A DNA stretch of 64,000 bases from Mobula hypostoma (lineage: Eukaryota): assembly GCF_963921235.1 (NCBI RefSeq), contig NC_086107.1, positions 114,268,001 to 114,332,000 of the forward strand, read 5' to 3'. This document shows positions 1 to 64,000 of this stretch, piece by piece; positions within the stretch are counted from its first letter, which is position 1; every line of letters begins with the position of its first letter. The position numbers were made by a program, and so were the translations under genes. Under the pieces are notes generated by a model, which searched no databases, was not told the DNA's origin, and saw only the letters and a program-made list of their open reading frames with translations.

Positions 1-49
1 GTAATCAAACACAGTTTATAGGAGTAATTCAGGACCCCGTCACATCTGT

Positions 50-720
50 AACTTTTCCGATGACACAACTACTGCCGAGAAAATTTCAGATGGTGACGAG
101 GAGCATCGGGAGTGAGGAAGATCAGCTGGTTGAGGAATGTCGCAGTAACAACTTTGTGCTCAATGCCATCTAAGTCCAAGGGAGTGATTGTGAACTTCAG
201 GAAGGGGAAGCTGGGGGAAACACACACCAGTCCTCGTCTAGGGGTCCGCAGCGGCGGGAGTCGGCAGCTTCAAGTTCCTGCACGCCAACATCTCAGAGGG
301 TCTATCCTGCGCCCAACACCAGGAAGAGGGTGTGCCGGCAGCTCTACGTCCTTCATTAGGAGTTTGAGGAGATTTTAGCAAATCTCCTCATTGTTGGTCA
401 CAAACTATCTCATCAAGACTTTAGCAAATGCCTACAGATGGACGGTGGGGAGGATTCCAGCCACTGGATCATGAGCGGCTGCAGCCGGTTGTAGGCTCGG
501 CCAATGCCAACACAAGCACAAGCCTCCTCACCGTTGAGGGAATCTGAAGATCCAGTGGCAGAAGGAGACGGCATCCATCGTGAAGGACTCTCACCAGCCA
601 GAACATGCCTCCTTTCCGTTGCTAGCAGCGGTCTGCGGGTACGAGAGCCTGAAGACACACATCCAGGAACAGTCGCTTCCCCTCCACCGCCAGGTTTCTG
701 AACATCCCATGAACACTTCC
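50..720 (+). mobile_element. Rex1/Babar LINE 3' fragment, highly decayed
   Basis: Degenerate F.DDTT...ISDGDE...VIVNFRK sequence homologous to the clearer copy at 30676-31311. Confidence 0.6.
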
Positions 721-1189
721 TCACTGCTCCTCTTTCACACATTTTGTAGCAACTTGTAGTAATTTTTATAATTTTGTCGCAAATCAAACTTCAGGGCAGA
801 CGTCAATGGTAATAAACCTGATTCTGATTCGATGACCAAGTGCTGTCACTGATTTCGGCTCCTGGATGGGGTAACCAGGGGGTGCAGAGGTGCCGGAGCT
901 CATCCGAGCAATTGCTCCGGCGCCTCTGTGAAAAAAAGTCAAAATAAACAACGGGGAATTTAACAGCGGCCGCTTATTAAATAGAGGGAAATTTACAGAA
1001 ACAGGGGTTGGGGAGAGGGGGTGGTGGCTGGTGGGGAAAATGCCACTAATAACATTAGGATATTTGATCGTTTTTTGGTGAAATCCTGGAGCTGTGACTG
1101 TTTTGTGGAATTTCTCCTCGCTCGACCGGTTGTCCCAGCTTACCGTGCTGTAGCCTCCCGCCATTTCACAGGACCTCGGTCTCTCGCCA

Positions 1190-1625
1190 GCACTCGTTGT
1201 TTGAGCGTTGTTCGCAGAGAAAATAAAAATCTTAGATCTTTTGAAAAGTGGCATGTCGCTTGCCGAAGTGGGCCGTAAGGTCGGTAAGGACGAATGGAGC
1301 ATTCGCACAATAAAGCAGAAAGAAGCTGAAATTCGTGGAAGTGTTAGTGCTACCCCGACAACGGCAGAAGTGGTCTCTCTGGTTTGTGATAAAGTGCTTG
1401 CAAAGACTGAGAAAGCATTAAGTGTGCGGCTGGAGGTCATGTCACAGAAGCATATCCTTGTTGATGGCAAAATTATGCGTGAAAAAGCACTTAGCCTCTA
1501 TGAACACTACTGTGAGGGGGTTGAGGAGAGCGAGAGGAAGGAGTTTAAGGCTAGTAAGGGACGGCTGGCTAGCTATGTAAAGCGCTACAGCCTCAAGAAA
1601 TTAAAGATCACGGGAGAATCGACAT
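1190..1625 (+). mobile_element. Tigger/pogo (Tc1-mariner) transposase N-terminal fragment inside hAT A
   Basis: KIKILDLLKSGMSLAEVGRKVG...REKALSLYE...FKASKG...LKITGES matches the CENP-B-type HTH domains; it ends before the DDE domain. Confidence 0.8.
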
Positions 1626-2059
1626 GGCTGATGTACCAAGTATCCTATTATGGAGCAGTTCACGCTTGAAGTCTCTCAGAAAAAAAATTGTTGATCACAA
1701 ACTATCAAAAGCTCACACTGCTGCTCTAAGTGTTGAAAATATAGCTCGTGAAGAAGAAGGAGGATTATGTGACACCATGAATGCTTCGCATCCAAAGGTT
1801 CGAATTTTCGTTCTGCATATTATTTAGCTCAAAATGATCACTCTGATCACTTTGGCTTATTGGAACTTCAAAAAAAATAGGATTGACATTGGAATTGGAC
1901 TGCATTCCTGCACTACTGCTACATGGATAATTAATCACATAGCCATTAATATGAAAAAGAACATTTTCAGGCATATCAAGCAGATAAATGGCAAATTTTC
2001 TATTCTCATTGATGATTCAACAAGCCTGAGCATTAAGACTGCCCTAATAACCATATAAC

Positions 2060-5000
2060 AATTACAGGACGGAAACAGGCCATCTCGGCCCTTCTAGTCC
2101 GTGCTGAACTCTTACTCTCACCTCATCCCACCGACCTGCACTCAGCCCATAACCCTCCATTCCTTTCCTGTCCATATATCTATCCAATTTAACTTTAAAT
2201 GACAACATCGAACCTGCCTCAACCACTTCTGCTAGAAGCTCGTTCCACACAGCTACCACTCTCTACCCCCTCATGTTACCCCTAAACTTCTGCCCTTTAA
2301 CTCTCAACTCATGTCCTCTTGTTTGAATCTCCCCCACTCTCAATGGAAAAAGCCTATCCACGTCAACTCTATCTATCCCCCTCATAATTTTAAACACCTC
2401 TATCAAGTCCCCCCTCAACCTTCTATGCTCCAAAGAATAAAAACCCAACTTGTTTAACCTTTCTCTGTAATTTAGGAGATGAAACCCAGGTAACATTCTA
2501 GTAAATCTTCTCTTACTCTCTCTATTTTGTTGACAACTTTCCTATAATTCGGTGACCAAAACTGTACACAATACTCCAAATTTGGTCTCACCAATGCCTT
2601 GTACAATTTCAACATTACATCCCAACTCCTATACTCAATGCTCTGATTTATAAAGGCCAGTATACCAAAAGCTTTCATCACCACCCTATCCACATGAGAT
2701 TCCACCTTCAGGGAACTATGCACCATTATTCCTAGATCCCTCTACTGCATTCTTCAATGCCCTACCATTTACCATGTATGTCCTATTTTGATTAGTCCTA
2801 CCAAAATGTAGCACCTCACATTTATCAGTATTAAACTCCATCTGCCATCTTTCAGCTCACTCTTCTAACTGGCCTAAATCTCTCTGCAAGCTTTGAAAAC
2901 CTACTTCATTACCCACAATTCCACCTATCTTAGTATCATCTGCATACTTACTCATCCAATTTGCCACCCCATCATCCAGATCATTAATGTATATGACAAA
3001 CAACATTGGACCCAGTACAGATCCCTGAGGCACACCACTAGACACTGGCCTCCAATCTGACACACAGTTATCCACCACTACTCTCTGGCGTCTCCCATCC
3101 AGCCACTGCTGAATCCATTTTATTACTTCAATATTAATACCTAAAGGTTGAACCTTCCTCACTAACCTTCCATGTGAAACCTTGTCAAAGGCCTTACTGA
3201 AGTCCATATAGACAACATCCACCGCTTTACCCTTGTCAACTTTCCTAGTAACCTTTTCAAAAAATTCAATAAAATTTGTCAAACATGACTTTCCATGCAC
3301 AAATCCATGTTGACTATTCCTAATCAGACCCTGTCTATCCAGATAATTATATATACCATCTCTAAGAATACTTTCCATCAATTTACCCACCACTGACGTC
3401 AAACTCACTGGCCAATAATTGCTAGGTTTACTCTTAGAACCCTTTTTAAACCAATGGAACCACATGAGCAATACGCCAATCCTCCAGCACCATCCCCGTT
3501 TCTAATGACATTTGAAATATTTCTGTCAGAGCCCCTGCTATTTCCACACTAACTTCCCTCAAGGTCGTAGGGAAAATCCTGTCAGGACCCGGAGACTTAT
3601 CCACTTTTATATTCCTTAAAAGCACCAGTACTTCCTCTTCTTTAATCATCATAGTTTCCATTACTTACCTACCTGTTTCCCTTATCTTACAGAATTCAAA
3701 ATCTTTCTCCTTAGCGAATACCAAAGAAAAGAAATTGTTCAGAATCTCCCCCCATCTCTTTTGGCTCCTCACATAGCTGTCCACTCTGATTCTCTAAGGG
3801 ACCAATTTTATCCCTCACTATCCCTTTGCTATTAATATAACTGTAGAAACCCTTGGGATTTATTTTCACCTTACTTGCCAAAGCAACCTCATATCTTCTT
3901 TTAGCTTTTCTAATTCCTTTCTTAAGATTCTTTTTACATTCTTTATATTCCTCAAGCACCTCATTTACTCCATGCTGCCTATATTTATTGTAGTTATCTC
4001 TCCTTTTCCAAACCAAGTTTCCAATATCCCTTGAAAACCATGGCTCTCTCAAATTTTTAACCCTTCCTTTCAACCGGAACATAAAGATTCTGTACCCTCA
4101 AAATTTCACCTTTAAATGACCTCCATTTCTCTATTACATTCTACCCGCAAAACAAATTGTCCCAATTCACTCCTTCTAAATCCTTTTGCATCTCCTTAAA
4201 GTTAGCCTTACTCCAATCAAAAATCTGAACCCTGGGTCCAGACCTATCCTTCTCCATAATTATATTGAAACTAATAGCATTGTGATCACTGGACCCAAAA
4301 TGCTCCCCAACACAAACCTCCGTCACCTGACCTATCTCATTCCCTAACAGGAGATCCAACACTGCCCCTTCTCTAGTTGGTACCTCTATGTATTGCTGCA
4401 AAAAACAATCCTGCACACATTTTACAAACTCCAAACCATCCAGCCCTTTTACAGTATGGGCTTCCCAGTCTATGTGTGGAAAATTAAAATCTCCCACAAT
4501 CACAACCTTGTGCTTACTACAAATATCTGCTATCTCCTTACAAATTTGCTCCTCCAATTCTCTCTCCCCATTTGGTGGTCTATAATACACCCCTATAAGT
4601 GTTACTACACCTTTCCCATTCCTCAATTCCACCCCGGTAGCCTCCCTAGACGAGCCCTCTAATTTATCCTGCCAGAGCACCGCTGTAATATTTTCTCTGA
4701 CAAGCAATGCAACACCTCCCCCTCTTGTCCCTCCGATTCTATCACAACTGAAGCAATTAAACCCAGGAATATTTAGTTGCCAATCACACCCCTCCTGTAA
4801 CCATGTTTCACTAATAGCTACCACATCATACTTCCAGGTATCAATCCATGCTTCAAGCTCATCCACCTTTCTTACAATGCTCCTAGCATTAAATTAAATG
4901 CATTTAAGAAATGTTCCACCTCTTACTCTCTGCTTAACACTAAGGGTGCCAACAACTTTACTATTTTCTTTTTCTTCCTTCTCCCCTACATCTGTTCCTA

Positions 5001-5262
5001 CACTCTGGTTCCCCTCCCCCCTCGTATCTAGTTTAAATCCACTGGAGCCTCTCTAGCAAACCTAATTGCAAGAATATTTGTCCCCCTCCAGTTCAGATGA
5101 AAACCATCCCGCCGGAACAGGCCCCACCTTCCCTGGAAAACTGCTCAATTATCTATAAATCTGAAGCCCTCCCTCCAGCACCATGTCTTCAGCCACATGT
5201 TGATCTGTGGTATCTTACTATTTCTAAACCCGCCTGCACATGGCACGGGTAGCAATCCTGAG
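2060..5262 (-). mobile_element. CR1 LINE (5'-truncated; decayed ORF2 endonuclease + RT) inserted in hAT A transposase
   Basis: ORFs 4141-4866 (ISETWL, YYRPP, GDFN, SDH) and 2857-3471 (DFSKAFD, GVPQGSVLGP, YADD); typical CR1 3' end. The hAT reading frame resumes on either side. Confidence 0.93.
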
Positions 5263-5445
5263 ATTTAAAATGTGAAAGTGATAAGGAAGGGGATCCCTAT
5301 TTTATGTTTTTAGATCTAATTGAACTGCCTGATCAGAAAGCTGCAACTATTGCTAAGCATCTATTGAACTGTCTCAATAACCATGGGTTTGATGACTGTT
5401 ACTTCAAACAGAACCTTGTAGCATTTGCTAGTGATGGGGTGAGCA

Positions 5446-7255
5446 CTTTAGGCAGGGCTAGGCTGGGCTGCGGCCCAGGGGCCCGAGCTGCAGAGGGGCC
5501 CAAAATAGGTCGCTATCATCATGGCGGACAAAAAAAAATACGAGAGTGGAGCACAGAATAGAAACAAGAAACAAGAAAAAGAGGACCGTGAGAAAGAAGG
5601 GTTAAAAAAGTCATTGAAATTGACAGAATTTTTTAAACCTGTTCTCGATGATGCAGCAGTACCATCGCTCTTGTCACAGTCCGAGACCGGTGGACAAACG
5701 GAGACTTGTTCAACAGCTAGCGCTAGCACCAGTGTTAGCACAGGACCACCGTCCCTGCCACAGTCAGCAGCTAACGCTGAAGAGGCAGAGAGCATGACTT
5801 TGAGATTCCTGACCACAGAGGCCTCCGAATAACCAAGTCCGGCTGCCATTAACGTTAACATTACCGCTACTGAGGATCCTTACAGCACTGATCCTACTCG
5901 CACGGGAAAGGAAATGTTAGATGATTCAGTCCGAGCGTACTGGGCTACGAAAGGGCCGGAGTCCTGCCAGAATAAGGATGTGGAATATCAAAGCTTTGGA
6001 ACGAGTATACAAACAGCAGAGACGTTTTTTCTCCGAATTTCACTTCAAACGCAGGCTCGTAAATGGTCAGTACATATCAAGGCAATTCCTCTTATATTCC
6101 CCTTCCACCGGCTGTGTGGTTTGTTTTGCATGCTGCATCTTCAGTGATGGTAACTGTCAGTCCATCTTCGAAACTGGCTTTAGCGACTGGAAACATGCCG
6201 CTGAACGCATAGGAGAGCATGAAAATAGCGAACACCACAGGAAAACGATACTGACCTACGTTACACTAGCGTCTGACAGCGGAAGAATAGATACAGAACT
6301 ACAAAAACAGTTCGAGTCAGAGTGTGTCTACTGGACCGACGTATTGAGGAGAGTGTTGGTGGTTGTGAAGTTTTTGGTCGAGAGGGGACGGGCTATCCGA
6401 GGCTCCAGTGACATATTTGGCAGGTCTGATAATGGCAACTACATAGGCTCAGATCCACAATGGGACAGGACAGGCTGAGTCATCTTACTCTGATGTCACT
6501 TGAAAGTGATCTTGTTCAGAAACTGGATTTTAGTGATCTGTTCCAGGACATTGCTGCAAAGAAATCCAGAAGAACTGGGCTTTAATTTTGAAAAACAAGC
6601 ATCTGACTTTGAAAATATCTAGGCTTGTGTGTCAGCGCTGTTCCTGTTTTTGGGGCAATAGGCTAATAGTTGACTGTTTACAATCTTAGTAAGTAATAAG
6701 TGGTCTTTACTCTGCAAGCCACACAGTACAGCAATAGGTTAGTATGTGCTAGATCTCATTTTTCAAAAGGATTGTTGGAGTATTGTCAAGTTTCCTAGTT
6801 TGCCATAGTGCCATCTCTCTTGGCCTTTTTGTCTCTCATTTGTGTTTCACTTTCTCAGAACGCACGGTTGAGAAAAATACCGAGATAAAAATGCTTTGGC
6901 ATAGTTTGAGAAATAAGGCCTTGCCGCAATAGCTGATTAAAGATTTAAGATTGGGTATATCAAGCTTTGTCTCCCTCATAACTTTACTAAGCCAACTAAG
7001 CCTAGGTCAATTTTTGAGTGCTTTAGATGCTGTCCTTCAAACTAAGGATCTGCATTACTTTCTGTCCTCCCTCTTAAGGCCTGTAAGTTTACAGCCTACG
7101 TATTGTACTCAACCAATGTCTTGATCCACAGCTTTGATATTTAGACCAGTACCACCTTTGCTCTTGTTCTTGCCTTTTTTTTGCTTGCTACAGCAGCATT
7201 TTACCGTGTCGGCAGGGGCCCGTCAGGGCCTCCAGCCCCACTAAATCCGGCTCTG
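5446..7255 (+). mobile_element. hAT transposon B, copy 1 (ZMYM1/TTF-zinc-finger type, internally deleted)
   Basis: LLYSPSTGCVVCFACCIF...GFSDWKH...HENSEHH...RG...NGNY fused directly to the transposase C-terminus. TSD GGTGAGCA (5438-5445) / GGTGAGCG (7256-7263). Right end AAATCCGGCTCTG; left TIR lacks about 10 nt. Confidence 0.88.
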
Positions 7256-8225
7256 GGTGAGCGTAACACTTGGTGTCAAATCTGGTGTTGCTACAGTTCT
7301 CAAGGAACATTACCCTGATGTGATAATTTAGCACTGTCTTAATCACAGATTAGAACTTGCAGTAGGTGGTTCGGTGAGAGAAGTTCATGGAATAAATCAT
7401 TTCCAATCATTTATGGACAAATTGTACTCTGTTTACAGTAGATCACCTCTAAATCAAAAGGAACTGTCTGAATGTGCCTCTCAACTAGAACAACAAATTT
7501 GAAATATAGGCTGTGTTCTGGGCACCAGGTGGGTAGCTAGCTCATTTCCAACAGTTTCAGCAGTGCGGCAAAATTATGAAGCACTGTGTTTTCGTTTTGA
7601 AAAAGCAATGAAGGATGAAACAAGATCTGGAAGTGACAGAAAAACCTATGAAGGTCTGTTGAAAAGACTCTCTTCAGAATAGTTTCTATTGGATTCACAT
7701 TGCATGAACTTGGTTTACTGTCAGAGTGTTTACAGAAATGCAGTACTACGATTGTTTATGCTGACAAACTGATCCAACAGAGCATAAGATCACCGCATGG
7801 AGTGAAAGAGCAACCTGGTACAAAAACTCTAGAAGCTCAAGAGGCAGTTGAAAAGGGGAAGTTTGGAGAAACTACCTTAACAAGCAACAACAAAATTGTC
7901 TCCATTAATTATCTACAGTTTCTTACTAGACTTATAAACAATTTGCAGCACTGTATGTTCAAGGCAACATACTTGAAAAACAAACTTCTCAACTTCAAAG
8001 TATATATAAATCCCTGCTAAATGAAATGTGTGCCCTTGATAAAGATAACGGGCCTGCTGAAACACTGCCTAATTATGGAGAAGCTGCAATATCATCTCTG
8101 TAAGAGGTTTAAGCTTTCTTCCTCCTCTGTAATAAATGCCTTCAGAGATTATGTGGAGGATCAGGGACACCACATCTCCCAAGATTTACGCTTGTTACTT
8201 GAGCTGTTCACAAGTTATTCCGATT

Positions 8226-8586
8226 AGTAAACACAAAATACTCTGCAGATGCTGGGGTCAAAGCAACACTCACAGCACGCTGGAGGAACTCAGCAGGTCG
8301 GGCAGCATCCGTGGAAATGAACAGTCAATGCCTCATTCTACTAGCCATTTTCCTTCTTCATCTTTCCTGTCTATCCCCTCCCCCACCCCTTTATCTTTCC
8401 CCTTACTGGTTTTTCACCTGGAACCTACCAGCCTTCTCCTTCCCACCCTCCCCCCATCTCTTTATAGGGCCCCTGCTCCCTCCCTCTTCAGTCCTGATGA
8501 AGGGTTCCGGCCCGAAACGTTGACTGTTCATTTCCACGGATGCTGCCCAACCTGCTGAGTTCCCCCAGCGCGTTGTGAGTGTTGCT
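8226..8586 (+). mobile_element. Penelope-like terminal fragment with inverted ends
   Basis: GCTGGAGGAACTCAGCAGG...GGCAGCATCCGTGGAAATGAACAGTCAA and its reverse complement flank a pyrimidine-rich core; same terminus as the GIY-YIG element at 20750. Confidence 0.8.
8489..8526 (+). ncRNA. Minimal type I hammerhead ribozyme motif (Penelope-associated)
   Basis: CAGTC-CTGATGA-AGGGTTCCGGCCC-GAAA-CGTT-GACTG: stem I CAGTC/GACTG, intact core, stem II GGG/CCC, palindromic stem III ACGT, GUU cleavage triplet. Confidence 0.7.
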
Positions 8587-9304
8587 TATTCCTATTAGTA
8601 CTGCTGAGTGTGAGAGAGGAATCAGTCACATGAACTTGATAATAACAACAACACGCTCAAGAATTCTCATAAATCACCTATCAGCACTTATGTTTGTTAA
8701 ACTACATGGACCTCCTCTAGTTCAGTGGAATCCTGAGCCGTACGTCACATCATGGCTGCGGTACCACAGATCAGCAGATGACAGCAGGACAAGAGTTGCT
8801 TCACACCCCCAAACACACATTATGCCAGACCCTTTGTGAAAATTAGTGTGAAACTTCTCATTGGTGGCATTTGGCAAGTAGGTAATTATTTTTAAATTGG
8901 TAAAATACATGATTACCATCTTTTTCTTTACCTGCTTGGTAATTATATTTTATGATAATTAGTGAGTCATCATCATAGTTTGTCACACCAGACAGCCAGC
9001 CGCCACCCTAGTGTTGTTTGGTTGATGTTGAGCAGGTCAGTGTACCTGCTCATTACATGAATGGGGCAAGGACATGAAATGAGCAGGTAAACAAATTGGG
9101 TGTGGCATATATAGAGGGAAGGAGCACCTTACGCCTCCTTTGGTAGAGATGTATCTCCACCCCACCACCCATGCCCAGCAGAAGGCAATGACTAACAACT
9201 TCAGTTAAAAAAAAATGCCAAGAGCAATCACAGTCAAAGACTACGATTACCTCCGTCACACGACAAGGCAAATAGCAATGATGATGACATTGTCCCTATG
9301 GGTT

Positions 9305-9695
9305 CATCATCATAGCTTGTCACACCAGACAGCCAGTCACTCTAGTGTTGTTTGGTTGATGTTGAGCAGGTCAGTGTCAGCTAAGTCAGGTGAGAGTGGG
9401 CAGTTGCACAGAACGTGTTCAATGTTCTGCACGCTTTCGCCACACCCACGGGATTCGCTGGTCTTTAAACCCCACTTCACCATATTGTCTCCCGTCCTAC
9501 AAACCCCCGCTCTCGCTCTGTTGAGAGTGCAGCACTTCCGTCTGTCAAGCCGTGCCCCGTCTGGTAACATTTCTGTGGGGTCTTGCACTGTATTGTTTGG
9601 TGGGGTTCTGGCTTCTGTTTGTTGCCAGAGGTCAATCCTGTATGTCTGGGGGGATGTTCCGTGCAGTAGTTCCTCCACTGTAGCAAAGCTTTTCC
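9305..9695 (-). mobile_element. Vingi/Ingi-like LINE 3' fragment
   Basis: TLNRARAGVCRTGDNMVKWGL..S..CGESVQNIEHVLCNCP resembles the C-terminal CCHC knuckle; (ATG)n tail; 3' end partly repeated at ~8967-9045. Confidence 0.55.
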
Positions 9696-9884
9696 TCAAA
9701 TTAGTGAGTGCAACACTTTGTCATATTATTAAATGAAGTATTATATGTTTTATTGTACCAGTTATACACTGAAATGTAGTGATAGGCTAATGTCTTAACT
9801 ATCACTATATTTCTGTGGAGCTCTGGAATTCATATATTTCTTTCATCTTGGTTTAGTGCTTGACATTATAAGAAGCCCTATTCA

Positions 9885-10958
9885 TAGAACATAGAACATA
9901 GAATAGTATAGCACAGTACAGGCCCTTCAGCCCACAATGTTGTGCCAACCCCCAAACCCTGCCTCCATATTAGCCCCCACCTTAATTCCTCCATATACCT
10001 GTCTAACAGTCGCTTAAACTTCACTAGTGTATCTGCTTCCACCACTGACTCAGGCAGTGCATTCCACACACCAGCCACTCTCTTGAGTAAAAAATCTTCC
10101 TCTAATATCCCCCTTGAACTTCCCACCCCTTACCTTAAAGCCATGTCCTCTTGTATTGAGCAGTGGTGCCCTGGGGAAGAGGCACTGGCTATCCACTCTA
10201 TCTATTCCTTTTATCATCTTGTACACCTCTATCATATCTCCTCTCAACCTCCTTCTCTCCAAAGAGTAAAGCTCCCTTAATCTCTGATCATAATGCATAC
10301 TCTCTAAACCAGGCAGCATCCTGGTAAATCTCCTCTGTACCCTTTCCAATGTTTCCACATCCTTCCTATAGTGAGGTGACCAGAACTGGACACAGTACTC
10401 CAAGTGTGGCCTAACCAGAGTTTTATGGAGCTGCATCATTACATCGTGACTCTTAAACTCTATCCCTCAACCTATGAAAGCTAACACCCCATAAGCTTTC
10501 TTAACTACCCTATCCACCTGTGAGGCAACTTTCAGGGATCTGTGGACATGTACCCCGAGATCCCTCTGCTCCTCCACACTACCAAGTATCCTGCCATTTA
10601 CTTTGTACTCTGCCTTGGAGTGTTGAACTCCATCTGCCACTTCTCAGCCCACTTCTGCATCCTATCAGTGTCTCTCTGCAATCTTTGACAATCCTCTACA
10701 CTATCTACAACACCACACCTTTGTGTTGTCTGCAAACTTGCCAGCCCACCCTTCTACCCACACATCCAGGTCGTTAATAAAAATCACGAAGAGTAAAGGT
10801 CCCATAACAGATCCTTGTGGGACACCACTAGTCACAACCCTCCAATCTGAATGTACTCCTTCCACCACGACCCTCTGACTTCTGCAGGCAAGTCAATTCT
10901 GAATCCACCTGGCCAAACTTCCCTGGATCCCATGCCTTCTGACTTTCTGAATAAGCCT
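9885..10958 (-). mobile_element. CR1 LINE 3' fragment
   Basis: LVRPHLEYCVQFWSP motif; (TTCTATG)n tail; same subfamily as 24228-26965. Confidence 0.9.
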
Positions 10959-11138
10959 AGTCATATATATACGTCACACCCAATTTGTGTACCTGCTCGT
11001 TACATGAATGGGGCAAAGACATGAAATGTTCAGGTAAAGAAATTGGGTGTAACATATATAGAGAGGAGATACAGGAAATGGCAAGCATTTTGTCAGCTCC
11101 GGCACCTAAAAAATTAGCACTGCGCCCCTGGGGGTAAC

Positions 11139-11473
11139 CACCCCTCTATCCACTTTATCCTCCTACCTGCCCCCCTTATGAACCCCTCCATTTCCCGCTG
11201 CTGCTCCCTCACAGCCTGGCTCTGTGCCCAGGCCCACCCCATCAGCCGCTGGGACAGTTCAAGGCCTCGACTCGAGGCCACTGACGCCAATACCTGTGCT
11301 GTTCAACCGGTTGCTGCTCTCTGCCGAGTGTGTGCTGTCAAACACGGAGAGGGAGGGACCAGTTAGGAACGGGGAGTGGTAGAGGGAGAGGGAACCCCTC
11401 CTTTCCCCGCCCCTTGGGGCAGGCTCCTGCCACCCCCGCAATCAGTCATAGTGGCTGATCGGACCGGGGCAGG
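11139..11473 (+). promoter_or_regulatory. GC-rich proximal promoter / 5' UTR candidate of hsd3b7
   Basis: Only non-repeat sequence between the hAT right TSD and the ATG; GC box CCCCGCCCC at 11405-11413, CCAAT near 11286, CpG-rich. Confidence 0.45.
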
Positions 11474-11630
11474 ATGCGAACGGAGCCGGGTCTGGTGTAC
11501 ATGGTGACTGGTGGTTCCGGCTTCCTCGGCCGCCACCTGGTGCGCCTTCTGGCCGAACCTGAGCAGGACATCGCAGAGATCCGCGTGTTTGACCCGAATG
11601 TGGACCCGGACCTGGGGTCTCTGAATACCG
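11474..11630 (+). CDS. hsd3b7: hsd3b7 coding exon 1 (Rossmann NAD-binding motif)
   Basis: ATG at 11474 gives MRTEPGLVYMVTGGSGFLGRHLVRLL...EIRVFD (extended-SDR TGGxGFLG motif plus acidic residue after beta-2). Donor G|GTAAGG at 11631; 157 nt, phase 1. Confidence 0.9.
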
Positions 11631-11805
11631 GTAAGGAAGGGGTGAGGGAGAGGGGCAGGGAGGGACAGAGAGAGGGGGAGGGGGGAGAGAGAACGAGGGA
11701 TGGAGGGAAAGGTGTAGGTAGTGAAGGAGAGATATGAGGGATGGAGAGACAGGTGTGGGAGGGAAGAGGAGAGAAGTGTTGGAAGAAGAGAGGAGAGAGA
11801 CACAG

Positions 11806-11806
<1 letters not shown>

Positions 11807-11868
<62 letters not shown>
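11807..11868. repeat. (AC)n microsatellite
   Basis: About 31 perfect AC units. Confidence 0.97.
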
Positions 11869-11870
<2 letters not shown>

Positions 11871-12053
11871 ACATAAGTGTGCTGGTGCTTTAGAGACGGT
11901 GCAGAGGAGATTTACCAGGAGAGTATGTTTCGTGAGGAATTGTTAAGTGAGTGAGGGCTTTGGAGTAACGGGGGATGAGAGGTGAGAGGTGTAGTAGACA
12001 CCCGGGGCAGGAATGGCTAATGTGAGAGGGCATTAAGGTGATTGGAGAAAAGA

Positions 12054-12415
12054 TGTTATGAAGATTACCCCTCAGTAATAATGAACATTAGGCACGGAGA
12101 AAGAATCTGTATTTACTGACAAGTATCTTTATTGTTTCAACTGAAAGCATGTGAATTTACACAACCAAATATCTGCGTGGACAGCTACTGAGTTTCCCTA
12201 ACCTTCCACGAACAGCCAAAGAATAGAAAATGTAATACCCGGAAAAGAAATCCATGCTGGCCGGGTATTCCTCGTGGTCCCGGTCTAATCTCCACGTGTT
12301 GGTGGGGTCCTCTACGTCTGCGATTGTTGGTCTCCGCACTGTTGTCGCGCTTTGCATTCGAAGCTCCTTACTTTTAAAACAGTTCAATTGTTGCATTTCA
12401 ATCTCAGTCTCTACA
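12054..12415 (-). mobile_element. Putative solo LTR
   Basis: TG...CA termini, AATAAA on the minus strand (~12130), TTTTAAAA TATA-like box (~12375), flanks AAGA/GAGA; CpG-richer than the flanking CR1 pieces. Confidence 0.4.
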
Positions 12416-13321
12416 GAGAAGGTGCATATCACATCGGCAGGGAAAATTCACAAGGATGTTGCTGGGTCTGGAGGATCGAGGAGTTAGGACTTTATTCCTT
12501 GTAAAATGGAAGATTGAGAGGAGATTCGGTGGAGGTATACAAAATGATGAGGGGTATAGATACTGTAAATGTAATCAGCCTTTTTCCACTGAGGTTGGAT
12601 GAGACGACATGGGTCAGGGGTGAAAGGTGAAAAGTTTAAGGAGACCATGAGGAGAAACGTCTTCACTCAGAGGGATGTGAGGTGTGGAGCGAATGGCCAG
12701 CACAAGTGGTGCATGCAAACTCAATTTCAATGTTGAGAGAAGGTTGGATAGGTACATGGATGGTCAGGGGAATGGAGAGCTATGCTCCCGGTGTACATCA
12801 ATGGGAGTCAGCATGGACTAGATGAGCTGAAGGGCTTGTTTCCATGCTGAACCTTTCTATTACTCTGTGACTGATATGGGCCACTTCCTTATTGGCTCTG
12901 GCCCTGCATTGTCCTATAGCTTTGCCCTCAGTCTTGTGCTTTTTGTCCTTTTCAACTGAGTGGTTCAAAGCAGGTGAACCAGGCACTGAGTCCAGTGAGA
13001 TGACAGAACACTCCTCCTACAAACCTACCATTTTACAGCTGCTTGTCTGAGAATGGCCTCAAGTTTAGTAGGTCATTATCAGAAAATTCTCTTGTGTCCA
13101 CAGTCCAGTGCTATAATTAAATTATCCCAGAGCAAGAAATCTGTTCAAACAGTTCACAAAATGGTGGCTGCAAGGACAGTCTCACAAAATGTCTGCCACC
13201 ATTCTTCTTCTTCTTGGCTAACAAACTGTATGGGTATTGTCAGACGTAAGTTTTTACACAGAATGGTGGGGGCATGGAACGCACTGCCAGGTGTGGTGGT
13301 AGAGGCAGATACATTAGGAAC

Positions 13322-13868
13322 AGTTAACGAGTTTACGGCGCTAGCCAGGCGTCAGAGAACATTTCGGGAGTGCAATGTTATGTGTTTCACTGGAACGGGG
13401 CTGCACGAGGACATACCCGATCAAAACTTTTCCATGGACAGCTTCCAGACCGTTCGGGCTGACCGGAAGTGCACTGAGAGCGGTAAGCGTTAAGGAGTTG
13501 GGTGCTTACTGTTCTGGTTAACAACAGATGATGCAATCCAGGTCATATTACGATCGAGGAACGTGTTTGTAGACTGGATATTGAACTTTTTACTGTTGGA
13601 CTTCGGCCATATTGCACTGAGATACAACACTGGGCGGCACGGGAGGTCGTTCCTGCCTGTGGCCATTGAACTTGCAGCTCCTCCTGTGGAGGGTCAGACA
13701 CCCTGAGCCAATAGACTGGTCCTGGACTTATTTTCCATCTGGCATAGTTTGCATTTTGTTGTTTGATTGTTTGTGGTTTTCCTATTGCTATATTTACGCT
13801 CTATTCTTGGTTGGTGCGGCTGTAATGAAACCCAATTTCCCTCGGGATCAATAAAGTATATCTATCTT
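13322..13868 (+). mobile_element. Internally deleted Rex1-derived non-autonomous element (endonuclease start fused to 3' end), 5'-truncated
   Basis: RECNVMCFTGTGLH...VRADR joined directly to the 3' UTR ending GATCAATAAAGTATATCTATCT; inserted in a CR1 3' fragment. Confidence 0.7.
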
Positions 13869-14422
13869 TAAGAGACTCCTAGATAGGCACATGGATGAAA
13901 GAAAAACAGAGGGCTATGTAGGAGGGGAGGGTTAGATTGATCTTGGAGTAGGTTAGAAGGTCAGCACAACGTTATGGCCCTGTACTGTTCTGTTCTAATG
14001 GAGGGAGAATGAGGTGATGTGAGGGAGAATGGAGGGGAGAGGGGAGGGGAGATGGAGAATAATGAGGGAGGAGATGTGTGGCGAGAAGGGGTGATGGAGA
14101 ATAGAGAGGAGGGGAGGGAGAGTGGAGGGGAAAGAGTGGATAGGATAGGAGATGGGAGATGGAGAACAGGAAGGGGCTTCATTCCCAAAGCAAAGCCAGA
14201 GGCTGTCAGAAACACTCAGCAGGTTAGGCAGCCTCCGTGGGAATGGAAACGGTGCTGCTGATACTTTCTGGATTTGACCTAACATTCCCAGTCCTGAAAC
14301 ACCAATTCCTACCCTGTCCTTGGACGTTGCTGGCATTCCCTGTACCTTTCGAGGAGAAGGTTTCATGTTCATTAATGTGGAACGTCAGGTATATTGACAA
14401 GTGCAGGTCTGCACAGGTGCAG

Positions 14423-14542
14423 TGTAAAACCTGCCTGCAGCAACTTCACAGGTATGCTGCCAATGTAAAACCTACCTGCAGCAACTTCACAGGTATGCTG
14501 CCAATGTAAAACCTGCCTGCAGCAGCTTCACAGGTATGCTGC
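14423..14542. repeat. 41-bp tandem repeat, about 3 copies
   Basis: TGTAAAACCTGCCTGCAGCAACTTCACAGGTATGCTGCCAA x3, ending at the left TSD of the 14548 insertion. Confidence 0.9.
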
Positions 14543-14547
14543 ATAAG

Positions 14548-15989
14548 CAGGGATGGACTTCAGGCAGGGCTAGGCTGGGCTGCGGCCCAGGGGCCCGAGC
14601 TGCAGAGGGGCCCAAAATAGGTAGCTATCATCATGGCGGACAAAAAAAAATATGAGAGTGGAGCACAGAAAAGAAACAAGAAAAAGAGGACCGTGAGAAA
14701 GAAGCATTAAAAAAGACATTGAAATTGACAGAATTTTTTAAACCTGTTCTCGATGATGCAGCAGTACCATCGCTCTTGTCACAGTCCGAGACCGGTGGAC
14801 AAATGGAGACTTGTTCAACAGCTAGCGCTAGCACCAGTGTTAGCACAGGACCACCGTCCTTGCCACAGTCAGCAGCTAACGCTGAAGAGGCAGAGAGCAT
14901 GACTTTGGGATTCCCGACCACAGAGGCCTCCGAACAACCAAGTCGGGCTGCCACTAATGTTAACATTACCGCTACTGAGGATCCTTACAGCACTGATCCT
15001 GCTCGCACGGGAAAGGAAATGTTAGATGATTCATTCCGAGTGTACTGGGCTAAGAAAGGGCTGGAGTCCTGCCAGAATAAGAATGTGGATATCAAAGCTT
15101 TGGAACGAGTATACAAACAGCAGAGATGTTTTTTCTCCAAATTTCACTTCAAACGCAGGCTCGTAAATGGTGAGTACATATCACGGCAATTCCTCTTATA
15201 TTCCCCTTCCACCGGCTGTGTGTTTTGTTTTGCATGCCGCATCTTCAGTGATGGTAACTGTCAGTCCATCTTCGAAACTGGCTTTAGCGACTGGAAACAT
15301 GGCGCTGAGCACATAGGAGAGCGTGGAAAACAAGCATCTGACTTTGAAAATATCTAGGCTTGTGTGTCAGTGCTGTTCCTGTTTTTGGGGCAATAGGCTA
15401 ATAGTTGACTGTTTACAATCTTAGTAAGTAATAAGTGGTCTTTACTCTGCAAGCCACACAGTACAGCAATAGGTTAGTATGTGCTGGATCTCATTTTTCA
15501 AAAGGATTGTTGGAGTATTGTCAAGTTTCCTAGTTTGCCATAGTGCCATCTCTCGTGGCCTTTTTGTCTCTCATTTGTGTTTCACTTTCTCAGAACACAC
15601 GGTTGAGAAAAATACCGAGTTAAAAATGCTTTGGCATAGTTTGAGAAATAAGGCCTCGCAGCAATAGCTGAATAAAGATTTAAGATTGGGTATATCAAGC
15701 TTCGTCTCCCTCATAACTTTACTAAGCCAACTAAGCCTAGGTCAATTTTTGAGTGCTTTAGATGCTGTCCTTCAAACTAAGAATCTGCATTACTTTCTGT
15801 CTTCCCTCTTAAGGCCTGTAAGTTTACAGCCTACGTATTGTACTAAACCAATGTCTTGGTCCACAGCTTTGATATTTAGACCAGTACGAACTTTGCTCTT
15901 GTTCTTGCCTTTTTTTGCTTGCTACAGCAGCATTTTACCGTGTCGGCAGGGGCCCGTAAGGGCCTCCAGCCCCACTAAATCCGGCTCTG
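14548..15989 (+). mobile_element. hAT transposon B, copy 2 (extra ~370-bp deletion near 15322)
   Basis: Starts CAGGGATGGACTTCAGG after TGCATAAG; ends CCGGCTCTG followed by GGTGAGCG; homologous to 5446-7255. Confidence 0.88.
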
Positions 15990-18049
15990 GGTGAGCGTAA
16001 CACTTGGTGTCAAATCTGGTGTTGCTACAGTTCTCAAGGAACATTACCCTGATGTGATAATTTAGCACTGTCTTAATCACAGATTAGAACTTGCAGTAGG
16101 TGGTTCGGTGAGAGAAGTTCATGGAATAAATCATTTCCAATCATTTATGGACAAATTGTACTCTGTTTACAGTAGATCACCTCTAAATCAAAAGGAACTG
16201 TCTGAACGTGCCTCTCAACTAGAACAACAAATTTGAAATATAGGCTGTGTTCTGGGCACCAGGTGGGTAGCTAGCTCATTTCCAACAGTTTCAGCAGTGC
16301 GGCAAAATTATGAAGCACTGTGTTTTCGTTTTGAAAAAGCAATGAAGGATGAAACAAGATCTGGAAGTGACAGAAAAACCTATGAAGGTCTGTTGAAAAG
16401 ACTCTCTTCAGAATAGTTTCTATTGGATTCACATTGTATGAACTTGGTTTACTGTCAGAGTGTTTACAGAAATGCAGTACTACGATTGTTTATGCTGACA
16501 AACTGATCCAACAGAGCATAAGATCACTGCATGGAGTGAAAGAGCAACCTGGTACAAAAACTCTAGAAGCTCAAGAGGCAGTTGAAAAGGGGAAGTTTGG
16601 AGAAACTACCTTAACAAGCAACAACAAAATTGTCTCCATTAATTATCTACAGTTTCTTCCTAGACTTATAAACAATTTGCAGCACTGTATGTTCAAGGCA
16701 ACATACTTGAAAAACAAACTTCTCAACTTCAAAGTATATATAAATCCCTGCTAAATGAAATGTGTGCCCTTGATAAAGATAACGGGCCTGCTGAAACACT
16801 GCCTAATTATGGAGAAGCTGCAATATCATCTCTGTAAGAGGTTTAAGCTTTCTTCCTCCTCTGTAATAAATGCCTTCAGAGATTATGTGGAGGATCAGGG
16901 ACACCACATCTCCCAAGATTTACGCTTGTTACTTGAGCTGTTCACAAGTTATTCCGATTAGTAAACACAAAATACTCTGCAGATGCTGGGGTCAAAGCAA
17001 CACTCACAGCACGCTGGAGGAACTCAGCAGGTCTGGCAGCATCCGTGGAAATGAACAGTCAATGCCTCATTCTACTACCCATTTTCCTTCTTCATCTTTC
17101 CTGTCTATCCCCTCCCCCACCCCTTTATCTTTCCCCTTACTGGTTTTTCACCTGGAACCTACCAGCCTTCTCCTTCCCACCCTCCCCCCATCTCTTTATA
17201 GGGCCCCTGCTCCCTCCCTCTTCAGTCCTGATGAAGGGTTCCGGCCCGAAACGTTGACTGTTCATTTCCACGGATGCTGCCCAAACTGCTGAGTTCCCCC
17301 AGCGCGTTGTGAGTGTTGCTTATTCCTATTAGTACTGCTGAGTGTGAGAGAGGAATCAGTCACATGAACTTGATAATAACAACAACACGCTCAAGAATTC
17401 TCATAAATCACCTATCAGCACTTATGTTTGTTAAACTACATGGACCTCCGCTAGTTCAGTGGAATCCTGAGCCGTACGTCACATCATGGCTGCGGTACCA
17501 CAGATCAACGGATGACAGCAGGACAAGAGTTGCTTCACACCCCCAAACACACATTATGCCAGACCCTTTGTGAAAATTAGTGTGAAACTTCTCATTGGTG
17601 GCATTTGGCAAGTAGGTAATTATTTTTAAATTGGTAAAATTCATGATTACCATCTTTTTCTTTACCTGCTTGGTAATTATATTTTATGATAATTAGTGAG
17701 TCATCATCATAGTTTGTCACACCAGACAGCCAGCCGCCACCCTAGTATTGTTTGGTTGATGTTGAGCAGGTCAGTGTACCCTGCTCATTACATGAATGGG
17801 GCAAGGACATGAAATGAGCAGGTAAACAAATTGGGTGTGGCATATATAGAGGGAAGGAGCACCTTACGCCTCCTTTGGTAGAGATGTATCTCCACCCCGC
17901 CACCCATGCCCAGCAGAAGGCAATGACTAACAACTTCAGTTAAAAAAAAAATGCCAAGAGCAATCACAGTCAAAGACTACGATTACCTCCGTCACACGAC
18001 AAGGCAAATAGCAATGATGATGACATTGTCCCTATGGGTTCATCATCAT
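15990..18049 (+). repeat. Near-identical duplicate of 7256-9313 (3' half of hAT A, including its Penelope insert)
   Basis: Colinear match; ORF pairs 7700/16434, 8021/16755, 8136/16870 and 8579/17313 are almost identical. Confidence 0.95.
17223..17260 (+). ncRNA. Minimal type I hammerhead ribozyme motif (duplicate copy, sense strand of hsd3b7 intron 1)
   Basis: Identical to 8489-8526. Confidence 0.7.
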
Positions 18050-18582
18050 TTTTCACCTCCTACTCTCTGTATATCACTAACGGTGCAAACAACTTTACTA
18101 TTTTCTTTTTCTTCCTTCTCCCCTACATCTGTTCCTACACTCTGGTTCCCCTCCCCCCTCGTATCTAGTTTAAATCCACTGGAGCCTCTCTAGCAAACCT
18201 AATTGCAAGAATATTTGTCCCCCTCCAGTTCAGATGAAAACCATCCCGTCGGAACAGGTCCCACCTTCCCTGGAAAACTGCTCAATTATCTATAAATCTG
18301 AAGCCCTCCCTCCAGCACCATGTCTTCAGCCACATGTTGATCTGCGGTATCTTACTATTTCTAAACCCGCCTGCACATGGCACGGGTAGCAATCCTGAGA
18401 TTTAAAATGTGAAAGTGATAAGGAAGGGGATCCCTATTTTATGTTTTTAGATCGAATTGAACTGCCTGATCAGAAAGCTGCAATTATTGCTAAGCATCTA
18501 TTGAACTGTCTCAATAACCATGGGTTTGATGACTGTTACTTCAAACAGAACCTTGTAGCATTTGCTAGTGATGGGGTGAGCA
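18050..18582 (+). repeat. Duplicate of 4913-5445 (CR1 5' piece plus hAT A middle)
   Basis: Colinear match including the CR1/hAT A junction GCAATCCTGAGATTTAAAATGTG; ends in GGTGAGCA. Confidence 0.93.
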
Positions 18583-20398
18583 CAGGGCCAGACTTCAGGC
18601 AGGGCTAGGCTGGGCTGCGGCCCAGGGGCCCAAAATAGGTAGCTATCATCATGGCGGACAAAAAAAAATACGAGAGTGGAGCACAGAATAGAAACAAGAA
18701 ACAAGAAAAAGAGGACCGTGAGAAAGAAGGGTTAAAAAAGTCATTGAAATTGACAGAATTTTTTAAACCTGTTCTCGATGATGCAGCAGTACCATCGCTC
18801 TTGTCACAGTCCGAGACCGGTGGACAAACGGAGACTTGTTCAACAGCTAGCGCTAGCACCAGTGTTAGCACAGGACCACCGTCCCTGCCACAGTCAGCAG
18901 CTAACGCTGAAGAGGCAGAGAGCATGACTTTGAGATTCCTGACCACAGAGGCCTCCGAATAACCAAGTCCGGCTGCCATTAACGTTAACATTACCGCTAC
19001 TGAGGATCCTTACAGCACTGATCCTACTCGCACGGGAAAGGAAATGTTAGATGATTCAGTCCGAGCGTACTGGGCTACGAAAGGGCCGGAGTCCTGCCAG
19101 AATAAGGATGTGGAATATCAAAGCTTTGGAACGAGTATACAAACAGCAGAGACGTTTTTTCTCCGAATTTCACTTCAAACGCAGGCTCGTAAATGGTCAG
19201 TACATATCAAGGCAATTCCTCTTATATTCCCCTTCCACCGGCTGTGTGTTTTGTTTTGCATGCTGCATCTTCAGTGATGGTAACTGTCAGTCCATCTTCG
19301 AAACTGGCTTTAGCGACTGGAAACATGCCGCTGAACGCATAGGAGAGCATGAAAATAGCGAACACCACAGGAAAACGATACTGACCTACGTTACACTAGC
19401 GTCTGACAGCGGAAGAATAGATACAGAACTACAAAAACAGTTCGAGTCAGAGTGTGTCTACTGGACCGACGTATTGAGGAGAGTGTTGGTGGTTGTGAAG
19501 TTTTTGGTCGAGAGGGGACGGGCTATCCGAGGCTCCAGTGACATATTTGGCAGGTCTGATAATGGCAACTACATAGGCTCAGATCCACAATGGGACAGGA
19601 CAGGCTGAGTCATCTTACTCTGATGTCACTTGAAAGTGATCTTGTTCAGAAACTGGATTTTAGTGATCTGTTCCAGGACATTGCTGCAAAGAAATCCAGA
19701 AGAACTGGGCTTTAATTTTGAAAAACAAGCATCTGACTTTGAAAATATCTAGGCTTGTGTGTCAGCGCTGTTCCTGTTTTTGGGGCAATAGGCTAATAGT
19801 TGACTGTTTGCAATCTTAGTAAGTAATAAGTGGTCTTTACTCTGCAAGCCACACAGTACAGCAATAGGTTAGTATGTGCTGGATCTCATTTTTCAAAAGG
19901 ATTGTTGGAGTATTGTCAAGTTTCCTAGTTTGCCATAGTGCCATCTCTCGTGGCCTTTTTGTCTCTCATTTGTGTTTCACTTTCTCAGAACACACGGTTG
20001 AGAAAAATACCGAGTTAAAAATGCTTTGGCATAGTTTGAGAAATAAGGCCTCGCAGCAATAGCTGATTAAAGATTTAAGATTGGGTATATCAAGCTTCGT
20101 CTCCCTCATAACTTTACTAAGCCAACTAAGCCTAGGTCAATTTTTGAGTGCTTTAGATGCTGTCCTTCAAACTAAGAATCTGCATTACTTTCTGTCCTCC
20201 CTCTTAAGGCCTTTAAGTTTACAGCCTACGTATTGTACTAAACCAATGTCTTGGTCCACAGCTTTGATATTTAGACCAGTACGAACTTTGCTCTTGTTCT
20301 TGCCTTTTTTTGCTTGCTACAGCAGCATTTTACCGTGTCGGCAGGGGCCCATCAGGGCCTCCAGCCCAGGGCCCCCGGCCCCACTAAATCCGGCCTTG
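18583..20398 (+). mobile_element. hAT transposon B, copy 3
   Basis: Intact TIRs CAGGGCCAGACT / AATCCGGCCTTG; preceded by GGTGAGCA and followed by TGCATAAG (20399-20406); ORFs nearly identical to copy 1. Confidence 0.9.
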
Positions 20399-20747
20399 TG
20401 CATAAGGTAAACTGCATTCACATAAATTAAACACAAATTATACCCTGTTTTTACAAGAAAGAACAGATGTTAAAAATTCATTGCGCCAAGTGGAAAGGGT
20501 TGCCCTGCTGAGGTACTGATTAGGCTTGTGTTGGCTGCTCGGGAACTGAACCGTTGAAGGGGAGTGGCTTGTTGGATCCCGATGCTTTTGCGATCTGAAA
20601 GTTCTTCAGTAGCCAACTAACTCACTCCCTGTTACACCGCTGGTGTTCAGGGCAGCAATGAAGGTCCTCCATCTCTGGTGGTGTTCCGGGCTTCCTTCGT
20701 TGTGTCAGTAGCCTCCTTTCAGAAGCTACGTGAGGCCCACTCACTGC

Positions 20748-22745
20748 ACGCTGGAGGAACTCAGCAGGTCGGGCAGCATTCGTGGAAATGATCAGTCAAC
20801 GTTTCGGGCCGGAACCCTTTGTCAGGACTGAAGAGGGAGGGGGCAGAGGCCCTAAGGTTGGGGGAGGGTGGGAAGGAGAAGGCTGGTAGGTTCCAGGTGA
20901 AAAACCAGTAAGGGGAAAGATAAAGGGGTGGGGGAGGGGAGGCAGGGAGGTGATAGGCAGGAAAGGTGGAGAAGGAACAGGGGAAAACACAATGGGTAGT
21001 AGAAGGAGGCAGAACCATGAGGGAGGTGGTAGGCAGCTGGGGGAGGGGCAGAGTGAAACTGGGATAGAGGAAGGGAGGGGGAGGGAATTACCAGAAGTTG
21101 GAGAATTCTATGTTCATGCCAAGGGGCTGGAGACTACCCAGATGGTATATGAAGTGTTGCTCCTTCAACCTGAGTTTAGCCTCATCATGGCAGTAGAGGA
21201 GGCCATGTATGGACATATCCGAATGGGAAGCAGAGTTGAAGTGGGTGGCAACCGGGAGATCCTGTCTGTTTTGGCGGACTGAGCGGAGGTGCTCGACGAA
21301 GCGGTCCCCCAATCTGCGTCGGGTTTCACCAATGTAGAGGAGGCCGCACCGGGAGCACCGGATGCAATAGATGACACCAACAGACTCACAAGTGAAGTGT
21401 TGCCTCACTTGGAAGGACTGTTTGGGGCCCTGAATGGTGGCAAGAGAGGAGGTGTAGGGACAGGTGTAGCACTTACGCTTACAGGAATAAGTGCCGGGTG
21501 GGAGATCTGTGGGGAGGGACGTTTGGATCAGGGAGTCACGGAGCGAACGATCCCTGTGGAAAGCGGACAAGGGTGGCGAGGGAAAGATGTGCTTAGTGGT
21601 GGGGTCCTGTTGGAGGTGGCGGAAGGTACGGAGGATAATGTGCTGGATCTGGAGGGTGGTGGGGTGGTAGGTGAGAACAAGGGGAACTCTGTCCCTGTTG
21701 TGGTTGCAGGAGGATGGGGTGAGGGCCAAAGTGCAGGAAATGGAGGAGATGTGGGTGAGGATAATCATTGATGGCAGAAGGGAAACCACACTCCTTAAAG
21801 AAAGAGGACATTTGAGATGTCCTGGAATGGAAAGCCTCATCCTCGGAGCAGATGCGGTGGAGACGGGGGAACTGGGAATAGGGAATAGCATTTTTGCATG
21901 TGGTGGGGTGGGAAGAGGTATAGTTGAGGTAGTTATGAGAGTCAGTGGGCTTGTAGAAGATGTCAGTGGACAGTCTGTCTCCAGAAATGGAGACCGAGAG
22001 ATTGAGAAAGGGGAGAGAAGTGTCCGAGATAGACCAAGTGAATTTCAGGGCTGGGTGGAAGTTTGAAGTAAAGTCGATGAAATTTATGAGCTCAGCATGG
22101 GCGCAGGAAGCAGCACCAATATGGTCGTCAATGTACCAAAGGAAAAGTTAGGGAGCAGTACCAGTATAGGTCTGGAGCACAGACTGTTCCACATAACCAA
22201 CGAAGAGGCAGGCATAGCTGGGGCCCATGCGAGTGGAGTGCCCATAGCTACACCCTTGGTCTGAAGAAAGTGGGAAGAGCCAAAAGACCCTAATATCTCG
22301 GCGACAGTTGGAGATGAAAAGATCAAGTGCAGGTAGAAGGCCCAGGCAGGGTGTCCAGGAGGAGGAGGAGGGTTGAAGATGGGAGAAGGGGTCATCAGTA
22401 GGGGGAGGGGAATCCTTGCCAAAGAAGTAGGCTCAGAGACGTAGGCGACGGAAGAAGAGTTCAGTGTCATGGCGGGCACGGAACTCACTGAGGTGTGGAC
22501 GGAAGGGGACAAAAGTGAGGCCCTTGCTAAGGACAGAACATTCTGCCTCAGAGAGGGGAAGGTCAGAGGGGATGGTGAAGACACGGAAAGGGTTGGGGCT
22601 GGGGTCGGAGGAGTGTGAAGAGTGGGAGTTCTCAGGAGGGAGAGGGGGGTTGGGATGTTCAGGGACTGCGGGGTTAGGGGAGGATGAGGGATCAGAGGAA
22701 TGGAGGAGTGATGAGGGATAGGCCCGGTGGATACTCGGGAACACT
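20748..22745 (-). mobile_element. Penelope-like retroelement (RT partly deleted, GIY-YIG endonuclease)
   Basis: GVIYCIRCSRCGLLYIGETRRRLGDRFVEH (ORF 21088-21891), QTKGVAMG RT motif, N-terminal VLSKGLTFVP; terminal hammerhead variant at 20793-20830 with core CTGACAA. Confidence 0.92.
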
Positions 22746-22771
22746 GTCACACACAGTTGCAGAAGGATTCT

Positions 22772-23012
22772 TCATTGTTGTTCCCATACCAATTTTGTTT
22801 GACCAGTCAGGGTTGTTAGCTCTGGGCTGAACCCCCAAACCTGGAGGGCTGGTGGACTACTCTTTGTCTGCCCTCTACCCTTTGACCTCTTTGGCATGGG
22901 TGACCCTACCAAGGGCCAAAGCAAAATGCCCTGACTCCAGCCAAAATAGCTCTCCAGATTATCAAGGCACGCAATCCTCCAAAACACCATGACAAAGTTG
23001 TGGTCCATTTGG
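22772..23012 (-). mobile_element. RTE-type LINE 5' fragment
   Basis: PMPKRSKGRGQTKSSP...GFS..LTTL, typical of the RTE pre-endonuclease region; an RTE 3' tail is also present at ~20615-20715. Confidence 0.5.
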
Positions 23013-23309
23013 AGGTTCAGAAGTTAATAATGAGGCATAAACTTGATGCTTACAATCATTTTATTAAGTGTTACAAGAGCAAAGGAGGAGAGGAAGAAGA
23101 AACAAGGCAAAAGCAACAAACGAAAGCAGAGAGACTTAGAAATAGGGTGGTCTCATACCAGATGACTGATCAGTGAGATTCCGTTGATAACAATCACCCA
23201 ATAAGATGGTGACATTTAAGCAATGTGACACCCACCATTGAAACCAAGAAGTTGCCAGCAGCAGCTGTAACCACTGGAAAACTCATAGTTTATATAAAAA
23301 TGTAAATAA

Positions 23310-23780
23310 GGTTGAAAGAATACAGAGAAAACTTACAAGGACGTTGCTGAGGGCCTGAGTTTTCAGTAACAACTAAATAGGTTTGGACTTTATTCCTTGG
23401 AACGTAGAAGATTGAGAGGAGATTTAATAGAGGTACACAAAATTATGAGGGGTATAGATGGGGTAAATACAACTGGTCTTTTGCCACTGAAGTTGGGTGG
23501 GACGACAACTAGAGGTCATAGGTTGAGGGTGAAAGGTGAAAAGTTTAAGGGGAACATGAGGGGAAACTTTTCACTCAGAGGAACCTGAGAGTGTGGAACG
23601 AGCTGCCAGCACACGTGGTGCCAGTGGACTCAATTTAAGAGAAGTTTGAGTAGGTACATAGATGGCAGGGGAATGGAGGGCTAAGGTCTGGGTACGGGTC
23701 GACGAGGCTAGGCAGTTTAAATGCTTTGGTACAAACTAGATGGGCCGAAAGTCTTGTTTCTGTGCTGTACTTTTCTATAA
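23310..23780 (+). mobile_element. CR1 3' fragment
   Basis: LERRRLRGDLIEV..KIMRGID motif and CR1 3' UTR. Confidence 0.85.
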
Positions 23781-24227
23781 CTCAACGGCAAACAAGCATA
23801 AGTTAAGCTATAAGGAAAATAACAATTTTGCACCCCAATCCAACATATTACTCCCCGCCCCCCGCCGATTCTAAATCACACATTTCGGACCATTACATCT
23901 GAGGATTCAGAGACAGAAAAACTTGTGGAACCTATGTTAAGTATAAAATTGGTAAAAATGTAACAACAATAAACAATCAGAATAAACTTAATGTCTAGTA
24001 GTTATGAACTCCATTCAAAGTCTTCTGGCTGGATCGTAATTTGCTCAGTGTCCCCGCCCCCCCCCCCCCCCGCAGCAGCGTAGGCTCTGAATCAGAGGTT
24101 ACCAGCATGTAAACCTCAGTGTTTGTTGTCTTAGTCATTGACCACATGAGCTTACTTGCAGTGGTTAGTGGCTAACGTGTATCCCCTAACTTTTAGTTTC
24201 GCCAGCAAGTTAGTAATCAACAGCACC

Positions 24228-26965
24228 AGGGCAGGAATGGATTCTCAATATTCCTGGATTTCAGTGCTTTAAAAGGGATTGGGGGGGGAAGGGGAGGAGG
24301 GGTGGCATTACTGGTCAGGGATACTATTACAGCTACAGAAAGGGTGGGTAATGTAGCGGGATCCTCTTTTGAGTCAGTATGGGTGGAAGTCAGGAACAGG
24401 AAGGGAGCAGTTACTCTATTGGGGGTATTCTATAGGCCCCCTGGTAGCAACAGAGATACCGAGGAGCAGATTGGGAGGCAGATTTTGGAAAAGTGCAAAA
24501 ATAACAGGGTTGTTATCATGGGTGACTTTAACTTCCCTGATATTGATTGGCACCTGATTAGTTCCAAGGGTTTAGATGGGGCAGAGTTTGTTAAGTGTGT
24601 CCAGGATGGATTCCTGTCACAGTATGTGGACAGGCCGACCGGGGGAATGCCATACTAGATCTAGGACTAGGTAATGAACCGGGTCAGGTCACAGATCTCT
24701 CAGTGGGTGAGCATCTGGGGGACAGTGACCACCGCTCCCTGGCCTTTAGCATTATCATGGAAAAGGATAGAATCAGAGAGGACAGGAAAATTTTTAATTG
24801 GGGAAAGGCAAATTATGAGGCTATAAGGCTAGAACCTGCGGGTGTGAATTGGGATGATATTTTTGCAGGGAAATGTACTATGGACATGTGATCAATGTTT
24901 AGAGATCTCTTGCAGGATGTAAGGGATAAATTTGTCCCGGTGAGGAAGATAAAGAATGGTAGGGTGAAGGAACCATGGGTGACAAGTGAGGTGGAAAATC
25001 TAGTCAGGTGGAAGAAAGCGGCATACATGAGGTTTAGGAGCAAGGATCAGATGGGTCTATTGAGGAATATAGGGTAGCAAGAAAGGAGCTTAAGAAGGGG
25101 CTGAGAAGAGCAAGAAGGGGGCATGAGAAGGCCTTGGTGAGTAGGGTAAAGGAAAACCCCAAGGCATTCTTCAATTATGTGAAGAACAAAAGGATGACAG
25201 GATTGAAGGTAGGACCGATCAGTGATAAAGGTGGGAAGATGTGCCTGGAGGCTGTGGAAGTGAGCGAGGTCCTCAATAAATACTTCTCTTCGGTATTCAC
25301 CAATGAGAGGGAACTTAATGAAGGTGAGGACAATATGAGTGAGGTTGATGTTCTGGAGCATGTTGATATTAAGGGAGAAGAGGTGTTGGAGTTGTTAAAC
25401 TACATTAGGACGGATAAGTCCCCAGGACCTGACGGAATATTCCCCAGGCTGCTCCACGAGGCGAGGGAAGAGATTGCTGAGCCTCTGGCTAGGATCTTTA
25501 TGTCCTCATTGTCCACAGGAATGGTACCGGAGGATTGGAGGGAAGCGAATGTTGTCCCCTTGTTCAAAAAAGGTAGTAGAGATAGTCCGGGTAATTATAG
25601 ACCAATGAGCCTTACGTCTGTGGTGGGAAAGCTGTTGGAAAGGATTCTTAGAGATAGGATCTATGGGCATTTAGAGAATCGTGGTCTGATCAGGGACAGT
25701 CAGCATGGCTTTGTGAAGGGCAGATCGTGTCTAACAAGCCTGATAGAGTTCTTTGAGGAGGTGACCAGACCTATGGATGAGGGTAGTGCAGTGGATGTGA
25801 TCTATATGGATCTTAGTAAGGCATTTGACAAGGTTCCACACGGTAGGCTTATTCAGAAAGTTAGAAGACATGGGATCCAGGGAAATTTGGCCAGGTGGAT
25901 TCAGAATTAGCTTGCCTGCAGAAGGCAGAGGGTCGTGGTGGAGGGAGTACATTCAGATTGGAGGATTGTGACTAGTGATGTCCCACAAGGATCTGTTTTG
26001 GGATCTCTATTTTTCGTGATTTTCATTAACGACCTGGATGTGGGGGTAGAAGGGTGGGTTGGCAAGTTTGCAGACGACACAAAGGTTGGTGGTGTTGTGG
26101 ATAGTGTAGAGGATTGTCAAAGATTGCAGAGAGACATTGATAGGCTGCAGAAGTGGGCTGAGTAGTGGCAGTTGGAGTTCAACCTGGAGAAGTGTGAGGT
26201 GGTACACTTTGGAAGGACAAACTCCAAGGCAGAGTACAAAGTAAATGGCAGGATACTTGGTAGTGTGGAGGAGCAGGGGGATCTGGGGGTACATGTCCAC
26301 AGATCCCTGAAAGTTGCCTCACAGGTAGATGGATAGTTAAGAAACCTTATGGGTTGTTAGCTTTCATAAGTTGAAGGATAGAGTTTAAGAGTCGCGAGGT
26401 AATGATGCAACTCTATAAAACTCTGGTTAGGCCACACTTGGAGTACTGTGTCCAGTTCTGGTCACCTCACTATAGGAAGGATGTGGAAGCTTTGGAAAGG
26501 GTACAGAGGAGATTTACCAGGATGCTGCCTGGTTTAGGAAGTATGGATTATGATCAGAGATTAAGGGAGCTAGGGCTTTACTCTTTGGAGAGAAGGAGGA
26601 TGAGAGGAGACATGATAGAGGTGTACAAGATAATAAGAGGAATAGATAGAGTGGATAGCCAGCACCTCTTTCCCCAGGGCACCACTGCTCAATACAAGAG
26701 GACATGGCTTTAAGGTAATGGTGGAAAGTTCAAGGGGGATATTAGAGGAAGGTTTTTTACTCAGAGAGTGGTTGGTGCGTGGAATGCACTGCCTGAGTCA
26801 GTGGTGGAGGCAGATACACTAGTGAAATTTAAGAGACTACTAGACAGATATATGGAGGAATTTAAGGTGGGGGGTTATTTGGGAGGCAGGGTTTGAGGGT
26901 CGGCACAACATTGTGGGCCAAAGGGCCTGTACTGTGCTGCACTATTCTATGTTCTATGTTCTATA
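24228..26965 (+). mobile_element. CR1 LINE, 5'-truncated near-complete ORF2 (decayed)
   Basis: Endonuclease (FYRPP, GDFN, SDH), RT (KAFDKVPH, PQGSVLG, FADD), (TTCTATG)n tail; splits the ERV integrase C-terminus. Confidence 0.93.
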
Positions 26966-28294
26966 AGGACCTTCCCATCAAGCACCCTGTGGCTCCTTGT
27001 GTGGTTTTTTGATCAGGACCCACTCATCTGGAACCAAGATGTGTCCACCTTTCGTCGGTTCACCCCAAGCTGCAGAAAGCAGACTGTACACTTTGGGTTA
27101 ATTTCTTACAATAGTTAACTTATCTAAATATCACGATATGTAGAGTAACACACACACAAAATGCTGGAGGAACTTAGCAGGTCAGGCAGCATCTGTGGAA
27201 AGGAAGAAGGAATCAAAGCCTGAGACCTTTTATGAGGACTCATTACTCGTTATTTATTTCAGCCTCTCTGAGATCAAAAGCTCCTGGTAATGGCTTGAAT
27301 CGCTCTGTTACTCCCTTGGATGAACTTAATCTAGTTTTCTTGTTTGGAGTTGCTGTGCTGCTTAGGAAGTTGTCATAGCTCATGGTACTTCCTCGTGATA
27401 CTTAGTCAGTCATTGTTTGATGAATCCATTCTTTGTTCTACTTCCCCTGTTAATGTGATGTGATGTGATGATGTGAACCATGGAGGGACAATTCAGCATC
27501 TGTCCATTGACATCATCCCTGACAAACACTCCCAGTGAAATGTGTTCCTTCTTCGGCGTCAATGTGACATGACAATCCCCATCAAGGAATATAGTCCTTG
27601 CTCAGAGTTTTTGCTGTGTTTGCGGCAGTGTTTTTTTTTTCCTTACTGGAATTGTTTCACCCATCTCGAAAAGCTGGCCAATGTCTGAGTACCTGATGTA
27701 ATCCACTTGTCAAAGATACATCTGAAACTGCTCGTTAAATCCGTGTCGTCAGATCAAGATCTCCTGGTGTTTCTGGGTCAGATGGTTGAACTTCAGTTTG
27801 TCCCTATTGTCCATCCTGTTCTTTTATGCCAACAATTTTTTGTCCAATGCCTTCTTTTACCACATCAGGGCTTCCCAACCTTTTTTATGCCATGGACCAA
27901 AACTATTAGGCAAGGGGTCCAGGGGGCCCAGGTTGGGAAGCCCCACAGAGTGTCTGTCTCGGCAGTGTGGCTCAGACCGAGGTTGCAGCGATGCACACTG
28001 TGAATTCCAGTCCTGCTGTTTCTGTAGGCTAATTGGTGTTGTCTGTCAATTAACAGATAACAACCCCACCTGTAATTTAGACCTCATTTGGATTTCAATA
28101 TCTATCTACTTGTATCATGCTACTTGTTTGGCAACTTGTATTAGCTCACTGTATGAGACGCTGGCTTCACTCCAATCCAATTTCGTCAGCGTCACCATTA
28201 TGATAACATCTGCTTTCAGGCCATCCGTAAAATTTGACTTTGAGGATCCACAAGTAGATTCCTCGATGTCATCTTCATCGATGCAGCTGTGGAG

Positions 28295-28700
28295 AAGGCA
28301 AGACGGTGGCTATATTTCATTAGGAGTTTGAGGAGATTTCGTTTGTCAACTGAAACACTGGAAAACTTCTGCAAATGTACCGTGCAGAGATTCTGACTGG
28401 CAGCATCACCGTCTGGTGTGGACGGGGTGGGGGCGCGCGGTGGAGGCTACTGCACAGGACAGAAGTAAGTTGCAGAAACTTGGAAAATTAGTCAGCTCCA
28501 TCATGGGTACTGGCCCCTGTGGTGTCCAAGACATCTTCAAGGAGCGGTGCCTTTGGAAGGATCCCACCACCCAGGACATGCCCTCTTCTCATTGCTACTG
28601 TCAGCAAGGAGGTACTGTAGCCTGAAGGTACGCACTCAGCGATTCAGGAACAACTTCTTCCCCTCTGCCATCTGATTTCAGGTTGGACATTGAATCTATG
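28295..28700 (+). mobile_element. Rex1/Babar LINE 3' fragment
   Basis: AQDRSKLQK...VSSIMG...QDIFKERCL..KDP, homologous to other Rex1 3' ends in the window. Confidence 0.7.
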
Positions 28701-28965
28701 AACACCACCTCTCCACTTCTTTTATTTCTGTGTTTTTTCCACTAATTTTAACTTTACATAAAATACTTAGTTCAGGTAGGAGCCAAAACCCTCAACCATC
28801 TGTTCATACATAAAAACTGGAGGTTCGGTTCCCTATTTCTGTCATGGGCTTGACTGCCTTGGCCTTCATCATTGTCATCCTCACATGAGTTTCTAGAGGT
28901 TGCTGTAGGGGCCACAACATGTCTGTCTCATAATTCCTCCGAGTTTGGATGTTGGTGCTGCCACA

Positions 28966-30163
28966 GAGGCCTGTCCAATGTAGGAGGCGTCTCCCGAGGA
29001 GGCCTGTCCAATGTAGGGGGCGTCTCCCGAGGAGGCCTGTCCAATGTAAGGGGCGTTTCCCGAGGAGGCCTGTCCAATGTAGGGGGCGTCTCCCGAGGAG
29101 GCCTGTCCAATGTAGGGGGCGTTTCCCGAGGAGGCCTGTCCAATGTAGGGGGCGTCTCCCGAGGAGGCCTGTCCAATGTAGGGGGCGTCTCCCGAGGAGG
29201 CCTGTCCAATGTAGGGGGCGTCTCCCGAGGAGGCCTGTCCAATGTAGGGGGCGTTTCGCGAGGAGGCCTGTCCAATGTAGGGGGCGTTTCGCGAGGAGGC
29301 CTGTCCAATGTAGGGGGCGTTTCGCGAGGAGGCCTGTCCAATGTAGGGGGCGTTTCGCGAGGAGGCCTGTCCAATATAGGGGGCGTTTCCCGAAGAGGCC
29401 TGTCCAATGTAGGGGGCGTTTCGCGAGGAGGCCTGTCCAATGTAGGGGGCGTTTCGCGAGGAGACCTGTCCAATATAGGGGGCGTTTCGCGAGGAGGCCT
29501 GTCCAATGTAAGGGGCGTTTCCCGAGGAGGACTGTCCAATGTAGGGGGCGTTTCCCGAGGAGGACTGTCCAATGTAGGGGGCGTTTCCCGAGGAGGACTG
29601 TCCAATGTAGGGGGCGTTTCCCGAGGAGGCCTGTCCAATGTAGGGGGCGTTTCGCGAGGAGGCCTGTCCAATGTAGGGGGCGTTTCGTGAGGAGGCCTGT
29701 CCAATGTAGGGGGCGTTTCGCGAGGAGGCCTGTCCAATGTAGGGGGCGTTTCCCGAAGAGGCCTGTCCAATGTAGGGGGCGTTTCGCGAGGAGGCCTGTC
29801 CAATGTAGGGGGCGTTTCGCGAGGAGGCCTGTCCAATATAGGGGGCGTTTCGCGAGGAGGCCTGTCCAATGTAAGGGGCGTTTCCCGAGGAGGCCTGTCC
29901 AATGTAGGGGGCGTTTCCCGAGGAGGCCTGTCCAATGTAGGGGGCGTTTCCCGAGGAGGCCTGTCCAATGTAGGGGGCGTTTCGCGAGGAGGCCTGTCCA
30001 ATATAGGGGGCGTTTCGCGAGGAGGCCTGTCCAATGTAGGGGGCGTTTCGCGAGGAGGACTGTCCAATGTAGGGGGCGTTTCCCGAGGAGGACTGTCCAA
30101 TGTAGGGGGCGTTTCGCGAGGAGGCCTGTCCAATGTAGGGGGCGTTTCGCGAGGAGGACTGTC
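28966..30163. repeat. 33-bp GC/CpG-rich minisatellite, about 36 copies
   Basis: Unit GAGGCCTGTCCAATGTAGGGGGCGTTTCGCGAG head-to-tail with no spacers; explains the 11-aa periodic ORFs. Confidence 0.97.
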
Positions 30164-30459
30164 ACTTTGTGCTCACTCTTACTGTCAACCTGGACGATAC
30201 AGTCTGATGAAAATTGTATTGCCATCCCACTAGCTGTTAAAACTTACAGTTTAAGATGGAATTGGTGAAGCTCAGCGACTACCAATTGGTGGCAAACAAG
30301 ACAAAGAGAGCAACTAAAGACTTTATTAATAAAACTATTTTCTGGTAAATGATCTTGGCAAGCAGTACACAAAAATCTGCAGATGCTGGAAATCGAAGGC
30401 AATGCACACAAAATGCTGGAGGAACTCAGCAGGCCAGGCAGCATCTTTGGAAAAGATTC

Positions 30460-31311
30460 AAGATTCAAAATTCAAAAACTTTATTGTCATTCTAACCATA
30501 CATCAGCTCTGCAGGGCAGAATGAGACAGCGTTTCCCAGGAGCAGTGCAATCATAACATAACAAACGCAACACTAAATAATAAACATAACAATAACTAGT
30601 AAAACACAACAGCCATATGTCAGTTAAAATCAAGTTATAAGTGTCCAGTGCAAGTTAAAAGTGTCCAAAGCAGAGTCAGGTAGAGCAGCTATTTAGCAGT
30701 CTGACTGCCTGTGGGAGGAAGCTGTTTAGTAGCCTTGTGGTTTTAGTTTTGATGCTCCTGTAACGTTTGCCTGATGGCACAAGAACAAACAGTTCATGGA
30801 GATGGTGTGAGGGGTCTTTAATGATGTACTGTGTTTTCTGGAGGCATCGACTCTGAAAGAGGTCTTGGACAGAATGTAGGGAGACCCCAGTAACCTTCTC
30901 TGCTCCCCTAACCACCCTCTGCAAGGCTTTTTTGTCGACAGCACTGCAGCTGGAGTACCAGGTTGTGATGCAAAAGGTCAGCACACTCTCGACCACGCCT
31001 CTGTAGAATGTAGTTAAGATGTTAGTGGGGAGTGATGCTTGTTTAAGCTTCCTCAGAAAGTGCAATCTCTGCTGGGCCCGTTTTACAATCCCAGTGGTGT
31101 TCCTGGACCAGGTGAGATTGTCCGAGATCTGCACCCCAAGGAACTTGATGTTTTCCACTCTCTCCACTGTGGAGCCGCTGATGCTGAGGGGTGTGTGCTC
31201 AGGCTGAGACCGTCTGAAATCAACGATCATCTCCTTGGTTTTGGTGACATTAAGCATCAAGTTGTTATCCCTGCACCAGCTCTCTAGGTGTTTGACCTCC
31301 TCCCTATACAT
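30460..31311 (-). mobile_element. Rex1/Babar LINE 3' portion
   Basis: YREEVKHLESWCRDNNLMLNVTKTKEMIVDFR...KFLGV..RAQQRLHFLRKL...SFLPQAVRLLN; 3' UTR with AATAAA and (TTGAAT)-type tail. Confidence 0.9.
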
Positions 31312-33227
31312 TGTTTAATCACTTTCATCAAAAGAGTAAACAGTCGAAGTTCTGGGCTGAAACTCCGACTGTTGACTGCAAACGATAACTCCCCTTCTGC
31401 AACTGAGCTTTCGAGGCACCTGTACGGCCTGGCATTTTTGTGCTGTGAACGGAAGCCTTGAAGGTGCAGTACAATTGCGGCAGCACAGACTGAACCGAGG
31501 TGGCAGAATCCAGGGGATTCCATGCTGCAAAACTGAGACAAAGCAGAGCCCGGGACCACGCCCAAGGGTGAGGAAAGACTCAAAGTTTGATCAATTTAAG
31601 CGCCTGGCTGAATTGGAAAGGCCGGGTGTGGGACAAATCAAGGAAGCAGGGCCCTGGTTCAAGAGCAAGGACCAACACGATGTTTAAACATTTTAAGCAC
31701 AGAGCCAGATTGAAAAGATCAGGGTGTCGGGGGCAGAGGTGAGGAACAGGCCAGGTCAGATTGCTGCTCTGTGACGTTTACTCTGCTCTGCGCTGAACTG
31801 AGGCTGCGGCCTGCTCATGAATCAGCTGTAGTGAGGCCTGGCTTCAGTGACTGTGACACACTTTTGTGAGCTTCGGTTCTGAATGCAACTATTTGCTTAC
31901 TTTTATTGTTTACGCGATTTGTTTTTTTCTCTCGCTGCACAGCAAGTGTTCGACGGTCTTCTGTTTTTAATGGGTTCTATTGGGTTTCTGTGTTTTGTGG
32001 CTGCCTGTAAGGAGACAAATCTCAAGGTTATACAAAGTATACATACTTTTTACACCCTAATCCAACAAGCCATTCCTGAACCCAGTGGGATGGGACTTCA
32101 AGTTTCTTCCTGCCCAATGGTAGCTGAGAGAAGATGGCGCGTCCCAACTGGTAGTGATCTTTACCCCTCACCATCCAGAAGGGTATTTTCTAGGATTAGA
32201 CTGACAATGTAGAATCCTCTAGGCCATCAAATGGTCTCAAACTGTTGACGATCCTATCATAAGTCAAGCTGATGTTTGACTCCATTTCACCGATTAAACT
32301 GACAGGGGAAACTGAAGCCTTTGAGGCGAGTGTGGAAGGTGAGTGCTGGCTGCTTGCCTTTTGATCGCTGAGGATCGCTCTGCTGCATTACCAGTGAGGG
32401 GAGAGTCTGCCACTGTGCCCGGAGAATGTTAGCCAGGTTTTCTGCACTTTGGATGTGGACTTGGACTGTAGACTTCTTTCGATCTTATAGTTTTTTCATA
32501 TTCTTTGTATTTTGCCCAATCTTGGTTTTTCTTTGCGCGGAAGGAGGGACTTGAGGGGATGATGATGGTGCCACCTGTTTTTTTTTCTTTCTTGGTTTCA
32601 TGGCTACCCAGAGAAGAAGAATTATTACAGTTGTACACTTTGATAATAAACGAACCTTAGAAACCACATTGTCAACATGGTTGGATCAGACTGGAAAATC
32701 GATCAATAGATCAGCAGATTTATCTGGCTCATGCGGTCACCTCATTTCACAATTGATTGCAGTAACTAATCTGCAGATTACATTTCAAGGTCAAAACTAG
32801 GCTGGGTTTATTGTCCCTGGAGCAGATGAGGCTGAGGGGCAAGATAGTGGAGGTGGACACAATGATGAGAGGGATGGATGAGATAACTAAAAGCACAGGG
32901 TAAAAATTATCTCCATTGAAGAATTTACCCAGTTTCACTGTAGTTTACTGTAAAGGAATTTCATTGCCAAGTTGCTGTGAGAGATTTTACGCAATTATCA
33001 AACAGAAATGAATACTAGACCTCGGTATACAGTTAACCCTTTACCACATCAGAATCTGGTTTATTATCACTGGCATGTGTTGTGAAATTTGTTAACTTAG
33101 CAGCAGCAGTTCAATGCAATACATAATACAGAGAAAGGGGGGAAATAAAATAATAATAAATAAGTAAATAAATTACAGTATACGTATATTGACTAGATCA
33201 AAAATCATACAAAAACAGCAATAATAT

Positions 33228-35640
33228 ATAGAAACATAGAAAACGTACAGCACAACACAGGCCCTTTGGCCCACAAAGTTGTGCCAAACATGTCCCTACC
33301 TTAGAAATTACTAGGGTTACCCATAGCCCTCTATTTTTCTAAGCTCCATGTACCTATCCAAAAGTCTCTTAAAAGACCCTATTGTATCCGCCTCCACCGT
33401 CATTGCCGGCAGCGCATTCCACGCACTCACCATTCTCTGAGTAAAAAACTTACCCCTGACATCTCCTCTGTACCTACTCCCCAATACCTTAAACCTGAGT
33501 CCTCTTGTGGCAACCATTTCAGCCCTGGGAAAAAGCCTCTGACTATCCACACGATCAATGCCTCTCATCATCTTATACACCTCTATCAGGTCACCTCTCA
33601 TCCTCCGTCACTCCAAGGAGAAAAGGCCGAGTTCACTCAACCTATTCTCGTAAGGCATGCTCCCCAGTCCAGGCAACATCCTTGTAAATCTCCTCTGCAC
33701 CCTTTCTATGGTTTCCACATCCTTCCTGTAGTGAGGCGACCAGAACTGAGCACAGTACTCCAAGTGGGGTCTGACCAGGGTCCTATATAGCTGCAACATT
33801 ACCTCTCGGCTCCTAAATTCAATTCCATGATTGATGAAGACCAATACACCGTATGCCTTCTTAACCACAGAGTCAACCTGCGCAGCTGCTTTGAGCATCC
33901 TATGGACTCAGACCCCAAGATCCTCCACACTGCCAAGAATCTTACCATTATTACTATATTCTGCCATCATTTTTGACCAACCAAAATGAACCACCTCACA
34001 CTTATCTGGGTTGAACTCCATCTGCCACTTCTCAGCCCAGTTTTTCATCCTATCAATGTCCCACTGTAACCTCTGACAGCCCTCCACACTACCCACAACA
34101 CCCCCAACCCTTGTGTCATCAGCAAATTTACCAACCCATCCCTCCACTTCCTCATCCAGGTCATTTATAAAAATCACAAAGAGTAAGGGTCCCAGAACAG
34201 ATCCCTGAGGCACACCACTAGTCACCAACCTCCATAAAGAATATGACCAGCCTACAACCACTCTTTGCCTTCTGTGGGCAAGCCAGTTCTGGATCCACAA
34301 AGCAATGTCCCCTTGGATCCCATGCCTCCTTACTTTCTCAATAAGCCTTGCATGGTGTACCTTATCAAATGCCTTGCCGAAATCCATATACACTACATCT
34401 ACTGCTCTTCCTTCATCAATGTGTTTAGTCACATCCTCAAAAAATTCAATAAGGTTTATAAGGCACAACCTGCCCTTGACAAAGCCATGCTGACTATTCC
34501 TAATCATATTATACCTCTCCAAATGTTCATAAATCCTGCCTCTCAGGATCTTCTCCATCAACTTACCAACCACTGAAGTAAGACTCACTAGTCTATAATT
34601 TTCTGGGCTATCTCTACTCCCTTTCTTGAATAAGGGAACAACATCTGCAACCCTCCAATCCTCCAGAACCTCTCCTGTCCCCATTGATGATGCAAAGCAA
34701 TCTCCTCCCTCGCCTCCCACAGTAGCCTGGGGTACATCTCATCCAGTCCTGGTAACTTATCCAACTTGATGCTTTCCAAAAGTTCCAGCACATCCTCTTT
34801 CCTAATATCTACATGCTCAAGCTTTTCAGTCCGCTGCAAGTCATCACTACAATCACCAAGATCCTTTTTCATAGTGAATACTGAAGTAAAATATTCATTA
34901 AGTACCTCTGCTACTTCCTCCAGTTCCATACACGCTTTCCCACTGTCACAGTTTATAGGTCCTATTTTTTCATGTCTTATCCTCTTGCTCTTCACATACT
35001 TGTAGAATGCCTTGGGGTTTTCCTTAATCCTGCCCACCTAGGCCTTCTCATGGCCCATTCTGGCTCTCCTAATTTCCTTCTTAAGCTCCTTCCTGTTAGC
35101 CTTATAATCTTCTAGATCCCTAACATTATCTAGCTCTCTGAACCTTTCGTAAGCTTTTCTTCTTGACTAGATTTACTACAGCCTTTGTACACCACGGTTC
35201 CTGTACCCTACCATAACTTCCCTGTCTCATTGGAACGTACCTATGCAGAACTCCACACAAATATCCCCTGAACATTTGCCATATTTCTTCCGTACCTTTC
35301 CCTGAGAACATCTGTTCCCAATTTAAGCTTCCAAGTTCCTGCCTGATAGCCTGATAATTCCCCTTACTCCAATTAAACACTTTTCTATTTCTTTCCAATG
35401 CTATTGTAAAGGAGATAGAATTATGATCACTATCTCCAAATTGCTCTCCCACTGAGAGATCTGACACCTGACCAGGTTCATTTCCCAAAACCAAATCAAG
35501 TACAGTCTCTCCACTTGTAGGCTTATCTACATATTGTGCCAAGAAACCTTCTTGAACACAGCTAACAAACTCCACCCCATCTAAACCTCTTGCTCTAGGG
35601 AAATGCCAATCGATATTTGGGGAATTAAAATCTCCCAACA
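33228..35640 (-). mobile_element. CR1 LINE, 5'-truncated
   Basis: GDFN...SDH, KAFDKV, GVPQGSVLGP, FADD and LVRPHLEYC motifs in ORFs 33317-35674. Confidence 0.93.
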
Positions 35641-35870
35641 GGAAGATTACAGGAAGTCCAGGATCCAGCTGCATAAGGCAGGGTCAAGGCCGAGGTCTCT
35701 GGGCTTCCTGTCGAGCCTGGATGGAACTATGGTGTTGAATGCTGAACTGTAGTCCAAGAACAGCATTCTCACATAAACATCCTTCTTCTCCTGATGTGTA
35801 AGGACGGTACGTAGAGCAGTGGCTATTGTGTGGTCTGGTAATTGGTTGTGTCAGTAGGCAAATTGCTTTG
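35640..35870 (-). mobile_element. Rex1/Babar RT fragment
   Basis: Minus strand reads YVRMLFLDYSSAFNTI. Confidence 0.7.
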
Positions 35871-35884
35871 GGGGGGGGGTCCAG

Positions 35885-38800
35885 TTTGGGCGGTAGCATG
35901 CGTCCGCAGCCGTTTCTCTCTTGGTTCTGGGGTCTGGGGCATTAGCGTGAGCTTTGCACTTAATTACAGCAATTTGCTTGGGCGACTGCACAGCTTGTAG
36001 CAATTTGTTATGAGACACGTGCTGAATGGGTCTACCCGCAGACGCAGTGAACCCCAATGATTCAAAACCATGTAGCACCCCGAAGGCATACCTAGAGTCT
36101 GTACAGACGTTTGCTGTGTACCCATCGTGATAGAGCTAAAAGCTCCGCTGCCTGACCCTTGGGGAAATTTCAAAGGCAGTCGCCATCTCATAGCTTGCCA
36201 ATAGGGTGTGATCGTTAGGCTTGCAAGAAGAGCCGTCCGTAAAGAAGATTAAATCTGGGGTACAGTGGATAGTGACGTAACTATCTCTACTACTTTTACA
36301 CGGTCATGGGTTTCTGAGGACTCCGTCATAGGAACCAGGGTAGTCAGGTTCAGCAACGCACATCAAAGTTGCTTATGAACTCAGCAGGTCAAGCAGCATC
36401 TATAGGAAGAGGTCCAGTCGACGTTTCAGGCCGAGACCCTTTGTCTGAAACGTCGACTGTACCTCTTCCTAGAGATGCTGCCTGGCCTGCTGCGTTCACC
36501 AGCAACTTTAATGTGCGTTGCTTGAATTCCCAGCATCTGCAGAATTCCTGTTGTTTGTAGCCAGGTTGAGTGCGGGTGCTCTTTGAAAAGTCAAATTCGA
36601 CTTGTTGAGTAGGGTGGCTTGGTATCCCGCGCTGCGGGCGGCGGAGCAGGAGGTGTCCGTACCGTGCAGGCTTGGTCGAGTGTTAACGGGGCAGCCTTCC
36701 CGGCCGCTACCACCGCCCTTAAACATCCTGACGCTCCTCTAACCACCGGAGGCAATAGGGTGGAATAATACCACACTGGTTTTAGTAAGCCGCCATGTTC
36801 TTGGGTTAATACTGCCCACTTGCGAAACCCACGTACATCTGGGACGGCTTGCTGTATTCGGGCAATCCTCAGTTCTTTGGATTGTATCAGATGTACCTGG
36901 GTTACTGCGACTTGTAAGGCAGCACCAAAGATGCGGTATTCGGGTACCCAACTTCGGCAGTTATTCGTCATTCCCAGGAAAGCTACCATCACCAATCCTA
37001 CATGATTAGCGTAGGGGTCCCTGTCTATGGAATTCAAGTCGGAACGTAACGCAGTTGCTGCTGATACCCTTGTATCTGGTCCATAATAAGTCACCCCTCT
37101 TTAGTTAGGTGACGTTCTGCTTTCTAATACCCGTCTCACCATAGCCCCCAAGACTTTACGCTTAAAAGGTTTCCCTGCCAGCGAGACACGGGACGCTGAA
37201 TGTGGGGCCCCGAGAAAGAGTTCCTAGTGTTTCCTTTTGAGCTGAACCTCAGTTGCTATTCCCTCAGGGCCAAAATTGCCCTACCCGATAGAAATATTAG
37301 CCCCCTCTTGCCTTCATGCAGATTCACTTGGTTACTATCATCGCCATCGGGATCTGTATCCCAATGTAGTGCAGTTGCTAGTTTACAAGTTCCGATCAAA
37401 TCAGCCACGAATTCTCCAACTTTAATGGCGACTTCTATTCGCAGCCAGAACCTGCCCAGAGTTTTCCCCAACTTGCCAGCGGTAGAGAGCGGCTGGACTT
37501 TCTGTTTGCTCCGTTTTATAGTGCGGAGCTCAGATAATCTATTCTCAGGGATTTCAAGGTACAAACCTTCGGAGGTACAATGAATAACGGCATCTAATTT
37601 ACAGAGTGCTTTGCGTCCAAGCGAATTAAGAGGCGAGTTCTCTGCTATAACGAATGTTTCATCAGTCAGAAATTTCCCCAGCTTTACTTCAACGGACTCG
37701 GACAGGGGTTCTATCATAGAAATTCTGGCTATTACTACGGTCTTAATACTTTGTCTGCCTTTTCGTCTTGCCTCTTCAGATCGGCCAGTTTAAAAGAATA
37801 TGCTCCCTCTGGTCAGAGACAGTTTATAAATGATTGCGCTGTCAGTGGGTTCTTTCCTGCTAGGGGTAAGACCATAAGGCATAGGAGCAGAATTAGGCCA
37901 TTCAGCCCGTCGAGTCTGCTCCGCCATTCCACCATGGCTGATCCTGGATCCCACTCAGCCCCATACACCCATCTTCTCGTCCTATCCTTTGATGCCCTGA
38001 CTGATCAGGAAACAATCAGCTTCCGCCTTAAGTGTATGCACGGACTTGGCCTCCAGCGCACTCCGGGACAGAGCGTTCCACAGACTTACTACTCTTTGGC
38101 TAAAAAAGAAATCCTACTTACTTCTGTTCTAAAGGGTCGCCCCTCAATTTTGAGGCTGTGCTGGATACCCCTGCCATAGGAAACTTCCTCTCCTCATCCA
38201 CCCTATCTAGTCCTTTCAACATTCAATAGGTTTCAATGAGATCTCCCTCGCATACTTCTAAATTCCAGTGAGTACAGGCCCGAAGCTGCCAAACGCTCCT
38301 CATATGTTGCTGTTGCTAATGGGTTGTTTCCTGCTGGGGCTACTTCTGCGCAAGCTTCCCAAGTGTCTTTAAACTGGGCAATAAAATCAGTAATAACCTC
38401 CCCCTTCTTTTGGAGACATTTAGTTACTTCTCCAAAGTCGCCGAGTTACCTGGCTCCTGCAAGAGTGGCGTTTTTTTGCTCTTGTTCAGCCAATCATTCA
38501 TTCCATCAGTAGGACTCCTGTCATCAATCTCCTCATTCCCTGGGTGGAGGGGCCCTGTCCCCTTGGGGCATATTGGGAAATCCTGTTCTAACTCCCGGCC
38601 AGGAAGTTCCATAGGCTACCCTGAGCAATGCCTGGACATCCCCAGGTAATAGATTAAAAACTTGGCAAGTCTGGACCGACCAGCTGTGGAAAGCTACCGG
38701 TTTTCTTCGCTCATCATGCTGCGTGCCTCCGCCGGGATCCAGGGGTTATGTATCAGGACATTCCCTACCATTATGCAAGGAGCCTGGAACAGAGTCTAAG

Positions 38801-39245
38801 CTATTTGTTGCCACTGCTGTTGGCAGGACAGTATTTGTATTATTTCCATATCATCCAAAAGTTCCAAAGAAGGGGGAAGGGTGCTATTCGAGGATATAGT
38901 CCAGTGCCTGAGGCAGTCGGAGCTGAGGGTCTTGATGGGGCACCTTGGCCTTCTATGCAATTTGTTCTTCCTTTTTTTTAGGTCTAACCTTCGGAAGCTG
39001 GTGCCATTTAAACACCTCTTCCCATTTGTGAGAAGACCACACCATATACTCTAAATCCCATTTAGGGTCTCTGTCCCCAGCTTTTGTCTCATTTCCCCAG
39101 TATGGAATCTTTTTAGATCCAAGGATCTGTCATGAAGACAATCCCACAACTCCACCCACAGGGGTCACGAGAAAAAGTTACAGAGTACCTGCTATCTCCT
39201 GTTTCCAACCAAACCTTGTCCTCGGGGGACCCCGGGGGAAACCAA
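35885..39245 (-). mobile_element. Endogenous retrovirus relic 2 (class I, epsilon/gamma-like gag-pro-pol, many deletions)
   Basis: Gag MHR-like DFGEVTKCLQKKGEVITDFIAQFKDTW (~38360-38440) and SFINCL*PE (~37810); protease tail SPLNSLGRKALCKL (ORF 37256-37717); RT end AFLGMTNNCRSWVP and connection VLTQEHGGLLKPVWYYS..L; RNase H LIFFTDGSS, TDSRYAFG, IAVIKCKAH. Confidence 0.82.
37868..38310 (-). mobile_element. CR1 3' fragment inserted in ERV gag
   Basis: AGGAGCAGAATTAGGCCATTCAGCCC CR1 3' terminus; gag-like frames on both sides. Confidence 0.8.
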
Positions 39246-39391
39246 CGGTCTGCTCCACTGTCCAGCTGTGCTTGATTAATTTTCCCTCTCAAACCCCATT
39301 CCCCTACCTTCTCAACATAACCTTTGCCACCCTCACTAGTTAAGTGCCTATCATCCTCAGCATTAAATGCACCCAATGACTTGGCCTCCAC

Positions 39392-40373
39392 ACGATGTTC
39401 CCTGTAAGGCGTGCGCATGCACACATCTTTTGCTAATAGCCCACAAAGGAATTTAGACTGCACACAAAAAGTTGTCACCCTCTACCTCGTAGGCATGTTA
39501 AAAATACTTCTACATATTGAAGACATATTTCAAATTTCAACAAATTAACCAGATTTCTTCACCTAATCTATTTCACTTCTTATAATGTATCACTCTGCGA
39601 CTGGTAGCAAGCCTTGCATGTTCTCAGCTGTCACTGTGCAGGGCTGTGGAAATCGTACAGCCCGAAGCCCAGGGCTGGCCTTTTTTGATGCCGGGATATG
39701 CCATTTTTTTGTCAAAAAGTCCCAGGCTATTGCATCTCAGATAAGTAAAACTCTTTCATTTTGATGAATACACTATTTATCAAAATAAAACACTGTCTTC
39801 CACTATATGAAAGTCAAGAAGGCAGAATGAAACCAGCAACTTCAGTATCTTGTTCAACTTTGTGTAATTAAGCTACAAAATCTGTGCTGTATGCAATGAT
39901 TTCCAAATAAAATGCCTATCTGGATATTTAGTCAACTAGATTTGTAATTGAATGAATTTATGACCATTTCAAACAAACTAAATAATATGTGAAAAGATTA
40001 ATAACATTATTCTCTGTTTTTGTGGATGTTTTGCAAAGAAAAAGCATCTCAGGATGTATATTGTATACATCTCAGGATGTATATTGTATACATTTCAGGA
40101 TGTATATTGTATACATTTTTCTGACATGAAATTGAACCTTTGACCATGCGGTTGTGTAGCGTATGAGAAATGAGACTTATTGATGGGTATCATGTTGTTT
40201 CTTTTAAACAATGATCAACAAACTGGACTTAGTAGTTTATTATCCTTTGAATAGCTCTGGGTTTAGTTCCACTTAAAAACTCAGTGCGCACATATTGTTG
40301 TCACTGGACAAAAGAAGTTGCACTGCATAAGATTTTTGCGCACACTGGTCATTACAAATTGGAGGGAACATTG
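39392..40373. mobile_element. Non-autonomous hAT (MITE-like) element, ~980 bp
   Basis: Imperfect TIRs GATGTTCCCTGTAA / TTGGAGGGAACATTG; TSD GCCTCCAC (39384-39391) / GCCACCAC (40374-40381); splits a CR1 3' fragment that rejoins across it. A related end CACTGTTCCCTCTAAG occurs at ~50430. Confidence 0.7.
40045..40116. repeat. 23-bp tandem repeat x3
   Basis: CATCTCAGGATGTATATTGTATA repeated three times. Confidence 0.9.
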
Positions 40374-40459
40374 GCCACCACGGCTGCCCATGGCAATGAA
40401 TTCCTCCTCATCTCTTTTCTACAAGGATGTCCTTCAATTCTAAGGGTGTGCTCTCTAGT

Positions 40460-41016
40460 TATAGACAATAGACAATAGGTGCAGGAGTAGGCCATTCAGC
40501 CCTTCGAGTCAGCACCACCATTCACTGTGATCATGGCTGATCATCCGCTATCAGTATCCAGTTCCTGCCTTATCCCCATAACCTTTGGTTCTGCTATCTT
40601 TAAGAGCTCTATCCATCTCTTTCTTGAAAACATCCAGAGACTTGGCCTCCACTGCCTTCAGGGGCAGAGCATTCCACATATCCACCACTCTCTGGGTGGA
40701 AAAGTTTTCCCTCAACTCCGTTCTAAATGGCCTACCCCTTATTCTTAAACTGTGGCCTCTGGTTCTGGACTCACCCATCAGCCGGAACATGCTTCCTGCC
40801 TCCAGCGTGTCCAATCCCTTAATAATCTTATATGTTTCAATCAGATCCCCTCTCAGCCTTCTAAATTCCAGAGTATACAAGCCCAGTCACTCCAATCTTT
40901 CGACATATGACAGTCCCGCCATCCCGAGAATTAACCTCGTGAACCTACGCTGCACTCCCTCAATAGCAAGAATGTCCTTCCTCAAATTTGGAGACCAAAA
41001 CTGCACACAATACTCC
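40460..41016 (-). mobile_element. CR1 3' fragment
   Basis: EYCVQFWSP...LEFRRLRGDLIETYKI; (TATTGTC)n tail. Confidence 0.9.
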
Positions 41017-42964
41017 ACACGGACTCTCCCACTATTAAATTCACCTTTCACCCTTAACCTATGAGGTCTAGTTCTTGTCTCATCCAACCTCAGTGGAAAA
41101 AACCTACCTGCTTTAATCAGAATCAGAATCAGAATCCTTTATTATCGCCAAGTATGTGGACACATACAGGGAATTTGATGCCGGCTTCTCTGAGCTCTTG
41201 CTGTACAGAATCAAAAAACAAACAAAACAATAGTGCAAATAATCGTGAACTATATACAACGAGGTGTACCTATGTATGTACAGGTGCACTTGGTTTATAA
41301 TAGACTAAAATTCAAGTGTTCATAAGACTGATGGCATACGAAAAGAAACTGTAACCCTATATATACACCTCATGCTATGTATACCTCTGTAAGATCGCCC
41401 CCATACTCCTGCACTCCAGGGAATAAAGATCTAACCTGTACAACTTTTCCCGAAAAACCCAGGTTCTGAAGTCCAGGCAACATCCTTGTAAGTTTTCTCT
41501 GGACTCTTTTTCAAACTTATTGATAAATTCCCCGATTAGATGATTAGTGAGAGAAGTACTAAAGTGGCTTTTATTTCAAGACAGTTAGAATTTCAGCATA
41601 GGCCAAGAACTGGCACAGTTGTGCAGGATGTCAGGAATATTACAGCTGGAATACTCTGAACAATTTCAAAGTTCAAAGTAAATTTACTATCAAAGTGCAT
41701 AAATGTCACCATATACAACCCTGAGATTCATTTTCTTGTGGGCATACTTAACAAATCTATAGAATACTTTATACTTTATTGTCGCCAAACAATTGATACT
41801 AGAACGTGCAATCATCACAACGATATTTGATTCTGCGCTTCGTGCTCCCTGAGTACAAATCGATAGTAAATATTAAAAATTTAAATTATAAATCATAAAT
41901 AGAAAAAGGAAAGTAAGGTAGTGCAAAAAAACCGAGAGGCAGGTCCGGATATTTGGACCATGATAACCATAACAAAATCACTGAAAGACCGCACAACTAG
42001 GGCGTTCAACCCAGAGTGCAGAAAGCAAACTATGGAAATGCAAAGAGAAGAAACAACAATAATGAATAAATAAGCAACAAATATCAAGAACTTGAGATGA
42101 AGAGTCCTTGAGGTGAGGCCATTGATTGCGGGAACTGTTCAGTGATAGGGCAAGAGAAGTTGAGTGAGGTTATCCACTTTGGTTCAAGAGTGTGATGGTT
42201 GAGGGATAGAAGCTGTTCCTGGAGTAATTTGACCTCTTGTTTATAAAAAGACTTGGGAACGTGTCCAAAAGAGGTTCACCAGGGATGAAAGACACGGAAA
42301 AGTGAAGATGCTGGACCAGCATATGAGGCAGGAACTTGGGACTGTTTACTGGGGCCCTTGGTAAATTGATTTATTATTGTCACGTGTACAGAGGTACAGT
42401 GAAACACTTTGTTCTGCATGCTGTTTCCACAGATCACTGCGTTACAGCAAGTCAGTGAAAAGGTAAAGCAATAACAGAATGCAGAATAAAGCGTTACCGA
42501 TACAGGGACAGTACAGTGCAGGCAGACTGTGAGGTGAAGAGCCTAACCTTGATGTACTAGGGGATCAATTGTTGGTCTGATAACAGAGGGGCAGAAGCTG
42601 CCCTTTGAGCCTGGTGATTCATGCTTTCAGACTTTATGACCTTCTGCCCAGTGGCAGGGGTAGAGGAGCGAATGCCTGGGATGGGTGAGATCTTTACTGA
42701 GGCAGCAGTAAGTGTACACAGAGTCCGCAGAGGGAAGGCTGGTCTCCATGTGTCCTGGGCTATGTCCACAACTGTCGGCCGTTTCTAGAGGAAGATCTCT
42801 GTCTGGGCAAGTCCACGTCTGACATGTGGAGGGTGTTTGAAAACCAGCTGCACGGAGTACCAGATAGGTATGTTCCAGTAAAAAGAAAGGCCAAGGATGC
42901 AGGGACAGGGGAACCTGGACATCGAGAGAGGTGGTGCATTTAGTCAAGAAGACCAAGGAAACAT

Positions 42965-43365
42965 ATCACACAAAACATTGGCAGCTTCTATGGGAAAGAA
43001 TGAACAGTCAATGATTAGGGCCAAGCCCCCTCTTCAGGACTGAGAAGAAAGGGGGAAGATACCAGAGTAAAAAAAGTGGGGAATGTTACAGAGGATAGCT
43101 AAAAGGTGATAGGTGAATCCAGGTGGGTGGGAAAGGTCAAGGGCCGGAGAAGAAGGAATCTGATTGGAGAGACAGTGGACCCGGGGAAAGGGGGAGGAGG
43201 GGACCTGGGGGGAGTGGTAGGAATAGAGGATGGGGATGAGGATTTGTCTGCTGGAAGGAGAAACTGATGCTCGCGCCATTCGGGTTAGAAGCCGCCCAGA
43301 TGGAATATAAGGTGTTGCTCCTCCACCCTGAGGGGGGCCTCGTCTTAACACAAGAGAAGGCCACA
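42965..43365 (-). mobile_element. Penelope-like 3' fragment
   Basis: Homologous to 20760-21200; degenerate hammerhead region at ~43005-43042. Confidence 0.7.
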
Positions 43366-43419
43366 GATTCCCAGAGGGAACTTGGGAGTTGCTTCCCCAT
43401 GCTGAGGACGGAGGGAAAC

Positions 43420-43900
43420 AATATGTAGGTTTTAAAAGAAACTAAAGTATCACAGAGCCCTTGAGAATCAAGGACAAAGCCAGAAAAGAAGGGAATCAGG
43501 AGAGCCAAGAGGGGCCATGAAACGTCTTTGGCAAGTAGGGTTAAAGAGAATCTCAAGGCATTCTGTACGTACCGAACAAGAGGATAACTAAGGAGAGGGG
43601 AGGAGAAGGAGGGAACTTGTGCGTCGAGGTGAAGGATGTGGGTGAGGTGCTAAAGGAGTACTTTGCATCAGTATTTACCAAGGAAAAGGACATGGTGGAT
43701 AGAGTGGGACGTGCTAATATGCTTGGGCAGTTTGAGATAAACAGAGGTGCATTAAGGTGGATAAGTCCCCAGGGCCGGAAGGAATCTACCCCATGTCACC
43801 AACAGAGGCAGGATTGTGAGGTGCCTTGACCGAGATCTTTCTTTCCTCAGACAAGGTCCCAGAGGACTGGCGAGTAGCTAATGTTGCCCCATGTTCAAGC
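43420..43900 (+). mobile_element. CR1 internal fragment
   Basis: VKENLKAF...VLKEYFASVFTKE...DKSP, EDWRVAN. Confidence 0.75.
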
Positions 43901-44215
43901 CTAGGGCGCCCTCCATTGGTCAGGGTCATCCATGGATACTGTGTCCTAGCTGTCTATATGATACACTAGACAGTATGCGAGCCAGGGATGTACGATATGG
44001 CGAGTAAGCTGTTACCCACGCAGTAGGCTCCCCCTTCCCCTCTACACACAGCTGATGAATCCAAAGGAACAACAGAGACCAATTAGGTTTGGCACCAGTT
44101 GTGTCACAGGAGTTGCCAATTGTATTGAACTCAACATTGGACTGTCTCTGGATTTTTCCCTCGGAGTTTACTCCTGAAGCCTTCCCCATCAGTGGGTATA
44201 GCTGCAAGACAGTGG

Positions 44216-44975
44216 AGATAGATAGGTATACTTTATTGATCCCGACGGAAATTGGGTTTCGTTACAGCCACACCAACCAAGAACAGAGCGTAAATATAGC
44301 AATACCAAAACCACAAACAATCAAACAATGAAATGCAAACTATGCCAGATGGAAAATCAGTCCAGGACCAGTCTATTGGCGCAGGGTGTCTGACCCTCCA
44401 TGGGAGGAGCTGCACGTTCGATGGCCACAGGCAGGAACGACCTCCCGTGCCGCCCAGTGTTGTATCTCGGTGGAATATGGCCAAAGTCCAACAGTAAAAA
44501 GTTCAATATCCGGTCTACAAACACGTTCCTCGATCGTAATATGACCCGGATTGCATCATCTGTTGTCAACCAGAACAGCAAGCCCCCAACTCCTTTACGC
44601 TTACTGCCCTCAGTGCACTTCCGGTCAGCCCGAACGGTCTGGAAGTCATCCATGGAGAAGTTTTGATCGGGTATGTCCTCGTGCAGCCCCGTTCCAGTGA
44701 AACATGTGACACTGCACTCCCGAAATGTTCTCTGACGCCTGGCTAGTGCCGTGAACTCATCCATTTTATCACCCACCGAACTCCTCTTCTCCATAAGTCT
44801 CTGTTGTCTCGACCCAGTCCTCTTTCCTCGCCTTTGTGATCCCCTCTGCATTCTCTGTGTGTTTTCCTCCAGATTTCAGCAAGGGTGTCCGCCGCTCTGC
44901 TCGCTAAACCAGCCGGCATTAGCGCAAACAGCTGGTCCCTGGAATACACAATGCGACCTTGCTTCTGTCCCGCGT
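44216..44975 (-). mobile_element. Second, longer copy of the internally deleted Rex1-derived element
   Basis: Reverse complement matches 13322-13868 across the same deletion junction; extra 5' part YSRDQLFAL...NKMDE-like. Confidence 0.72.
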
Positions 44976-46619
44976 GTCGGGTTTGAGATCAGAGTTTTCC
45001 TTCTCCAAGATGAGCTGCCAACCACAACTGACATGCCCCATCTGCCCGAAGGCTCCAGCAAACTGCCTTTGCCCCTTCACCCGTCAGTAGAAATGATTCC
45101 ACCAGACTTCGTGGTTAGGCCACACGTGAAGGCCAGGAGCTGGACTTGATTGTCAGAGGCTATTTGAGACACACACCACTGGGAGTATTTAATAAGTAGT
45201 GGGAACTTACTCCCATTACCACCCCCAGCTGTAAGGAACCAGGGAGAGAGACATTTGTTCATAAAATTATGAGACATATACAAACGTAGATGGAGTAGCC
45301 AATGAAATTTTTTTCCCCCAGAGTTGAGATATCTAATACCAGAGGGCATGTACTTAAGGCAAAAGGAGAAAGCTCAGAGGAGGTTTTACACAGAGAGTGA
45401 TGAATGCGTGGAATGAGCTGGCAAGAGTGGAGGTCTAGGCGCGTAGGATAAAGGAGATTAAAAGCCTGTTAGACAAACACATAAATATGGAGATATGGAT
45501 CACAACAGGCAGAGGAGGTTTAGTTTAATGTGGCACAGTCATGGAAGGCAAATGCAATGTTAGCATTCATCTCGAGAGGACTCGAATATAAAAGCAAGGA
45601 TTTAATGTTGAAGCTGTGGAAGGTGTTTGTCAAAACATTTGGATATGGCCCCAAGTACACAGAGAGAGATTGAAGCGGGCCAACAGTTTACTGGCTTTAA
45701 TAAGAACTGTTACATAATTGAAAGAAAAAAAAATCAATATACACAGGCCAACAGGGCCGTTAACTAAAGCTCTCAAAGTGAAAGTTAATGTCAACACTGT
45801 GCTGGAAGCAATGACTTGCTGCGTCAGTCGAAACGGTTATCCTCTTTCTCGGGCAAGGAGGAGCGTAAACATTGCTGTGCTGTTGCTCAAGTCTCGACAG
45901 GACTGGAACGAAAAGTAAAATGCTGACGTAATGAGACTGTAATTAGCTGGAATGTGCATGCTCACAAACGCAATTGCTGAACCTGCCACATAGTCAACAT
46001 CTGCAGATGTGTAGACGCCACAGTGGAGTCCATGGTTGTGATGGTGTTGGCCCCTGTGAAAAGAATTAAACTGAACTGAATTAACTTTATTTCTTACATC
46101 ATTCACGTACATGAAGAGTAAAAATCTTGATGTTACATCTCCGTCTAAATGTGCAATGTGCAATCATAGTAATTTATAACAATTTAAAATAAATAGAACA
46201 GTCAGTGTAACATAGAATACACTCAAGATGTGCTGACATTGGAAAGGATCCAGGGAATGTCTATGAGAGTCATCCATGGTTAACATTGGAAGAACACTTG
46301 ATACGTTCTTGACCTGCACTCACTGGAATTTAGAAGAATGAGAGAGAGGTCTAGTTGAAGTCTACCAGATGTTGAAAAGCCTAGTAAAGTGGACGTGGAG
46401 AGGATATTTCCTGTAATGGGGGGGATCTAGGACCAGAGTGCACAGTCTCAGAAGAAAAGGACATCTCTTTAGAACAGGGATGAGGAGGAATTTCTTTAGC
46501 CAGTGAATCGATGGAATTCCTTGCCACAGATGGTTATGGAGGCCAAGTCATTGGGGATATTTAAAGCAGAAGTTTATGGGTTTTTGATTAGTCAGGGCAT
46601 CAAGATTTATGAGTCAGTA

Positions 46620-47420
46620 CACAGGGGTGAGGTAGGACACCTGCTTGAGTGATGCCCCAACAACAGCCTCACAAGGTGAGGTAAACTAAACAGCTGATGG
46701 TTGGCTTCAGGAGGGTGAACATGTGCCTGTCTACATTGGGGGATTGGTGGTAGACAGAGTCAACAGCTTAAAATCGTCCTGGCCCGGCACACAGTTGCAA
46801 GCGCAAGGAAGCCGAGCCAAAGACTTTACTTTCCTTGGACGGGAAATTGTTTCAGCTTTTCCCAAATACTCTAACAAACTTCTACAGATGTACAATTGGA
46901 AGTGTCCTGATCGGCCTGGTATGGTGATTTGAACGTGCAGGAATGTACAGTATGAAGCCGCAGAGAGCAGCGGTCCCAGACCAACACCAACGCACCACCC
47001 ACTATATCTTCAGGAGGCTCTAATTCAGAAAGGGAACATCTATCATCAAATATCCCCGCCATGGGGCAACTCTGCCTTCTCTCAGCTCTCATCGGGAAGG
47101 AGTTACAGAAGCCTGAAGTCCCACACCACCAGGTTCAGGAACAGCGACAGTACTTCCTTTCAACCATTTGGTTCTGGAACCAACCCTAGTCACCACCCCA
47201 AGCAACACCATGACCACTTTGCAATAAAGTAGACCTTGTTTTTATTCTAATTGTGTTCTTTCTTGTAAAAATTATGTATAATTTATGTTTAATGTGTGCA
47301 TTTTTTCTTGTGAGTGCTGCTTTATCTGATACTATGCGGTTGTGATGTTGCTGCAAGTAAGCTTTTTCCATTTCACCTCTGCATACAAGCACTTGTGTGC
47401 GTGACAATAAACTCAAATTT
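46620..47420 (+). mobile_element. Rex1/Babar 3' fragment, decayed
   Basis: PVYIGGLVVDRVNS...SGRSYRSLKSHTTRFRNS and 3' UTR with AATAAA. Confidence 0.65.
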
Positions 47421-47849
47421 AACCTTGAGAACAGTCAACATTTCTGGCCCTCTCTGCTGGACTGAGCGAGCAGTTGCTTCTGGCTAGGCTCACAATACCA
47501 AACCAATTATCTCACTTTAATTAAAGGAATTATTTCTTTTCAAACTCCAGATAATGGAATGGGAGGGGAGGAGGAAACATTTCCTCTGGGCAGTGTCAGC
47601 CAATCCAGAATATCCAGAGACACCATGTAATGCCAGAAGTAGCTTCTCAAATATTAGTCTTATTAGTCAGCAAGTGTGCCACATAGATAGAGAAAAACAA
47701 ATAGGCAAGATATGTTGAGAGATTTTTACAGCTAGCTACAGAATAATAAGGATGAACATAAATTTTTACACAGGCCCACTTCCATCATACCCAAACTTTT
47801 TCACAGTTAAAAACTTAAATTGTATATTGCACTGTAAGAAAATTTTAGT

Positions 47850-48312
47850 TAAAGCCCTCCCAACCACTGAACACATCTACATGAAACACTGCCATAGGAA
47901 AGCAGCATTCATCATCAGAGATCCTCACCACCCAGGCCAAGATCTTTTCTCGCTGCTGTCTTCAGGTAGAAGGTACAGGTGCCTCAGGACTCGCACCACC
48001 AGGTTCAAGAACAGTTACTACCCCTCAACCATCAGGCTCTAAATAAAAGGGGATAATTACACTCATCTACTGAGATGTTCCCGCAACCAATGATCTCACT
48101 TTAAGGACTCTTTATCTTGATATTGCATGCTCTTGTTATTTATTGCTATTTATTTATAGTTGCATTTGTATAGTTTGTTGTCTTCTGTGTTCTTGCTCTT
48201 TCATTGATCCTGTTTATAGTTACTATTCTATAGATTTGCTGAGTATGCCCACAGGAAAATGAATCTCAGGGTTGTATGTGGTGACATGTATGTACCCTGA
48301 TAATAAATGTTA
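47850..48312 (+). mobile_element. Rex1/Babar 3' end
   Basis: KAAFIIRDPHHPG..LFSLLSSGRRYRCLRTRTTRFKNSYYPSTIRL plus 3' UTR. Confidence 0.85.
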
Positions 48313-48914
48313 CTCTGAAACATGAGCCCTATAAATAGCAATGAATAAAATTCTAGTTAGCTTTGTCCCTCACAGTTACCAGGGATATGGCGTGTGCCTC
48401 TTCAAATGATAGAACAATATCTTTAAATCCATGAACTGGTGCAAGATGAATATAAAATCTATGCTCCCACCATTTCATCAAAATGCCAATAACCTGCTTA
48501 AACATGCTTTGATTGTTTCCACCCTATAAACTTTCATGAATGGCTGGCACAAGTTGAACAAAGTTCCATTAAGTGATGTCTGCAATAGCTAGTGAAAATC
48601 AATTCAGAGATTCGGGAAGATGAGAGCAGGTCAAAGAAGGTTCTGAACACTCGTATTGAATAGAGGAAGAGGAAGCGAAAGGCACCAGCATACCCCACAG
48701 GTACATGTCCAAATAAAATAATGAAACCACAGAAGATTGTTCTTCAGATCAATGGCAGGTGAAGCCCAAAGGACATGGACAAAGTTCATAATCTTGTCAA
48801 GGTCAGTGATCAAAGCCCAGTTCTCAACAATTCTCAATTCATTTCTCTGGTGCACACACCTTCATCACTCACCTAACAACAAGCATCAATCACAACTTTA
48901 ATATTTATATATAT

Positions 48915-49282
48915 TCTCCCTCCATCCCCATCCCCCTACCTCTACCTCTCCCTCCGTTTCTCTCCCTCTCTCTCATTCTCACTTTCCCTCTCTCTTACTC
49001 TTTCTCCCTCATTCTCTCTCCCTACCCCCTCCCTCTCTCTCACCCTCTCATTCTCTCTCTCCCTTTCTCACTCCTCTCTCTCATTCTCTTTCTCTCATTC
49101 TCTCTCTCACTCACTCTCTCTCCCTCCCCATCCCCCTACCCCTCCCCTCTCTCTCCTCCTCTCACTCTCCCCCTCTCCCTCTCTCATTCTCACTTTCTCT
49201 CATTCTTCCTTCACCTTCCCCCCTCGTTCCCCTCTCCCCGCTCACTCTCCCCTCCCTCCCTCCTTCCCTCCCCACCTCCTAC
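48915..49282. repeat. Polypyrimidine (CT-rich) low-complexity tract
   Basis: About 370 bp almost entirely C/T. Similar tracts at ~52640-52960 and ~59680-59990; GA-rich tracts at ~11640-11800 and ~14000-14175. Confidence 0.9.
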
Positions 49283-49314
49283 AAGTCTGCTGTTAACACA
49301 TTTTGTTATTGGTA

Positions 49315-50055
49315 GAATCTCAGACGGTGACGAGCCATACAGGAGTGAACTAGATCAACTGGTTGAGTGGTGTCAGAAAAAAAATTCTTGCACTGACTAT
49401 CAGTGATACCAAGGTACTTCAGGAAGAGGAAGTCAAAAGAGAATAGACCGGTCCTCACTGAGGGGTCAGCGGTGGAAGAGGAAGTCAGGAGACACGGAAC
49501 AATCCTTACTGAGGGGTCAGCGGTGGACAGGGTCAGCCATTTCAAGTTCCTGGAAATCAGTATCTCAGAGGGTCTATCCTGCCCTTACATACTGATGCAA
49601 TCATGAAGACGGCATGTGGCTTTGCTTCATTAATGGTTTGAGGAGATGTGGTATGTCACCAAAGACTCTCGTAAATTTCTGTAGAGCATTCTGACTGGTT
49701 GCATCACTGTCTGGGATGGTGGTTCCAATGCACGGGATGGCAAGAGGTGGCAGAGGGTTGTAGACACAGCCGGCTCCGTCACAGGCACAACCCTCCCCAC
49801 CACCGAGGACATCTTCAAAAGGTGGTGTGTCAAGAAAGCTGCATCCATCATTAAAGACCCCATCTTCCGGGACATCCCCTCTTCTCATTACTACCGTCAG
49901 GGAGAAGGGACAGGAACCTGAAGACTCACATTCAACATTTTAAGAATAGTTTCTTCCCACCACCATCATCAGATTTATGAACAGTCCATGAACCTACGAT
50001 CACTATTTCACTGTTTTGCTCTTTTTTTGGCACTATTTATTTATTTATTTATTAG
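49315..50055 (+). mobile_element. Rex1/Babar 3' portion
   Basis: GRISDGDE..LVEWC..FKFLEI..ILTGCITVW..IIKDP motifs across frameshifts. Confidence 0.8.
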
Positions 50056-50504
50056 GGCAACTTCTCCTTCTTGGGCCCTATACAGCTTCACCAGAGCCAT
50101 ATGGGGCCCAGCTGGGTTCCACCTCTCATGACTGGGAAGTAGGGTTGAACTTTCAGAGGCTTTAATTGTAACTTATAATTTCTATGTATTGCACTGTACT
50201 GCTGCCGCAAAACAACAAATTTCATGACAGATGTCAGTAACAATAAAACCTGATTCCGACTCTTCCCTACTACCATCAGGTTTTTTAATGGACTTGAAAA
50301 ACCTTAACTCTACCTCTGACTGCTGTATATTTCCCTGAACTTGTTCTGATCTTGCTGTGTTATTTTTGTTTATATTTAAAGTCCAAGTCAAGTTTATTTT
50401 CAAACACACAAGTACATGTGTACACAGGTCACTGTTCCCTCTAAGCTGCGTGGACGTGTGGCTGCGCAATAACTGAAATGCTCCCGTGTACATAGCCTTT
50501 GTTG

Positions 50505-50722
50505 CCACGCAGCTGGTAGCTGTGTAACCACTGACACCAGGCAGACAATCTCTGAAGAGTATTGATAATGGGTTGGGGGTCACCTGTCTTGTAAAGGCAC
50601 TACCCAGAAGGAGGCAATGGCAAACCACTTCTGTAGAAAAATTTGCCAAGAGCAATCATGGTCAAAAGACCATGATCACCTATGTCATATGACACGGCGC
50701 GTAATGATGAAGAAGATGAATA
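50505..50722 (+). mobile_element. RTE-related SINE-like fragment
   Basis: AGGCAATGGCAAACCACTTCTG...GCCAAGAGCAATCATGGTC...(ATGA)n; related fragment at ~9170-9290. Confidence 0.5.
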
Positions 50723-51184
50723 TAATCCATATATTTCCAAAATAATAAACATACCACAACTTTTACTTTGAAACATTTTAGAGCTTCAACATATTTACAT
50801 TGTCAGTGTTTCAAGTTACAACAGTGTTACAAATTGTAACAATGAACACAGAATGGAAGTCGGTAGCTCACTGTTAATGAACTGACAACGCACTGAACTA
50901 TTACGAAAAAAACATTTAAAGTGCCACTCGGTTTGGATTGGCCGTGTATAAATTTCCTCCTTGGAGCAATGGTTGGTCCACACAGCTGTAAAAAGTATAT
51001 TAGAAGGAACGTTGACACAGGTGCAATGAAAACCTTACTTGCAGCAGCATCACAGGCATGGGTAAACAAAGTTCACAAGGAAATCATAGACATAAATTGT
51101 ACATAATGTTTACAGAAGAATACTGTACCCCACTTACAACAAAAAATAGTCATATTAGTGCAAAGTGATCATGGTGTTTCAGAT

Positions 51185-51693
51185 CAATGAGCAACATATA
51201 CAGATCAACCAAGTCCAGCGTCCACACAAGGTGACGCTATACCAGAGCTGTGTTCTGTCCACGTTCTTGAATGGGAAAAAGTGCTGGTGCATGACAAAAA
51301 ATAACCTTGCCAAGCTGTCGTCATTCCACACCACAAGCCTCCTGAAGATCCTCCGTATTTTCCGGCCAAGAAGGATCTCCAACAACACCCCACTCCTTCA
51401 GTGTCACCAAGAGGACATGACCACAATCATCATGAGGAAACGTTGGAGACGGATTGGGCACGCGATGAGAAGAGAGGCCGACTCCATCATCAAGACAGCA
51501 CTTCATTGGTCCCCTGAAGGACGGAGGAAACACAGGAGACCAAAGACAACTTGGGGCCGTAGCGTAGAGACAGAAATGAGGACCCTGAACCACACCTGGA
51601 GCACAATACAGGAGATGGCCAAGGACAGACAGAGATGGAGGACCTTCATTGCTGTCCCAAGCACCGGCGGTGTAACAGGCAGTAAGTAAGTAA
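51185..51693 (+). mobile_element. RTE LINE 3' fragment
   Basis: LYQSCVLSTFL.G...LKILRI...WRRIGH..R...W.PEGRRK..RPKTTW...AKDRQRWR; (AGTA)n tail. Confidence 0.88.
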
Positions 51694-52231
51694 TCACAAT
51701 GTTCACAGCATTGCTGAACCGTGGTGGTGATTAAAGTTGAGCCAGTTAGTTCAAGAACTGAACAGATGAAGAAAGTAGCAAATCCTGAACCTGTTGGTGC
51801 GGGACTTCAGACTTCTGTACCTCCTGCCTGACGGTAGCTGCAGGAAGGTGTGATAGCCTGGATGATGAGGATTTTTGTAGATGAATGTTGCCACCTTAAC
51901 GCAGCGCCTCCTATATATATATACAACCGATGGTGGAGAGGGATGTGTCCACGATGAGGGAGGGGGGTGTGGGAATCTAAGAGGCCGTCTCAGGGACGCA
52001 GGGAGTTTTTTGGGCATCCTGGATTGGCAGACACTGCACGAAGCAAAATGCTTCCCCCTCCCTTTCCGATCCATTGTCTGGAGCTTGGGAAAGGAATAAC
52101 CCCTTCCCTTGGCATCTGGCCCAGCCAGAGAGGATCCAGAGGATAACAGGTCAGAGTCAGGGAACTGACTGCTGCCCTCATGAAACAGAAACAGACAGAT
52201 TTAAGTTCCAGCACAGTCTGTGTGTGTGTGT

Positions 52232-52410
52232 GGTAAACACAAAATACTCTGCAGACGCTGGGGTCAAAGCAACACTCACAGCACGCTGGAAGAACTCAGC
52301 AGGTCAGGCAGCATCCGTGGAGACGATCAGTCAGGGTTCTGGCCTGAAACGTTAACTGATCGTCTCCACGGATGCTGCCCAACCTGCTGAGTTCCTCCAG
52401 CGTGTTGTGT
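52232..52410. mobile_element. Penelope-derived short palindromic terminus (similar copies at ~36375-36555, 27145-27240, 30365-30452, 60690-60810)
   Basis: AACTCAGCAGGTCAGGCAGCATCCGTGGAGACGATCAG and its reverse complement around a GAAACGTT remnant. Confidence 0.75.
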
Positions 52411-52996
52411 GTGTGTGTGGTGTGTGGGGGTATGTCTTAATTTGTTTGTGTATGTCTCAGTTTTTGCGGGTGTGGGTGTGTATATACATGAGATTTAGCT
52501 CCTGAATTTTCACACAGCCAACGCACCCAAACAATTGATGCCTCAAACTGAGTTTCTCTCTCCTTTCAACGCCCAAACTCTCCTTCTCTCTCTCTTTCAG
52601 CGAAGCAAACTTGATGGACTGAATGGCCTAATTCTGCTCCTATGTCTTTCTCTCCCTCTTTCTCTGCCGCTCTCCTCCATCCTCTCTCCCCTTTTCCTTC
52701 AGTCTTTTTTCCCTCTCCCTCTGTAACTTTCCACCTTTCACTTTCCTTCCCTGTCTCTCTCACTGTCTCCCTCTGTCTGGCCTCCTCTCTCTGACTCCCT
52801 CCACCCCTCTCTCTTCCTCTCTCAATCTCGTCCCATCCCTCTCTCTCCCCCTCCCGTCACCCACCGCCGTGCTCTCGCACTTCTCTCTCTGCCTGTCCAG
52901 TCGCAAGCTGTCGCTCCGCTCCCTCCCCCCGCCCCCCACACCACATTTCGGGTTTTCACCCTCCCTCCCTAAATTAACGCCCCCTTTCCTTTTCAG

Positions 52997-53152
52997 AGAA
53001 GTTGCAGGTGAAATTCATCCAGGGGAATATTGTTGATGCAGCAAGTGTACTGGAGGCAGCGAGGGGCGTGGACCTCATCATCCACACAGCAGGGCTTGTC
53101 GACGTGTGGATGAAACACCCTTCCAAAAGGATCTGGGCCGTGAACTACCAAG
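52997..53152 (+). CDS. hsd3b7: hsd3b7 coding exon 2
   Basis: Polypyrimidine tract and TTTCAG acceptor; (E)KLQVKFIQGNIVDAASVLEAARGVDLIIHTAGLVDVWMKHPSKRIWAVNYQ; donor G|GTAATG. 156 nt, phase-compatible with exon 1. Confidence 0.93.
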
Positions 53153-53367
53153 GTAATGAAACAGCAGGAATCGCTCGTGGGATACGCTCAGACCACAGTT
53201 TGTTGCCCGAATCTGGTTCTTATACTCGTCTTTTAGCCAATACCCTCTAGTCCAGGCGGCATCCTCTACTCTCTCTTATTGCACAGTCCCTGTGTCCATG
53301 ACCAGAACTGGACACAACACTCCAAGCGTGGTCCGACTGCTGCAACATAACTCCCTTACTCTTAGAA

Positions 53368-55140
53368 ACAGGAGAAAATCTGCAGATGCCGGAAATCCAG
53401 ATCAACAGACATAAAATGCTGGAGGAACTCAGCGGGACAGGCAGCATCTATGGAACAGAGTACAGTCAACGTTTCAGCCGAGACACTTCATTGGGATTGG
53501 GGGGAAAAAAAGTCAAAATTATAAGGTTGGGGGAGGGGAGGAAGAAACACAAGGCAACAGGTGAAACTGGGAGGGGGAGGGGGTAAAGTCAAGAGCTGGG
53601 AAGTTCATTGATGAATGAGATCCAGGGCTGGAGAAGGGGGAGACTGATAGAAGAGGACAGGAGGCCATGGAAGAAAGCAAAGGGGGAAGGACACCAGAGG
53701 CAGGTAAGGAGATCAGGAGAGAGAGGGAAAAGGTGAAAGGGGAGGCAGGGACATTAGCAGAAGTTCAAGAAATCGATGGTCATGCCATCAGATTGGAGGC
53801 CACCCAGACGGAATATAAGGTGTTGCTCCTCCAACCTGAGTGTGGCCTCATCGCAGCAGTAGAGGAGGCATGGATTGATATGTTTGTCAGAATGGGAATG
53901 GGAAGTGGAATTAAAATGGGTGGCCACTGGGAGACCCTACTTTTCCTGGCAGACGGAGCATAGATGCTCGGCGAGACGGTCTCCCAATCTATGTCGGGGC
54001 TCACCTGGAAGGACTGTTTGGACCCCTGAATGGTAGTGAGGGAGGAGGTGTAGGGGCAGATGTAGCACGTGCTCTGCTTGTAAGGGTAAGTGCCAGGAGG
54101 GAGATCAGTGGGGAGGGACGAATGGACAGGGGAGTTGCCTAGGGAGCAATCCCCGCAGAAAGCAGAAAGTGGGGAGAGAGAAAGATGTGCTTGGTGGTGG
54201 GATCCCAGTGGAGATGGTAAAAGTTACGGAGAATTACGTGCTGGATGTGGAGGCTGGTGGGATGGTAGGTGAGGGCAAGAAGAACCCTGTCCCTAGTGGG
54301 GTGGCAGGAGGATGGAGTGAGAGCTGACGAGCATGAAATAGAAGAGATGTGGTTGCAGGCAGTGTTGATGGTGGAGCAAGGAAGCCCCTTTCTTTGAAGA
54401 AGGAGGACATCTCCTTCATTCTGGAATGAAAAGCCTCATCCTGAGAGCAGATGCAGAGGAGGCAGATGAATTGAGAGAAGGGGATGGCAATTGTGCAAGT
54501 AACAGGGTGGGAGGAGGTATAGTCCAGGTAGCTGTGAGAGTCTGTGGGTTTGTAATATATATGTCAGTAGATAAGCTGTCTCCAGAGAGATCAAGAAAGG
54601 GGAGGGTGATGACGGAAATGGACCAGGTAAGTTTGAGGGCAAGGTGGAAGTTGGAGGCAAAGTTGATGAAGTCGACGATCTGGATCCACACGTGTGCAGG
54701 AAGCAGCGCCAATGCAGTCGATGTAGTGTAGTGATGGTGGAGGAGAAACTGGTTGGGTTTGGTCACCAGGAAGAAACAGAGAGCTTTGAGGCCTTCCTGG
54801 TGGGGATGGAGGTGTGTAAGGACTGGACACCCATGGCAAAAATAAAATGCTCGGGGCCAGGAAATCATCGAAAAGATCCACAGCATGTGAAGTGCCACGG
54901 ATGTAGGTAGGAAGGGACTGAACCGGGGGGATAAAACAGAGTCAAGGTATGCAGAGGTAAGTTCAATGGGGCAGGAACAAGCAGAAACAATGGGTCCTCC
55001 TGGTTTATGGATCTTGGGTAGGTGATAGAAATATGAGGTGTGGGGTGAGGGAACTAATGGTGGCAGTGGATGGGAGATCCCCAGAGTTAATAAGGTCGGT
55101 GACAGTGTGTGGGAGACAATGGCCTGTTGCTCCTTAGTGG
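53368..55140 (-). mobile_element. Penelope-like retroelement, decayed
   Basis: FYHLPKIHKPGGPIVSACSCP RT motif, FINFASNFH..LK.TWSIS..LPFLD, GIY-YIG C-terminal remnant and the same terminus as 20748. Confidence 0.88.
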
Positions 55141-55519
55141 AATCCTTACTCTTAAACTCTGCACCCCACCCAGTGAAAGCAAGCATGCTAAATGCCTTCT
55201 TTACCACCTATCAGTGTAGCCCCTTTCAATGAAGCATGGACTGCTCGAAAAAGCCAACCACCCCCATCCAAACTCACCACTCACCTATACACACTGCAGA
55301 AAATTCAAGATTCAAATTTATTTATTAGTGTATATTGAAACACACAGTAAAATGCGTTGTTTGCATTAACATACCCAAGGGAGCGCAGTGTGCCTGGTCA
55401 AGGCCAGTCGATCGTTGACGGCGCCCACTCCCTACAGGAGAAGAGTGCGTCGGAGCTGACGTGTGTCTGGCCAGCTGTACGCCATCTGTGATTAACCATT
55501 CCAGTTTCTTCTTTGGAAG

Positions 55520-56160
55520 AGGTTTGATGGGTCTAATTCTGCGTGAGCTGGAGGTCACCCTCACGGCTTACGTCAATGACGTGGCCCTAATGGTGACAGA
55601 ACCCGAAGACATTCGTAGGGTGTGTGAGTGTCCTCATCCAGGTAAAACTGCTCCGGACTCCTTGTGGGTCAGTGGCAGGTGGACTCCCCGTATGCATGGG
55701 ACACTGCGCGTCTCCTATACCTGAGAGTCTACCTGTGTCCCTCTCGGCAGACCTGGCTGGCAAACTGGTAGGACCTGGAGTTGAAAGTCGTGGTCCAGTA
55801 GGGGGCGCTGGTCAGGCCACCTCAGGCTGGTGGCCTCCATGTTCTGGTCCGGGATGGTCACCTTGACCACATCCACCTTGCTATAGGATGCAGAGGAAGT
55901 CAGTGCACACCATGAAACACTGGGCATCTGCAGTGGTTGCAAGTCTCCTGATTGGAGAGGGCGGACACGGCACATCCTCAGAGCCCTGTGGAGATTCCTG
56001 TATGCTGAGCACCCTCCGAGGAGGCACTTAATGCAGTACTTTCTCCAGAGAGGCCGCTGTCTTCGCGAAGAGACATTGTTTCCTCTGGCGGGCCTCAGGG
56101 GTGCTGCTCTGCAGAGGCTGCCCGGCTCCTGTCAGAAACTGCCAAGCACTGTGGTCACCT
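55520..56160 (+). mobile_element. Tx1/L1-like LINE RT fragment, very decayed
   Basis: VTLTAYVNDVALMVTEPED resembles the AYADDV motif of Tx1-type RTs. Confidence 0.4.
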
Positions 56161-56227
56161 CCGGCCATTTCATTCAACACTTAGTTGAGTTCTTAATTAA
56201 GCTTGGCCATTTAGTTGGCCGATGAGA

Positions 56228-56765
56228 CATTGGAGCAGAATTAGGCCATTCAGCCCCTCAAGTCTGCTCCACCATCAATCATTTTGATTGATTTTTCCCT
56301 CAGCCCCATTCTCTTGCCTTCTCACCTTTACTAATCAGGAATCCATCAACTTCCACTTTAAATATATCCAGGGACTCGGCCTCCACAGCCGTCTGCTGCA
56401 ATGAATTCCACAGATTCACTATCCTCTGGCCAAAGAAATTCCTCCTCATCTCTGTTCTAAAGGGACGTCCTTCTATTCTGAGGCTGTGCCCTCTGATCCT
56501 AGACTCACCCACTGTAAGAAACATCCTCTCCACATCCACTCTACTTAGGCCTTTCAATGTTCGATTGGTTTGAATTGGATTTCCCCGTCCCTCATTCTTC
56601 GAAACTCCAACGAGTACAGGTGCAGAGACACCAAACGCTCCTCATACGTTAACCATTTCATCCCCAGGATCACTCTTGTAAACCTCCTCTGGACCCTCTC
56701 CAGTGCATCCTTACTTAGATATAAGGCCCAAGATTGCTCGCAATACTCCAAATGTGGTCCAACCA
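56228..56765 (-). mobile_element. CR1 3' fragment (left arm of inverted pair)
   Basis: PHLEYCEQSW...LERVQRRFTR...GESRIRGHSLRIEGRPFRTEMRRNFF. Confidence 0.88.
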
Positions 56766-56857
56766 ACACCTTCCTGGTTGGCCGACTCGATGGAATGGGT
56801 GAGATAGAGAGAGAGAGGGAGATTGACAGAGATACAGCATATAAAGAGTTGGCCACA

Positions 56858-57478
56858 GGAAGGCAAATGCAGTTGTAGCGTTCGTTTCGAGAGGACTAGA
56901 ATACAAAAGCAAGGATGTCATGCTCAGACTCTGTAAGGCATTGGTCAGACCACACGGAGGACTGTGAGCAGTTTTAGGCTCTTTATCTAAGAAGAGATGT
57001 GCTGGCATTGGAGCGAGTGCAGAGGCGGTACAGAATGATGATCCCAGGAATGAAAGGGTTAACATATGAGGAGCGTTTGATGGCTCTGGGCCTGTACTTG
57101 CTGGAGCTTGGAAAAACTGGGGGGATCTCAGTGAAACCTATTGAATACAGAAAGGTCTGGACAGAGTGGATGTGGAGAGGATGTTTCCAAGAGTGGGTGA
57201 GTCTAGGACCAGAGAGCACACCCTCAGGATTGAGGGACGCCCATTTGGAACAGAGATGAGGAAATATTTCGTTAGCCAGAGGCTGGTGGACCTGTGGAAT
57301 TTTTTGCCACAGTCGCCTGTGGAAGCCACATTGTTGAGTACATTTAAGGTGGACGCAGACTGTCAAAGGTTACGACGAGAAGGCAGAGAAGTTAGATTGA
57401 GAGGGATAACAAATCAGCCATGATGGAATGGCAGAGCAGGCACAATGAGCCAAATGGCCTAATTCTGCTTCTAGGTCT
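56858..57478 (+). mobile_element. CR1 3' fragment (right arm of inverted pair)
   Basis: LALERVQRR...GESRTREHTLRIEGRPFGTEMRKYF and CR1 3' UTR. Confidence 0.88.
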
Positions 57479-57584
57479 TGGCTCTTGTAGAGAGTGGGAG
57501 AGACAGAACCTCCCTCTATCAAACTCTACCCTGTGCCCAGCCAGACCCCGGCCATCCTGACTAAAATGTTCTCTCCATCCACAG

Positions 57585-57693
57585 GGACACAGAATGTCCT
57601 CGCTGCCTGCAAGGAACTGGGCATCAGGTACCTACTGTACACCAGTAGTATGGAGGTGGTGGGACCAAACATGAAGGGGGACCATTTCATCAG
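57585..57693 (+). CDS. hsd3b7: hsd3b7 coding exon 3
   Basis: CACAG acceptor; [36 protein letters not shown](R), where [10 protein letters not shown] matches HSD3B7; donor AG|GTGAGC; 109 nt. Confidence 0.95.
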
Positions 57694-57824
57694 GTGAGCG
57701 TCAGCCACGAGGAAAGAGGGCAATGGTTGTCCCAGGACAGGAACTGGAATTCAGTGAGTCTGTCTCTGACCTCTCCACCTGGGACTGACCCACAATGGGA
57801 GCACCGTGAACACGTCTTATCTCA

Positions 57825-59260
57825 TCTTCCCCTGGGTCAGACCCACTCCAGGAGCACCATGCATGGTTCCTGTCTCCGTATCCCCTGGGTCAGACCCACA
57901 CCGAGAGCACCGTGCACAGTTCCTGTCCTGTATCCCCTGGGTCAGACCCACACCGAGAGCACCGTGCACAGTTCCTGTCTCATATCCCCTGGATCAGACC
58001 CACACCGAGAGCACCGTGCACAGTTCCCATCTCCATATCCCTGGATCAGACCCACACCGACAGAACCATGCACAGTTCCCATCTCTGTATCCCTGGGTCA
58101 GACCCACACTGACAGAACCATGCACAGTTCCTGTCTCCGTATCCCCTGGGTCAGACCCACACCGACAGAACCATGCACAGTTCCCATCTCTGTATCCCTG
58201 GGTCAGACCCACACTGACAGAACCATGCACAGTTCCTGTCTCCGTATCTCCTGGGTCAGACCCACACCGAGAGCACCGTGCACAGTTCCCATCTCTGTAT
58301 CCCTGGGTCCGACCCACACTGAACTATGCCCCATTCCCGTCTCTGTATCCCTGGATCAGACCCACACTGAACTATGCACAATTCCTGTCTCTGTATCCCT
58401 GGGTCAGACCCACACCGAGAGCACCGTGCACAGTTCCCATCTCTGTATCCCTGGGTCAGACCCACACTGACAGAACCATGCACAGTTCCTGTCTCCGTAT
58501 CCCCTGGGTCAGACCCACACCGAGAGCACCGTGCACAGTTCCTGTCTCCGTATCCCCTGGGTCAGACCCACACCGATAGCACCATGCACAGTTCCTGTCC
58601 CATATCCCCTGGGTCAGACCCACACTGACAGAATCGTGCACAGTTCCCGTCTCCGTATCCCTGGATCAGACCCACACCGATTGCACCGTGCACAGTTCCC
58701 ATCTCTGTATCCCTGGATCAGACCCACACCAACAGAACCGTGCACAGTTCCTGTCTCTGTATCCCTGGATCAGACTCACACTGACAGAACCGTGCACAGT
58801 TCCCGTCTCCGTATCCCCTGGGTCAGACCCACACCGATAGCACCATGCACAGTTCCCTTCTCTATGTCCCCTGGGTCAGACCCACACCCACAGAACCGTG
58901 CACAGTTCCCGTCTCTGTATCCCTGGGTCAGACCCACACCGACTGCACCGTGCACAGTTCCCGTCTCCGTATCCCTGGGTGAGACCCACACCGATAGCAC
59001 TGTGCACAGTTCCCGTCTCCGTATCCCCTGGGTCAGACCCACACCGAGAGCACCGTGCACAATTCCCATCTCTGTATCCCCTGGGTCAGACCCACACCGA
59101 GAGCACCGTGCACAGTTCCCGTCTCCGTATCCCCTGGATCAGACCCACACCGACAGAACCATGCACAGTTCCCGTCTCCGTATCCCCTGGATCAGACCCA
59201 CACCGACAGAACCGTGCACAGTTCCCATCTCTGTATCCCCTGGGTCAGATCCACACGGAG
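57825..59260. repeat. ~52-53-bp minisatellite filling most of intron 3 (about 27 copies)
   Basis: Unit CCCCTGGGTCAGACCCACACCGAGAGCACCGTGCACAGTTCCTGTCTCCGTAT with small indels. Confidence 0.96.
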
Positions 59261-59450
59261 AGCCCTGTGTGCATTTCTAGTCACTGAATATCATGTTGAG
59301 AGCTCTGTGCTCATTCCAGACCCTGATCCTGTGGACAGTCCATTCGTTTACAGGAAACAGACACGATTAGTCTGCAGCCTGTGAGCACTTAAAGGGATCG
59401 TTCACACCTTGCCCACTTCCTCACTGTCCCTCTACTCTCCACCTCGCCAG

Positions 59451-59550
59451 GGGAAACGAGGACACCAACTACAGAATCTACCACGAGGGTGCATACGCGC
59501 AGAGCAAGGCGGCAGCAGAGAAGCTGGCTCTCAGTGCCAACGGGATGAGG
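59451..59550 (+). CDS. hsd3b7: hsd3b7 coding exon 4 (catalytic YxxxK)
   Basis: GCCAG acceptor; GNEDTNYRIYHEGAYAQSKAAAEKLALSANGMR with YAQSK; donor AGG|GTGAGG; 100 nt. This frame is absent from the ORF track and was read by hand. Confidence 0.93.
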
Positions 59551-60079
59551 GTGAGGAGCGTCTGTGTATTCTCAAGGCAGACCACAAGGAGATCTGTCCT
59601 GGGACAGTGACTGTGGATCAGTTCGGTGAGCTGGGGTCAACGCTATAGGATCCCAGCACAGATGCTTCCTCAGCACTGCCCTTCTCTGTCTCTGTAACCT
59701 CCACTTCTGGCCCCTACACCCTACCATCTCTTTAGCCCAACTCTCTCCTACATCCCCCACTTCCCTATAACACCCTCCCTCCTCTATAACTCTGTATCAC
59801 CTTCCTTTCCTACACCCCTCCTGTCTCTATAACCTCCTCCCTCTCCTACGCCCAGACTTTATAACCCTCTCCTCTCCTATACCTCACACCGTCCCTATGA
59901 CCCCTTCCTTCCCCTACACTCTGTCCTGTCTCTGTGGCTTCCTCCCCATGTCTGTGAGCCCCTCCGACCCCGACTCCCCTCCCTAACCACGATACAGGAA
60001 AGATATCAGAATGCTTTGATTTTGAGACTGACCCAGGTATTTTGGGACCTTCCCAAATGTTAGATGAGATCTTGTCCCC

Positions 60080-60353
60080 GTAGTGGTTAGCACAACGCTT
60101 TACAGTACCCCCAACCCAGGTTCAATTCCCACTGCTGCCTGTAAGGAGTTTCTACGTTCTCCCCGTGACTGCGTGGGTTTACTCCAGATGCTCTGGTTTC
60201 CTCCTACGGTCCAAAGACGTACTGGTTGGTAGGTTAATTGGTCATTGTAAATTGTCCCGTGACGAGGTTAGGATATAATCAGGGGTTGCTGGGCAGCATG
60301 GCTCGAAAGGCGGAAGGGCTTATTCCGCACTGTAGCTTGATAAATAAATAAAT
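60080..60353 (+). mobile_element. tRNA-derived SINE (V-SINE / HE1-like)
   Basis: A box TAGTGGTTAGC, B box GGTTCAATTCC, V-domain-like GTTCTCCCCGTGACTGCGTGGGTTT...GGTTTCCTCC...TCCAAAGACGT, (TAAA)n tail. Confidence 0.8.
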
Positions 60354-61919
60354 CGCACAGTACTTTGAGGTGGAACCAACAATGAAATGCACATTAAAGT
60401 GTAACAGCTACAGAGAAAGTGCAGTGCAGGCAAGCAATAAGATACGAGACCATAACGAGGTAGATTGTGAGATCGAGTCCATCCTAAAAGTCTTACAAAT
60501 GCGGGTAAAACCCCCTTTCTTTGGGCGTCCCTGGAAATCCGGCTGGTTAACCCCTCGCTGACAGCCACGGGATCCCGTGGCGATAAACCCACCTTTCTCT
60601 GGCTTCGTACGTCTAGGACATATACAACTGTGGTCCTGCCAGACCTATGAGGTTGGGATGTCTCACCCACCCAAACCCGGTTTGTGGGAATGTCTCAGCC
60701 CGAAACGTTGACTGTACCTCTTCCTAGAGATGCTGCCTGGCCTGCTGCGTTCACCAGCAACTTTGATGTGTGTTGCTTGAAATTCCAGCACCTGCAGATT
60801 TCCTCGTGTTTGTGTGAATGCTGTGTGATTTACTGGCCCCAGCAAGAAATAACAAATCGTACACTGCCTACTATTATAAAGAAGTGAAATCTCGAACAAA
60901 CAGTCTCCCACAGGAGTGTTGGTTCTTCCTCCTTGAAGACGTTCAGCTGCATGAAGCACCTTGTGCAACACGGAGGGCATCCTCTGCCATCTTTTTCCCC
61001 TGTCTTCCTCCAGGTCCTGCCGACAGATGCCTCTCCACCCGCATCCTCTAGAACCTCCCCCCCCAAGTCTACCATCCTGATTGGCTGACACCACAATCCT
61101 AAGTCGAATAACAAAGCTTTTTATCTCAGCTCAAACCCAAGCTAGCTGAGAGCAATATAGACTGCTCTTACAGGACTACCCAAATGAAATGCCTACAGCA
61201 TAGCAGAACAAATCTTAACCAGGGCCGTTACATGGGGTAAAAGCTGTCCGTGAGCCTGGTAGTACACAGTTATGCTTTCAGGGTTGTGCTGTTGCATGCA
61301 TGGTTGGGGGGGGAGTGAGGTCGATAATTCTGCTGCTGCTTGTGTGGTGGGTGGAGGGGGGACTTCAATGTTTCTGTCATCCATTCTTGTTTTTTTTCTG
61401 TTTTGTGGATGTCTGTGAAGAGTAAGAATTTCAGGTTGTAAACTGTATACATTCTCTGATATTAAATGAACCTTTGAATCTTTTGTATCTGCCGAATGAT
61501 GGAAAGTGGGGGAAGGAGGGGAAGTGGAGAAGAGAGAATGTCTGGGGTGGGAGGGGTCTTTGATGATGCTGGCTGCCTTACCGAGGCAGCAGGAAGTGTG
61601 GACAGAGTCCACGGAGGGGAGGCCAGTTTCCGTATGTCCAAAACTCTCTGCTGTGTCTAGCAGTCACGAGCAGAGCAGATGCTGCACCGAGCGGCGATGC
61701 GTTCAGACAGGATGCTACCGAGGGTGCATTGGCGAGGGTCAACAGGAGCACTCCCAATTTCCTTAGGCTCCTGAGGAAGTAGAGGCGTCGGTGGGCTATC
61801 TTGGATCAATATGTTTGAAAAAGCACAAATTGTTGGTGTTGCTCACCCCGAGGAGTATATTGTAATATCGTATGTATACACAGATGGATGCTCCATCACC
61901 TCCTCTGGCAGTATTGAAG

Positions 61920-62600
61920 TTGAAATTGAAATATCTTTATTGTTATTGCATAGTACAGTTGTCATGCACCAATACAGCGAAAATGAGTTTGCATCTCTCG
62001 TACTCAATGCTATAAAACAACAAATAAAATAAATAAACAATAAATAAAATCAAGTAACCAGCCAGTACAAGCAACGTCCAGCAGTACAAAAGCACAACTC
62101 AGATACATGACAGCCATAAAACCATATTAAAGTGGCAATATAACAAATTTATGGATGATGCTTGATCGATTGGTTCAGAGCAATTATAGCTCTGGGGAAA
62201 AAGCTATTTTTCAGTCTGGAAGTGCGGGCATAGAAAATCTTATCAAGTCTGCCAGACGTAAGAAGCTCAAACAGATGATTGCATGGGTGTGTATTGTCCT
62301 TACAGATGCTTGTAGCTTTCCTTAGGCAGCGAGAGCTGTAGGTGTCCTCCAGGGCTGGGAGCTGTGTCCCAAAAATCTTCTGTACGCTAGAGACAACCCG
62401 CTGAAGTGCTTTCCTATCAGCTGCTGTACAACCGAGATACCACACAGAGATGCAGTATGTTAAGATGCTCTCTATGGTGCAGTGGTAAAAGGTCACCAGC
62501 ATCTGTTCAGGTAGACCAGCTTTCTTCAGCGTCCTGAGGAAAAACAAGCATTGCTGTGATTTCTTAACTACTGTTGTGGTGTTAGTGGACCATGGATAGA
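61920..62600 (-). mobile_element. Rex1/Babar 3' portion (another decayed piece at ~61460-61800)
   Basis: FLRTLKKAGL...FYHCTIESILTYCISVWY...RLKNSFFPRAIIALN. Confidence 0.88.
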
Positions 62601-62797
62601 TAGCTAGAGAAATAGAAAGAGAGAGATAGATAGATAAAGATAGACAGAGAGATAGATATAGATAGAAATAGAGAGAGGGTGAGATGGATAGAGAGAGTGA
62701 TAAAGATAGATGAAAGAGGGGGTGGAGAGAGATGAGGGTCTGGGGGAGTGAAGGAGGGTCCGTACATGAACTGACAGAGTTTCTGAAACTCTCTCAG

Positions 62798-62960
62798 GTT
62801 GCAGGCGGGAAGACCCTAGTCACGTGCTCGCTCCGCCCCACAGGAATCTACGGAGAGGGTAACCCCATCATGGCAAAGGTGTATCAGATGATTATGAGCT
62901 TCGGCGGCTGGAGGCTGCGGCTGGCAGGGAAGGGGGTGGAGCACGCGAGAGTTTACGTGG
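62798..62960 (+). CDS. hsd3b7: hsd3b7 coding exon 5 (gene continues beyond window)
   Basis: CTCAG acceptor; VAGGKTLVTCSLRPTGIYGEGNPIMAKVYQMIMSFGGWRLRLAGKGVEHARVYV(G); donor G|GTGAGT; 163 nt. The five exons splice into one open frame of 685 nt. Confidence 0.95.
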
Positions 62961-63121
62961 GTGAGTACTGGCCGATCAGGGAAACCCTGTCCTGTGCCCC
63001 GCCTCTGACTCACCATTCTTCCCCCCCCCCCCACTCCCGGGAGCAGGCTTCAACATCGTCCTCTTCCCCACTCCCCCGGGACTGGGTGTCAGACACACCA
63101 TCTCCTCGGGGCCCCTGAGAA

Positions 63122-63931
63122 AGGCAATGATCCCATCTCTGCCCTCTCGGCCCACAGGCAATGATCCCATCTTTGTCCTCTCTGCCCACAGGCAATGACC
63201 CATCTCTGCCCTCTCTGCCCACAGGCAATGATCCCATCTTTGCCCTCTCTGCCCACAGGCAATGACCTATCTCTGCCCTCTCTGCCCACAGGCAATGACC
63301 CATCTCTGCCAACAGGCAATGACCCATCTCTGCCCTCTCTGCCCAAAGGCAATGATCCCATCTTTGCCCTCTCTGCCCACAGGCAATGACCCATCTCTGC
63401 CCTCTCTGCCCAAAGGCAATGATCCCATCTTTGCCCTCTCTGCCCACAGGCAATGACCTATCTCTGCCCACAGGCAATGACCCATCTCTGCCAACAGGCA
63501 ATGACCCATCTCTGCCTTCTCTGCCCAAAGGCAATGATCCCATCTTTGCCCTCTCTGCCCACAGGCAATGACCCATCTCTGCCCACAGACAATGACCCAT
63601 CTCTGCCAACAGGCAATGACCCATCTCTGCCCTCTCTGCCCACAGGCAATGACTCATCTCTGCCCTCTCTGCCCAAAGGCAATGATCCCATCTCTGCCCT
63701 CTCTGCCCACAGGCAATGACCCATCTCTGCCAACAGGCAATGACCCATCTCTGCCCCCTCTGCCCACAGGCAATGATCCCACCTCTGCCCTCTCTGCCAC
63801 AGGCAATGACCCATCTCTGCCCACAGGCAATGATCCCATCTCTGCCCTCTCTGCCCACAGGCAATGATCCCACCTCTGCCCTCTCTGCCCACAGGCAATG
63901 ACCCATCTCTGCCCTCTCTGCCCACAGGCAA
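63122..63931. repeat. Compound minisatellite in intron 5 (33/34-bp and 24-bp units)
   Basis: AGGCAATGA(T)CCCATCTCTGCCCTCTCTGCCCAC alternates with AGGCAATGACCCATCTCTGCCAAC. Confidence 0.95.
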
Positions 63932-64000
63932 CGTTGCGTGGATGCACGTGCTGGCAGCCCGCGCCCTCCAGCAGACACCCGCCATTGTGGGCGGTGAGGT

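Follow-up and report, generated by a model that had tools for sequence, protein, structure and literature searches.

How did a block of DNA come to be copied, with its flanks in rotated order, into a transposable element 9 kb away, and does the resulting unit owe its existence to transposition? We addressed this question in a 64,000-nucleotide stretch of Mobula hypostoma DNA (NC_086107.1, positions 114,268,001 to 114,332,000; hereafter, the window). The Pfam 3Beta_HSD profile matches the window at 11474-11629 (profile positions 1-37) and at 52993-53151 (positions 42-94). Because these matches flank the unit, we place it in intron 1 (41 kb) of a predicted HSD3B7-like steroid-enzyme gene:

11474..11630 (+): first coding exon of the HSD3B7-like host gene
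about 52993-53151: next exon of the HSD3B7-like gene

Self-BLAST of the window revealed the order of the blocks. We found that 4911-7238 matches 18048-20367 at 97.5%, that 6589-9313 matches 15324-18049 at 98.8%, and that 5445-6225 matches 14557-15329 at 95.0%. The source comprises a left flank (B), a donor element of the family hAT B (D) and a right flank (C), whereas the intronic unit reads TGCATAAG-H1-GGTGAGCG-C'-B'-GGTGAGCA-H2-TGCATAAG, with a new junction between C' and B'. The flanks and target-site duplications (TSDs) are as follows:

4911..5437: B, source copy; 5' part of a minus-strand CR1-like LINE (to about 5262), with part of hAT A, an older hAT element
5438..5445: donor-site TSD, left (GGTGAGCA); the hAT A frame reads across it
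7256..7263: donor-site TSD, right (GGTGAGCG)
7264..9313 (+): C, source copy; the remainder of the decayed transposase of hAT A, together with a SINE-like insert and 3' repeat pieces
9278..9313: perfect inverted repeat of 10 bp around a 16-nt loop
14540..14547: acceptor-site TSD, left (TGCATAAG), from self-BLAST and end comparison
15990..15997: donor right TSD, inner copy (GGTGAGCG)
15998..18049 (+): C', the copied right flank, separated from C by 13 substitutions and 2 gaps over 2050 bp
18088..18574: B', the copied left flank, with 5 substitutions relative to B over 487 bp
18575..18582: donor left TSD, inner copy (GGTGAGCA)
20399..20406: acceptor-site TSD, right (TGCATAAG); this junction is also present in organism B

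Each 8-mer adjoins a hAT B element end at both of its positions (TGCATAAG at 14540 and 20399, GGTGAGCA at 5438 and 18575, GGTGAGCG at 7256 and 15990), and the chance of a perfect 8-mer match at two fixed ends is, by arithmetic, 4^-8. Within the unit, the acceptor TSD is outermost and the donor TSDs are innermost. Family copies without the hAT B insert give the joint 18573->15989, which bears on the donor-site TSD. The unit measures 5851 bp between its TSDs and the duplicated source interval 4403 bp; source and unit lie 9 kb apart, and donor and acceptor are co-oriented. These data bear out three proposals of an earlier, sequence-only reading of this DNA: that C precedes B at a new junction, that each intronic hAT carries one TSD half from each site, and that outer terminal inverted repeats (TIRs) and a perfect 8-bp TSD bound a 5.85-kb unit. 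The outer TIRs and the TSD do delimit the unit; the TIRs are degenerate, with 7 of the first 11 nucleotides matching. The window self-BLAST found neither a remnant tandem array nor a further copy of the unit elsewhere in the window. The occurrences of TGCATAAG at 35670 and 40324 were considered as empty-site paralogues and rejected, their contexts being unrelated. As for the flanks themselves, an endonuclease domain (Pfam PF03372) lies next to B at 4144-4893 on the minus strand (E = 9e-16), a Dimer_Tnp_hAT match in C (E = 0.0026) falls short of the curated cut-off, and the right foot of the hairpin at 9278-9313 is the exact end of the copied segment.

The hAT B family is represented here with two independent 8-bp TSDs, by elements with short TIRs whose ends begin CAG-G-CC-GA-like. 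Pfam gave no match for the hAT B pieces; Atlas features, run on the H2 copy, gave TTF-type/DUF4371 as top matches (0.95), and we take DUF4371 to be linked to hAT transposases. All three reading frames are interrupted, with a stop after 25-103 codons. The copies, in which R denotes a resident element, are:

5446..7255 (+): D, donor hAT B copy, internally deleted
14548..15989 (+): hybrid element H1, of R type as far as 15890 or beyond and of D type from 15956-15968 through its right end
18583..20398 (+): hybrid element H2, of D type until about 19720-19766 and of R type from 19881 through its right end

We found that these three copies are not equivalent: D lacks 10 bp of the left TIR (its first 10 bp), H1 lacks about 364 bp, and H2 is missing 17 bp close to its left end and, at its right end, carries 14 additional bp. 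The odd copy at variable sites also shifts along the element. In the first stretch, D 5446-6750, 29 of the 33 variable sites single out H1 and 3 single out D. In D 6751-7175 the balance turns: 12 of the 15 sites single out D and 2 single out H1 (Fisher P = 9e-7). In the last stretch, D 7176-7255, it is H2 that stands apart, at 3 of the 4 sites and by a 14-bp indel. This pattern indicates that H1 and H2 are reciprocal hybrids of the resident element R and the upstream donor D. R and D are 96-97% identical and in the same orientation, and D differs from the left part of H1 at 30/766 positions (3.9%). D and R have 7 non-majority letters in common among the 20 hAT B sites listed, and are therefore sister copies.

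The earlier reading implied a plain recombination with a single crossover. The hybrids do not support this simple form, since both contain a 425-bp tract that is absent from the donor:

19881..20304 (+) in H2, with its twin at 15486-15909 in H1: shared tract; 12 substitutions and 1 indel set H1 and H2, alike at these places, apart from D

Most family copies agree with D at 19881 and 19950; the H1/H2 letters there are therefore derived and do not come from the present D. Across 19814-20094, D has kept 5 non-majority letters that it has in common with H1 and H2, and was therefore not overwritten by a random family copy. Based on parsimony and on 2 of the 13 sites, the tract is best read as R sequence. 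A tract of R letters in both hybrids would point to the incoming DNA as the broken partner. In addition, a derived letter at 20067, inside the tract, is common to D and H2, which suggests patchy heteroduplex repair. CpG polarity was uninformative for the tract (1 versus 2), and at 6035 it was wrong against the family letter. Alternatively, the tract could have arisen by later conversion between H1 and H2.

The junction of C' and B' carries a second irregularity:

18050..18087: junction patch, collinear with 4913-4950 and different at 8 of 38 sites

With 8 differences in 38 nt here against 5 in 487 in B', there is no clean fusion of C and B, and microhomology cannot be read from the upstream copy; the 2-nt AT microhomology proposed for 18048-18050 accordingly lacks support. 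The probability of at least 8 differences in 38 is 6e-11 at a divergence of 0.59%, 1e-4 at 4%, and 0.08-0.2 at 12-15%. Judging from these rates, the template was probably another CR1-like copy, and one paralogous contig that aligns through the patch has 22 differences in 179. Error-prone synthesis may instead have produced the 38 nt. Elsewhere in the window the patch has neither a better ungapped match nor an exact 12-mer, and a 23-nt degenerate motif covering both patch versions matched 0 stretches in metagenome contigs. A protein search with the start of the LINE endonuclease gave 4 hits among 40 candidates, with upstream residues too diverged to polarise the patch. The patch implies at least one extra template switch, and fits a replicative model equally well. 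Circle formation by recombination of two flanking same-strand LINE copies was also considered and rejected: these are 65% identical and do not overlap the junction.

Read-derived contigs were compared for 4 of the 23 runs listed, on 15985-20720 only, a range with H1 and the left TSD outside it; the contig tables were swamped by repeat families, and 40 of 307 variable sites were listed. No contig spanning the C'-B' junction was among the 15 of 373 joints and 32 of about 230,000 pieces listed, which is no evidence either way. One listed piece has C' letters followed by 18 letters past 18049 that are unlike the window. In organism A, two error-free C' contigs had depths of 24.8 and 19.6, compared with 13.7 and 8.4 for the single-copy right flank, an excess of about two-fold that is weak, coming from one contig pair per run of the same sample.

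When did the copying take place, and is R older? We found that the copied parts differ little and uniformly from their counterparts: 13/2050 for C and C', 5/487 for B and B', 4/1288 for D and the left part of H2, and 3/424 for the H1/H2 tract. Pooled, these give 0.59% (CI 0.38-0.87) and are homogeneous (P = 0.32), which makes the copying event about six times younger than the split of R and D. Contigs from organism B, a relative, align without gaps over 20366-20658, with 10 and 11 differences in 293 (3.4-3.8%), and include 33 letters on the element side of R's right junction, the TSD and the flank; this evidence covers the right junction of R only, not one intact R. Their divergence exceeds the pooled age of the copies (P = 5e-5). 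Since the right junction is present in organism B, the outer TSD is old and does not stem from movement of the whole unit. On this comparison, TGCATAAG would be the original TSD of R, and a transposase step would be unnecessary. The reciprocal hybrids and the older outer TSD thus support the earlier proposal of recombination into a resident hAT copy. The further suggestion that the unit could move as one fares less well: the outer TIRs match at 7 of the first 11 positions, no reading frame runs beyond 25-103 codons, and the copying is about six times more recent than the R/D split. The unit resembles a composite transposon, but it probably arose without transposition and is probably immobile.

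Our preferred reading, to which we give an even chance, is that a 4.4-kb segment around D circularised and then recombined homologously into the older R 9 kb away. The ends at 9313, the hairpin foot, and near 4950 would have been joined, the B end having first been lengthened by about 38 nt on a diverged CR1-like template. The circle would then have been broken or gapped within its own hAT copy and paired with R. Repair would have used R as template across at least 425 bp, leaving R letters in both products, and a copy of the flanks, now in rotated order, would have ended up between two reciprocal hybrids of R and D. A parallel for the R-templated tract is yeast gap repair, in which a gapped plasmid undergoes ends-in integration. 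The free circle as intermediate is itself evenly balanced in our estimate, as serial template switching, a route that the earlier reading likewise allowed, would yield an identical product sequence. We propose tentatively, and regard as rather doubtful, that the locus records natural germline 'ends-in gene targeting' in a vertebrate, a broken chromosomal circle having integrated after gap repair templated by a dead DNA transposon, which would make it a eukaryotic counterpart of the IS26 pseudo-compound transposon.

A replicative event without a free circle (break-induced replication or FoSTeS, with serial switches) is somewhat unlikely, and deserves the most weight among the alternatives. A broken fork end in R would invade D, copy B, switch briefly to a CR1-like copy, re-prime at the 9313 hairpin foot, copy C and the end of D, and regain R about 0.5 kb behind its start. 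In a single pass, such an event would account for both the patch and the duplication of the R tract; it also agrees with a donor and acceptor that are 9 kb apart and co-oriented and with parts that are all of one age. Moreover, PMC9132208 attributes insertions that have duplicated acceptor DNA at their flanks to FoSTeS/MMBIR. Among human permuted insertions, 79 of 80 share the orientation of their source (bioRxiv 10.64898/2026.09.03.749254), which we consider compatible with local switching. However, four switches in fixed order are needed, including a jump that returns through D into R, whereas a circle gives the block order for free. A stepwise route appears improbable: a tandem duplication would create the C-B junction, an unequal R/D crossover H1 and a later D-R deletion H2, or a simple crossover would be followed by H1-H2 gene conversion. 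Every step is ordinary non-allelic recombination, and independent crossovers need not coincide, so that the 425-bp offset needs no special cause; yet three events would have to fall inside a divergence window of 0.6% (homogeneity P = 0.32), the intermediate would carry a duplicated exon 1 of the host gene, and the window holds no remnant array.

True transposition at a time when the family was active, by alternative (sister-chromatid or reversed-end) transposition of D or as a macrotransposon from a tandem array, followed by gene conversion of most of the insertion toward the upstream copy, is in our view highly improbable. Maize composite insertions share the layout, a microhomology join and an 8-bp TSD (PMC4270019), and the 7 non-majority letters common to D and R among the 20 listed sites, which mark them as sister copies, also suit this explanation. 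It predicts, however, a TSD as young as the copied flanks, whereas the right TSD junction exists in organism B (3.4-3.8% versus 0.59%), and elements derived fully from the donor at both outer ends, whereas H1-left is 3.9% from D and the right end of H2 is unlike D; to rescue it, one would have to assume two extended conversion tracts, both stopping no more than 40 bp from the junction, plus conversion between H1 and H2. Least probable of all is an assembly artefact, in which a second haplotype of the upstream block was misplaced inside the intronic element. The 0.6% divergence fits the range of allelic differences, no junction-spanning contig was among those listed, and one C' contig departs from the window past 18049. 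Nevertheless, assemblers do not generate two reciprocal hybrids that have a tract in common, nor a permutation of the blocks together with a diverged patch of 38 nt, and the roughly two-fold C' depth in organism A argues weakly against it.

The closest published parallel concerns SVA retrotransposons in apes, for which PMC9132208 (Fig. 4) describes the same architecture: permuted donor flanks, two reciprocal hybrids, outer and inner TSDs from different sites, and homeologous recombination into a resident element. Unlike that case, the present one involves a TIR DNA transposon and so mimics a composite transposon; it spans 4.4 kb at a distance of 9 kb from the source and contains no gene, and descendants of it are not known. 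Its conversion tract is offset and its junction patched. Human cSDPs (PMC7450558) and AB-to-BA insertions (bioRxiv 10.64898/2026.09.03.749254) likewise have reversed blocks, a new internal junction and a local, same-orientation source, and cattle KIT and tilapia vasa are cited alongside them as further circular-intermediate duplications. Unlike here, these integrated without homology or by microhomology, and PMC7450558 excludes homologous recombination for the cases it describes. The maize Ac/Ds composite insertions (PMC4270019), which arise by alternative transposition, resemble our unit in their outer hAT ends, 8-bp TSD, element-flank joined to flank-element, and end-joined centre, but are products of transposase whose TSD is new and whose ends derive from the donor; in our unit the TSD predates the duplication and the outer parts come from another copy. 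In the IS26 translocatable unit, or pseudo-compound transposon (PMC8722046), a one-element circle joins a resident element and leaves a passenger between direct copies, giving, as here, only the appearance of a compound transposon. IS26 is bacterial and also uses a transposase route at element ends, whereas here the switches are internal, the elements dead and eukaryotic, and no cargo gene is present; the unit works like an IS26-type pseudo-compound transposon but is not a member of that class, the switches lying inside the element. Single-copy Pack-TIRs (PMC8277862) share with it an animal TIR element holding a copy of nearby DNA, the lack of transposition and an inactive family. Pack-TIR gap filling, however, starts from an acceptor break and should, by our reasoning, leave acceptor sequence unduplicated, whereas our unit has a permuted filler, two copies of the element, and acceptor-type tract on both sides (its assignment to R being by parsimony). 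Our literature search, which covered few subscription papers, listed no DNA-transposon case with reciprocal hybrids; the case tables of PMC8277862 might hold one.

The direct biological weight of the unit is low, as the copied cargo is repeat debris only, inside a 41-kb intron. Its significance is that of a second base-resolved case of the ape SVA anatomy (PMC9132208), in a distant vertebrate and another element class; that paper does not settle whether the reinsertion of a circle into a resident element by homology was a single event confined to apes. The locus also cautions that outer TIRs and a perfect TSD are no proof that a unit has transposed, and genome surveys could use the offset tract to tell whether donor or acceptor was the broken molecule. 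Should units of this kind be frequent where a genome contains hundreds of nearly identical hAT copies, then dead DNA transposons would be landing pads on which circles integrate, recombination would have produced some of the apparent composite transposons and Pack-TIRs, and the offset conversion tract would reveal which partner had broken.

Self-comparison and direct reading of the window gave the following order of blocks, where D is the upstream donor copy of hAT element B, B and C are its source flanks, H1 and H2 are the intronic hAT copies, and B' and C' are the intronic flank copies.

4911-5437, upstream: B
between B and D, upstream: TSD GGTGAGCA
5446-7255, upstream: D
between D and C, upstream: TSD GGTGAGCG
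7264-9313, upstream: C
14540, intron: left TSD TGCATAAG
14548-15989, intron: H1
between H1 and C', intron: inner copy of GGTGAGCG
15998-18049, intron: C'
18050-18574, intron: B'
between B' and H2, intron: inner copy of GGTGAGCA
18583-20398, intron: H2
20399, intron: right TSD TGCATAAG

The permuted intronic order and swapped TSDs described in a sequence-only reading were thus borne out. Element B is flanked by 8-bp TSDs and has short TIRs as well as a TTF/DUF4371-like frame (very high Atlas confidence); a Pfam search of it gave no match. B and C are two halves of one older hAT element interrupted by D, because the older frame continues across D's TSD and because D-less family copies are seen as the joint 18573->15989, present in three of four public runs. 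Upstream, D lacks 10 bp of its left TIR, with 2-nt microhomology (5438-5450); H2 retains these 10 bp but has lost 17 bp further in (18575-18640), and so the element's older left end is preserved in H2, not in D. By eye, a unit of roughly 37 bp is repeated about three times in tandem (14420-14547), up to the left TGCATAAG.

Three-way alignment of D, H1 and H2 revealed that H1 and H2 are reciprocal hybrids. Across D 5446-6750, H2 and D differ at 4 of 1288 positions, and at 29 of 33 variable sites it is H1 that stands apart; across 6751-7175, H1 and H2 are alike, with D the outlier at 12 of 15 sites and at one indel (change of odd copy, Fisher P = 9e-7). In the final 80 bp H1 resembles D, and H2 departs from it by 3 substitutions and 14 additional bases. 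From this pattern, H1 reads as R (an older resident hAT copy at the intronic site) then D, and H2 as D then R. H1 switches within 15891-15968 and H2 at about 19720-19880, or from 19350 if a deletion in H1 came later; the switch points are offset, leaving at least 425 bp of the same type in both.

The simplest reading of this shared tract would make it R sequence that runs on from the left part of R in H1 and into R's right end in H2, a polarity based on parsimony and few sites. Family-majority letters were known for 40 of 307 variable sites. At tract sites 19881 and 19950 the majority is the D letter, and the letters common to H1 and H2 are therefore derived. Within 19814-20094, five non-majority letters are still common to D, H1 and H2, so that D was not overwritten by an unrelated family copy. 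Repair of a broken R from D would be expected to double D sequence instead; doubling of R could be explained by repair of a gapped incoming molecule on R, by a fork that came back in behind the point it had left, or by subsequent conversion between H1 and H2. One tract site, 20067, where D and H2 have a derived letter in common, hints at patchy heteroduplex repair. Separately, D and R have common letters off the family majority at 7 of 20 listed sites (5446-7255; 14548-20398) and are therefore sister copies, perhaps the outcome of a local hop over 9 kb.

All copied parts together show 25 differences in 4249 bp (0.59%, CI 0.38-0.87), homogeneous among parts (P = 0.32), and the divergence between R and D is 3.9% in the left part and 3.1-3.3% within the tract. 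In the 4 of 23 public runs compared, organism A contigs equal the window over 20346-20657 and 20352-20660, and organism B contigs (20366-20658) have 10 and 11 differences per 293 letters and no gaps. The latter join element end, TSD and flank, with a short side of 33 letters; R's right junction therefore predates a split of about 3.5%. Compared with the duplication, this junction is roughly six times as old (P = 5e-5). Its age speaks more strongly than any other evidence for TGCATAAG being R's own TSD and, with the reciprocal hybrids, upholds the earlier proposal of recombination into a resident hAT copy.

The end point of C', 9313, coincides exactly with the right foot of an inverted repeat of 10 bp (z between about -3.2 and -3.5); with 12 such hairpins in the window, duplicates included, the coincidence is roughly 1-in-1000, noticed post hoc. 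The 38 nt after the C'|B' junction are collinear with 4913-4950 and differ at 8 sites, against 5 differences in the next 487 nt of B' (P = 6e-11 at background rate). Because of this divergence, the 2-nt AT microhomology once suggested there is not established. No closer template was found in the window. The patch's rate fits copying from a paralogous LINE diverged by 12-20%; a metagenome-contig motif search and a LINE endonuclease protein search found no such template. The source site also holds a 74-77-bp direct duplication (8967-9043 and 9304-9377, 92% identity) around a 260-bp insert made up of half a MITE-like element together with repeat fragments. Breakpoint 9313 falls 10 bp into the second copy, and the site therefore seems to have been rearranged twice.

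The rearrangement is real and well-resolved, and its C'|B' junction is known from the assembly, not confirmed by reads: no contig crosses 18049/18050 among those listed, the read tables being mostly repeat families. Organism A yielded two error-free contigs with C'-specific letters (17478-17672 and 17879-18049), whose depth is roughly double that of a flank contig from the same run. Beyond 18049 the second continues for 18 letters that do not match the window, a pattern compatible with a collapse of both copies into one contig or with a sample lacking the insertion. Internal evidence makes an assembly artefact very unlikely. As to mechanism, a circle would form and then integrate into R by homologous, ends-in recombination; we favour this route, with about even confidence. 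Serial template switching with no free circle would yield the same product and is a weaker candidate. Stepwise non-allelic recombination requires more events and is improbable; so does an old transposase-made composite homogenised later, which is more improbable still. The two outer TIRs agree at 7 of 11 positions, frames stop after 103 (D), 25 (H1) and 103 (H2) codons, and the rearrangement is several-fold younger than the D/R split, all of which makes it doubtful that the unit could move as one, as had been raised in principle.

The window is repeat-rich vertebrate DNA, and the unit lies in the first intron (41 kb) of an HSD3B7-like gene starting at 11474. We take the name HSD3B7 as an assumption; the searches gave family-level identity (3Beta_HSD) only, with these Pfam matches.

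exon 11474-11630: 3Beta_HSD positions 1-37
about 52993-53151: 3Beta_HSD positions 42-94
62792-62968: 3Beta_HSD positions 165-219

Two of the four matches in the LINE endonuclease search were named (Narcine bancroftii and Hypanus sabinus), which makes a ray the likely origin of the DNA. About 400 bp upstream of the start codon lies a short, palindromic MITE-like element (10966-11063), one half of which is found again at 9040-9116 and 17774-17851. The unit's intron also holds a 539-bp element twice, in inverted orientation (13329-13867 and 44220-44758, 93% identity). A tandem array at 28965-30163 (33/66-bp period, about 95% identity) has, on either strand, frames that stay open for 400-480 codons. 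Later host-gene introns contain minisatellites at 57760-59289 (about 52-53-bp period) and 63120-63931 (mixed units). Open frames at 1205-1669 (+) and 37256-37789 (-) may represent pieces of a pogo/Tigger-type transposase and a retroelement protease, respectively.

The same anatomy is described for SVA elements at human NPIPB9 in the accessible text of PMC9132208, which asks whether that case was unique. The available portions of PMC7450558 and bioRxiv 10.64898/2026.09.03.749254 report that permuted duplications are common and integrate without long homology. As far as the accessible part of PMC4270019 describes them, maize composite insertions are similar in layout, but age and ancestry here speak against such an origin. 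IS26 pseudo-compound transposons (PMC8722046) are a bacterial analogue, and Pack-TIR gap filling, from what is available of PMC8277862, is related but of opposite polarity. A literature search of incomplete coverage found no DNA-transposon example of this anatomy among the papers listed. The unit carries no gene cargo and two informative scars, and the rearrangement belongs to a known kind that is seldom documented.
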